Shown piece by piece: positions 1 through 32,000 of a stretch of 32,000 nt of DNA. The notes under the pieces are model-generated. The model was not told the DNA's origin, made no database searches, and saw only the letters and a program-made list of their open reading frames with translations. This DNA is from Chloroflexota bacterium (GTDB taxonomy: Bacteria > Chloroflexota > Ktedonobacteria > Ktedonobacterales > JACDGC01), in contig JAJYBV010000003.1 of the NCBI GenBank assembly GCA_021778805.1, positions 48,542 to 80,541 of the forward strand, written 5' to 3'. The position numbers were made by a program, and so were the translations under genes. Every line of letters begins with the position of its first letter. Positions within the stretch are counted from its first letter, which is position 1.

Positions 1-108
1 TGCGCTTGGGATTTCTCCGCGGGATATACCTACCTGAACAACGGCGATGTATTCGAAATTCAAACCGAATACAGCAACGCTACCAGTTCCTGCGTCAATT
101 CTTATTAA
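1..108 (+). CDS. 3' end (last 35 codons plus stop) of an upstream tandem paralog of the 592..1551 secreted protein; gene start lies outside the window
   Basis: Frame 1 reads CAWDFSAGYTYLNNGDVFEIQTEYSNATSSCVNSY*, near-identical in nucleotides and protein to 1444..1551. Confidence 0.8.
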   Translation, partial: CAWDFSAGYTYLNNGDVFEIQTEYSNATSSCVNSY

Positions 109-331
109 TCGGTACCTATACCGACTGATAAACTGGGTTTAGCCAGTTAGATTTTTTCATCTCAACTCAACAAGCCGACGGCGTTTCAGTATAAACAATA
201 TAACATGAATACGCCGCCGGTCTTGCTCCAAATTTTGAGTGAAATACATTTTACAACTGCGCAATATTTCAAACCCCTAAATATGTTTTTACAGAAATAT
301 ATATCTCATTTTTTAAAATATCAAAAAACTA

Positions 332-360
332 TTGACTTTAAAGTTAAAATAGTGTAAAAT
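332..360 (+). promoter_or_regulatory. sigma70-type promoter candidate for the secreted-protein gene
   Basis: TTGACT (332-337), 17-nt spacer, TAAAAT (355-360) in AT-rich intergenic DNA; implies a ~225-nt 5' UTR before ATG 592. Confidence 0.5.
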
Positions 361-591
361 CGTGATATTGCTGTTACATATATGCGCAGCAAAAATTTTT
401 ACAAAGGAGTTACAAAGATCTTGCGTCCGTATGCAAAACAAGATACAAACTGATGTGATTTATGTATTTCTTGCCGAATCTCCGGTATTGCAAAAGACGC
501 AGAAAAATGGATGTGGTACAGGTGCAGCAAGACGCTTTCCCAGCAAAGACGAAAATCAGCAAAAACAATCAAGAACTATGGAGATTTCAAG

Positions 592-1551
592 ATGTTTCTT
601 AACTTTCGCCGAATGCTGCAAATTTTAGGCGGCATTACTCTCATTGCGCTTATTCTGCCCATGGCGGCATTTGCCCATTCCGCGCCGGCAACTCACTCAA
701 ATGGCTCTAATACCCATCATTACAATACGCACATTGTTTTGTATCCAACAATTCAGCAAGTACAACGCGAAAAAAAAAGTAACCGCTTTGCCGTTCAAGG
801 CTCCGGAGATCTTTCGTATTATGGCGGCCCTGTGCAGGAAACTCCGGTCAGCTATATCATATTCTGGGGTTCAAGCTGGCTGACCAAGACTGGAGCCTTA
901 AACCCTACCGGCCAAATTGTAAAAAAATATTTGGTTGATATGGGTGGCACTTCTTTCGATAATATTTTAACCCAATATTATGACTACAATACGAATATTG
1001 CAAACTCCAGCGTTGTAAAGGGAACTTGGGTTGATAAATCATATCCCGCTTATGATTATAGCTGCGGCGGCAAAACCGTTGAAGATTCATCAATTCAAAA
1101 CGAAGTTACCAAGGCCATCTCTGCAAATCATTGGGCATCAGACGGCTCAAACGCAACCTATTTTGTGTATACACCAAATGGTTATTATGTGAATGATGGC
1201 GCCGGTGACTGCTCAATGCAAGTTTTCTGCGCATATCATAACTATTCTAACTCCGGTCTTTCCTATGGCGCTATGCCCTATCCCATCAATCTTTCAGCTT
1301 GCGGCGTTCCCAGCTCTCCAAATGGCAACAGAGCAGGAGACAGCCTCGCCAGCGTTACATCGCACGAACAATTTGAAGCTATTACTGATCCTCAGCCCGG
1401 CAGTGGTTGGGTAGATAATGCAGGCTACGAAATTGGCGATAAATGCGCTTGGGATTTCTCCGCGGGATATACCTACCTGAACAACGGCGGCGTGTTTGAA
1501 ATTCAAACCGAATACAGCAACGCTACCAGTTCCTGCGTCAATTCTTACTAA
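592..1551 (+). CDS. secreted protein of unknown function (signal peptide), second copy of a tandem pair
   Basis: ORF track 511..1551. Internal ATG 592 is preceded by GGAG (581-584) and opens a signal-peptide-like N-terminus MFLNFRRMLQILGGITLIALILPMAAFA. C-terminal 35 residues are repeated at 1..108. Family not recognised with confidence. Confidence 0.8.
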   Translation: MFLNFRRMLQILGGITLIALILPMAAFAHSAPATHSNGSNTHHYNTHIVLYPTIQQVQREKKSNRFAVQGSGDLSYYGGPVQETPVSYIIFWGSSWLTKTGALNPTGQIVKKYLVDMGGTSFDNILTQYYDYNTNIANSSVVKGTWVDKSYPAYDYSCGGKTVEDSSIQNEVTKAISANHWASDGSNATYFVYTPNGYYVNDGAGDCSMQVFCAYHNYSNSGLSYGAMPYPINLSACGVPSSPNGNRAGDSLASVTSHEQFEAITDPQPGSGWVDNAGYEIGDKCAWDFSAGYTYLNNGGVFEIQTEYSNATSSCVNSY

Positions 1552-1906
1552 CCTTAGCTTTTTTGAGTTTGCTGGTTCTCAGAATAAAAACCAGCTTCCG
1601 CGAGGATTTCCGGCATTTTCAGCAATTTTCTCCCTCTTCCAAAACACGCATTCTCAGTTTATCGCCACACATCTACATAAATTAAGATTTATCTATGCCC
1701 TGCCGATTAAGGTTTGTATAACAAGTCACTTTGAACTGCTTAGTCGTATTTTGAGATAAATCTGCGCTTTCATGTCAATTTCCAATTTAGCTCCAAATTC
1801 AGCGGAAATGAGTTACGGAAGCGCCGATTCAAAAGACTTGTTTAAATTGAACAAAAAAAATACGTAAATTTTGGCGCAAATTGCCCAGAAAATCACTCTG
1901 TTTAGA

Positions 1907-1914
1907 TGTATAAT
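1907..1914 (+). promoter_or_regulatory. extended -10 promoter candidate upstream of the aminotransferase gene
   Basis: TGTATAAT at 1907-1914, about 130 nt upstream of ATG 2045; no convincing -35. Confidence 0.35.
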
Positions 1915-2044
1915 ATGAATGGAACGCTAATGCCGCCAATCTGGCTGCTTGATTTTAATGTGTCAGTTGACAATGCGGCGCGTTACTTCTCTTTAACGCA
2001 AAAGAGAATTTACCCGACAACGCAGTCGTCTTAGAAAGGGAACC

Positions 2045-3016
2045 ATGAAAGCTCAATTTGTCAATATTAATGGGGAAATTATTCCCGAAGCGGAAGGCAG
2101 TGTTAAAATTTTAACGCATGGTCTTTCTTATGGAACGGGTTGTTTTGAAGGTATCCGCGGCTACTGGAATCCAGACACGCAAGATATTTATCTTTTCAGA
2201 ATTCGCGAACACTTTGAAAGACTCCATGATTCCTGCCGTATCCTGAATATTAAATTACCCTACTCACCGGAAGAGCTAGTTGCGCAAACAATCGAACTGA
2301 TTAAGCGCAATGGGTGGAAAGAAAATATTTATATTCGGCCGATGGCTTTTAAAAGCGATGAAATCATCGGCGTAAAACTGCATGATCTCCAAGACAAATA
2401 TTATATCGTCACAACACCAATGGGTGATTATATTTCAACCGTCGGCATTAAATGCGGAGTTTCTTCGTGGCGCAGAATCGATGATAATATGATACCGGCG
2501 CGCGCAAAAGTAACCGGTGGATATGTAAATTCTGCGTTGGCCAAAACTGAAGCAAATTTAAACGGATTCGATGAAGCTATCATGCTGAATCACGATGGGC
2601 ATGTTTCCGAGGGCAGCAGTGAAAATATCTTTTTAGCAATCAACGGAGAGTTGCATACACCTGCCGCAACCGAAAATATTCTGCTTGGCATTACCCGCGA
2701 CACAATCATAAAGCTGGCGCGGCGTGAATTGGATATGATCACTCGCGAACGGCAAATCGATCGCACCGAATTATATATCGCTAAAGAAATTTTCCTGTGC
2801 GGCACCGGCGCCCAAATCGCACCGGTTGTTGAAGTAGATCACCGGCCGATTGGGACAGGTGGCATTGGCCCGATATCCGAGAAAATTTCAAACTTATATG
2901 GTCAGATTGTCCGCGGTTATCGCCCAGAGTATATGGACTGGCTAACCCCAGTATATGGCTCGGCGCAAAAAAACTTGAAGAAAAAAGCCGCGTCTGTTTC
3001 ATCAGTAAATAAATAG
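2045..3016 (+). CDS. ilvE: branched-chain amino acid aminotransferase (class IV PLP-dependent aminotransferase)
   Basis: 323-aa ORF with typical BCAT N-terminus (GLSYGTGCFEGIRGYW), internal ...RAKVTGGYVNSALAKTEA... and ...EGSSENIFL... blocks; RBS-like GAAAGGGA before ATG. Confidence 0.9.
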   Translation: MKAQFVNINGEIIPEAEGSVKILTHGLSYGTGCFEGIRGYWNPDTQDIYLFRIREHFERLHDSCRILNIKLPYSPEELVAQTIELIKRNGWKENIYIRPMAFKSDEIIGVKLHDLQDKYYIVTTPMGDYISTVGIKCGVSSWRRIDDNMIPARAKVTGGYVNSALAKTEANLNGFDEAIMLNHDGHVSEGSSENIFLAINGELHTPAATENILLGITRDTIIKLARRELDMITRERQIDRTELYIAKEIFLCGTGAQIAPVVEVDHRPIGTGGIGPISEKISNLYGQIVRGYRPEYMDWLTPVYGSAQKNLKKKAASVSSVNK

Positions 3017-3047
3017 CATTTATTTACGCAGTTTCCATTATCAAAAA

Positions 3048-3082
3048 GCGCCTGTGGCAATTGCCGCGGGCGTTTTATTTTT
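3048..3082 (+). terminator. rho-independent terminator of the aminotransferase gene
   Basis: GC hairpin GCGCCTGTGGCAATTGCCGCGGGCG followed by TTTTATTTTT, about 30 nt after the stop codon. Confidence 0.6.
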
Positions 3083-3240
3083 ACTATATTTTTTAACGCT
3101 GCGTTATTTTTGCGCATACAATTGGCGGCTATCATTGTGAAGATCTGTATTGTGTTCCCGAAATGGCGTTCAAAAATAGTGGGAGTATTTTAGAAGAAAA
3201 TTAGAAAAGGGCGGATGAGTTTTTTTGAAGATAAAAGGGG

Positions 3241-3288
3241 CGTGCTCGAGAGGATTCGAACCTCCGGCCTTTGGTTCCGCAAACCAAT
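3241..3288 (-). tRNA. 5'-truncated tRNA (3' two thirds only), Arg-type anticodon GCG; probable att-site remnant rather than a functional gene
   Basis: Minus strand reads TTGGT-TTGCGGA-ACCAA (anticodon arm), AGGCC (variable loop), GGAGG-TTCGAAT-CCTCT (T arm), CGAGCAC-G (acceptor 3' strand plus discriminator). No matching GTGCTCG 5' acceptor strand or D arm upstream (3289-3330). Confidence 0.6.
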
Positions 3289-3426
3289 AAGATACCTGCA
3301 CACCAGTGAAAAATACCCTATTCTCCCGCATGTATCTGCTTCTAATCTGCATAGCCATGCGCGGGATATTCCGTTTGCGCATATCCTACGTCGTCAAAAT
3401 CGTCGTCAACAAGGAGTTTGTGCCCT

Positions 3427-4398
3427 ATGAAACTCCCTTGGCTCCGTCTCTATACCGAAGCGCGCACCGACCTTAAATTGCGCCGACTCTCTAATGATGA
3501 ATTCCGCGTCTGGTTCAATTTGCTCTGCTACGCCGCTGAACGCGGCGATGGCGGCGTTATCCTTTTTGAAGAGGTAACGCCTTGTAACGCCATGAAACAC
3601 CCTGTAACACCCTGTAACAATGACCATCTGCATTTGCTTTCCATCGAATGCGCAGATGGCGATACCGATCTTTTAGACCGCACGTTGCATTCTTTAGTCG
3701 CCCTCCATATCATCGAATATGATGACTCTGAGATCGCTTTTATTCACTTTCAAGAACGCCAGTACGATAAACCGTCTGACTACCCCAGCGCTGTGAAAGA
3801 GCGCGTTCAACGCCATCGCGCTGCGCGTAAAGATACCACCGATGCGACCAGTAACACCATGAAACGCGATGAAACGCCAAAAAACGCAGAGATAAGAATA
3901 GATAAGATAAGAATAGATAATAATATTGCGCATTTTGCTAACGCAAAAAATGCGCAGGATGATTCTTCTTCTCAAATGCCAAATTCACATGAACCTATCC
4001 CCTTCGCGCCGAAACGAAAACCAGACGAATTTTGGGATACCTATGTCCAATTGCTGAATCATGGCCCTTCTATCTCCAAACGACTAGCTTGGGTAAAAGC
4101 CTTTAGCGAAATGAAACAAATGGGCGCAACCATCGAAGACGTGCGGAAACGCTTTGAAAATTATCGCTTGTGGTACCCAAACAAACCTCCGCCTTCTCCC
4201 TCCGCCCTCGCCGGCCAGTGGGAAGATTGCATGCGCCCCCCAACCTCTTTAGTGGCGCAAAAATCACCAAAATATGAGGACCTAACCTATGAAGAGCAGC
4301 TTGAACATAACAGACTCCGCGCACAAGAACAACGCAATCGCTCTGAAGAAAAACGCCGCCTCTTGCGTGAAGCCGGCTTCCTTACGGCTCACGATTGA
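3427..4398 (+). CDS. phage replication organizer-like protein (replisome organizer / DnaD-like N-terminal region)
   Basis: ATG 3427 has AAGGAG 10 nt upstream. N-terminus MKLPWLRLYTEARTDLKLRRLSNDEFRVWFNLLCYAAERGDGG resembles phage replisome-organizer N-domains. The gene contains iterons and an AT-rich repeat internally. Confidence 0.55.
   Translation: MKLPWLRLYTEARTDLKLRRLSNDEFRVWFNLLCYAAERGDGGVILFEEVTPCNAMKHPVTPCNNDHLHLLSIECADGDTDLLDRTLHSLVALHIIEYDDSEIAFIHFQERQYDKPSDYPSAVKERVQRHRAARKDTTDATSNTMKRDETPKNAEIRIDKIRIDNNIAHFANAKNAQDDSSSQMPNSHEPIPFAPKRKPDEFWDTYVQLLNHGPSISKRLAWVKAFSEMKQMGATIEDVRKRFENYRLWYPNKPPPSPSALAGQWEDCMRPPTSLVAQKSPKYEDLTYEEQLEHNRLRAQEQRNRSEEKRRLLREAGFLTAHD
3573..3618 (+). repeat. 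iteron cluster 1: 4.5 tandem 10-bp units TGTAAC(G/A)CCN
   Basis: GGTAACGCCT TGTAACGCCA TGAAACACCC TGTAACACCC TGTAAC read directly from the sequence, inside the replication gene. Confidence 0.7.
3850..3879 (+). repeat. iteron cluster 2: three related 10-bp units
   Basis: AGTAACACCA TGAAACGCGA TGAAACGCCA, same family and period as cluster 1. Confidence 0.6.
3891..3920 (+). repeat. perfect tandem duplication of a 15-nt AT-rich unit (GATAAGAATAGATAA x2)
   Basis: 3891-3905 is identical to 3906-3920. It is the most AT-rich stretch of the gene and lies directly after iteron cluster 2. Confidence 0.8.
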
Positions 4399-4687
4399 TG
4401 GGCTGCCTGCCGACCGCACCCTGTGCATTACCTGCTACGGCGCCGGCAAACTGAATACCCATGAAGTCTGCGCCATGTGCAATGGCTCTGGGCGCGTGTG
4501 CCCCGGCTGCCATGGCATGCGTTACGTCAATAATACCAATATCGCCGTCGGCGCCAGAGACCGCGTGTGCAAATGCGCCGGCTGCCACGAACATAATAGT
4601 CTGAATGTGCAAAAGGAATTTGCCCTCATTCGCGCCTACTTGCTTGCTCATCCAGAGTTTTTACCAGAACAGGAGAATCTTGTATGA
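4289..4687 (+). CDS. DnaJ-type cysteine-rich zinc-finger protein
   Basis: Four CxxCxGxG-like motifs (CITCYGAG, CAMCNGSG, CPGCHGMR, CKCAGCHE). ATG 4289 is preceded by GAGGA at 8 nt but overlaps the upstream gene by 110 nt, so the start is uncertain. Confidence 0.6.
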   Translation: MKSSLNITDSAHKNNAIALKKNAASCVKPASLRLTIDGLPADRTLCITCYGAGKLNTHEVCAMCNGSGRVCPGCHGMRYVNNTNIAVGARDRVCKCAGCHEHNSLNVQKEFALIRAYLLAHPEFLPEQENLV

Positions 4688-5112
4688 ACCATCCAACCGA
4701 CTTGCAATTTATTCCCGACCAAAACCTTACACCAGCCGAACACACAAACTATTTGCGCCGCTTTCATAAAGGCGAAGATGTATACGCTTATTTCAATGGC
4801 TCTTTTTGGAATATTTGGGACGTTACTATCCGTATTCCCATTTGTCCCGTTGCGCAGCGCGTTTGGCGCATTTGGGCGCCCGTCATCAATCAATCAGAGC
4901 AATCAGCAGATCAGCCAAAAGTTTCCATTGTTTTGGCTAAGCCGTATTTCTCTGCGCTGCAAACCGCCGAAGCAATCGCTGATATTTCCATCTATTGCCA
5001 TTGCGCGAATGACCCCGTTAAGCTGGGAAAACAATTGTTTGCGCTGGAAAATTGGCTAAACTTGCAGCAGGATGAACCAGCGCGTTGGGATGGCGCTTGG
5101 ATTGAATTTTAA
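4684..5112 (+). CDS. hypothetical phage protein
   Basis: 142-aa ORF, ATGA start/stop overlap with the upstream gene; contains copy 1 of the 107-bp repeat in frame. Confidence 0.6.
   Translation: MNHPTDLQFIPDQNLTPAEHTNYLRRFHKGEDVYAYFNGSFWNIWDVTIRIPICPVAQRVWRIWAPVINQSEQSADQPKVSIVLAKPYFSALQTAEAIADISIYCHCANDPVKLGKQLFALENWLNLQQDEPARWDGAWIEF
4854..4960 (+). repeat. 107-bp perfect direct repeat, copy 1
   Basis: GCAGCGCGTTTGGCGCATTTGGGCGCCCGTCATCAATCAATCAGAGC...TTTCTCTGCGCTGC identical to 5128-5234. Confidence 0.95.
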
Positions 5113-5293
5113 ACCAAAACCGCCGCAGCAGCGCGTTTGGCGCATTTGGGCGCCCGTCATCAATCAATCAGAGCAATCAGCAGATCAGCCAAAAGTTTCC
5201 ATTGTTTTGGCTAAGCCGTATTTCTCTGCGCTGCTCACGCCGAAGTGTATGTGTGGCGTCCAGATGACTGGGATGCGCTTGTGCAGATTTTGA
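5072..5293 (+). pseudogene. partial duplicate of the 4684..5112 gene (possibly a non-functional remnant)
   Basis: 73-aa ORF whose centre (QRVWRIWAPVINQSEQSADQPKVSIVLAKPYFSAL) is the translated second copy of the 107-bp repeat; overlaps the end of the preceding gene. Confidence 0.35.
5128..5234 (+). repeat. 107-bp perfect direct repeat, copy 2
   Basis: Identical to 4854-4960; offset 274 nt. Confidence 0.95.
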
Positions 5294-5331
5294 GCGCCCA
5301 CAGACCGTAGCTGGTAAACATGAAAATGGCG

Positions 5332-5388
5332 TGTACGTTTCAGCCCCGAAACGTACATACCGCTGTATGCTCTGTACGCAAACGTACA
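5332..5388 (+). promoter_or_regulatory. pair of palindromic operator-like sites TGTACG-N-CGTACA in the intergenic region upstream of the packaging genes
   Basis: TGTACGTTTC-AGCCCC-GAAACGTACA (5332-5357) and TGTACG-CAAA-CGTACA (5373-5388). Also direct repeat CCAAAACAGCG x2 at about 5397 and 5421. Confidence 0.45.
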
Positions 5389-5513
5389 CACCTAAAACCA
5401 AAACAGCGTATTAGTCACCAAAACAGCGCCGGGTAAAAGAAGTATAAAAATAGCACAGAAGTACCATATTTTATGGATAATTTTGTATACTACAGAAAAC
5501 ATATTTTAGTAGC

Positions 5514-5548
5514 AGCGCCGGCCTTTCGAGGGCGGTGAGGATGGAAAT
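5514..5548 (+). repeat. solitary CRISPR-repeat-like unit A (most diverged copy)
   Basis: AGCGCCGGCCTTTCGAGGGCGGTGAGGATGGAAAT; GC hairpin plus GAGGATGGAAAT tail. Confidence 0.6.
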
Positions 5549-5789
5549 ATTGACAGCGAAGATGGATAAACGGCATGTGAAATATGCCTTACGCCTGCAA
5601 CAGCGCAGCTTAGCAGCCATTGAAACGCTGTTTGCAGAAGGAAGAATTAACGCAGCAGCTGCGGTTGCCATGATGCGGCTGGCCGTGGATATGGAACGGC
5701 GCATTGGCGCGACAGAACAGCAAGAACATACAGCGCCGCAAATCGTCATTCGCATTGAATATGTGAATGACTGGCGGCATGAAGCGTAG
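5541..5789 (+). CDS. small phage protein upstream of terminase large subunit (possible small terminase subunit by position only)
   Basis: ORF track 5535..5789. ATG at 5541 or 5562. The ORF is bracketed by repeat-like units A and B. Confidence 0.45.
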   Translation: MEILTAKMDKRHVKYALRLQQRSLAAIETLFAEGRINAAAAVAMMRLAVDMERRIGATEQQEHTAPQIVIRIEYVNDWRHEA

Positions 5790-5822
5790 CGCCGGCCTTT
5801 CGGGGCCGGCGAGGGTTGAAAC
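5788..5822 (+). repeat. solitary CRISPR-repeat-like unit B
   Basis: AGCGCCGGCCTTTCGGGGCCGGCGAGGGTTGAAAC; perfect 8-bp stem CGCCGGCC/GGCCGGCG; begins inside the TAG stop of the preceding ORF. Confidence 0.65.
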
Positions 5823-5862
5823 AAAAAAATAAACAAGCAAACAAATAAACAAACAAACAACT

Positions 5863-7179
5863 ATGGCCGAATTGAACATTAAGCTGCCCGCGCCACACCC
5901 CGGGCAACAAGCCGTGCGCACCCAAATGCGCCGCTTTAACTGGCTTTCCGCCGGCCGGCGCTGGCGCAAAACCACCTTGTTCATGGCCATCGCTGTGGAA
6001 GATGTGCTGGCCGGCTATACCGACTTGTGGGGCGCCCCCACCTATGACCAGGTGATGATCGGCTGGGAAGAAATGCGCCGCGCCGTTGGCGGTGTGTTTC
6101 AATTTAATAAAACGGAAAAAACGGCCAAAGGCCCTACCGGCGGTAAATTATTATTCCGCAGTTTGGACGATCCAGAAAACGCCCGCGGCCACACCGTTAC
6201 CGGCCGCGCATTTTTCGATGAAACCGCCGATATTCCCGAACGCGCCTGGAATGAAATTATCCGCCCGATGCTCATGGATTCAGGCGCCGGGCTGATGGCT
6301 GGCGGCACACCAAAAGGACGTAATTGGTTCTGGCGTGAATGGGTCGCCGCGCACGATAGAGCCGATAGCGCTGCATGGCAGGTTCCTACGCTGGGCGCCG
6401 AAATTATTGATGGCAAACTGTATCGCAAACCGCACCCCTACGAAAACCCGGATATCCGGTTTGATGAATTGCGGCAAATGTTTGATACCATGCCGGAACG
6501 AAGTTTTCGGCAAGAAATTCTGGCAGAATTTCTGGAAAACGCTGGAGGCGTCTTTCACTCCTTCAGCGCATGCGTAGGGGGGCGCTTGGTATCGGCGCCG
6601 CCTCACCCCCAAACCCGCTATTGCATGGGGGTAGATTTAGCAAAATATAACGACTATACCGTTTGCGTTGTGATGGATATGCAGCAGCGCGCCGTTGTCG
6701 CCTTTGAACGCTATAACCTTGCAGAATGGCCGCTGCAAAAAGCGCGGATCAGCGCGTTAGCCGCAAAATGGAATAACGCCGCCGTTTGGATGGACACCAC
6801 CGGTGTTGGGGACCCGATTTTTGATGACCTTGCCCGCGCCGGGCTGCGCATTACCGGCTATACCCTTACCGCGATTTCCAAACGCGAACTGATTGAAAAG
6901 CTGATTTTGCTGATGGAGCAGCAGCACATTACATTCCCGGATATTCCGGAATTGCTGCAGGAATTGGCCGCCTATGAATACGAACGGCTGCCCGCCGGAG
7001 GTTTGCGCATGACGGCGCCGCAGGGATTGCATGATGATTGCGTGATAGCCCTGGCCTTAGCGTGCTGGCCACTGGCCGTAAGCGGAACGCAAACCGCGCT
7101 GCCACAAGAATCTATTGAGCTGCTGCGCACCCAATACACCGATTTGCATAGCCGTTCCTTGCTGAAAAAAACATTTTAA
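5863..7179 (+). CDS. terL: terminase large subunit
   Basis: 438 aa; Walker A-like SAGRRWRKTT; ...FRSLDDPENARGHTVTGRAFFDETADIP... ATPase core; C-terminal RNaseH-like nuclease motifs (MGVDLAKYNDYTVCVVMD, HDDCVIALALA). Confidence 0.9.
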   Translation: MAELNIKLPAPHPGQQAVRTQMRRFNWLSAGRRWRKTTLFMAIAVEDVLAGYTDLWGAPTYDQVMIGWEEMRRAVGGVFQFNKTEKTAKGPTGGKLLFRSLDDPENARGHTVTGRAFFDETADIPERAWNEIIRPMLMDSGAGLMAGGTPKGRNWFWREWVAAHDRADSAAWQVPTLGAEIIDGKLYRKPHPYENPDIRFDELRQMFDTMPERSFRQEILAEFLENAGGVFHSFSACVGGRLVSAPPHPQTRYCMGVDLAKYNDYTVCVVMDMQQRAVVAFERYNLAEWPLQKARISALAAKWNNAAVWMDTTGVGDPIFDDLARAGLRITGYTLTAISKRELIEKLILLMEQQHITFPDIPELLQELAAYEYERLPAGGLRMTAPQGLHDDCVIALALACWPLAVSGTQTALPQESIELLRTQYTDLHSRSLLKKTF

Positions 7180-7213
7180 GCGCCGGCCTTTCGAGGCCAG
7201 TGAGGATTGAAAC
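7179..7213 (+). repeat. solitary CRISPR-repeat-like unit C
   Basis: AGCGCCGGCCTTTCGAGGCCAGTGAGGATTGAAAC; starts on the last base of the terL TAA stop. Confidence 0.65.
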
Positions 7214-7220
7214 AAAGAAA

Positions 7221-7604
7221 ATGGCAAATTTTGACTATCGCGGCAATGAACTGACCGCTTTTGGCCGCTTTACCGCCATTATCAGCGGCGGCGCATCGGG
7301 CGCAGCAGGCCAGCTTGTTCCCCCCGCAAGCTTGAATTCCACCGGCCCGCAACCTGCACAATTTTTAAGCGCCGGCGGAATCACCGGCGAACCCATGCGG
7401 CTGATAAAAATTATCATCGCCGCAGGCACTGGCAGCGTCAGCGTGTATGATACCATCAACGCCGCAGGCGCGGTTGCCGCCGCATTGCTGTTCAGCGTTG
7501 CAACCACATCTCCCGGCGCTGTATATGCGCTGGATGTTCCCACCAACACGGGATTATGGATAAGCGTTTCCGCAAATACCCAAATAACCGCTATTCTCAG
7601 CTAG
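7221..7604 (+). CDS. hypothetical phage structural-region protein
   Basis: ORF track 7200..7604; first ATG at 7221 (MANFDYRGNE...); Gly/Ala-rich, no recognisable family. Confidence 0.55.
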   Translation: MANFDYRGNELTAFGRFTAIISGGASGAAGQLVPPASLNSTGPQPAQFLSAGGITGEPMRLIKIIIAAGTGSVSVYDTINAAGAVAAALLFSVATTSPGAVYALDVPTNTGLWISVSANTQITAILS

Positions 7605-7640
7605 CTGCCTAAACCCAAGCCGAAGAAATGGAGCAACGGG

Positions 7641-9131
7641 ATGAACCGACGCCATCGCCGCAAACACGCTGCACAGCAGCCACAATTAACCGCACAATCC
7701 ATTCAGGGAGTTCAGTGGCCCGAGCAAACTCCATTAAATAAACCATACCCCGAAATGCCCAACATATCCGCAAAAGCGCCGCCCGTCTACCAGTTGGGCG
7801 CGTCGGGAACCGCCATTTTCTCGGGCATTATTACCAACGAGGAATATAACCCCGATCTCTATTGGCGCGACGCGCAAAAAATATATGACCAAATGCTGCG
7901 CAACGATGGCCAAATAAACGCCGTGCGCACCGTGGTAGAACTGCCCATCCGCCAGGCAACGTGGAGCATTGAACCCGCTTCGCGTTCCCCGCGCGATATG
8001 GAAATAGCCAGCTTTGTGGAAACCGCGTTGTTTCATGATATGACGTATATCACAACGGAAGGCAACAAAATAACGCAAAAATGGGGCGATATTCTGCGCC
8101 ACGCCCTGATGAGCCTGTGGTATGGCTTTATGCCGTTTGAAATTAATTACCGCATCGATGACGGCTGGGTAAAATGGTCTCGATGGACGCCACTTTTGCC
8201 GCGCACCCTGTGGCGCTGGTGGGTAGGCGAAGATAATGAACTGGTGGGGGTGCAGCAGTGGACCTTCCGGAATTATTCTTATGAGTTTATTAACATTCCC
8301 GTTGAAAAATTACTGCTGTTCGTGCATCGCCAAGAAGGCAACAACTATGAAGGACTTCCGCTTCTGCGGCAAGCGTATAAGCACTGGTTTTATAAAACCC
8401 AATTTGAAAAAATAGACGCCATCGCCATGGAACGCGAAGCCGTTACCCCGCCTATCATCTATCTGCCGCCAAACCACACAGCCGCAGATGTGGATGCCGC
8501 ACAAGCCATTACGCAAAATCTGCGCGTGAATGAATCCATGGGGGTAACGCTGCCCGCAGGCTGGGACCTGATGTATCCCAAAAATTGGCAGAAATATGGC
8601 GCACAGCCGCTGCCCAGCATGCAGTATCACGATACGATGATAGCGCGGAACGTGCTGGCCCAATTTATTAACCTGGGTTCCACCGATACCGGCTCGTATG
8701 CGCTGGCAGATACCCAAGTGCAAATGTTTTTGCGCAGCTTGCAAACCATCGCCAACGATATCGCGGATGTTATTAATCTCGATGCGATACCGAAACTGAT
8801 CGACTACAACTATAATCAGGTTGCGGTCTATCCCAAACTGCGCTGCTCCAAGCTCGCGGCAGATATTACCATCTTATCTACCGCGCTGCAGCGGCTGGTC
8901 AATATGCCATCGCCGCTGATTTCCCCCGACGCGCAGCTGGAAGATTTTTTACGCGCAGAGCTTGGTTTGCCCACCGCGCCAAGCAGCCCGGTTACAAAAG
9001 TGAACCCAACCGCCGCGCGAAAACCAGCGCGGAAACTAGCCGCAGAACCGCGCAAAGACGCCATTGAATCTGCGCTTTATTCCCAAGAATATCGGAGGCG
9101 CAACTATGCGCGATGTGCGGCGCCGGCGTGA
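7641..9131 (+). CDS. portal protein (Mu gp29 / DUF935-like)
   Basis: 496 aa, located between terminase and the MuF-like gene; the motif region YWRDAQKIYDQMLRNDGQINAVRTVVELPIRQATWSIEP is typical of this portal family; GGAG RBS. Confidence 0.8.
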   Translation: MNRRHRRKHAAQQPQLTAQSIQGVQWPEQTPLNKPYPEMPNISAKAPPVYQLGASGTAIFSGIITNEEYNPDLYWRDAQKIYDQMLRNDGQINAVRTVVELPIRQATWSIEPASRSPRDMEIASFVETALFHDMTYITTEGNKITQKWGDILRHALMSLWYGFMPFEINYRIDDGWVKWSRWTPLLPRTLWRWWVGEDNELVGVQQWTFRNYSYEFINIPVEKLLLFVHRQEGNNYEGLPLLRQAYKHWFYKTQFEKIDAIAMEREAVTPPIIYLPPNHTAADVDAAQAITQNLRVNESMGVTLPAGWDLMYPKNWQKYGAQPLPSMQYHDTMIARNVLAQFINLGSTDTGSYALADTQVQMFLRSLQTIANDIADVINLDAIPKLIDYNYNQVAVYPKLRCSKLAADITILSTALQRLVNMPSPLISPDAQLEDFLRAELGLPTAPSSPVTKVNPTAARKPARKLAAEPRKDAIESALYSQEYRRRNYARCAAPA

Positions 9132-10182
9132 AACCGATCCGGAATATGTGCGGCTGCATACCGGCGGCGTTACCCTGCTGCGCCATTCGCTGCGCCGCTA
9201 TCTGCGCGACCTGATTGATGAAAACCCGCAGGCAAAATCGCTGTTTATTGCCCGCCACGCGGCGCTGATTGAAAACCTGTACCGCAAAGGCTATACCTTG
9301 GGGCAACAGCAATATTGGCGGCGTAGCTCTCATTTGCCGGCGCCGGCGACCGTAAAACAACCGCCGGATACGGCAAAACTAACGTTCTATACCGTTAGCG
9401 TACCAAAAATGGCCGAGCAGCTGCAATCTGCGCTACAGGCGCCGGCGGCGCTGGATGAATCGGCGGCCAAACAATGGGTTCAGCAAGCCGCAGTGCGTAT
9501 AGACCTTCAGGCAGATGTAGCGTGGTCTGGCGCGCAAGATGGCTATACGCAAATGGCGCTGGGCGATCCCGCGCGGCCATATAATTTCATCTATTGGATA
9601 TTAGATCCGGGCGCACAGCATTGCAGCGATTGCCCCGATTACGCCGCCGGTTCGCCATATGGCTGGCCCGGAAGCCACAACAATGAACTTTCTGCCACGC
9701 CCGGTGATGGCAGCACAGCGTGCGGCGCCGCCTGCAAATGCGATTTAGAATATGGCCCGGGGCCGGATGATGATATTGGCGATTGGTCGCCGCTGCAGCC
9801 GCCATCTTCCACCGAGCCGGGGTACACCACAACCCCGCTGGTCGTTCATCAGCCGCAAGCGCCGGCCCAAGAACTAACCAACAACCAAATCTATGCGCTC
9901 GATTCGTTTCGCCAAGCCGCAAACGAATGGGAACACTTGCAGCAGCGCTTCTTTTTGCCAGACCTTGGAACCTTATTTGCGCCGAACGCTGCGTTTTTAG
10001 AGCAAGACCTTACCGCAGCAGACCCCGCAATACGCAAAGCAATCCTAAAAATACTTACTGCCGTACAAAATTGGAGGGAAACAATGACCGATACCACAAC
10101 GCGCAGCTCACACCAAAGCAAACCACTCGGCAAAGCGCCAATAACGCGCACGAAACCCAGCAGCGGCAAAGGCAAAGCATGA
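9106..10182 (+). CDS. minor head / head morphogenesis protein (MuF, SPP1 gp7-like)
   Basis: ATG 9106 with GGAGG 7 nt upstream (ORF track starts at TTG 9064). Cys cluster HCSDCPDY...CGAACKC is typical of MuF-family C-terminal regions. Position directly after portal. Confidence 0.65.
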   Translation: MRDVRRRRETDPEYVRLHTGGVTLLRHSLRRYLRDLIDENPQAKSLFIARHAALIENLYRKGYTLGQQQYWRRSSHLPAPATVKQPPDTAKLTFYTVSVPKMAEQLQSALQAPAALDESAAKQWVQQAAVRIDLQADVAWSGAQDGYTQMALGDPARPYNFIYWILDPGAQHCSDCPDYAAGSPYGWPGSHNNELSATPGDGSTACGAACKCDLEYGPGPDDDIGDWSPLQPPSSTEPGYTTTPLVVHQPQAPAQELTNNQIYALDSFRQAANEWEHLQQRFFLPDLGTLFAPNAAFLEQDLTAADPAIRKAILKILTAVQNWRETMTDTTTRSSHQSKPLGKAPITRTKPSSGKGKA

Positions 10183-11801
10183 AACAATTCGATGTATTCA
10201 AATGGCTCTCTCAGCCCATTGCGCTGGCAGAATCGCGCAGCAGCTGGATAATGGTTATGCCCCTTGGGACCTTTCATCATCCCTTGTATGGAACCTTAAC
10301 CTTTTCGCGCGCAAAACTGGCCGCATTTCAGCGTAATTTTGATGCGCGAGTGCGCAAAATTGATATCGCGCTGGATGTCGATCACAAAGCCGGCACCAGC
10401 GATTCACGCGCGGCCGGATGGATACGCAAGCTGGCGTTCCGCCCAGCGCAATCTAATCCACCTGCCCTTGCAGGATTATATGCGCACATTGCATGGACCC
10501 CTTACGGCCGCAGCCTGATTGAAAAAAAGGAATATCGCTATTTTTCACCGGAATTTGGCGAGTATACCGATGAAATATCAGGGAAAAAATATTCCAACGT
10601 GCTCATTGGCGGCGCGCTGACAAACCGCCCGTTCCTGAAGATCATGCCCCCGGTGCAGCTGGCAGAACAAGTCAGCTGGAAACCATGGGGAAGCATTGAT
10701 AAAGCAAACTTGCCTGCCGCGTGTTTTTTGCTGGTGGGGAACAGCGCCAAAAAATCTACTTGGAAACTGCCAATCTACGAAGCGAACAACGGAAAACGCG
10801 GCAAATTAAACGGCAACGCGGTAAAAGCCGCTTACGCTGCGCTGCATGGGGCGCGAACTGGCGTACCAATGCGTGTGCCGCCAGCTGTGCGCCAAACCAT
10901 AGAGCGCCTGTACAAAAAATTATTTGGGGATACAACAAGCATGGATACACACACAAAAGCAATTTTAACGGAAATTCTCCGCAAACTTGCCGAGCTGAAC
11001 CAAGGGCAAGATGATGAGGATGCGTTTGAGGATGTCAAGCAGTTTTTTGCCGACCGGAAAAAAGCCGGCAAAGCAAAGAAACCGCAAGATGACGACGACG
11101 ACGACGCAGAAGATGATGATGAGGATGGCGATGAGGATGAAGAAGAGAACGACCCGGAAGATGATGACGGCGCCGATGAGGATGGCGATGACGGCGAAGA
11201 AGCAGATGAACCAAAAGCGGCGGCAAAACACCGCGCGCGCCACAGCCGAAGCCATACCACAAAACGCAGACCGAAAAAAGCGTTTGATCCGGCAATGGGC
11301 AAAACGCTGGCAGAGCAGCAACAGCGCTTAGCGGAAATGGAAATGAAGCTGTACGAAAACGAAATAGACGCCGTGCTGCGTGGCTGGGAAACCGGTAAAA
11401 ACCTTTCGTTTGCAACAACCCAAAGTGCAATTATACCGAAAACAAGGGATATTGCCGGCGTTACCCAACGGCGCCGCACAAAGGTGCAGCTTACACCTAA
11501 AAGCGCGTTGGCCATTCGCAGCTTTATGTTGGATGAAGCCTTTGAACTGGATGAAAAAGCGCGCGGCAAACTGCTGGATTTGATTCAAACCCTGTTATCC
11601 GAAAGCTTTGTAGAAACAGGGGCGCGCGGCGGCAGCTTCGATCAGGAATCGCGCTGGAGCATGAAAGATACCGAAGGCAGTGTTTTAGCCGAAGTTGCCA
11701 CCCAATTGGCGGCAAAAGACCACAAAACATTGGACGATCTGTCTTCGGATGAGCAGTTAGCCTATTACGTAAAAGCTGAAAAAATACTTACAGCCCAATA
11801 G
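10179..11801 (+). CDS. prohead protease-scaffold fusion protein (Mu gpI-like) with poly-acidic linker
   Basis: ATGA overlap with the upstream stop. MKQFDVFKW...IALDVDHKAGTSDSRAAGWIRKL...YRYFSPEF matches Mu-like prophage protein I motifs. D/E-only tract encoded about 11088-11210. The long ORF 9783..11801 has its N-terminal 132 codons inside the upstream gene. Confidence 0.75.
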   Translation: MKQFDVFKWLSQPIALAESRSSWIMVMPLGTFHHPLYGTLTFSRAKLAAFQRNFDARVRKIDIALDVDHKAGTSDSRAAGWIRKLAFRPAQSNPPALAGLYAHIAWTPYGRSLIEKKEYRYFSPEFGEYTDEISGKKYSNVLIGGALTNRPFLKIMPPVQLAEQVSWKPWGSIDKANLPAACFLLVGNSAKKSTWKLPIYEANNGKRGKLNGNAVKAAYAALHGARTGVPMRVPPAVRQTIERLYKKLFGDTTSMDTHTKAILTEILRKLAELNQGQDDEDAFEDVKQFFADRKKAGKAKKPQDDDDDDAEDDDEDGDEDEEENDPEDDDGADEDGDDGEEADEPKAAAKHRARHSRSHTTKRRPKKAFDPAMGKTLAEQQQRLAEMEMKLYENEIDAVLRGWETGKNLSFATTQSAIIPKTRDIAGVTQRRRTKVQLTPKSALAIRSFMLDEAFELDEKARGKLLDLIQTLLSESFVETGARGGSFDQESRWSMKDTEGSVLAEVATQLAAKDHKTLDDLSSDEQLAYYVKAEKILTAQ

Positions 11802-11828
11802 GAAAGATATACAAGGAGGTTCTTCGGT

Positions 11829-12287
11829 ATGGCTTTTGAAGTTGATACCTTGCAAGATTTTAGCTTTCGCGCCAGCGCAAACGTTACGGCGCTTACGTGG
11901 GCCGGCAATCCGCCAACCTACAGCGGAGGCGGCATTCCCCAATATTATGTGGTTACCCCCGATGTAACAACCGGTAACGCCGAAGATATTATTGTTGCCA
12001 TCAGCACAACCGTTCAGCCGCTGGGCATTGCGCAAGACGCGCCAGCCTCGGGTCCGGGCCAAAGTGTGCGCGTGCGCACCGGCGGTGTGAGTAAAGCGAT
12101 TGCCGGGGGCGCCATCAGCTATGGCGACCTTTTAATGGTAAACGCTTCGGGGCAGGTTGTTACCGCTACCGCTGCTGGCGCCACAAACTTTTTTCTGATT
12201 GGCCGCGCCCTTACAGCTGCCGCAGAAATCGGCGACGTTATTAGCGTGATGATCGAGATCGGCGCAACACAATACATTAATGCGTAA
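11829..12287 (+). CDS. head decoration-like protein (DUF2190-type guess)
   Basis: 152 aa, strong AAGGAGG RBS, immediately upstream of the major capsid gene, Gly/Ala/Val-rich beta-type sequence. Confidence 0.5.
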   Translation: MAFEVDTLQDFSFRASANVTALTWAGNPPTYSGGGIPQYYVVTPDVTTGNAEDIIVAISTTVQPLGIAQDAPASGPGQSVRVRTGGVSKAIAGGAISYGDLLMVNASGQVVTATAAGATNFFLIGRALTAAAEIGDVISVMIEIGATQYINA

Positions 12288-12289
12288 CC

Positions 12290-12324
12290 AGCGCCGGCCT
12301 TTCAGGGCCGGTGAGGAATGAAAC
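12290..12324 (+). repeat. solitary CRISPR-repeat-like unit D
   Basis: AGCGCCGGCCTTTCAGGGCCGGTGAGGAATGAAAC; 3 nt after the decoration gene stop, 27 nt before the major capsid ATG. Confidence 0.65.
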
Positions 12325-12350
12325 AAAGAACATACAATACGAGGTGAAAT

Positions 12351-13334
12351 ATGCCGGGACAAGCGCCAGCAAATATGACAAGCCGCAGTGTACACCAGAG
12401 TATACCGCTGACGAATTTAAGTATTGGCTATCATCCTACTGGAATGATAGCTGAAAAGGTTTTTAGCGTTTTCAAAGTGAAAAAAGAAAACGACAACTAT
12501 TATAAATGGGATAAAGGGCAAGCCTTCCGCGTAGATAGAACCGATGGCTATGGCACGCTGCGCGCCGATAGATCACGCCCAAAACGCCGCAACTACGGCG
12601 CAACCGAAGCCGGCTATGTTGCGGAAGAATTCGCGCTGGAAACCGGCATCAGCGACCGGGAATATAGCAACGCTGATAGCGCGTTGCAATTAGAGCTTTC
12701 CAAAACACGCCGCGTGCAAGATGAAATTCTGCTGGATCAAGAAATTCGTGTGGCTGCTACCTGCCTGAACATCGCAAATAATGCCGGCTCTATTACCCTC
12801 AGCGGAACAAGCCAATGGAATAACGCCGGATTTGTCAGCCAAACTAGCGGCCAGCATTCCGCCATTTATGGCGAATTTGAAGCCGGAAAAGACACAATCC
12901 GCAAAAATACCGGCGGATTGTTTCCCAACACCGTGGTTATTCCCTATAGCGTGGCAGCCATTATGAAAAATGACCCCGGCTTGGAGGATCTGGTGAAATA
13001 TACGCACCCCGATTTGATGGAACAAGGGCTGCTGCCGCGCACCCTGTGGGGCATGCGCGTGCTGATACCAACGGTGGTATATACCACTTCTGTTGAAGGC
13101 GAACCATATGTGGGCAATGATGTATGGGGAAAAAATGTGTGGATGGGGTATATCAATCCCGAACCCGGCTTAGACATCCTAACGTATGGATTGATTTTAC
13201 GCGCGCGCGAATGGCAAGTGAAAAGCTATCGGGTTGAAGAAGAAGATTCTACCATCTTCCGGCCGAGCATTCTTCAGGCAGAAGCGTTAATCGCCGCCGA
13301 TTGCGGCTATCTGATACAGTCTGCTATCGCATAA
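12351..13334 (+). CDS. major capsid protein
   Basis: 327 aa, position after protease-scaffold and decoration genes; N-terminal region (NLSIGYHPTGMIAEKVFSVFKVKKENDNYYKWDKG) resembles lambda gpE-type major capsid proteins. Confidence 0.8.
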   Translation: MPGQAPANMTSRSVHQSIPLTNLSIGYHPTGMIAEKVFSVFKVKKENDNYYKWDKGQAFRVDRTDGYGTLRADRSRPKRRNYGATEAGYVAEEFALETGISDREYSNADSALQLELSKTRRVQDEILLDQEIRVAATCLNIANNAGSITLSGTSQWNNAGFVSQTSGQHSAIYGEFEAGKDTIRKNTGGLFPNTVVIPYSVAAIMKNDPGLEDLVKYTHPDLMEQGLLPRTLWGMRVLIPTVVYTTSVEGEPYVGNDVWGKNVWMGYINPEPGLDILTYGLILRAREWQVKSYRVEEEDSTIFRPSILQAEALIAADCGYLIQSAIA

Positions 13335-13362
13335 GGAGCGAGGCTACAAGGAGTTGCAAAAA

Positions 13363-13653
13363 ATGGAAGAAATATACGTGGAAGAATTATATGCGGCGGC
13401 GCCCATTCGGCACGACGGAAAGATGTTTCATCAGGGCGAGCGGTTCCCAACGGACGATTTGGCTCCGGCAACCATCGCGCAGCTGAAGGCGGTAAAAGCA
13501 ATTGCATCTGCCGTTGAAGTTGCCCCGTATGCGCTGGTCGAACAAACGTATGCGCTGCAAGCCGAAAACACTACGCTGCGCGCCGAGCTTGAAGCGCTGC
13601 GCAGCCAACTGCCACGGCAAACACGCAAACAAAGCGCCGATTCCGCAGAATAA
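13363..13653 (+). CDS. hypothetical small coiled-coil protein
   Basis: ATG 13363 with AAGGAG 9 nt upstream (ORF track 13354..13653). Confidence 0.55.
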   Translation: MEEIYVEELYAAAPIRHDGKMFHQGERFPTDDLAPATIAQLKAVKAIASAVEVAPYALVEQTYALQAENTTLRAELEALRSQLPRQTRKQSADSAE

Positions 13654-13668
13654 CTTGGAGTACCGCAT

Positions 13669-14232
13669 ATGGCAGGATTACCGCCAACAATAACCGACGC
13701 AACCGTTATCTTAACGTTTGGCGCAGGCGGCGTGTATTATGGCTACTGCGAAATTGTGGATGTGCTGTTTGAATTCCCGAACAAAGCGGCGTATGTTACC
13801 CTAACAAACAGCGTTGTGGCGCAGGAAATTACCTACGCCGCGCAAGAATTGCAGCAGCGCATTGATACCGTATATGTTATGCCCTATCTTGGATCCGACG
13901 CTGGCATTACCCTTACCTTGCGCGAAATCAACGCCAAATTGGCGACCGCAAATCTCATCGATAGATATTTTCAAGGGGCAGAGCCAGATATGTCCCCCGC
14001 GGCGGCGGAACGGCGTTCCTATGCCGAACTGCGCATATTAGACATTGTCAACGGCATAGACCGCTGGGGTCCGGAGGTCGGTTCAGACGCCCAGCCGCGC
14101 GGCATGCTGCCGCAATATCAAATTAGCGCCGGCGCTACTATATTGCCGGATCCAAATTCAATGGATCCGCGTGACGCCAAACCGGTGTTCAGCATGGGGC
14201 TTTCGCGCTTCCGGCAAAACGACATCATGTAA
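13669..14232 (+). CDS. head-tail connector candidate (Mu gp36/DUF1320-like, by position)
   Basis: 187 aa, follows the capsid gene, GGAG RBS. Confidence 0.45.
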   Translation: MAGLPPTITDATVILTFGAGGVYYGYCEIVDVLFEFPNKAAYVTLTNSVVAQEITYAAQELQQRIDTVYVMPYLGSDAGITLTLREINAKLATANLIDRYFQGAEPDMSPAAAERRSYAELRILDIVNGIDRWGPEVGSDAQPRGMLPQYQISAGATILPDPNSMDPRDAKPVFSMGLSRFRQNDIM

Positions 14233-14244
14233 AGAGGAAGCAGC

Positions 14245-14460
14245 ATGACGCATCACATCCATTCTGCGCACGCGCACCCATTGCATGGGCACACAACCCG
14301 GCAGGCGCACCCGGCGCATGCGCGGCACGGGCACACACACGCCGGCGCAACACACCATAAACAACCGGGTATGCATGGCCGCGCCGGGCGTGAGGCGCTG
14401 GCGTTCGGCGCCACCATCGATCCGTTTCATCACAAAGGGCAAGCAAAACACCAAGGATAA
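14245..14460 (+). CDS. histidine-rich small protein
   Basis: 71-aa ORF that exactly fills the gap between flanking genes; RBS AGAGGAAG; about one residue in four is His (MTHHIHSAHAHPLHGHTTRQAHPAHARHGHTHAGATHHK...). Confidence 0.5.
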   Translation: MTHHIHSAHAHPLHGHTTRQAHPAHARHGHTHAGATHHKQPGMHGRAGREALAFGATIDPFHHKGQAKHQG

Positions 14461-14463
14461 ACT

Positions 14464-14964
14464 ATGGGACAATATGGATTCGTAACGCTGCAAGTTACCG
14501 GCGCAGCGGCAAAGCGGCGAAAATTTGCCACATGGGGCGAAACCATCCATTCGCTGGCGCCGGCGTGGGAATTGATAGCGGAAGATTTGCGGAATGACGC
14601 GGCAAATCAGTTTACGGCTGAAGGCGGCGTTTTTCGCACGGGCCACTGGGCGCCCCTTCGGCCGGCGACGGTAAAAGACCGGCAGCGCAAAGGTTACCCC
14701 GGCGCGCATCCCATTTTACAGCGCCGCGGCGATTTACTGCAATCGTTAACACAACAAGGCGCCACAGGGCACACCGAAGAAATAACCGCTACATCCTTAA
14801 CCTTTGGAACACGCTACCCAACCGCGGCGTTTCATCAATTTGGCACACGCAAAATGGCGGCGCGGCAAATTTTGGGTATTAGTTGGCAGCGGCAATCGGG
14901 TATTGTACAGCGGCTGAATGAATATATTCAGCAAACGATACGCGGGGCAGGATTGCAAGCATGA
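14464..14964 (+). CDS. virion morphogenesis protein (Mu gpG-like tail completion family)
   Basis: Motifs HWAPLRPATVKDRQRKGYPGAHPILQRRGDLLQSLT and AAFHQFGT are typical of this family. Confidence 0.7.
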   Translation: MGQYGFVTLQVTGAAAKRRKFATWGETIHSLAPAWELIAEDLRNDAANQFTAEGGVFRTGHWAPLRPATVKDRQRKGYPGAHPILQRRGDLLQSLTQQGATGHTEEITATSLTFGTRYPTAAFHQFGTRKMAARQILGISWQRQSGIVQRLNEYIQQTIRGAGLQA

Positions 14965-15449
14965 TAAAAAAACTTGGCGCGGCGGCGCAAACTGCGCTGG
15001 CAAATACGCTGAACACAAACATCAACACGCAAATAGACGCCGTAGCGGCAGCCTGGAATGATGGTATTCCGCTGCCGCATATTACAAACATTTATGCCGG
15101 CTACCGCACCGTCATCGGGGAGTATCCCGCTATTGTGGTGAACGCACAAAAAGGGAAACAAACCGCCAATGGCGCATCCCTTTGGGCTGAAATAGACCAT
15201 ATTGTTGAAATTACCGTCATTGTTCAAGCTGACGACGCGCCAACACTCGACGCGCAAATACAGCGATACTTGGTGGCCATTTGGCAAGTTCTTATGCAAA
15301 ATCAGCAGCTTGACGGCTCACTAAGCGGATTAGCGGGCGTAGACCCGATGGAATATGGCCGCAGCGGCATGTACCCGCTGGAAAAATCGACGCTGCTTAT
15401 GGAAGCCGCTGCCTGGAGTGTAACAGTGCATGTAATTGAAAGCGTATAA
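14961..15449 (+). CDS. neck / tail-terminator candidate (by position)
   Basis: 162 aa, ATGA overlap with the upstream gene. Confidence 0.45.
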   Translation: MIKKLGAAAQTALANTLNTNINTQIDAVAAAWNDGIPLPHITNIYAGYRTVIGEYPAIVVNAQKGKQTANGASLWAEIDHIVEITVIVQADDAPTLDAQIQRYLVAIWQVLMQNQQLDGSLSGLAGVDPMEYGRSGMYPLEKSTLLMEAAAWSVTVHVIESV

Positions 15450-15474
15450 CATCAAAAAATAAGGAGCTGCAGAT

Positions 15475-16734
15475 ATGCCGATAACTGCGATTCGCGAGAA
15501 TCAATATTATATTGGGTTGGGAAAACAAACCGGATGGGGCGTTCCCTCTGCGAGTACAAATATATTTTGGCGCTGGTTAGATGGAACAGACGCCAACCCG
15601 GAAATAAAGATGCAGCAAGAATACCAAGGGGATACGCTGCCATTTGAAACGCTCATCTACAAAGAGAGCCAGCATTGGGTTATTAAGGTAAAAGAATACG
15701 CGCGGCCAATTACCGCCGGCTTTGCCCTGCATGCGCTGCTGGGGTCATATTCCGATTCGTATATGGCGCCCATTGCGCAAACCAGTTTGTCTCTTGGCGT
15801 TGGGCCGGGCGCCACCAGCATAGAAGTTGCCGCAAACTTGGGAAATTTGGGAACCCTTGCTGTCATGCTGGATGCAGGCTTAGTAACTACGGGAACACCC
15901 GAAGTGGTTACCCTGAATTTAGCCAGCGTAACCGGAGCCGGACCCTATACCTACACCTTAAGCACTGGCGCCGTGCAAAATATGCACCTAAGCAACGCCG
16001 CTGTTATCAGCGCGAGCACGCATACCCTTACCCGCCAGCCACTAACGTATGATCCGTATACCATCTTCACATCATTTAACGCCGCCGGCAATCTTGAATT
16101 CGATATCCAAGATTGCGCCTGTGTAGAAATGAAAATTACCGGCGAAAAAGGCAAACCGATAGTGTTGGAGCATACATGGTATGGCTCGCTGGCCACTAAG
16201 AATTCCACCCTGTCATCTCCCTTTTTTGAAGGACAAAATGTGATTGGTTCGCCGGGGTCGCCGTTTCTGTTTTACCAAGGCGCCGCAAATTGGCTGGTAG
16301 ATGGTTTATCGACAGGCAACGCCCTAACGGTAACGAAATTTGAAATCGACATTAAAAATTCTACGGGCGCGGAAGATATGCAAAGTGAAGCGCTGAACCC
16401 CAATTATTTTCTGCCGGGCAACGCAAAAATAACGGGAACCATTTCCGTTTTGTTTCAAAATTACAACCAATACCTTGAAACGTATTTTGGCGGAACAGCC
16501 AATACCCAAGATAGCTATTTAGTGGGTTTAGGCTCTTTCAACGCTAAATTTGTGTCAGACCCCATTGATAGCTTGGCGCTTGGGCTGCCTTACGTAAACT
16601 ATACTGCCGCAAAAATTACCCCCAAACTGGATGGTAAGCCATTGCCGCAAAATTTGGTGTTTACGGCGTCGGCGCCATTGGCAAACGCCGTTCCATTTAC
16701 GGCGACCCTCACCAATACGAATGGGAGATATTAG
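15475..16734 (+). CDS. major tail protein
   Basis: 419 aa, AAGGAG RBS, immediately upstream of the chaperone pair and tape measure gene. Confidence 0.65.
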   Translation: MPITAIRENQYYIGLGKQTGWGVPSASTNIFWRWLDGTDANPEIKMQQEYQGDTLPFETLIYKESQHWVIKVKEYARPITAGFALHALLGSYSDSYMAPIAQTSLSLGVGPGATSIEVAANLGNLGTLAVMLDAGLVTTGTPEVVTLNLASVTGAGPYTYTLSTGAVQNMHLSNAAVISASTHTLTRQPLTYDPYTIFTSFNAAGNLEFDIQDCACVEMKITGEKGKPIVLEHTWYGSLATKNSTLSSPFFEGQNVIGSPGSPFLFYQGAANWLVDGLSTGNALTVTKFEIDIKNSTGAEDMQSEALNPNYFLPGNAKITGTISVLFQNYNQYLETYFGGTANTQDSYLVGLGSFNAKFVSDPIDSLALGLPYVNYTAAKITPKLDGKPLPQNLVFTASAPLANAVPFTATLTNTNGRY

Positions 16735-16739
16735 CGCAC

Positions 16740-17162
16740 ATGGCAGATGGAATAAATTTCGACACAATTGTAGAACAGCGCTATACCTTTACCAAAAATG
16801 GGAAAAGCTATGAGCTGAGCGACGCCATACCCGCGGATGTTATGATTGAAGGTTTGGCGCTGAAAAACGCAATGGACCAAGTAACGCGCGGTGGGCAGCA
16901 GGAAGAACAGCTGCTGAAATTACAAGAGCTGCAGCGGCTATCTACCAACATTGCGTTAAAAATATTTCAGCGCAGTGTGCCGGAGATGACGGCGCTGCTG
17001 CTGGAAGAAACATTTGATATTGATGAGCGGCTGCAAATTATTGCTTTTTTTTTGAGCCACCCTGGCAAAAAGTATGCCATGCGGCAGAACACTTTGAATC
17101 AGAAACCGCAGGCGCCATCGACGCAGCAGATATACCGCAAGCGACCGAATCGGCGCAGCTAG
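16740..17162 (+). CDS. tail assembly chaperone (gpG-like)
   Basis: 140 aa, located between the major tail and tape measure genes. Confidence 0.7.
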   Translation: MADGINFDTIVEQRYTFTKNGKSYELSDAIPADVMIEGLALKNAMDQVTRGGQQEEQLLKLQELQRLSTNIALKIFQRSVPEMTALLLEETFDIDERLQIIAFFLSHPGKKYAMRQNTLNQKPQAPSTQQIYRKRPNRRS

Positions 17163-17365
17163 ATGTAGTAGCCGTCATTGAGGCGATGAGTGAGCATTTT
17201 CACGAACATCACCGCGAAATTGTGGCGTTTAGCTGGAAGCTGTTCTGCGCAAAGTGGGCGCGGCTGTTAGATTGGACTGCAAAAGAGGTAGTTCGGCGCG
17301 CCAATGAGCAGCAGGAACGCGAATTTGAAAAACTGCGCAATGCGCATGAAATGCGAGGTATGTAA
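16740..17365 (+). CDS. tail assembly chaperone frameshift product (gpGT-like), -1 shift on the T-run 17045-17053
   Basis: The -1 frame is open from 17045 to TAA 17363-17365, which abuts the tape measure GTG start. In-frame heptamer T TTT TTT at 17045-17051. Confidence 0.6.
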
Positions 17366-19480
17366 GTGGGCGACGATGTATTTGTAACCATCGGCGGCAA
17401 TAGTATGCCGCTGCAAGACGCCATTGCCGGCGCAGAAGATAGTTTGCGTGGCTTTCAGGAACAGGCAAGCGTTAGCGGTGATACGCTGAATGAAACCGGC
17501 GGCGCGCTGGATGGATTTGGCGGCCGCGTTCAGGGATTGATTGGGCACTTGGGGCAATTAGCCACCCATTTTTTAACCACGTGGGCAGCCATTGAAACAT
17601 GGCAGGGGCTAAACCAAATTACCGGATATGTGCATAATTTTGCCAACGAAATGATCCAGTTAAATATTCAAACTGAAAAAAATGTGAATAGCTGGCAATA
17701 TCTCTTTGGCAGCCAACAAACTGCGCAGCAGCTTTCCAGCTGGACACAGCAGGAAAGCATTCATTTGCCCTTCACCCGGCAAGATTTAATGGGCGCCGTT
17801 TCCGCGCTGGGTTCTAAGCTTTCGGCGCAGCAAGTAGAACAATTTATTCCAACGCTTGGTGATCTTACAGCAACCCTTGGCGCGTCGGCGTTTGGCGGCC
17901 AAGGTCTTTCCCTGCAGCAGGCAGCGCTTGCGGTGATTGATATGATGGAAGGCCGCAGTATGATGCTGAAGCAGGAGATGAAGATAGATCCGGCTCAACT
18001 GGTGCAATATGGTTTAGACGCCACCGTCAGCAAATCCGGCGCCGTCTCCGTACACGACCCGAACACGCTGATTGGCGCGCTAGAGGCGTTTTCAAAACAG
18101 CGCGGGCTTGCCGGGGCAGCAGCGCAAACCAGCACCGATACATTTTGGGGCGCATGGTCGAGTATGGTGGATAGATTCCAAAATTTAGAGCTTGCCACTG
18201 GCAGCAGCCCATTTGCGGTTTTGAAAACCGATTTAAACGCGATTGCCGCGTGGTGGGACGCGCACCAAGGAATGATTACCCAGCTAGCTGATAGCATAGG
18301 AACCACCTTAGCCACTGGCCTGCAGGCCGCCGGAAACGGCGCCCAAGCGTTTGCTGAAGGCTTTGCAGGAATACAAACCAACTCTTCGGTGTTTGGCGCT
18401 CTGGGGGCGTTGGTAAAAAGTATTGGCTCCGACGCCGGCAGCCTATTCAGCGGTTTAGGGCAGGGGCTTACAAACGGCTCTGCAATGCATGGATTAAGCA
18501 CGGTCATAAGCAAAATCGGCGCGATATTAGCAAATCCGCTGGTGAAAAATGGCGTTCAGGCAATAGGGGAACTGCTCGGCTTTTCGCTCGGCGCCGGATT
18601 AAACAGCGCGGCGCTTATCGTTACACTCATTCAATCTGCCCTGCAATGGCTTACTCAGCACGCCGCGGCAACACAAGCGTTTGAGTATTTTTTAATTGCG
18701 TTGGCAGGCGTAATAACAGCCTCCCTTGTGCCGGCGTTTGCGGCATGGGCTATTGGCGCTACGGCGGCGGCAATTGCGCAAGCGGCCGCGCTATTGCCCA
18801 TATTAGCCATTGCCGCCGCTATTGCCGCATTGGCGCTGGGCATAGACGCCTTAGTTACCCATTGGAGCCAAATTTCTGAGTTTTTAGGCGCGCAATGGAA
18901 TCGCTTTACGGCGTGGCTTGCCGGATTGCCCAGCGCTATTTCTACCGGACTGCAAACCATTTGGAACACACTGTATGCATGGATCATCTCATTGGGAACC
19001 GATATGGCGCAATGGGGAGATGATATGATGCAAAACTTTATCAATGGCATTACCGGCGGAGCCGCGCGGCTATGGAATGCGGTTACTGGCGTAGCCGGCC
19101 AAATTGCCAGCGTGTTTCAGCACTCTACCCCGGCGCAAGGGCCACTGGCCGGCGATGATATGTGGATGAGCCATATGATCCAAAGTTTTGAAGATCAGCT
19201 GACGAATGGAATTCCCATCATTGCGCGCGCGTCGGTATCGGTAGGTTCTGCCATCCAAAGCGGCATTGTTGGGCAGCAAAGCAGCGCCGGCGTGGCGTCA
19301 ACCTACAGCAGCGCCTACACCACAACCTATGGCGCTACCGCAAATACGCTGCATGTATATGCGCAGAACGACACGCACATAGAACGAGTGGTGCGCAGTG
19401 TTTTGGCAGATACAAACCGGCAAGGAAATTATATGCTGCGCCGCGCCGGCGGCTTTGCAAATTTTGGGGGAATTGGATGA
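17366..19480 (+). CDS. tape measure protein
   Basis: 704 aa, GTG start after GAGGT, Ala/Gly/Leu-rich with hydrophobic central segment, canonical position. Confidence 0.85.
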   Translation: MGDDVFVTIGGNSMPLQDAIAGAEDSLRGFQEQASVSGDTLNETGGALDGFGGRVQGLIGHLGQLATHFLTTWAAIETWQGLNQITGYVHNFANEMIQLNIQTEKNVNSWQYLFGSQQTAQQLSSWTQQESIHLPFTRQDLMGAVSALGSKLSAQQVEQFIPTLGDLTATLGASAFGGQGLSLQQAALAVIDMMEGRSMMLKQEMKIDPAQLVQYGLDATVSKSGAVSVHDPNTLIGALEAFSKQRGLAGAAAQTSTDTFWGAWSSMVDRFQNLELATGSSPFAVLKTDLNAIAAWWDAHQGMITQLADSIGTTLATGLQAAGNGAQAFAEGFAGIQTNSSVFGALGALVKSIGSDAGSLFSGLGQGLTNGSAMHGLSTVISKIGAILANPLVKNGVQAIGELLGFSLGAGLNSAALIVTLIQSALQWLTQHAAATQAFEYFLIALAGVITASLVPAFAAWAIGATAAAIAQAAALLPILAIAAAIAALALGIDALVTHWSQISEFLGAQWNRFTAWLAGLPSAISTGLQTIWNTLYAWIISLGTDMAQWGDDMMQNFINGITGGAARLWNAVTGVAGQIASVFQHSTPAQGPLAGDDMWMSHMIQSFEDQLTNGIPIIARASVSVGSAIQSGIVGQQSSAGVASTYSSAYTTTYGATANTLHVYAQNDTHIERVVRSVLADTNRQGNYMLRRAGGFANFGGIG

Positions 19481-22071
19481 CGTATTTCACGACGTTGCAG
19501 GTGTGCAGTTTTAACGCTATCACCCAAACGTACACCACGGTGTTTGACCTGAATAATCTAACATCGACCTTTTTAACGGCTACCAAGATGGATCAGCCGC
19601 AAAAAGCCATTGCGCGCGGCTTTAATATGCGCACGCCGGGTGAGTATATATCGAAACAGCAGTATAAAAATCGGCACATACAGGCCAGCGTAAACATTCG
19701 GGGCGCAAACACAACCGCGCTGCTGGCAACCGTGCGCAGCCTGATTGCGGCGATAGAGCAGCCGCCCTATTATTTAAAAGTGCAGCTGCCTTCCGGCGCA
19801 CAATATAGCTACATTCAAGTGCGCGCCGTAACCTACACCATTCCATCCGACACAATGGCCATATTGGCCGGCGCGCTGCATACAATAAGCATAGATTTTG
19901 AGTGCGATCCCTTCTTTTTAGGTGATTGGGTAACATTGCAAAATGTATTGATGAACCCCGGTTTTGAAGCGCCGGCCACAAACCCCGTTACCGTTTTTCT
20001 GGACGCGCTGAATAACGCCGATGCGTATACGGTTGCGCTGGGCACAGCGCCAAGCGTTTCAGCCAACGCTATGACGATACCAGTAAGCACGTGCTTAACC
20101 TTTGGCTCACCAGCGTGGCGCAGCGGCATTTGGACGTTTTTATTTACCGCCGCAAGCGGAATGGATATGGTGTTTGGCGCTAATTTTACGAATATCTCTA
20201 ATTTGCTTGGTGTTACCCTTACCCAAACTTCGTTTAATGTTACACAAATTATCAATGGTATTAATGACACCGCGCAAACTGCCGCTATCAGCCTGACGGC
20301 CGGCGCCGAATATTGGCTGCAAGTATACGAGTTTCCGGTGTTTAATGGGGCGCCGGCGCAAATTACCGCAACACTATACACCAATAACAGCGGCAATTTA
20401 GGAACGCAAGTGGCAACGATTACCGGAATGAGCTTTATAGCGGCGTATAGCGGCCTTTCGTGCTTGTGGAACCGCGCTGGCTCTCAAACACTCGTTATAG
20501 GCGCCACTGGTGTTTCTGGCAGTGTGCAGCTGTTTGGCCCCGGCGGATGGTGGTGGAATGGCGGATCGGGCAGCGTAGGAATCTGCGCCGGCGCCTGGGA
20601 ACAAACAGTTGCCAATACATTTTCCGGCGGCCCGGTTAGCTCCTTAGGCGCATTTCGGATAGAGCTGCCGGCGTCGGGCATGTGGATGTGCACCCTAACC
20701 AACGCAAACCTTGCGTCGGCAGCGCAAATTGCGGCAACAGCCTCGCCGGTTGCCCCGAATATGGAATATTCCCTATCGTTTTGGATGCTGGCGCCGAATG
20801 TTGGCAATAATTGTTATATCGAATCGGTGGTGAATTTGTACGATATCAGCGGCAACTATATTTCCAGTATCGTCTTAACAGAACAATTGGGGAAAACTGC
20901 GGCATGGCGCCAAACCGTAGCGTCGTATACAACCCCTTCAAACGCCTATTATTGCGCCTTCCAGATTGAAATGTTTGATAGCGTATCAGCTGAATCACCC
21001 AGCGCAACCATTTGGATAGATAATGGGCAGATGTATGCTGGCGCGGCAAACAGCGTGCCCTATTGCGAGTTGCGTTTTCCGGCTGGCCCCGCGCAGCTGC
21101 TGGTTAGCGGTCTGCTAGGAGATGTTGCCGCGCCGGGCACATTGGCTATTGGCGGTTTGCCGGCAGGCGGTTCGCTGCAGCCCAATAGTATTTTTACGGC
21201 GTATGTCGGGCGGCGGCAATATGCAGCGCAGCAAACGCGCATTATTACCCCTGCGCTGTGTACATCGCAAGATGGTTTTTTGCAGCAGCAAATGGCGTAT
21301 CCATCTGCATTGGGCGGCTATATCGCGGCGTTTGCCGGCGCGTCGTCTAATTATTCCGCAGTATTCGTTCCGGCTTCCTTGCAGGAATACACGGGCACAT
21401 ATCATCTGTTTTGCCGCGCGCTGATGCAAGATTCAACCTATAGCACCCGAACCCTGCAAGGGGGCGCCTATGAGGCAAAGAATTATTGGGGCGGCTCGCC
21501 GCAGCAGATTTTGGGATTGGCGCAAACCGCGGCGATCACCCCATTTACCGCGCAAAATACCTGGCAGATTATTGATTGCGGCGTTCTCACGCTGCCGCCA
21601 TTTCCAAAATCTGACCAAATTCAGCTTACGCACGTAGAGGGACTGCCATATGTGCAATCGACGAATGCGCAATTTGGCATGTGGGTGGATTGGCTGGCGC
21701 TGCTGCCGGTGGAAACCGAATTGATTGCGCTGACGTTTCAAAATCCTGCATCCAGCAGCGCCGTGAGCGGGTGGGTGTGGCTGTATGTGGATGGCTCGCA
21801 GCCTACGCAAAAAAGTGTGAGCTGGAGCATAGAGGTTACTGCCGCGCCGAATATGCAATTAAGCGGCGGCGGCCCGGGAACCATGCAGCAAACCAGCCCC
21901 AGTGTTATTGCCACCGCAGATGAATCGCTGCTGCTAGACCCCACCATTACGACGCCAAGTGGTATCAGTGGGGTAAATCAATATATTGCGTTTATCAGCG
22001 ACAGCGCCGCGAATGTATTGAATGTTGTTTGCGAGCTGGGATACGCGCCGCGCTATCTTTACCCGAGGTGA
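19477..22071 (+). CDS. large distal tail / tail-tip structural protein with carbohydrate-binding-like middle region
   Basis: 864 aa, ATGA overlap with the tape measure stop. Confidence 0.6.
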   Translation: MTYFTTLQVCSFNAITQTYTTVFDLNNLTSTFLTATKMDQPQKAIARGFNMRTPGEYISKQQYKNRHIQASVNIRGANTTALLATVRSLIAAIEQPPYYLKVQLPSGAQYSYIQVRAVTYTIPSDTMAILAGALHTISIDFECDPFFLGDWVTLQNVLMNPGFEAPATNPVTVFLDALNNADAYTVALGTAPSVSANAMTIPVSTCLTFGSPAWRSGIWTFLFTAASGMDMVFGANFTNISNLLGVTLTQTSFNVTQIINGINDTAQTAAISLTAGAEYWLQVYEFPVFNGAPAQITATLYTNNSGNLGTQVATITGMSFIAAYSGLSCLWNRAGSQTLVIGATGVSGSVQLFGPGGWWWNGGSGSVGICAGAWEQTVANTFSGGPVSSLGAFRIELPASGMWMCTLTNANLASAAQIAATASPVAPNMEYSLSFWMLAPNVGNNCYIESVVNLYDISGNYISSIVLTEQLGKTAAWRQTVASYTTPSNAYYCAFQIEMFDSVSAESPSATIWIDNGQMYAGAANSVPYCELRFPAGPAQLLVSGLLGDVAAPGTLAIGGLPAGGSLQPNSIFTAYVGRRQYAAQQTRIITPALCTSQDGFLQQQMAYPSALGGYIAAFAGASSNYSAVFVPASLQEYTGTYHLFCRALMQDSTYSTRTLQGGAYEAKNYWGGSPQQILGLAQTAAITPFTAQNTWQIIDCGVLTLPPFPKSDQIQLTHVEGLPYVQSTNAQFGMWVDWLALLPVETELIALTFQNPASSSAVSGWVWLYVDGSQPTQKSVSWSIEVTAAPNMQLSGGGPGTMQQTSPSVIATADESLLLDPTITTPSGISGVNQYIAFISDSAANVLNVVCELGYAPRYLYPR

Positions 22072-22078
22072 TGGATGT

Positions 22079-23551
22079 ATGCTGAAAAGCGGATTAAGTG
22101 TGTATTGCTATTCGTTAAGCAACCCGGTGCGCGCCATAAATTATACCCAGTATGTTACAAACCTGTCATTCACCACGGTAGCGCCGGGCGGCTTTGGGCA
22201 GGCAACCTGCACGATATTGCTGCCTGATAGCCGGGTATTTCATCCGGAACTTCAGATTTTTGCGCGCATGGCCATTATGGCGCAGCGCACGTGTGTTTTT
22301 ATCGGTGAAATTGCGGAGGCGCCCCTACTTAATTCAGATACGGAAGAGGGCATTTCTATTACCGCATTGGGGTTAGGCGCTACCTTGCGCGACGATCCGG
22401 AAGATGTAAGCTATTCGGCGCAAACCCCACTGCAAATTGTGAACGACCAATTTACGCGCCGCGCCGCATATTTGGTGATTGATCCGGATACGTCTGAGGT
22501 ATTTCCAGATCAGCCCAGCGCAACCTTCTCACCGGCGTATACAGGGCGCAATATGGAAGAGGTCATTGCGGATGTAGCCATTTTGGCTGGTGTATATAGT
22601 TGGGGAACCTGGGCGCACCCCACGCATGTAGACGCTTTAGGCTTTCCAACCGGGCAATTGACGGTGCGGAAAACCGATCGCGAAACCGTTGCGTATCAGG
22701 CAAGCATATCTGGCGGGGATAGTACGCGATACACCATTTCGCCGAGCATGGAACGCGCATACAATGTGATAGCAATAACGTTTAACGATGCTAGCCAAAC
22801 ACCGCCGGTTGGGACGGCGGTATATACGGATCCGCGGCTGAATGCGGATGGCAGCCAAGGCACAGCGCCATTTCGGCGGCGAAAATACAGCCGCGATATG
22901 ACGACGGTTTCAATGGTTTCAATGGCGCAGGCGCAGGCGATTGCGAACGCCTATGGCGCGCAGATGCAAAATATTTCAAATAAAGTGGAACTTACGCTGC
23001 GCAACCTGCAAAACGCCGATGGCGCGCCGATACCGCTTTGGATGGCGGCCGCAGATAAAAATATTGCGGTGCCAGAGTTAACGCCGCGCGGCGCTGCAAT
23101 TTCTGCAAGCTATACGCCGGGAACAAATCTGTTTTATATTGTGCAAACCACGTATACCGAAACCGCAACGGATATGAACGTGGTATTGGAATGCGATAAC
23201 TATATTGATACGGCAAACATGCAAATAGCGCGCTTGCAATTGGCGAGCGATGCGCTGGCGCGCAGTAAAACAACAACCGGCGCAGTGCAAACGTCGGGCG
23301 CGCCAGAAATTGGGTATTGCGGCCTATCGCTGCCGAGCATGGGCGCGGGGCAATCGGCCAGTATTGTTGTGCATTTTAAGACCATAATGAAGCATGTTCC
23401 AACCTCTATTACGCTGAACGCGGTGCAAACGGCAAATGTTTCCACAAGTAGCGCAAACAGCATGACAGCGTATGGATTCGTTCTAACGCTTACGGCGTTG
23501 GCAGCCGGCGCAATGACGTATTACGCAACATATACCACGGTAGGGAATTAG
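22079..23551 (+). CDS. tail-tip / receptor-binding structural protein
   Basis: ATG 22079 with GAGGTG 8 nt upstream (ORF track 22022..23551); 490 aa; last structural gene before lysis. Confidence 0.55.
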   Translation: MLKSGLSVYCYSLSNPVRAINYTQYVTNLSFTTVAPGGFGQATCTILLPDSRVFHPELQIFARMAIMAQRTCVFIGEIAEAPLLNSDTEEGISITALGLGATLRDDPEDVSYSAQTPLQIVNDQFTRRAAYLVIDPDTSEVFPDQPSATFSPAYTGRNMEEVIADVAILAGVYSWGTWAHPTHVDALGFPTGQLTVRKTDRETVAYQASISGGDSTRYTISPSMERAYNVIAITFNDASQTPPVGTAVYTDPRLNADGSQGTAPFRRRKYSRDMTTVSMVSMAQAQAIANAYGAQMQNISNKVELTLRNLQNADGAPIPLWMAAADKNIAVPELTPRGAAISASYTPGTNLFYIVQTTYTETATDMNVVLECDNYIDTANMQIARLQLASDALARSKTTTGAVQTSGAPEIGYCGLSLPSMGAGQSASIVVHFKTIMKHVPTSITLNAVQTANVSTSSANSMTAYGFVLTLTALAAGAMTYYATYTTVGN

Positions 23552-23554
23552 CAG

Positions 23555-23908
23555 ATGACGGGAACCCGAACGTATAACGCGGCGCCGCGGCTGCAAACGA
23601 TAGAATCGCAATTAGAAACCAATGCGTCGCAAATAGCGTCGTTAACAGCGCAGGTAAGTAGGTTAACCGATATTATGGAGAAATTAACGACAACGGCAGC
23701 GGCGCACGCCACGCATATAGACAACTTGCGCGAAGAAAACCGACGGATATCCCAAGCGCTCGATTCGTTAAATGGCGTCGCGGCGCAGCGCCAAAACCAA
23801 ACCAACGGACAATTATTTCAGGCGTCTATTTCGGGGGCGCAAATGCTGATGACGGTGGTTTGGATTGTGATAGGGTATTTATTAAGCTGGGCGCTGACTC
23901 AAAAATAG
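23555..23908 (+). CDS. XhlA-type holin-associated membrane protein
   Basis: 117 aa, N-terminal coiled coil and single C-terminal TM segment (MLMTVVWIVIGYLLSWAL), directly upstream of the lysin. Confidence 0.55.
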   Translation: MTGTRTYNAAPRLQTIESQLETNASQIASLTAQVSRLTDIMEKLTTTAAAHATHIDNLREENRRISQALDSLNGVAAQRQNQTNGQLFQASISGAQMLMTVVWIVIGYLLSWALTQK

Positions 23909-23929
23909 CACAAAGGATACATACACATC

Positions 23930-24694
23930 ATGGATGACGTTAACAAAGAAAAATGCGGCGAGGTGGCAGGCCGCGCGGCGCTGATTATTGGGAATGAATG
24001 CGAATTTTGGGGCATACAAGAATTTGTTGCGGCGGCGCGGTGGGCAAAGGCGCATGGGATAGACACGATCAACCCAAAGCGCGCCAATGGAGCGGATCGT
24101 TGGTATAAGAAGGCGGCGCAGTTAGCAGAAGAATACCGCGCGGTAACAGCCGAAGGGGTGGGCTATATTCCATTTGGTTATGTTTACACGCTGCCGCGAT
24201 GCTATGGCATGGGGTATATAGAGGCGCAGGCAGAGCTGATGATAGAGATGCAGCGCACAATTGGCGCCCTGCAGCCCGATACTATTGGCTGGGTTATGGC
24301 AGATATGGAGGTGGAAATGAATGGCAGATTAGATTGCGCGGAGTGTTTTACGCAATTATTGGCGCCGGGCCGCGATTTGCTGTTTGTAACCAGTTGGGCC
24401 GATCCGCGAGAGCAAAATTGGCTGGGTGTGCTGAACATTTTGCGGAACTGTTTGAACTGCTTTCTGCCGCAAGCGTATAACGATTGGCTGGAAAGCAGAG
24501 AATATGCGGAGTTGCCGCAAGATATGTGCATACAAACGATGATTGACCTGACGCAGGAGTTTGGGGCAAATCAACAAATAGCTATTGCACAAGCGGCAAA
24601 GGCGCATGGGCAAACAACAATATGGATGTGGGAATATCAGGCGGCGCTGCGAAACCCCGCGTTGGTAGATGAGCTAGTGAGGGAAATGCTATAA
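23930..24694 (+). CDS. putative endolysin (glycoside-hydrolase-like; family uncertain)
   Basis: 254 aa, last phage gene after the holin-like gene, AAGGA RBS; assignment mostly positional. Confidence 0.45.
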   Translation: MDDVNKEKCGEVAGRAALIIGNECEFWGIQEFVAAARWAKAHGIDTINPKRANGADRWYKKAAQLAEEYRAVTAEGVGYIPFGYVYTLPRCYGMGYIEAQAELMIEMQRTIGALQPDTIGWVMADMEVEMNGRLDCAECFTQLLAPGRDLLFVTSWADPREQNWLGVLNILRNCLNCFLPQAYNDWLESREYAELPQDMCIQTMIDLTQEFGANQQIAIAQAAKAHGQTTIWMWEYQAALRNPALVDELVREML

Positions 24695-24697
24695 AAT

Positions 24698-24730
24698 AGG
24701 TGGTTGTTTCTATAATGGAAACAACCACCT
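24698..24730. terminator. perfect 13-bp hairpin, candidate bidirectional terminator at the phage-array junction
   Basis: AGGTGGTTGTTTC-TATAATG-GAAACAACCACCT; followed by TTTC on the plus strand and by ATTTTAT on the minus strand; its last 2 nt are the first 2 nt of CRISPR repeat 1. Confidence 0.55.
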
Positions 24731-27700
24731 TTCAGTATCCTCAACGGATCGAATGGCAATGAAACATATGCAACGATTTATTGCAGTTCAACCCTTTGTC
24801 ACCTTTCAGTATCCTCAACGGATCGAATGGCAATGAAACGGCTATTTTCAGCACCAGTCACCAGTCCAGGCGCTACCTTTCAGTATCCTCAACGGATCGA
24901 ATGGCAATGAAACCGCAAGGCTTAGCCTTGTGTAACCCGCAACAGGCAACCTTTCAGTATCCTCAACGGATCGAATGGCAATGAAACAGCGATTGCTGGC
25001 GCTGACCGAATTTACCAAGCAAATTCTCCTTTCAGTATCCTCAACGGATCGAATGGCAATGAAACTGCGCGATTGCGCAAGCGCAGGAATACCGGGACGA
25101 TCCTTTCAGTATCCTCAACGGATCGAATGGCAATGAAACGTCATCGTCACAAATAATCCATACAACCAATTATCCGCCTTTCAGTATCCTCAACGGATCG
25201 AATGGCAATGAAACACTCCGCAATTATGGAGAAACGTTTTTAATCCGTCACTTTCAGTATCCTCAACGGATCGAATGGCAATGAAACATAGTCTGACACA
25301 ACGCTGCGCAATCGCGCAAGCGCCTTTCAGTATCCTCAACGGATCGAATGGCAATGAAACTGCGGCAGACTTTGCCGCAAACGGCTACCCTGAAACTTTC
25401 AGTATCCTCAACGGATCGAATGGCAATGAAACATTTCCGAATCAGAATTGTCCTGCTCCTGCACCGCCTTTCAGTATCCTCAACGGATCGAATGGCAATG
25501 AAACTAACGACAATGGCAAAATATGATGTAACTTTCAAATGCTTTCAGTATCCTCAACGGATCGAATGGCAATGAAACTCACGCGCTGCGCGCGGCGCGG
25601 CGTGATCGGCACAATCTTTCAGTATCCTCAACGGATCGAATGGCAATGAAACGTTACAGCGCGTTACATCGCGATACATCGCGTTACACTTTCAGTATCC
25701 TCAACGGATCGAATGGCAATGAAACCGACGCGAGACATTCAAATCTACGACAACATCCACAGCTTTCAGTATCCTCAACGGATCGAATGGCAATGAAACA
25801 CCCTATTTGTATGAGCAATTTGGGAAATACGAACCTTTCAGTATCCTCAACGGATCGAATGGCAATGAAACACCACTGCTCTGAAAATATCACAGATTAT
25901 TCTTTCAGTATCCTCAACGGATCGAATGGCAATGAAACATATAGTTTCTCCCCGCGAATGAGAAACGAACGACCTTTCAGTATCCTCAACGGATCGAATG
26001 GCAATGAAACATATGACCCCAACGACGTGGTCGCGGCGCGGCCCCCCTTTCAGTATCCTCAACGGATCGAATGGCAATGAAACCTCGAACCAGATGGCTA
26101 CGTAGTCATCCGGATTTTTGCTTTCAGTATCCTCAACGGATCGAATGGCAATGAAACTTACATCAGTAATCTAAATAATCCCTATCCCCTCGCCGCTTTC
26201 AGTATCCTCAACGGATCGAATGGCAATGAAACAACGAAAGTAAATACGTTGCCTGATTCAACGCTTCGATCTTTCAGTATCCTCAACGGATCGAATGGCA
26301 ATGAAACATCAACAGTATTTCGTTCTGTCTGTAGGCGTCGAGCTTTCAGTATCCTCAACGGATCGAATGGCAATGAAACTTTCATGTATCCGTTGATGAT
26401 GTGTTGCACGCTGCTCTTTCAGTATCCTCAACGGATCGAATGGCAATGAAACTTAGTCCAGTCATTGACGAATGCCGCAAAAACAGAGATCCTTTCAGTA
26501 TCCTCAACGGATCGAATGGCAATGAAACGCAGCATGGGAAATAGTAACTATGTCATTTTTTTTTTCCTTTCAGTATCCTCAACGGATCGAATGGCAATGA
26601 AACAGCATTCATCCCTCCATATCCATCACTGCTGCGAATATCTTTCAGTATCCTCAACGGATCGAATGGCAATGAAACACTAATGCCAGTAAACCGGCTG
26701 ATTGACGCAATACCTTTCAGTATCCTCAACGGATCGAATGGCAATGAAACAAATTGTTACCGTTACGAGTCCCGCGACGGGATCATCTTTCAGTATCCTC
26801 AACGGATCGAATGGCAATGAAACCCACCGTAGAAAGCCGCGCGGGATACTAACTCACACACCTTTCAGTATCCTCAACGGATCGAATGGCAATGAAACAT
26901 AGATGTCATATACGTATTCGCTATATTGACGCCACTTTCAGTATCCTCAACGGATCGAATGGCAATGAAACTCATCTGACCTCATCGCCATGGATTGTTA
27001 ATTCCACGACCTTTCAGTATCCTCAACGGATCGAATGGCAATGAAACATCGGGAATCTGCTACGATCCGCGGTATGGATCCAGCTTTCAGTATCCTCAAC
27101 GGATCGAATGGCAATGAAACGCCGGTACTATCTGCTGCATACGTAAAATTGCTAAACTTTCAGTATCCTCAACGGATCGAATGGCAATGAAACAACAAAT
27201 ATCGATAATTTACAACTAGTCCTGCAATCCTTTCAGTATCCTCAACGGATCGAATGGCAATGAAACTGACCAGCGCCATTTCCGAGATACCCACGAATCC
27301 GGTCTTTCAGTATCCTCAACGGATCGAATGGCAATGAAACAGTAACAACTTGTGCAATCCTGCATAGGTGTACGTAGCTTTCAGTATCCTCAACGGATCG
27401 AATGGCAATGAAACCTGCCGAGCAGCTGTACCACGAATACCTGCAGAAGTCTTTCAGTATCCTCAACGGATCGAATGGCAATGAAACGTAGAGCACCTTT
27501 AGAACAAAGGTGCGTTAGGATAAACTTTCAGTATCCTCAACGGATCGAATGGCAATGAAACCAGATTTTCCCGCATTAGTCCCTACGTACACCTATGCCT
27601 TTCAGTATCCTCAACGGATCGAATGGCAATGAAACGTGTCGTTATGCTTGCCATGTTAGCCTCCAGTGTGATCTTTCAGTATCCTCAACGGATCGAATGG

Positions 27701-30700
27701 CAATGAAACTTCATGGGGTATGAACGGAATGCACCGTTCATTACCACTTTCAGTATCCTCAACGGATCGAATGGCAATGAAACTTGCACTATCCAGCTGC
27801 CACATGCACCGCATGAGCTCTTTCAGTATCCTCAACGGATCGAATGGCAATGAAACACGTACACTTATGCAATCCTGCATAAGTTGTTACTAGCTTTCAG
27901 TATCCTCAACGGATCGAATGGCAATGAAACAGTGTCGTTATGCTTGCCATGTTAGCCTCCAGTGTGATCTTTCAGTATCCTCAACGGATCGAATGGCAAT
28001 GAAACAGCTTTTGCGGTGAGTATGGGATCGTGATACTCAACTTTCAGTATCCTCAACGGATCGAATGGCAATGAAACGTACACTTATGCAGGATTGCACA
28101 AGTTGTTAGTAGCTTTCAGTATCCTCAACGGATCGAATGGCAATGAAACTCCAGATGTCAGCCTACAGCTCAATACATTAAAGAACTTTCAGTATCCTCA
28201 ACGGATCGAATGGCAATGAAACCAGCCTCAGACTGAGACGCTGTTTGACCTTCTGAATCTTTCAGTATCCTCAACGGATCGAATGGCAATGAAACAAAAT
28301 CGCTCAAATTTGCATTCTGGCGCCAACGATTTCTTTCAGTATCCTCAACGGATCGAATGGCAATGAAACTGAACAGCCTGTCGAGCACTATTTAAATACG
28401 CCAGATCTTTCAGTATCCTCAACGGATCGAATGGCAATGAAACTTCGCCATTTATCCTAACGCACCTAGGCTAGAAAATCCTTTCAGTATCCTCAACGGA
28501 TCGAATGGCAATGAAACATACACCAAGCATAGCTACTTCTTATGCTGAAGAATCTTTCAGTATCCTCAACGGATCGAATGGCAATGAAACATTGCAGCAG
28601 ATTGCATCCTAGTCATTCTAGGCATTTTCCTTTCAGTATCCTCAACGGATCGAATGGCAATGAAACCGGAATCGATTCCGATATAACGCCAGCCAGTCAT
28701 AGACTTTCAGTATCCTCAACGGATCGAATGGCAATGAAACCGAAGCGTAAAACACGTTCAGAACATCTCCATACGGAACTTTCAGTATCCTCAACGGATC
28801 GAATGGCAATGAAACAAGATTGCCAGCTGTATACGCGCTTACCGCTGACGCCTTTCAGTATCCTCAACGGATCGAATGGCAATGAAACTAGAATGACTAG
28901 GATGCAATCTGCTGCAATGCAGCCTTTCAGTATCCTCAACGGATCGAATGGCAATGAAACGTATACGCAGCTGAAATCATCGACTGCCCAAGTTATGCTT
29001 TCAGTATCCTCAACGGATCGAATGGCAATGAAACCTACTAACAACTTATGCAATCCAGCATAAGTGTATGAACTTTCAGTATCCTCAACGGATCGAATGG
29101 CAATGAAACGATATGCTACATGCGCAAACACGGCTGCGACCGAAGCTTTCAGTATCCTCAACGGATCGAATGGCAATGAAACGCAACTGTAGCATTGTAG
29201 CGCGAAAAGTTTATTCAGCCTTTCAGTATCCTCAACGGATCGAATGGCAATGAAACCCATTCGACGGATGATTGCAGATGCTGAAACGCATCCTTTCAGT
29301 ATCCTCAACGGATCGAATGGCAATGAAACGAATACTGCGGGTGAGCTGTCCGATACACCTGCCATCTTTCAGTATCCTCAACGGATCGAATGGCAATGAA
29401 ACAATGGGACGAATCTGCTCAACATGACGAACAGCATTCCTTTCAGTATCCTCAACGGATCGAATGGCAATGAAACCCAAATGACGCGCTTTCTATGGCA
29501 TCATTGGAGGCTTAGCTTTCAGTATCCTCAACGGATCGAATGGCAATGAAACATCTGGCGATTTCTAAATCGCCAGAAAATTGTTCCTCTTTCAGTATCC
29601 TCAACGGATCGAATGGCAATGAAACTCGCTGAACGCGCAGGGTTTATTGTTCTATTAAAAACTTTCAGTATCCTCAACGGATCGAATGGCAATGAAACAG
29701 CTATGGGAACACCTCCACCGTCAAACCCGCCACCCTTTCAGTATCCTCAACGGATCGAATGGCAATGAAACTTGACAAGGTCGTTGCTGATGTTCGGCGT
29801 CAATTGCCTTTCAGTATCCTCAACGGATCGAATGGCAATGAAACGAAGCGATTCGGCTCCTGTATTTTGCGCTGGAGCATGACTTTCAGTATCCTCAACG
29901 GATCGAATGGCAATGAAACTTCCCGCAGTTACTGTTCCTTGTGTAGCGCGCTGAACCTTTCAGTATCCTCAACGGATCGAATGGCAATGAAACGGTTAAT
30001 GCAACACTTCCAGCCGGAAGGGTGATACTAGCTTTCAGTATCCTCAACGGATCGAATGGCAATGAAACCATTCTCCGTTACAGATAGAGCCTGCTGAACA
30101 CATTCCTTTCAGTATCCTCAACGGATCGAATGGCAATGAAACTTTTGAGGAGGCATTAAAAATGCCTAGAAGAATGACGCTTTCAGTATCCTCAACGGAT
30201 CGAATGGCAATGAAACTTGGAATCCACTGACAGGTTGTGATAAGATCAGCACACTTTCAGTATCCTCAACGGATCGAATGGCAATGAAACACACGTATTG
30301 ATAGAAGTAAAGATAGCGTCAGTTGCCCTTTCAGTATCCTCAACGGATCGAATGGCAATGAAACCATTGATATAACTCCTTAAAATTCGTTGTAATGCAG
30401 CTTTCAGTATCCTCAACGGATCGAATGGCAATGAAACTGACGCGATTGCCGGTGATCACCTCGCCGAGAAATCTTTCAGTATCCTCAACGGATCGAATGG
30501 CAATGAAACTAGCGCTGCTGGAGTGCATCGCTGATCGTGAATGTGCTTTCAGTATCCTCAACGGATCGAATGGCAATGAAACGTCTTCGGGACGCAGCGA
30601 ATCTGTTGCGGATCGTGTCTTTCAGTATCCTCAACGGATCGAATGGCAATGAAACACTCGATCCGCTCCTGCAACGGGACACCACCGAAGTCTTTCAGTA

Positions 30701-32000
30701 TCCTCAACGGATCGAATGGCAATGAAACGTGAACCATGCACCAGCAGATGAAAAATGCCGGATCTTTCAGTATCCTCAACGGATCGAATGGCAATGAAAC
30801 TGCAACGAAACGCGGCGCAGTGGAAGAACTATTAGTGCTTTCAGTATCCTCAACGGATCGAATGGCAATGAAACACGATTTCGCGAACGCATCCATCTCA
30901 CATCAGCAGACTTTCAGTATCCTCAACGGATCGAATGGCAATGAAACTTATGATCTCACCATCCTGATTCTCTCGCTAGAGACTTTCAGTATCCTCAACG
31001 GATCGAATGGCAATGAAACAACATGGAGAAACTGTCCGGCGCAACTGCGCAGAAACTTTCAGTATCCTCAACGGATCGAATGGCAATGAAACCTGGGCGC
31101 TTCAACTGCGGGTCACGCGCCTCAATGAGCTTTCAGTATCCTCAACGGATCGAATGGCAATGAAACAAATAGCGCACGCCGTCTCACATAGTTGCCCCCG
31201 CGAACTTTCAGTATCCTCAACGGATCGAATGGCAATGAAACGAACCAGAGAAAATGCACACGAAAATACAAACTAATCCTTTCAGTATCCTCAACGGATC
31301 GAATGGCAATGAAACATAAACGATTCATTATCGAGCGCGAATCGCGATTTTATCCTTTCAGTATCCTCAACGGATCGAATGGCAATGAAACTTTGCAGCG
31401 AAATTTGCCCGATACCGGCGCCGGGTCTTTCAGTATCCTCAACGGATCGAATGGCAATGAAACGTATTTCCGCCGCGAGCCAGGTTTTTCCGGCGCCGGT
31501 CCTTTCAGTATCCTCAACGGATCGAATGGCAATGAAACCTATGAATATGAGATATACATCTCACAAAAAAATTTCTTTCAGTATCCTCAACGGATCGAAT
31601 GGCAATGAAACCGACGTGCTCGCGCGGAGGGGGGTTGCGCCGGAAGGCTTTCAGTATCCTCAACGGATCGAATGGCAATGAAACATCGCGCGCCGCCGGC
31701 GGCGCGATTTTTACCACGAGCCTTTCAGTATCCTCAACGGATCGAATGGCAATGAAACGTGTTCGCGACACCCGTTTGCACCCGCGCCCCGGCCTTTCAG
31801 TATCCTCAACGGATCGAATGGCAATGAAACGCCCATTTGATATTCATTGCAGCATTTTCGTCTCTGTCTTTCAGTATCCTCAACGGATCGAATGGCAATG
31901 AAACCCAACAGCATTCCCAGTCCTGGGGAGTGCTTGACAACTTTCAGTATCCTCAACGGATCGAATGGCAATGAAACCGCAGTGCGCTCCGCAAATACCC
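24729..32000 (-). CRISPR. CRISPR array, 99 identical 37-nt repeats and 98 complete spacers (30-41 nt, mostly 35-38), continuing past the window end; class 1-like repeat; minus-strand transcription inferred with modest confidence
   Basis: Repeat CTTTCAGTATCCTCAACGGATCGAATGGCAATGAAAC counted by hand at 24729, 24803, 24877 ... 31941. All ORF-track proteins here are repeat translations (SILNGSNGNET, LSVSSTDRMAMK, FQYPQRIEWQ). Orientation comes from PAM-side anchoring of overlapping spacers, see findings. Confidence 0.98.

Follow-up and report, generated by a model that had tools for sequence, protein, structure and literature searches.

Solitary type I-C-like CRISPR repeat units at gene boundaries of a phage late operon: candidate RNA decoys

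Solitary repeat units (SRUs), of which the first catalogue was given by Faure et al. (2019), act as RNA anti-CRISPRs (Racrs; Camara-Wilpert et al., Nature 2023; PMC10651486). Among viral solitary units, 83% match the CRISPR subtype of the host, and a type I-C representative, RacrIC1, which is co-transcribed with a protein gene, has been validated (PMC10651486). In type I-C systems the repeat is processed by Cas5d, which is reported to read the stem base and the 3' overhang (reviewed in PMC5965381). Here we describe four units of this kind in a 32,000-nucleotide stretch of a Chloroflexota genome (contig JAJYBV010000003.1, positions 48,542 to 80,541; hereafter the window, whose own numbering is used below).

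A pattern scan of the window returned four copies of the motif, all on the + strand, whereas 100 shuffled versions returned none, confirming the four sites that an initial annotation had reported as intergenic and sense to the phage genes. The 35-nt core described there is real, but the natural length of the unit is 37 nt, with two more bases at the 5' end; likewise, the proposed hairpin-then-tail layout holds, but instead of a stem of 7–8 bp the minimum-free-energy fold of all four units is a hairpin of 9 pairs that closes a 4-nt loop and leaves an 11-nt tail on its 3' side. Each unit departs from canonical repeats at 1–3 positions, units A and C each have one internal stem mismatch, and successive units lie 274, 1391 and 5111 nt apart.

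Unit A (5512..5548, + strand; GCAGCGCCGGCCTTTCGAGGGCGGTGAGGATGGAAAT), the most degenerate copy, lies at the start of the packaging/head operon, 3' of an AT-rich gap; its mismatch is G10/G21, its tail reads AGGATGGAAAT, and the called ATG (5541) of an 82-aa gene (5541..5789, +) falls within that tail. The product of this gene, which separates units A and B, ends in IRIEYVNDWR, matching the C-terminus of the 121-aa small terminase of a related phage, and is terS-like without the N-terminal HTH half. Unit B (5786..5822, +; GTAGCGCCGGCCTTTCGGGGCCGGCGAGGGTTGAAAC) overlaps the stop codon of the 82-aa gene (TAG, 5787-5789) and has a perfect 9-bp stem and the tail AGGGTTGAAAC, a variant also present in real I-C arrays. 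Between unit B and the ATG (5863) of the large terminase gene terL (5863..7179, +) lies an AAAC-rich tract of about 10 copies (5819..5860, +) and no Shine-Dalgarno sequence; A/C-rich or handle-duplicating tracts also occur 3' of solitary units at other loci. Unit C (7177..7213, +; TAAGCGCCGGCCTTTCGAGGCCAGTGAGGATTGAAAC), with the canonical tail AGGATTGAAAC and the mismatch C8/A23, overlaps the terL stop codon (TAA, 7177-7179) and ends 7 nt 5' of the ATG (7221) of a conserved 127-aa gene. Unit D (12288..12324, +; CCAGCGCCGGCCTTTCAGGGCCGGTGAGGAATGAAAC), with a perfect stem and the tail AGGAATGAAAC, begins directly 3' of the TAA that closes the cement/decoration gene (11829-12287, +), and 26 nt separate its end from the ATG (12351) of the major capsid protein gene (12351..13334, +). 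The siting of B, C and D at stop codons, as originally noted, is therefore correct. We found no second, degenerate repeat near any of the four units, indicating, in agreement with the initial annotation, that they are not mini-arrays.

In an Rfam search, all four units aligned over the whole 37-position CRISPR-DR9 model (RF01322), with scores just under the Rfam gathering threshold (B: 40.4 bits, E 1e-6, full length 1-37; D: 29.1 bits; C: 27.3 bits; A: 20.4 bits, and 21.1 bits against DR29). They are 30–34/37 identical, ungapped, to the repeats of metagenomic type I-C arrays. Metagenome arrays of this repeat family hold up to 98 repeats; an array of at least 54 repeats in an Armatimonadaceae MAG is flanked by Cas3 and a Cas5d-family protein, and another of 71 repeats lies 3' of a canonical type I-C operon, cas3-cas5d-csd1(cas8c)-cas7-cas4-cas1-cas2. 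The type I-C repeats (37-nt variant GTWGCRCCGGCC-loop-GGCCGGYGAGGATTGAAAC) and the units have in common their length, the 9-bp stem, the 4-nt loop and the 11-nt handle AGGATTGAAAC, and the best conserved parts of the units are the stem base and 3' overhang, which Cas5d reportedly reads (PMC5965381). Judged by sequence and predicted fold, the four units are copies of the Cas5d-processed type I-C CRISPR repeat, although, unlike array repeats, they are neither arrayed nor accompanied by spacers. The DR9 match and the 9-bp hairpin with its handle thus support the earlier suggestion that the units mimic the stem-loop-plus-handle architecture of class 1 repeats cut by Cas5d.

No such unit is present in 85 related phage loci (terL 39–61% identical; about 0.84 Mb), which makes the units a lineage-specific acquisition and not a signal inherited from ancestral phages. 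Solitary members of the CRISPR-DR9 family do occur on about 25 viral contigs from unrelated phages, where they often adjoin the major head gene and where one or two perfect copies are found in comparable places. Spacers of type I-C arrays target some of these unit-bearing unrelated phages, and the array repeat is then identical to the phage unit at 37/37 positions (L218 and L219 against L147, L148 and L212; L239 against L133, L153, L172 and L213). The solitary, intergenic, sense placement of the window units and the presence of the same kind of unit in unrelated phages targeted by I-C arrays are thus both established. The family also has solitary members in plainly cellular operons, namely in the order rpsF-ssb-[unit]-rpsR, 5' of a Flp pilin gene and 5' of a NUDIX gene.

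We consider it most likely, with a probability of roughly one half, that the units are RNA decoys (Racrs) directed against a putative cognate type I-C system. This function was among those proposed initially, and it is the best supported of them, given the I-C repeat identity and the agreement between array repeat and unit of the targeted phage. The packaging/head operon that received the units, apparently by insertion on the sense strand at four intergenic gaps, belongs to a phage-like element integrated at a tRNA-Arg gene. The units would be transcribed within the late polycistronic mRNA of this element, and each is predicted to adopt the repeat hairpin with the 11-nt handle AGGAUUGAAAC on its 3' side. 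Wherever the cell carries a cognate type I-C system, Cas5d would bind the stem base and 3' overhang and cut after the stem, at predicted sites after 5537 (A), 5811 (B), 7202 (C) and 12313 (D). Cas5, Cas7 and Cas8c would then assemble on the guide-less RNA and be titrated off real crRNAs, and in this way the units would act as type I-C Racrs. If cutting takes place, a necessary by-product would be a late mRNA severed at four gene boundaries: 5' of the terS-like gene, on both sides of terL and 5' of the capsid gene. Several observations count against the decoy reading: expression from a late operon is late for blocking interference; known Racrs are placed 3' of their own promoter or beside acr genes, and we recognised no acr gene in the element; about 28 kb of flanking chromosome contain no cas genes; none of 1,565 collected type I-C spacers matches the window phage; the GC content of the units is 57–70% as compared to 40–44% in the host flank; and an anti-CRISPR role gives no explanation for the cellular solitary units.

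It is possible, though we hold this only tentatively, that the selected function is instead processing of the late mRNA, with the phage borrowing host Cas5d as a site-specific endoribonuclease at gene boundaries, a more novel reading than the known decoy function. Segmentation of the mRNA, which the initial annotation had also raised, would follow automatically if a cognate Cas5d were present: upstream fragments would end in a protective hairpin, the terL, 127-aa gene and capsid cistrons would each start at a 5'-OH end followed by a short leader lacking structure, cistron stability and translation would be uncoupled, and cellular genes, with units 5' of rpsR, the Flp pilin gene and the NUDIX gene, would use the same trick. 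The products left by Cas5d, 5'-OH and 2',3'-cyclic phosphate (PMC5965381), agree with this scheme, as does the position of each unit, abutting a stop codon or 7–40 nt 5' of a start codon, and in four unrelated phages (window D; L218/L130; L233/L157/L236; L232) the major head gene has a unit as its neighbour. Furthermore, the 20 nt 3' of solitary units are A-rich like translation-initiation regions and not like spacers (35% vs 20% A; p 2e-9), AAAC or handle duplications are frequent there, and by crude gene calling most units point the same way as the genes around them (about 22/30 for the upstream and 23/32 for the downstream gene). However, a densely coding phage can tolerate insertions only between genes, and in short gaps these fall near a start codon anyway; related phages (0/85 loci) do without such sites; capsid expression would rest precariously on a host system that is non-essential and horizontally mobile; and the arms-race signature, in which the unit equals the repeat of targeting arrays, favours counter-defence. 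We found no natural precedent for such mRNA processing in the literature searched. Alternatively, the units could be decaying relics, since each deviates at 1–3 positions (including the stem mismatches in A and C), no integrase is visible in the element and terS lacks its N-terminal half; they would then be non-functional scars of recombination with, or capture from, a former host's I-C arrays, passive in a defective prophage. The GC content of the element, unlike that of the host flank, is in line with this, and all assemblies are clonal, so that there is no evidence of purifying selection. We nevertheless regard it as rather improbable, because without selection one would hardly expect four independent, precisely intergenic, same-strand insertions that keep all 37 nt, the large structural genes are all intact, and one or two perfect copies occur at similar positions in other phages.

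The units could also be host-independent hairpins in the RNA, serving as attenuators, stabilisers of 3' ends or signals for translation, that have come to look like CRISPR repeats by convergence, as a GC-rich hairpin right after a stop codon is a common stabiliser of upstream mRNA, and the GAGGA of unit C, ending 14 nt before the ATG, could be a weak Shine-Dalgarno sequence. This is improbable, given that repeat identity extends beyond the stem to the 5' GTAG and to the 11-nt tail, which is single-stranded, that no U-tract follows and a terminator scan detected 0/4 units, and that the 85 related loci have no such element. Most improbable of all is that the units imitate the repeat found in the neighbouring array (24729..31977, - strand; 99 copies, all identical, of a 37-nt repeat from another family, continuing beyond the window edge), acting as decoys for its Cas6 or having mediated phage–array recombination. 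This array directly adjoins the phage cluster at a bidirectional terminator hairpin (24698..24730), located at the junction of the last phage gene and the first repeat, whose geometry is consistent with array transcription from the minus strand. The hand alignment of unit C to the minus-strand repeat was reproduced (22 matches in ~29–30 gapped columns), but it is only modestly unusual against shuffles (p about 0.001 for C, 0.004 for A and D, and 0.2, not significant, for B), and the likeness lies in the tail (TGAGGAT..TGAAA). Ungapped identity is 13–18/37, as compared to 30–34/37 to I-C repeats, so the claimed kinship is weak. The units match Rfam CRISPR-DR families, but the neighbouring repeat matches none; its stem has only 4 bp, where the units have 9 bp, and its folding energy does not surpass that of its own shuffles (z about 0.1–0.2); and none of the array's spacers matches the phage part of the window. 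A fusion of phage and array through homology, also suggested earlier, is contradicted: the longest common block, 7 nt, is too short for homologous recombination, and the other side of the phage has no array remnant. At its left end, the element retains the 3' 50 nt of tRNA-Arg(GCG) (3239..3288, - strand) as an attachment-site remnant, and in a related strain the tRNA-Arg is intact and the site phage-free, pointing to an ordinary integrase-type insertion that accounts for integration. The neighbouring array is a different, unstructured repeat, outside the mechanism.

Engineered Csy4/Cas6 cleavage sites serve as insulators between cistrons in synthetic operons. The window units resemble them in placing a repeat hairpin downstream of a stop codon and ahead of the next ribosome-binding site, where cleavage would give separately stable cistrons, but those sites are man-made and cleavage at the window units is a prediction. 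With Cracr and the CreA/CreR mini-arrays (bioRxiv 10.1101/2024.10.29.618823) they share the theme of a phage-encoded, CRISPR-derived RNA engaging host Cas proteins, a role that is predicted for the window; in those systems, however, a spacer-like segment between two (pseudo)repeats pairs with a cas or toxin promoter, whereas the window units have no second repeat and are each followed by a ribosome-binding region. The likeness to Racrs extends to a single repeat copy with the repeat fold, intergenic, on a (pro)viral element and without a flanking second repeat, and with RacrIC1 in particular to the type I-C flavour, Cas5 processing and a placement suited to co-transcription with a protein gene. 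The window element differs in having four copies, each slightly degenerate, in the putative nature of its cognate host system, and in siting its units at cistron boundaries of a late packaging/head operon and not 3' of a dedicated promoter or by an acr gene. Four copies at late-operon gene boundaries are unusual for the Racr class, but the units fit the published class of solitary repeat units, which has a validated I-C example.

We searched the whole window with a degenerate pattern built from the consensus of the initial annotation and found four matches, all on the plus strand, compared with none in any of 100 dinucleotide-preserving shuffles that served as our control. Reading of the sequence and alignment of the copies placed unit A at 5512-5548; unit B at 5786-5822, overlapping the stop codon of an 82-aa gene; unit C at 7177-7213, overlapping the large terminase stop and ending 7 nt before the next ATG; and unit D at 12288-12324, starting immediately behind the stop codon of the cement (decoration) gene and ending 26 nt before the capsid ATG. 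The initial annotation had described hairpin units at these places, sense to the phage genes, intergenic, and with stop codons at the starts of B, C and D, all of which we confirmed; its length of 35 nt gave way to a natural unit of 37 nt once the four copies were aligned. Mean column identity among the copies is 91%. The minimum free energy structure of each consists of a 9-pair stem, a 4-nt loop and then an 11-nt single-stranded tail, with one internal stem mismatch in A and one in C; stem pairs 5-26 and 7-24 are the same in all copies, with G-C or G-U at pair 6-25. The tails are identical to AGGATTGAAAC at 9-11 of 11 positions, and the flanks of all four units are free of any partial repeat.

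The four units do not form a CRISPR array, given that they lie 274, 1391 and 5111 nt apart (array spacers: ~30-40 nt) and that neither the motif pattern nor a covariance-model search (E up to 10) revealed a further or degenerate copy in the window. A crRNA-like mini-array of the CreA/CreR/Cracr kind was likewise rejected, as no second (pseudo)repeat bounds a spacer-like segment in the window; the same exclusion had been drawn earlier from the spacings, and the covariance model agrees with it. The possibility that the hairpins are ordinary intrinsic terminators, also raised in the initial annotation, was set aside, since no U-tract follows any of them (the tails AGGATTGAAAC are followed by A-rich sequence) and a terminator scan of the window called 0 of the 4.

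The repeat family of the units was approached with an Rfam scan of window positions 5000-13000, in which all four aligned to positions 1-37 of the 37-position CRISPR-DR9 model (consensus GUAGCGCCCGgCcaCaAgGcCGGGCGAGGAUUGAAAC), with scores (B: 40.4 bits, E 1e-6; D: 29.1; C: 27.3; A: 20.4) that all fall below its curated gathering score of 45. A pattern derived from the units matched 2 loci among 185,579 species-representative genomes. One of them, L102 from an Armatimonadaceae MAG, is a genuine array with at least 54 copies of GTAGCACCGGCCCTTCGGGGCCGGTGAGGATTGAAAC, and Cas3 and a Cas5d-family protein flank it. In metagenomes, the scan yielded over 115 loci, mostly arrays, with up to 98 repeats; at one of them (L181), the genes cas3-cas5d-csd1(cas8c)-cas7-cas4-cas1-cas2, a canonical type I-C operon, lie directly upstream of 71 repeats. 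The repeat of a cognate array would be expected to match GYAGCGCCGGCC-N4-6-GGCCGGYGAGGATTGAAAC. Without gaps, the window units are identical to the array repeats of L147/L148, L129 and L102 at 30-34 of 37 positions, and they have the loop TTTCGA in common with the L147/L148 repeat. This identity to repeats of type I-C arrays makes us highly confident that the window units are solitary copies of a type I-C repeat. Their tail, AGGATTGAAAC, is the 11-nt 5' handle left by Cas5d on type I-C crRNAs. According to a published account (PMC5965381), Cas5d recognises the base of the stem together with the 3' overhang, and its cleavage products bear a 5'-OH and a 2',3'-cyclic phosphate; both recognition elements, the stem base and an 11-nt 3' overhang, are present in units A-D. 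Elsewhere in the type I-C family, we observed a two-repeat mini-array with a degenerate second repeat (…GAGGATCGGAAG; L111/L113, ~4437-4544 of L113) on a contig that also carries full arrays, and this mini-array may be a crRNA-like regulatory RNA.

The initial annotation had tied the units to the neighbouring array, which occupies 24729-31977, runs to the window end and comprises 99 identical copies of CTTTCAGTATCCTCAACGGATCGAATGGCAATGAAAC, including the terminal copy beside the phage. Its 37-nt repeat (GTTTCATTGCCATTCGATCCGTTGAGGATACTGAAAG) matched no Rfam CRISPR family, is capable of only a 4-bp stem compared to 9 bp in the units, and folds no better than its shuffles (z ~0.1-0.2). The hand alignment behind the proposed kinship could be reproduced, but the similarity is weak when measured against shuffles: gapped local scores gave p ~0.001 for C and 0.004 for A and D, whereas B (p 0.2) did not rise above shuffled sequence, and ungapped identity is 13-18/37. 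Only the tail motif TGAGGAT..TGAAA is common to the units and this repeat. We therefore reject membership of the units in this repeat family; a link between the two is most improbable, and the attribution is corrected in that the source or target of the units is a type I-C system, not the adjacent array.

The reading of the array on the minus strand fared better. A perfect 12-bp hairpin, GGTGGTTGTTTC-TATAAT-GGAAACAACCACC, lies at 24698-24730, its last base being the first base of repeat 1, and is followed by T-rich sequence on both strands (minus strand: TATTTTAT). It looks like a bidirectional terminator that closes both the last phage gene and a minus-strand array transcript, in agreement with the strand assigned earlier, which does not imply kinship of the units. 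The spacers of this array did not match the phage part of the window. Several of them occur twice, or overlap with others of opposite orientation (27636-27672 equals 27932-27968; other examples are 27341-27377, 28078-28112 and 29035-29072), a pattern that repeated or primed acquisition from a single target would be expected to produce.

The units are carried by a phage-like cluster (~3400-24694) encoding a large terminase, a Mu-type portal, a Mu-like protease/scaffold, cement, major capsid and tail genes. At its left edge, on the minus strand, are the 3' 50 nt of a tRNA-Arg(GCG) (3239-3288), and GC content rises from 0.40-0.44 in the flank (about 0.42) to 0.50-0.58 in the cluster (about 0.52). 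A related strain, whose branched-chain aminotransferase is 93% identical, has an intact tRNA-Arg (L252 7751-7825) at an empty site that lacks the cluster, with an asparaginase gene in its place. The cluster is thus an integrated element that has kept a tRNA attachment remnant of the classical kind. Recombination between solitary units and host arrays has been proposed earlier (PMC8616872), and the initial annotation had suggested that repeat homology mediated a fusion of phage and array here; the tRNA-Arg remnant and the empty site argue against this and suffice to account for integration, and no repeat remnant of the neighbouring array is found on the left side of the phage. An assembly chimera that joined phage and array through a spacer was also rejected, because no spacer matches and the junction is identical in five independent assemblies; the contig context recurs in several MAGs and assemblies, and the contig is found in the MAGs GCA_027350185.1, GCA_027399375.1, GCA_027399335.1 and GCA_016276955.3.

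The window shows neither an integrase gene nor an intact tRNA-Arg. The 82-aa gene between A and B (5541-5789) has only the C-terminal motif IRIEYVNDWR in common with a related phage's small terminase (L037 2211-2576, 121 aa); the N-terminal helix-turn-helix half is missing, and unit A fills the place that this half would take. Since an integrase is not visible and the 82-aa gene matches only the C-terminal end of that small terminase, the element may be defective, or its remainder may lie beyond the array; the 99-repeat array in turn may lie within the integrated element, or a second island at this tRNA may contain it. The upstream chromosome encodes histidine kinases, response regulators, MerR, a helicase and the branched-chain aminotransferase; ~28 kb of it contained no cas genes, and the ~13 kb scanned for units contained no copy, so that a genome-wide dispersed host repeat was rejected for this stretch. 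Among named organisms, the closest matches to the aminotransferase come from Ktedonobacteria and Thermogemmatispora (62-68% identity), a weak hint of Chloroflexota. Also in this host flank, upstream of the aminotransferase, are tandem paralogues (window 592-1551 and L250 15323-16282) that are 81% identical, 319 aa long, start with a signal-peptide-like N-terminus and have no Pfam match. Within the cluster, an imperfect 24-nt tandem repeat inside the protease/scaffold gene (11086-11208) encodes an acidic Asp/Glu-rich stretch. It accounts for the sole blastn matches, of low complexity, to cultured jumbo phages, and our searches found no close DNA relatives of the window phage.

More distant relatives, identified by TerL proteins of 39-61% identity in viral contigs and assemblies (85 loci, ~0.84 Mb), were scanned with a covariance model built from the four units and with a motif script. 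None of the 85 loci carries a unit, and the closest syntenic relative has its corresponding genes either directly adjoining or separated by 31 nt. A signal conserved in the phage lineage is hence rejected, and the two results together argue that the units are lineage-specific 37-nt insertions.

Solitary units are present in other phages. A viral scan with a narrow pattern found none; with broader patterns, solitary units of the type I-C repeat family appeared on ~25 other viral contigs and several metagenome contigs, and no cultured phage in the GenBank phage collection had one. The phage contigs L218/L130 have two, one between a tRNA-Met gene and the large terminase gene and the other after the capsid gene block; in L218, which is unrelated to the window phage, a single base separates the first of these units from the tRNA-Met gene (40-151). 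In L233/L157/L236 a unit stands 4 nt after a protease-major-head fusion gene, and in L232 it stands 59 nt after a head protein gene. We also compared the spacers of all collected type I-C arrays (1,565 unique) with the phage loci. Three arrays (L147, L148, L212) target phages L218 and L219, and four others (L133, L153, L172, L213) target phage L239, with spacer matches of 91-100%; in both cases the array repeat is identical to the phage's own solitary unit at 37/37 positions. Such identity, together with spacers against the phage, is what one would expect to see if phages mimic repeats in an arms race, and these environmental arrays provide population-level support for the decoy idea. The window's phage was matched by none of the 1,565 spacers.

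As a function for the window units, we consider a Racr-type decoy, that is, one of the RNA anti-CRISPR kind, the leading reading at a probability of roughly 0.5, to which Cas5d cleavage of the late mRNA would be coupled: wherever a cognate Cas5d is present, the decoy model necessarily entails cutting of the late mRNA at the units. To this extent the RNA-decoy hypothesis of the initial annotation is supported; its choice of the neighbouring array as the target, at 13-18/37 ungapped identity, is not. The placement of the units in the late operon is late for blocking interference. Each window unit is slightly degenerate; that the units are relics appears improbable to us, and that they are hairpins acting independently of the host very improbable. 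The decoy model also leaves unexplained that units recur beside major head genes in unrelated phages, as well as the occurrence of solitary type I-C units in cellular contexts. One of these (L159 1016-1052) separates ssb from rpsR in an rpsF-ssb-rpsR operon, another (L150, minus strand) lies 17 nt before a Flp pilin gene (plus coordinates 3518-3706), and a third, on a Binatia chromosome (L101 4279-4315), upstream of a NUDIX hydrolase gene; all three have the orientation of the downstream gene and immediately precede its ribosome-binding site.

The sequence that follows solitary units is also distinctive. The first 20 nt are A-rich (35% A vs 20% in spacers; p 2e-9), resembling translation-initiation regions, and often contain AAAC or handle duplications, tandem copies of the unit's own last bases: ~10 copies of AAAC after unit B (5819-5860), three of CAAAC in L101 (4316-4333), three of GAAAC in L239 (1838-1852), and a second copy of the whole 11-nt handle in L175 (5368-5378). 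These copies suggest that slippage took place or that an unstructured A/C-rich leader was selected for. Most units have the orientation of their neighbouring genes by a GC3-weighted gene calling, which is still crude and replaced a naive longest-ORF version that was too noisy in GC-rich contigs. The cellular units, the A-rich sequence after solitary units and the co-orientation keep alive the reading that Cas5d shapes mRNA by cleavage at such sites. Processing of mRNA as the selected function of the window units nevertheless seems unlikely to us, and we are slightly more doubtful still of a broader version, in which exaptation has turned type I-C repeats into general cis-acting elements for RNA processing and expression, with decoy activity secondary or absent. 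Under the broader version, a single repeat between a stop codon and the next ribosome-binding site would be cut by Cas5d, and such cuts would segment operon transcripts and set both stability and translation of abundant products, in phages (capsid, terminase) as in cellular operons (rpsF-ssb-[unit]-rpsR, Flp pilin, NUDIX). If so, the phage would shape its late mRNA with the host CRISPR nuclease by means of its four units. The units beside head genes and in cellular operons pose a concrete, testable question, namely whether a CRISPR repeat nuclease processes ordinary mRNAs in nature.

A catalogue of viral solitary repeat units (SRUs) appeared in 2019, and a study of 2023 demonstrated that they function as RNA anti-CRISPRs (Racrs); it reported 2,103 viral units, with agreement between the unit and the CRISPR subtype of the host in 83% of them (PMC10651486). 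A different class, the viral crRNA-like mini-arrays, requires a second repeat and a spacer (10.1101/2024.10.29.618823), both of which the window units lack. Like known SRUs, the window units match a known repeat, are intergenic with flanks lacking a partial repeat, and reside on a provirus, as seen from the phage genes, the tRNA-Arg att remnant and the shift in GC from 0.42 to 0.52. RacrIC1, the validated type I-C example, follows an acr gene at a distance of 11 nt and shares its transcript (PMC10651486), whereas no recognisable acr gene is near the window units: the small genes beside them have no Pfam or PHROG match, and one of 127 aa is conserved in a related phage. Because they correspond to known viral solitary units and are without the second repeat and spacer of a mini-array, the window units can be placed, by their sequence, in the known SRU/Racr class. 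Unlike its described members, they form four copies embedded in a structural operon, an unusual configuration that the RNA anti-CRISPR class would thereby gain.

What the first reader, a model, noticed from the sequence alone, without database searches (positions are those of the whole stretch)
24692..24765. Seamless junction: the array starts inside the terminator hairpin of the phage lysin gene
The lysin stop is at 24692-24694 and repeat 1 starts at 24729. The 34-nt gap is almost entirely one perfect 13-bp hairpin, whose 3' arm runs 2 nt into repeat 1. There is no AT-rich leader or trailer, no degenerate terminal repeat and no space for an att site. The loop-proximal part (TATAATGGAAAC) echoes the GAAAC-ending tails of the phage repeat-like units. 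The visible phage block is only about 21 kb, small for a siphovirus with a 704-aa tape measure. It lacks integrase, repressor and early regulators, so the element may continue beyond the array. Option 1: the array is cargo of the prophage, placed after the lysis cassette. Small prophage-borne arrays are known at this position in Clostridioides difficile phages. An array of 99 or more repeats (over 7.2 kb) would then be exceptional for a temperate tailed phage. Option 2: the phage end recombined exactly at the terminal repeat of a host array. The repeat is AT-richer than the phage, like the host flank, which weakly favours a host origin.
Basis: partly seen in the sequence, partly recalled or inferred. 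Interest (0 to 1): 0.85.

Follow-up and report, generated by a model that had tools for sequence, protein, structure and literature searches.

The report
Giant CRISPR array inside a prophage
The junction is the far (oldest) end of a CRISPR array of at least 99 repeats that sits inside a complete, roughly 38-kb prophage of a Ktedonobacteria bacterium and is still gaining spacers, which makes it far larger than any array reported so far in a small temperate phage.

Summary
The lysin stop is at 24692-24694. A perfect 13-bp hairpin spans 24698-24730. The first of 99 identical 37-nt repeats starts at 24729. At least five independent assemblies carry the same junction.

The reading needs correcting. 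Relatives of this repeat family show that the array is transcribed on the minus strand. So 24729 is the trailer (old) end, and the array ends here. The hairpin has its T-run on the minus strand, so it fits a terminator for the CRISPR transcript, perhaps a bidirectional one.

Linked contigs supply the missing leader end. A 296-nt AT-rich leader with a strong promoter lies beside phage genes: a type IV restriction enzyme, repressor, RecT, excisionase and integrase. The integrase abuts an intact tRNA-Arg. The closest relative has the empty site. The array therefore lies between the two att copies, so it is phage cargo (Option 1); Option 2 is refuted.

Strains share the old spacers but differ at the leader end, so acquisition is ongoing. 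The prophage carries no cas genes. A related repeat sits next to a type I-B-like cas operon. Packaging into virions is untested.

The parts
3239..3288 (-). Left att core: the 3' 50 nt of tRNA-Arg(GCG), a displaced partial copy. It marks the left boundary of the prophage.
   Evidence: Rfam tRNA hit at 3241-3301, while ARAGORN finds no whole tRNA. Homology to the empty site L009 stops at 3288. The 50-nt core is identical in the intact tRNA of L009, L090 and L121-125. Logan k=31 contigs L008 and L089 stop exactly 30 nt into the core from either side.
3383..3409 (.). A 27-nt motif (TCCAACGTCGTCAAAATCGTCGTCAAT-like) that also lies on the other side of the core next to the intact tRNA. It is a candidate integrase arm-type site.
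   Evidence: 26/27 match to the tail of L090/L121-125 in the same orientation.
3427..4398 (+). Replication initiator / DnaD-like loader. It is the first phage gene after the att site.
   Evidence: PHROGs phrog_3926 and phrog_10469. All 14 contigs that carry it show the same integrated context.
5863..23551 (+). Late region: terminase large subunit 5863-7179, Mu-type portal 7641-9131, Mu-like protease/scaffold 9783-11801, major capsid 12351-13334, tail completion protein 14464-14964, tape measure 17366-19480, and distal tail proteins 19477-23551.
   Evidence: PHROGs and Pfam. Precomputed Pfam. The capsid protein is related to BcepMu, phiE255 and RcapMu, whose genomes are 36-45 kb.
23555..23908 (+). 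Lysis-associated protein: a coiled coil with a C-terminal transmembrane helix (XhlA-like architecture, judged from the sequence).
   Evidence: Translation; weak match to phrog_37502.
23930..24694 (+). Probable endolysin, the catalytic-domain-only form, full length.
   Evidence: No Pfam, PHROG or PDB match. 191 homologues exist, and many are single-domain proteins of 239-264 aa whose homology reaches residues 250-253 of this protein. 11 of 30 relatives carry a C-terminal LysM domain. In L102 the homologue sits next to a holin-like gene.
24698..24730 (-). A 13-bp hairpin: an intrinsic terminator at the trailer end of the array, placed between the convergent lysis operon and the CRISPR transcript.
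   Evidence: It is scored as a terminator on the minus strand only.
24729..32000 (-). CRISPR array: 99 identical 37-nt repeats and 98 complete spacers plus 23 nt of a 99th. It is transcribed right to left as GTTTCATTGCC...CTGAAAG, with the trailer at 24729 and the leader beyond 32000.
   Evidence: Orientation comes from L114 (cas operon and degenerate distal repeats), from L111, L116 and L117 (degenerate terminal repeat), from the L118 leader promoter, and from this array's own leader.
31242..31278 (-). Spacer 89. It is the leader-proximal (newest) spacer in strain GCA_027399335.1, so spacers 90-99 of the window are later additions.
   Evidence: L131 reads leader, then spacers 89, 88 ... 80 in order.
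29772..29807 (-). Spacer 69, the branch point of the ERZ27236853 lineage. That lineage has two different spacers between this one and the leader.
   Evidence: L134.
31831..31867 (-). Spacer 97, the only spacer with an identified target.
   Evidence: 37/37 match to L009 14108-14144. By my own reading of the sequence, this is the 3' end of a TnpB-like ORF at the contig end; no tool result supports that assignment.

Best explanation
The window shows the left two-thirds of a complete temperate phage integrated into tRNA-Arg(GCG) of a Ktedonobacteria bacterium.

The order, in window orientation, is as follows:
- aminotransferase (host)
- att core (3239-3288)
- replication initiator
- packaging, head and tail genes
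- lysis genes (to 24694)
- terminator hairpin
- CRISPR array of at least 99 repeats, transcribed leftwards
- 296-nt leader with promoter
- 368-aa gene
- type IV methyl-directed restriction enzyme
- 365-aa gene
- repressor
- cro-like gene, RecT, excisionase and integrase
- intact tRNA-Arg
- asparaginase (host)

The total is about 38 kb, of which about 19% is array.

The junction in the finding is the trailer end of the array. The array, the restriction enzyme and the repressor all read on the minus strand, as a lysogeny-expressed defence block. The lysis operon reads towards them on the plus strand. The 13-bp hairpin lies exactly between the two. It stops the long CRISPR transcript from running antisense into the late genes, and it may also end the lysis transcript.

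The prophage has no cas genes. Processing, interference and the ongoing leader-end spacer uptake must therefore use host Cas proteins, probably from a type I-B-like system.

What is shown: the anatomy, the boundaries, the polarity and the strain-to-strain differences at the leader end. What is inferred: terminator function, use of host Cas, expression in the lysogen, and whether the phage is still inducible.
For: Boundaries.
- The closest relative, L009 (93% aa), has aminotransferase, intact tRNA-Arg and asparaginase with nothing between them.
- The window's homology to L009 stops at a 50-nt core.
- In the same MAGs and samples, the asparaginase orthologue is followed by the intact tRNA and then a 398-aa tyrosine integrase.

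Leader side.
- The integrase contigs run through excisionase, RecT, repressor and type IV restriction enzyme to a 296-nt AT-rich region and the exact repeat.
- A TTGCGA-17-TATAAT promoter with an extended -10 points into the array.

Same array.
- L131 (GCA_027399335.1) carries window spacers 89 to 80 in order after the leader.
- L134 carries two new spacers and then spacers 69 to 66.
- The same MAG also holds the trailer contig, which is 100% identical to window 15281-25865.

Polarity.
- In L114, a related repeat follows cas8-cas7-cas5-cas3-cas6 on the same strand as GTTTCA...GAAAG, and its distal repeats are degenerate.
- The terminal repeats at the CTTTC end of L111, L116 and L117 are degenerate.
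- L118 has a leader promoter.

Terminator.
- The hairpin meets the terminator criteria on the minus strand only.
- The fold has z = -5.6.

Other points.
- No spacer matches the prophage itself.
- The total size, about 38 kb, matches the genomes of phages with this Mu-type capsid.
Against: - No single contig spans the whole array from trailer to leader. The link rests on 10 and 4 consecutive shared spacers.
- In the window's own assembly (L133) and in L126, the leader-proximal repeat is followed by at least 173 nt of non-array DNA, probably an insertion. The right-hand end of the array in this strain is therefore unresolved.
- One MAG contig (L002) joins spacer 7 to a truncated histidine-kinase gene, with no homology at the breakpoint.
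- One variant (L125) has lost most of the integrase, so some copies may be defective.
- No host cas operon with this exact repeat was found, because the look-ups were exhausted.
- Terminator activity, crRNA production and packaging are untested.
- The perfect terminal repeat is unusual compared with relatives and is not explained.
Confidence: 0.87

Rival explanations
1. The array is inside the prophage, but the prophage is a grounded, domesticated remnant. The array is never packaged and simply behaves as a chromosomal array kept by the host.
For: The array is unusually large and takes up spacers like a host array. One variant has a truncated integrase (L125). An insertion lies next to the leader-proximal repeat in two assemblies. 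No circular attP junction was seen in the 14 contigs that carry the replication gene.
Against: All modules are present with long intact ORFs: integrase, excisionase, repressor, RecT, replication, terminase, portal, capsid, tail and lysis. The total of about 38 kb matches phages with the same capsid type. Both att cores are perfect 50-nt copies.
Confidence: 0.35
2. Option 2 of the first reader: a host chromosomal array became joined to the phage end by recombination, deletion or inversion at a repeat.
For: The terminal repeat is perfect, whereas relatives have degenerate ones. The repeat and the host flank have similar G+C, 43% against 42-46%.
Against: The leader end of the same array is flanked by phage lysogeny genes that run to the integrase and the tRNA att site. 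The empty site in L009 has no array within 6-8 kb. The lysin gene is full length.
Confidence: 0.04
3. The junction is an assembly chimera created by the repeats.
For: The contig ends inside the array. L002 shows an odd join.
Against: The identical junction occurs in at least six assemblies made by different methods.
Confidence: 0.01
4. The hairpin is only the terminator of the lysis operon, and its overlap with the repeat is coincidental.
For: It lies 3 nt after the lysin stop. An A-rich run precedes it, and TTT follows it on the plus strand.
Against: On the plus strand the T-run criterion fails, while on the minus strand it is met. The array transcript arrives from the right.
Confidence: 0.15

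Closest known systems
Prophage-borne orphan CRISPR arrays of Clostridioides difficile (phiCD630-1/-2, phiC2-like prophages; type I-B)
   Same: The arrays lie inside temperate prophages and have no cas genes of their own. They rely on host type I-B Cas proteins (PMC4556805; PMC4173771). The proposed role is exclusion of competing mobile elements.
   Different: The C. difficile prophages hold 7-24 spacers in 2-4 small arrays, located between xkdN and the tape-measure gene. Here there is one array of at least 99 repeats, about 19% of the genome. It lies between the lysis cassette and the lysogeny/defence genes, in a Chloroflexota host, and strains differ at the leader end.
CRISPR arrays of huge phages (Al-Shayeb et al. 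2020)
   Same: These phage-encoded arrays often lack acquisition genes and share repeats with the host, so host Cas use is inferred (PMC7162821).
   Different: Those phages are larger than 200 kb and mostly lytic, with compact arrays (median six repeats). This is a temperate phage of about 38 kb with an array more than twice the mean size of class 1 host arrays (41 repeats).
Vibrio phage ICP1 type I-F CRISPR-Cas
   Same: A phage carries a working array that acquires spacers (from my own knowledge; titles).
   Different: ICP1 is lytic, encodes its own complete cas set, has short arrays and targets a host satellite.
Chromosomal type I-B-like locus with a related repeat (L114, JGI metagenome)
   Same: The 37-nt repeat belongs to the same family (CTTTCAGTATCC...GAAAC). 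The array is packed tightly against flanking genes: the cas6 stop is 4 nt from the first repeat.
   Different: That array has the cas operon in cis and degenerate distal repeats, and it is not in a phage.

Membership tests
CRISPR array | Many identical direct repeats of 23-55 nt separated by unique spacers of similar length | tested here: met
   99 identical 37-nt repeats; spacers of 30-41 nt.
CRISPR array | AT-rich leader with a promoter at one end | tested here: met
   A 296-nt leader, 42% G+C, with TTGCGA-17-TATAAT pointing into the array, seen in L126 and L131-135. It lies outside the window.
CRISPR array | Polarised spacer gain: strains share trailer spacers and differ at the leader end | tested here: met
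   Spacers 1-3, 1-6 or 1-15 are shared by all contigs that reach them. The leader-proximal spacers are spacer 89 in L131, two novel spacers then spacer 69 in L134, and novel spacers in L135.
CRISPR array | Spacers match mobile elements | tested here: inconclusive
   Only spacer 97 has a match: 37/37 to what I read as a TnpB-like ORF end in L009. There are no matches in 50,697 phage records.
CRISPR array | Adjacent cas genes | tested here: not met
   None were found anywhere in the prophage. A related repeat lies next to cas8/cas7/cas5/cas3/cas6 in L114.
CRISPR array | Repeat matches a curated Rfam CRISPR-DR family | tested here: not met
   No CRISPR-DR hit for the array repeat at the gathering threshold or at E<=1.
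Integrated temperate phage (tyrosine integrase, tRNA attachment site) | Direct repeat of the att core at both ends, one copy inside an intact tRNA | tested here: met
   A 50-nt core at 3239-3288 and in the tRNA-Arg of L090 and L121-125.
Integrated temperate phage (tyrosine integrase, tRNA attachment site) | Integrase next to the att site | tested here: met
   A 398-aa Phage_integrase protein whose stop is 20 nt from the tRNA. The HDLRH...Y motifs are present by my own reading of the translation.
Integrated temperate phage (tyrosine integrase, tRNA attachment site) | Empty site in a close relative | tested here: met
   L009. It keeps a stretch of about 90 nt that resembles the phage arm.
Integrated temperate phage (tyrosine integrase, tRNA attachment site) | Excision and virion production | not testable with these tools
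   No circular junction was seen among 14 contigs.
Intrinsic (Rho-independent) terminator | Stable stem-loop followed at once by a T-run on the transcribed strand | tested here: met
   Met on the minus strand: 13 pairs with the tail ATTTTATAGC. Not met on the plus strand.
Intrinsic (Rho-independent) terminator | Transcripts end there | not testable with these tools
   This needs 3'-end mapping.
Prophage-borne orphan array that uses host Cas (C. difficile kind) | Array inside the prophage boundaries and no cas genes in the prophage | tested here: met
Prophage-borne orphan array that uses host Cas (C. difficile kind) | Host chromosome carries a cas operon, and arrays, with the same repeat | not tested
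   Look-ups were exhausted. The exact repeat is absent from the species-representative genomes and from JGI metagenomes.
Phage endolysin (for ORF 23930-24694) | Recognised peptidoglycan-hydrolase catalytic domain | tested here: not met
   No Pfam, PHROG or PDB match to the catalytic part.
Phage endolysin (for ORF 23930-24694) | Cell-wall-binding domain fusions in relatives, and a place in a lysis cassette | tested here: met
   LysM in 11 of 30 relatives. A holin-like neighbour in L102. A membrane-anchored coiled-coil gene lies upstream.

The most novel reading that the evidence does not exclude
The phage is fully active and packages the array of more than 7 kb. It would then be a transmissible library of about 100 immune memories that any host with a compatible type I-B-like system can use at once. 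The array would grow in each lysogen until the Mu-type head is full (about 38 kb). At the same time, the phage's four solitary repeat units of a different CRISPR family could act as RNA decoys against a second host system. The phage would thus exploit one CRISPR system while blunting another.
Probability: 0.25. Interest if true: 0.88.

Novelty: new member of a known kind. Interest (0 to 1): 0.7.

Why it matters
Phage-borne arrays are known, but they are small: a median of six repeats in huge phages and 7-24 spacers in C. difficile prophages. This array has at least 99 repeats and fills about a fifth of an ordinary-sized temperate phage. Strain comparisons show that it is still being extended at its leader. 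This implies that a prophage array can be a full substrate for host adaptation enzymes acting in trans. It also implies that large blocks of immune memory can sit on a mobile element, next to a restriction enzyme, in a lysogeny-expressed defence block. Two questions become testable: whether capsid capacity limits array growth, and whether lysogeny spreads CRISPR memory between strains. It is also one of the few phage-host systems described in any detail for Ktedonobacteria. The junction itself is ordinary once the polarity is known: a trailer end capped by a terminator between convergent transcription units.

Tried and rejected
- Collection scans. Exact scans for the 37-nt repeat found nothing in IMG/VR, in the GTDB species representatives or in JGI metagenomes. 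Only a degenerate pattern worked.
- Searches for phage relatives. The lysin and the capsid protein found no relatives in IMG/VR. The array found no protospacers in 50,697 phage records.
- The tail of L002 beyond repeat 7. I followed it as a possible right flank. It is a truncated histidine kinase, and the native context of that gene has no array within 10 kb. There is no homology at the breakpoint. I set it aside as a chimera or a strain-specific rearrangement.
- The idea that the junction truncated the lysin, because its first two homologues have an extra C-terminal LysM part. I rejected this: many family members are 239-264 aa, and their homology reaches residues 250-253.
- A degenerate 'repeat 0' at 24661-24697 (18/37 matches). 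I rejected it as probably chance: p is about 0.03 and it overlaps conserved codons.
- Deletion or inversion models that would join a host array to a prophage remnant. I held these until and dropped them once the leader side proved to be phage DNA.
- Repeat-like sequence in the phage matching the array repeat. None was found at up to 11 mismatches.
- A second array at the end of the L002 contig. This was my own misreading; the sequence is the start of a DAHP synthase gene.
- Searching papers for the assembly prefix JAEHJW found nothing.
Full report
**1. The observation.**

The coordinates are right. ORF 23930-24694 stops at TAA 24692-24694. Positions 24698-24730 form a perfect 13-bp stem with a 7-nt loop. 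The last two stem bases are the first two bases of repeat 1, which starts at 24729. The fold is far more stable than shuffled sequence: -28.3 kcal/mol, z = -5.6.

From 24729 to the end of the window there are 99 copies of CTTTCAGTATCCTCAACGGATCGAATGGCAATGAAAC, all identical, separated by spacers of 30-41 nt.

The junction is real. The same junction and the same first spacers occur in five assemblies from different samples. A sixth assembly is 100% identical over 15281-25865.

**2. Host and insertion site.**

The left flank is Ktedonobacteria (Chloroflexota). The closest relative is L009, at 93% amino-acid identity. It has aminotransferase, then 245 nt, then an intact tRNA-Arg(GCG), then asparaginase, with no phage and no array nearby.

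The window's homology to L009 stops at 3288, inside the tRNA. Positions 3239-3288 are therefore a 50-nt att core, a displaced 3' tRNA fragment. Logan contigs built with k = 31 stop exactly 30 nt into this core from either side. That is the expected result if the core is present twice in the genome.

**3. The phage block.**

Positions 3427-24694 encode these products:
- a replication initiator
- the terminase large subunit
- a Mu-type portal
- a Mu-like protease/scaffold
- a major capsid protein related to BcepMu, phiE255 and RcapMu, whose genomes are 36-45 kb
- a tail completion protein
- a tape measure protein
- distal tail proteins
- a coiled-coil protein with a C-terminal membrane helix
- the 254-aa protein

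The 254-aa protein has no Pfam, PHROG or PDB match. It does belong to a family of 191 proteins. Eleven of 30 sampled members carry a C-terminal LysM domain. In the related phage L102, its homologue lies beside a holin-like gene and upstream of an integrase. 'Endolysin' is therefore a reasonable name.

The protein is not truncated. Many family members are 239-264 aa, and their homology reaches residues 250-253 of this protein.

**4. Polarity of the array.**

A degenerate pattern found related arrays in JGI metagenomes.
- In L114 a related repeat follows a WYL regulator, cas8, cas7 (DevR), a 232-aa ORF at the position expected for cas5 (no family match), cas3 and cas6 on the same strand. There it reads GTTTCA...CTGAAAG and starts 4 nt after the cas6 stop. 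The repeats far from cas6 are degenerate.
- In L111, L116 and L117 the terminal repeat at the CTTTC end is degenerate. In L111 that repeat touches the stop codon of a convergent gene.
- In L118 the flank at the other end carries a TTGTCA-16-TACAAT promoter.

The family is therefore transcribed as GTTTCA...GAAAG, which is the minus strand of the window. So 24729 is the trailer end.

The terminator scan agrees. The hairpin meets the criteria only on the minus strand, where the tail is ATTTTATAGC.

**5. The other end of the array.**

The exact asparaginase orthologue in the same MAGs (P0277, reached through its cluster) is followed by an intact tRNA-Arg and then a 398-aa tyrosine integrase.

Contigs carrying that integrase run leftwards, in window orientation, through these features:
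- an excisionase
- a 220-aa gene
- RecT
- a 157-aa gene
- a cro-like gene
- a repressor
- a 365-aa gene
- a type IV methyl-directed restriction enzyme (PADLOC, E = 6e-58)
- a 368-aa gene
- a 296-nt AT-rich region
- the exact repeat

The AT-rich region carries TTGCGA-17-TATAAT with an extended -10, pointing into the array.

In L131, which belongs to the same MAG as the trailer contig L120, the leader is followed by window spacers 89, 88 ... 80 in order. In L134 it is followed by two new spacers and then spacers 69, 68, 67, 66. In L135 it is followed by new spacers. This is one array. Its leader side is phage DNA that runs to the second att site.

**6. What it is.**

This is a complete temperate phage of about 38 kb. 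The parts are 21.4 kb from the att core to the trailer, at least 7.3 kb of array, 0.3 kb of leader and 8.9 kb of lysogeny and early genes. The array lies between the lysis cassette and a block of minus-strand genes that includes a restriction enzyme and the repressor.

Option 2 is refuted.

Strains share the trailer spacers and differ at the leader, so the array is still acquiring spacers. The prophage encodes no cas gene, so host proteins must act in trans. That is also how the C. difficile prophage arrays work (PMC4556805). No spacer targets the prophage itself.

**7. How the junction works (inferred).**

Two transcription units converge at the junction: the late/lysis operon on the plus strand and the long CRISPR transcript on the minus strand. 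The hairpin sits exactly between them, with its T-run on the CRISPR side. It should end the CRISPR transcript and protect the late genes from antisense read-through. It may also act on the lysis transcript.

Tight packing against neighbouring genes is seen in other arrays of this repeat family: a 0-nt gap in L111 and a 4-nt gap in L114. The lack of spare sequence is therefore not anomalous.

The perfect terminal repeat differs from relatives and remains unexplained.

**8. Comparison with what is known.**

The kind is known: orphan arrays on prophages that use host type I-B Cas. What differs is scale and place.
- C. difficile prophages hold 7-24 spacers, located between xkdN and the tape-measure gene (PMC4173771).
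- Arrays of huge phages have a median of six repeats. Class 1 host arrays average 41 repeats (PMC7162821).

**9. Caveats.**
- No single contig spans the array from trailer to leader.
- In the window's own assembly (L133) and in L126, the leader-proximal repeat is followed by at least 173 nt of non-array DNA carrying the end of an ORF. This is probably an insertion.
- L002 joins spacer 7 to a truncated kinase gene.
- L125 lacks most of the integrase.
- Whether the phage is inducible, and whether the array is packaged, is unknown.

Noticed in passing
window 5512-5548, 5786-5822, 7177-7213, about 12288-12324 (+ strand): Four solitary 37-nt units lie in the phage late region. Each is a G+C-rich hairpin followed by GAGGATTGAAAC. 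Three of the four begin at or just after a stop codon. They match Rfam CRISPR-DR9 over its full length (E = 2.3e-07 and 0.002, below the gathering score), and this is a different repeat family from the array. They could be solitary repeat units of the RNA anti-CRISPR kind (PMC10651486), or processing or terminator sites.
   Followed up: partly
L126 1981-3576 (outside the window, leader side of the array): The prophage encodes a type IV methyl-directed restriction enzyme (PADLOC mREase_IV, E = 6e-58; Pfam Mrr_cat). It lies between the array leader and the repressor, on the same strand as both. This looks like a small lysogeny-expressed defence island.
   Followed up: partly
L126 1-173 and L133 7090-7111: In two assemblies, including the window's own, the leader-proximal repeat is followed directly by non-array DNA: at least 173 nt holding the last 31 codons of an ORF. 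No second repeat follows. This is probably an insertion into the array and a likely cause of the contig breaks.
   Followed up: partly
L002 11286-12686: In MAG GCA_027350185.1 the array stops 13 nt into spacer 7 and continues into a truncated HisKA_3 kinase gene, with no homology at the breakpoint. Six other contigs show that kinase intact in a different context. The join is either a real rearrangement or a chimera.
   Followed up: partly
window 31831-31867; L009 14108-14144: Spacer 97 matches, 37 of 37, what I read as the 3' end of a TnpB-like ORF at the end of the contig of the closest relative. That assignment is from my own reading of the sequence, with no tool result. The protospacer is flanked by CCG on one side and CGG on the other, so the same 5'-CCG would be read in either orientation.
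   Followed up: partly
window 27341-29072 (spacers 36, 39, 43, 46, 59), 27636-27968 (spacers 40 and 44), 28591-28923 (spacers 53 and 57): Several spacers sample the same targets. Five overlap one palindromic site on both strands. Two are duplicates offset by 1 nt. Two overlap on opposite strands. This is the pattern expected from repeated or primed acquisition against variants of one element.
   Followed up: no
L125 2839-3303: One variant has only the last 253 nt of the integrase arm next to tRNA-Arg, followed by unrelated DNA with a tRNA-Gly(TCC). Contigs L090, L121 and L122 all stop at the same point 139-140 nt past the tRNA. This suggests further variants at this site.
   Followed up: partly
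L009 6148-6237: The 'empty' site of the closest relative keeps about 90 nt that are 74% identical to the phage arm next to the integrase, including the 27-nt motif. This is a possible scar of an earlier related prophage.
   Followed up: no
window 4854-5401 and 5514-5831: The region between the replication and terminase genes shows tandem duplication with a 274-nt period. There are exact 107-nt copies at 4854-4960 and 5128-5234, and two of the solitary repeat units are also 274 nt apart.
   Followed up: no
window 23930-24694: The probable endolysin belongs to an undescribed family of about 190 proteins. The catalytic domain, about 250 aa, has no Pfam, PHROG or PDB match and is often fused to LysM.
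   Followed up: partly
window 3289-24728 compared with the flanks: The late region has 52% G+C. The host flanks have 42-46%, and the phage's own early/lysogeny region has 45%. The two halves of the phage differ in composition.
   Followed up: no

Follow-up and report, generated by a model that had tools for sequence, protein, structure and literature searches.

The window, that is, the whole 32,000-nt stretch of DNA analysed here, carries a prophage of an uncultured Chloroflexota-like bacterium, followed by a long CRISPR array. The nearest named homologues are from Ktedonobacterales, at about 50% identity. On its left the prophage borders on a host class IV aminotransferase gene (2045..3016, plus strand), which forms the left flank of the integration site, and on the left attachment-site core (3240..3289, minus strand). 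This core corresponds to the 3′ 50 nt of a tRNA-Arg(GCG), from the anticodon stem to the 3′ end and without the 5′ half, and ARAGORN called no tRNA at 3240-3289. A 22-nt motif, ACGTCGTCAAAATCGTCGTCAA (3388..3409, plus strand), is a candidate integrase arm site; in the contigs L020 and L016 it recurs without a change and identically oriented, at a distance of about 70 nt from the right attachment site. The replication initiator gene lies at 3427..4398, and further on stands a siphovirus-type structural module (5863..24694, plus strand) with genes for large terminase, portal, protease, scaffold, major head protein, neck, tape measure protein and tail, together with unknown ORFs. Between the last phage ORF and repeat 1 of the array, a hairpin with a 13-bp stem runs into a T-rich tail (24698..24730, minus strand). 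The array itself (24729..31977, minus strand) comprises 99 identical 37-nt repeats and 98 complete spacers of 30-41 nt. It extends past the end of the contig, and every contig that we found ends inside the array; an independent assembly (L001) holds the same array.

Does this array belong to the prophage or to the chromosome beside it? The first-pass annotation had left two scenarios standing, a phage-borne array engaged in inter-phage competition, and a host-borne one for which the prophage would be an escaped or primed target. We favour the former because attachment sites bracket phage and array together. In the prophage-free sister strains L012 and L009, an intact tRNA-Arg occupies the position corresponding to the core, and the aminotransferase gene, the tRNA-Arg and an asparaginase gene are contiguous, with no phage and no array. 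The identical 50-nt core lies within an intact tRNA-Arg beside the integrase in L016 and L013, and in the same MAGs the tRNA-Arg adjoins a tyrosine integrase on other contigs. The integrase contig L020 also encodes an excisionase, RecT, a cI-like repressor and an Mrr-like nuclease; a single exact copy of the CRISPR repeat, oriented as in the array, lies there too. The 22-nt motif is present near both attachment sites. The window itself holds no second attachment core or tRNA, and no attachment core separates the tail genes from the array. Judged from these arrangements, the array is probably a component of the prophage, placed after the tail genes and before the lysogeny module, from which one assembly gap divides it. 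A host chromosomal array with the prophage integrated beside it, in which spacer 13 would be ordinary host immunity and the resident phage would have escaped or be tolerated, agrees with the great length of the array, typical of cellular arrays, with the location of array and lysogeny module on separate contigs, and with the 173 unexplained nt that precede the single repeat of L020; neither these 173 nt nor the tail of L002 gave a match among the retrieved loci. Nonetheless we consider this unlikely, given the contiguous, array-free site in the sister strains, the attachment core to the left of the phage with the intact tRNA and integrase elsewhere in the same MAGs, the gap of just 34 nt, free of any attachment copy, between tail genes and array, and the correctly oriented repeat on the integrase contig.

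On the minus strand the CRISPR repeat reads GTTTCATTGCCATTCGATCCGTTGAGGATACTGAAAG. The hairpin at the left end is likely a trailer-end terminator, and since it takes up the 34 nt available there, no room is left for a leader. On L020, a contig separate from that of the array, a promoter-like site (10/12, with an extended -10) is directed into the solitary repeat. From the side of the PAM, the left-end terminator and this promoter-like site, we infer that the array is transcribed as the minus strand; spacer 13 lies near its old (trailer) end. The 5′-CCN PAM proposed by the first-pass annotation gained independent support: spacer 97 (31831..31867, minus strand) has an exact 37/37 protospacer in the sister-strain contig L012 (14108-14144), with 5′-CCG in minus-strand orientation, and the PAM of spacer 8, read from its overlap with spacer 5, is CCT. 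The motif adjacent to spacer 36, TCC, is off by one from CCN. The array thereby combines identical repeats and unique spacers of similar length with a consistent protospacer-adjacent motif (spacers 97 and 8 and the homologue of spacer 13). No cas genes are visible beside the array or on L020. The repeat had 0 matches in GTDB genomes and IMG/VR, gave chance fragments only in phage and plasmid collections, and matched no CRISPR-DR family in Rfam.

The initiator gene (3427..4398, plus strand) encodes a replisome-organizer-like protein with weak similarity to replication initiation proteins in PHROG (E = 2.7e-5) and with a match to a DnaD-like loader. We found 892 homologues of this Rep protein; 8 of the 48 that were aligned match PF09681 (Phage_rep_org_N), with a best E-value of 1.4e-5. 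The Rep protein of the window has no Pfam match at E ≤ 0.01, PF09681 included, and for that reason we call it replisome-organizer-like without assigning it to that family. Among cultured phages the Rep protein found no match, and the portal showed only about 30% identity.

Two iteron clusters lie within this gene. Cluster 1 (3574..3619, plus strand) consists of 4.6 units of 10 nt (TRF), GTAACACCCT-like and coding for EVTPCNAMKHPVTPCNN, and is an insertion relative to most Rep homologues. Cluster 2 (3850..3888, plus strand) reads AGTAACACCA TGAAACGCGA TGAAACGCCA AAAAACGCA, codes for SNTMKRDETPKNA and occupies the family-conserved origin position. It is directly followed by an AT-rich stretch with a 15-nt tandem repeat (3889..3925, plus strand; coding for EIRIDKIRIDNN), a candidate DNA-unwinding element; an 'IRIDKIR'/ATAGATA-type stretch directly after the iterons is present in Rep homologues too. 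Equivalent iteron clusters occur in at least 30 homologues, and dozens carry the motif 'VTPCNA.KRDVTPCNA' at about residue 110-150, followed by an 'EIRIDKIR'-type stretch. Across the family the DNA units are TG(T/A)AACGC(G/C)N, and the codon basis of (V)TPCNA is ACN CCN TGT AAC GCN. With at least three phased direct repeats inside the initiator ORF and an AT-rich element adjoining them, the clusters are putative origin-type repeats inside an initiator gene. Such an arrangement has known counterparts. The origin of phage lambda lies within gene O. In SPP1, oriL lies within gene 38, encoding the replisome organizer G38P, and has initiator-bound direct repeats in the initiator's own gene with an AT-rich unwinding element adjoining (PMC6316719). 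Direct repeats in the initiator's own gene beside an AT-rich element are present here as well, and the initiator would be expected to bind them, although the protein family is a different one, with weak Phage_rep_org_N similarity in 8/48 homologues, and there are two clusters, one of which is a lineage-specific insertion.

Spacer 13 (25653..25688, minus strand; GTTACAGCGCGTTACATCGCGATACATCGCGTTACA) is a period-10 repeat according to TRF, and on the minus strand it reads TGTAACGCGA TGTATCGCGA TGTAACGCGC TGTAAC. Its reverse complement is identical in 28 of 36 positions to window positions 3583-3618 (TGTAACGCCATGAAACACCCTGTAACACCCTGTAAC) within iteron cluster 1, with mismatches at positions 9, 13, 15, 17, 19, 20, 27 and 29. 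At the 5′ edge of this partial protospacer stands CCT (3580..3582, plus strand), which fits the CCN PAM and encodes the Pro of the VTPCN motif; PAM-proximal positions 1-8 are intact. Cluster 2 (3850-3885) gives 25/36. The 10-nt period, the match with its eight mismatch positions, the CCT with the intact first eight positions and the cluster 2 figure had all been reported by the first-pass annotation, and all were reproduced exactly.

This match exceeds chance. When all 98 spacers were compared on both strands with window positions 1-24700, spacer 13 gave the top match, the runner-up reached 25/35 and most best matches lay at about 22/36. Shuffled versions of spacer 13 (n=1000) had a maximum of 25 identities. 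The objection, already raised at first pass, that the similarity might be no better than that of other 10-bp periodic sequences does not hold either, as just 4 of 3000 random 10-periodic sequences (about 0.0013) reached 28 or more. The match of spacer 45 to the aminotransferase gene (25/35) was dismissed as chance because scores of this size occur among the random controls. Beyond spacer 13, no spacer of the 98 showed likeness to the resident phage above shuffled controls, either in DNA or in a six-frame peptide comparison, and BLAST of the spacers against all retrieved loci returned nothing above such controls except spacer 13 and the pair of spacer 97 and L012.

Where does spacer 13 come from? 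In the reading frame of the family its minus strand translates to CNAMYRDVTRCN, which carries the family motif CNAM.RDVT.CN and points to derivation from such an origin. The TGTAAC strand keeps a single open frame because unit 2 is TGTATC: this one deviant unit is read ATG TAT, where TGTAAC would yield an in-frame TAA. The resident prophage has its own way round the same in-frame TAA, namely TGAAAC, read ATG AAA. Taken together, these features support an iteron-derived spacer from an origin of the Rep-family type. No exact protospacer was found in IMG/VR, JGI metagenomes or GTDB genomes, and a chimeric peptide query built around the spacer-13-encoded peptide yielded no candidates. IMG/VR likewise had 0 matches to the degenerate periodic pattern, and this pattern was found in 21 JGI metagenome contigs and 7 GTDB genomes, none of them exact. 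Since the GTAWCGCGN tandem repeats in these 28 contigs are mostly without a Rep homologue, a source outside the family is possible. The same repeats, at 25-32/36 and with the 7 genomes coming from 7 phyla, are what could be said for convergence or chance between 10-bp periodic sequences, the source then being some unrelated replicon, or a tandem repeat that is no origin, with just the GTAAC core in common. Yet they were picked by a spacer-derived pattern, and random periodic sequences attain 28/36 in about 0.13% of trials; with the coding-phase signature of the deviant unit, which removes an in-frame TAA, and a translation that yields the family motif, we regard convergence as improbable.

The comparison within the family bears on how closely the source is related to the resident phage. 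Three Rep-family loci (L053, L054 and L088) match spacer 13 at 31/36 and a fourth (L060) at 30/36, and the protein identity of these better-matching members to the resident is about 40-45%. The resident's 28/36 is therefore no sign of close kinship, because members that are only about 40% identical match better. The database searches thus gave no exact protospacer, but better partial matches inside the Rep family, and of the first-pass proposal that spacer 13 stems from the origin of a relative of the adjacent prophage, the iteron- and origin-type source is supported whereas the close kinship is unproven. The PAM and the first 8 nt follow from the (V)TPCNA motif, and CCN plus seed was found in 5 of 34 other Rep-family loci; these features do not specifically indicate that the site is a target that has escaped or been primed. 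At the peptide level the resident scores 8/12, equalled or exceeded by 6 of 205 family proteins, and the top scores, 9/12, come from other members, at the canonical position of cluster 2, and not from the resident's cluster 1. In an unselected sample of viral Rep-family loci just 1 of 32 reaches at least 28/36, which places the resident in the upper tail of family matches, and its relationship to the source may be somewhat closer.

This last count is one of the points that would suit a spacer acquired from a close relative, with the resident origin having since gained PAM-distal mismatches by escape or self-avoidance while PAM and seed were kept. So would the non-random nature of the resident match, the best in the window, and the PAM and seed at the resident site; virus-borne arrays with mutated orthologous sites in the carrier are on record as well (PMC6858448). 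However, PAM and seed belong to the family motif, the higher scores of 30-31/36 and of 9/12 lie in distant members or at another cluster position, and in the array, for all that spacer 13 is the top match to the resident, no other spacer resembles this phage. We hold a close relative to be a rather unlikely source and attribute the 28/36, the CCT and the unchanged positions 1-8 to family-level conservation.

The explanation that we favour, with moderate confidence, is that spacer 13 comes from the origin of a Rep-family phage and that the array is part of the prophage and aimed at rival phages. Spacer 13 would have been acquired from the origin of a phage whose initiator shares the resident's replisome-organizer-like family. 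The origin of this family would lie inside the initiator gene and consist of 10-bp iterons, built on a (T)GTAAC core and translated as VTPCNA/KRDVT, with an AT-rich stretch behind them, and the iterons would be conserved across very distant members because DNA binding and protein coding both constrain the repeats. As many iteron units end in CCN and so supply the PAM, the spacer would start in register with a unit. Minus-strand transcription of the array would start at a leader on its far side, and a host type I effector with a 5′-CCN PAM, if present, would use crRNA 13 to destroy incoming phages with a TGTAACGCG-type origin. The carrier's own iterons, differing at eight PAM-distal positions, should escape cleavage; such tolerance of eight mismatches is plausible from what is generally known of type I systems. 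The sequences, the motif of the family, the attachment sites and the side of the PAM are observed; continuity of the array across the assembly gap, use of the host's Cas proteins and tolerance of the self-site are steps that we infer, and with them the array probably serves phage-against-phage competition.

A wider picture is possible, and we offer it tentatively. A temperate siphophage of about 40 kb would carry a cas-less array of at least 7.3 kb that relies on host Cas, with a spacer against family-wide iterons and an origin of its own that has drifted from the consensus PAM-distally; provided that this reading of the array is true, the supply of a CCN PAM by the iteron units would make for broad superinfection exclusion. 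In a bolder variant the partial self-match is itself put to use, crRNA 13 being kept so that the effector binds the phage's own origin without cutting and damps replication in the lysogen. The PAM and intact seed on the carrier's own origin and the persistence of spacer 13 near the trailer end are circumstantial signs in this direction. But family conservation accounts wholly for the match, and the five mismatches within positions 13-20 would hinder a stable R-loop, as such mismatches do in type I systems, which makes replication control of this kind very improbable.

The favoured explanation, a family-wide target for an array aimed at rivals, has a bearing beyond this locus. The DNA of origins inside initiator genes would stay conserved even among very distant phages, since the same bases bind the initiator and code for the protein, and a partial spacer match to such an origin is therefore evidence for neither kinship nor escape. 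Such conservation makes these origins attractive broad-range targets. For annotation pipelines it follows that, where a motif is periodic and family-conserved, claims of self-targeting or escape should await family-wide controls. If the array is truly phage-borne, it would be an unusually large case in which a virus turns the CRISPR machinery of its host on other viruses, in a poorly studied phylum.

The array is probably a prophage-borne array used in inter-phage conflict, a type that is already known. In Clostridioides difficile, prophage arrays belong to type I-B, have a 5′-CCW PAM, are expressed and are used with host Cas (PMC4173771, PMC4556805). The array described here has in common with them a 5′ CCN-type PAM and, probably, a position inside a prophage without cas genes of its own; like them it would draw on host Cas and target other phages. 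It differs in its uncultured Chloroflexota-like host, in a 37-nt repeat of unrelated sequence and in its size, as its at least 99 repeats fill about 7.3 kb in a prophage whose length is at least 38 kb. A phage-encoded, sequence-specific weapon against the origin iterons of a competing mobile element is found in ICP1, whose CRISPR-Cas and nuclease Odn are reported to act against the iterons of the PLE origin (PMC8263062). ICP1 brings type I-F CRISPR-Cas in full, or else a dedicated nuclease, and attacks a satellite, whereas here only an array is seen and the origin would be that of another phage. The mini-CRISPR arrays of the Sulfolobales viruses SPV1 and SPV2 have a leader and no cas genes, and have been proposed to mediate heterotypic superinfection exclusion, with mutations in the carrier's orthologous site that prevent self-targeting (Medvedeva et al. 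2019, PMC6858448). The present array would resemble them in being virus-carried, as it probably is, and cas-less, in having spacers directed at other viruses and in the altered site of the carrier, which here has eight mismatches to spacer 13. However, the mini-arrays hold 1-2 spacers and target very close relatives reciprocally, in contrast to the 98 spacers found here, of which just one is related to the carrier, and at family level only.

Spacer 13 (25653-25688) of the CRISPR array is a period-10 repeat as detected by TRF, and its reverse complement, TGTAACGCGA TGTATCGCGA TGTAACGCGC TGTAAC, matches window 3583-3618 in the resident prophage, TGTAACGCCA TGAAACACCC TGTAACACCC TGTAAC, at 28/36 nucleotides, with mismatches at positions 9, 13, 15, 17, 19, 20, 27 and 29. 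CCT lies directly 5' of this match (3580-3582), and a second iteron cluster (3850-3885) reaches 25/36; all of these features had been described in the first-pass annotation, and all were recovered here. When the 98 spacers were scanned on both strands against window 1-24700, spacer 13 gave the top match, the runner-up reaching 25/35 and most best matches lying near 22/36. Shuffled versions of spacer 13 (n = 1000) scored 25 at most. A fairer null consists of random sequences that share the spacer's 10-nt period and its degree of imperfection, and 4/3000 of these (~0.0013) reached 28 or more, so that the match stands out from those of other 10-bp periodic sequences. Measured against both nulls, the similarity is genuine and calls for a biological explanation.

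The target site lies within the Rep ORF (3427-4398), which is annotated as a replication initiation protein or DnaD-like loader (PHROGs, E = 2.7e-5) and is followed, up to 24694, by a siphovirus structural module comprising large terminase, portal, protease, scaffold, major head, neck, tape measure and tail genes. A representative library held 892 Rep homologues at E <= 1e-3. Because the Pfam family Phage_rep_org_N is matched by only 8/48 aligned homologues and not by the window protein itself, we term Rep replisome-organizer-like and not a member of that family. Around residues 110-150 the homologues have in common the peptide 'VTPCNA.KRDVTPCNA' and, after it, an acidic stretch of the 'EIRIDKIR' type; in DNA, this corresponds to a run of TG(T/A)AACGC(G/C)N units and then ATAGATA-type AT-rich DNA. 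The conserved origin position in the window is cluster 2 (3850-3888) with the AT-rich segment 3889-3925, and cluster 1 (3574-3619), which contains the spacer 13 match, is an extra insertion compared with most homologues. The lambda ori in gene O has the same layout of in-gene iterons and an AT-rich element. The resident Rep gene likewise resembles SPP1 oriL in gene 38, where both elements lie within the initiator's own gene (PMC6316719), and here they form a predicted origin. Judged from sequence, Rep would bind the iterons and the origin would fire there. Two other repeats were seen in the phage genes: an (AAAC)n / 16-nt tandem repeat (5819-5860) directly upstream of the large terminase gene, and acidic 24-nt coding repeats (11086-11208) inside the protease/scaffold-region ORF 9783-11801.

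On its TGTAAC strand, spacer 13 has a single open frame, TGT AAC GCG ATG TAT CGC GAT GTA ACG CGC TGT AAC (CNAMYRDVTRCN). The 10-nt period places consecutive units in codon phases 1, 2 and 3, and a perfect TGTAAC in phase 2 is read TG-TAA-C, a stop. The only deviant unit of the spacer is the second, TGTATC, read ATG TAT, and the aligned second unit of the resident is TGAAAC, read ATG AAA; spacer and resident thus solve one coding problem, in one phase, in two different ways. Since both second units avoid the stop in this phase, and since the mismatches at 9 and 27, two of the eight, fall on synonymous third positions, the sequence argues that the protospacer belonged to a Rep-family gene and not to non-coding repeats.

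Was the source phage closely related to the resident? The first-pass annotation had proposed a memory of the origin of a relative of the resident prophage. No exact spacer 13 protospacer was found in IMG/VR, JGI metagenomes or GTDB genomes, and family matches extended up to 31/36. This score was reached by L053, L054 and L088, loci of distant Rep members with ~40-45% protein identity; L053 and L054 were selected because they matched best at the peptide level within an initial 106 homologues, and L088 because it scored 9/12 in peptide once the set was extended to 205. Unselected IMG/VR family loci (n = 32) scored from 18 to 30, with only L060 (30) at 28 or more. A peptide score of 9/12 occurs in 3/205 family proteins, always at the canonical cluster-2 position, and the resident's 8/12 is equalled by three others. 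CCN plus seed (positions 1-5, 7 and 8), which as ACN CCN TGT AAC GCN codes TPCNA, is present in 5/34 other family loci, and none of the other spacers is similar to the resident phage, or to its lysogeny module, above shuffled controls at the DNA or peptide level. The data thus support placing source and resident in the same origin/initiator family, but they do not support a close relative from which the resident escaped, as distant members outscore it. Some closer kinship is possible, because the resident lies in the family's upper score tail. A source outside the Rep family is also possible: 10-bp GTAWCGCGN tandem repeats, with GTAACGCGN or GTATCGCGN as the unit, occur in 28 contigs from many phyla (L025-L052, comprising 21 metagenome contigs and 7 genomes from 7 phyla), most of them outside Rep homologues, which suggests that replicons without a common origin have come to use, or have generated, this unit more than once. 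Overall, the spacer 13 finding is genuine, and iteron conservation accounts for most of it.

More interesting than the match itself is its context, a very large and probably phage-borne array. It spans 24729-31977, with 99 identical 37-nt repeats (plus-strand repeat CTTTCAGTATCCTCAACGGATCGAATGGCAATGAAAC) and 98 complete spacers, and extends past the end of the window sequence. At its left end, only 34 nt separate the last phage ORF from the first repeat, and these form a minus-strand terminator with a 13-bp stem. The only exact target found among all spacers is that of spacer 97 (31831-31867), a 37/37 protospacer without flanking repeats at the contig end of L012 (14108-14144), from a prophage-free sister strain, in a variable region ~8 kb from tRNA-Arg; CCG precedes it in the minus-strand reading. 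Overlapping spacers give CCT as the PAM for spacer 8 and TCC, a one-base slip, for spacer 36. Beside a solitary repeat on the integrase contig L020, a promoter-like site (TTGCGA, 17 nt, TATAAT, extended -10) points into the repeat on the minus strand. At the right end independent assemblies stop at an identical base, consistent with a leader-proximal end made heterogeneous by active acquisition. The previously proposed minus-strand orientation and 5'-CCN PAM are therefore supported; a 5'-CCW/CCN PAM is known from bacterial type I-B systems (PMC4556805). No cas genes from which to assign a subtype were found on the contigs that could be reached.

The att core, the 3' 50 nt of tRNA-Arg(GCG) without its 5' half, lies on the minus strand at 3240-3289. 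In the related strains L012 and L009, an aminotransferase gene is followed by intact tRNA-Arg, asparaginase and DUF4012, and both phage and array are absent. In the phage-carrying metagenome-assembled genomes (MAGs), asparaginase and intact tRNA-Arg are on other contigs, where a 398-aa tyrosine integrase abuts the tRNA-Arg 3' end; in L020 the integrase is followed by an HTH_17 excisionase, RecT, cro-like and cI-like genes and an Mrr-like nuclease, and then by a single exact copy of the CRISPR repeat, oriented as in the window. Exact copies of a 22-nt motif, ACGTCGTCAAAATCGTCGTCAA, stand beside both att sites in the same orientation, and no further att core was found between the tail genes and the array. 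The simplest map runs from the att core through rep, structural and tail genes to the CRISPR array, a gap, leader-like DNA, Mrr-like, cI, cro, RecT, xis and int genes and tRNA-Arg, which places the array within a prophage of 38 kb or more; we infer the join between array and L020, and further spacers, or even cas genes, could lie in the gap. The L020 repeat (174-210, within 1-520) is followed by AT-rich DNA, and the 173 nt preceding it match none of the fetched sequences; it could represent a solitary-repeat phage variant, the array leader end or an assembly chimera. Degenerate copies of the 22-nt arm motif (2-3 mismatches) lie ~90 nt from the tRNA-Arg 3' end in the prophage-free strains (L012 6154-6175, L009 7661-7682) and may be relics of an earlier integration; the aminotransferase-tRNA intergenic DNA of these strains does not align with window 3081-3238. 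In one strain (L017, 2586-3303), only 138 nt of the integrase gene remain beside tRNA-Arg, followed by tRNA-Gly; this looks like a variant with the prophage deleted that coexists with the lysogen within one sample set.

How might such an array act? The prophage would transcribe it from a far-side leader, and type I-like Cas proteins of the host, or encoded in the gap, would load the crRNAs. crRNA 13 would recognise CCN and TGTAACGC... in the origins of incoming phages of the Rep family, which would be destroyed, and escape would be costly for them because the same bases are needed for binding of the initiator and for encoding the protein. Cluster 1 of the carrier itself keeps PAM and seed, with five mismatches in positions 13-20 and three others, two of them (27 and 29) beyond 20. 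In type I systems, such mismatches are expected to block full R-loop formation and cleavage. By analogy, the resident site would escape cleavage, and the absence of resident-derived spacers fits a lack of self-priming. The closest precedents are the arrays found in C. difficile prophages (PMC4173771, PMC4556805), mini-arrays borne by viruses that are mutated at their own orthologous sites (PMC6858448) and the weapons of ICP1 against PLE origin iterons (PMC8263062). What sets the present case apart is the host phylum, the size of the array, with at least 99 repeats, and the match of its one self-related spacer to a family-conserved origin motif.

Spacers 36, 39, 43, 46 and 59 (27341-29072) share one unknown locus, on both strands and as sequence variants, between which the central 10 nt (GCAGGATTGC or GCAATCCTGC) are inverted; the pairs 40/44, 53/57 and 5/8 also belong to this pattern, spacer 44 being spacer 40 plus 1 nt. 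Primed acquisition typically leaves such a pattern when its target is diversifying. In one MAG contig (L002, 11249-12686) the array comprises repeats 1-7 and breaks off 13 nt into spacer 7, beyond which lies unrelated DNA with a 200-aa ORF; either an insertion, a deletion variant or a misassembly could explain this break. Spacers at the presumed newest end of the array (31000-32000, spacers ~87-96) have a noticeably higher GC content, 0.49 versus ~0.45, and several spacers are GC-rich palindromes, for example 94-96 and spacer 12 (25579-25615), which hints at a different, high-GC target element.
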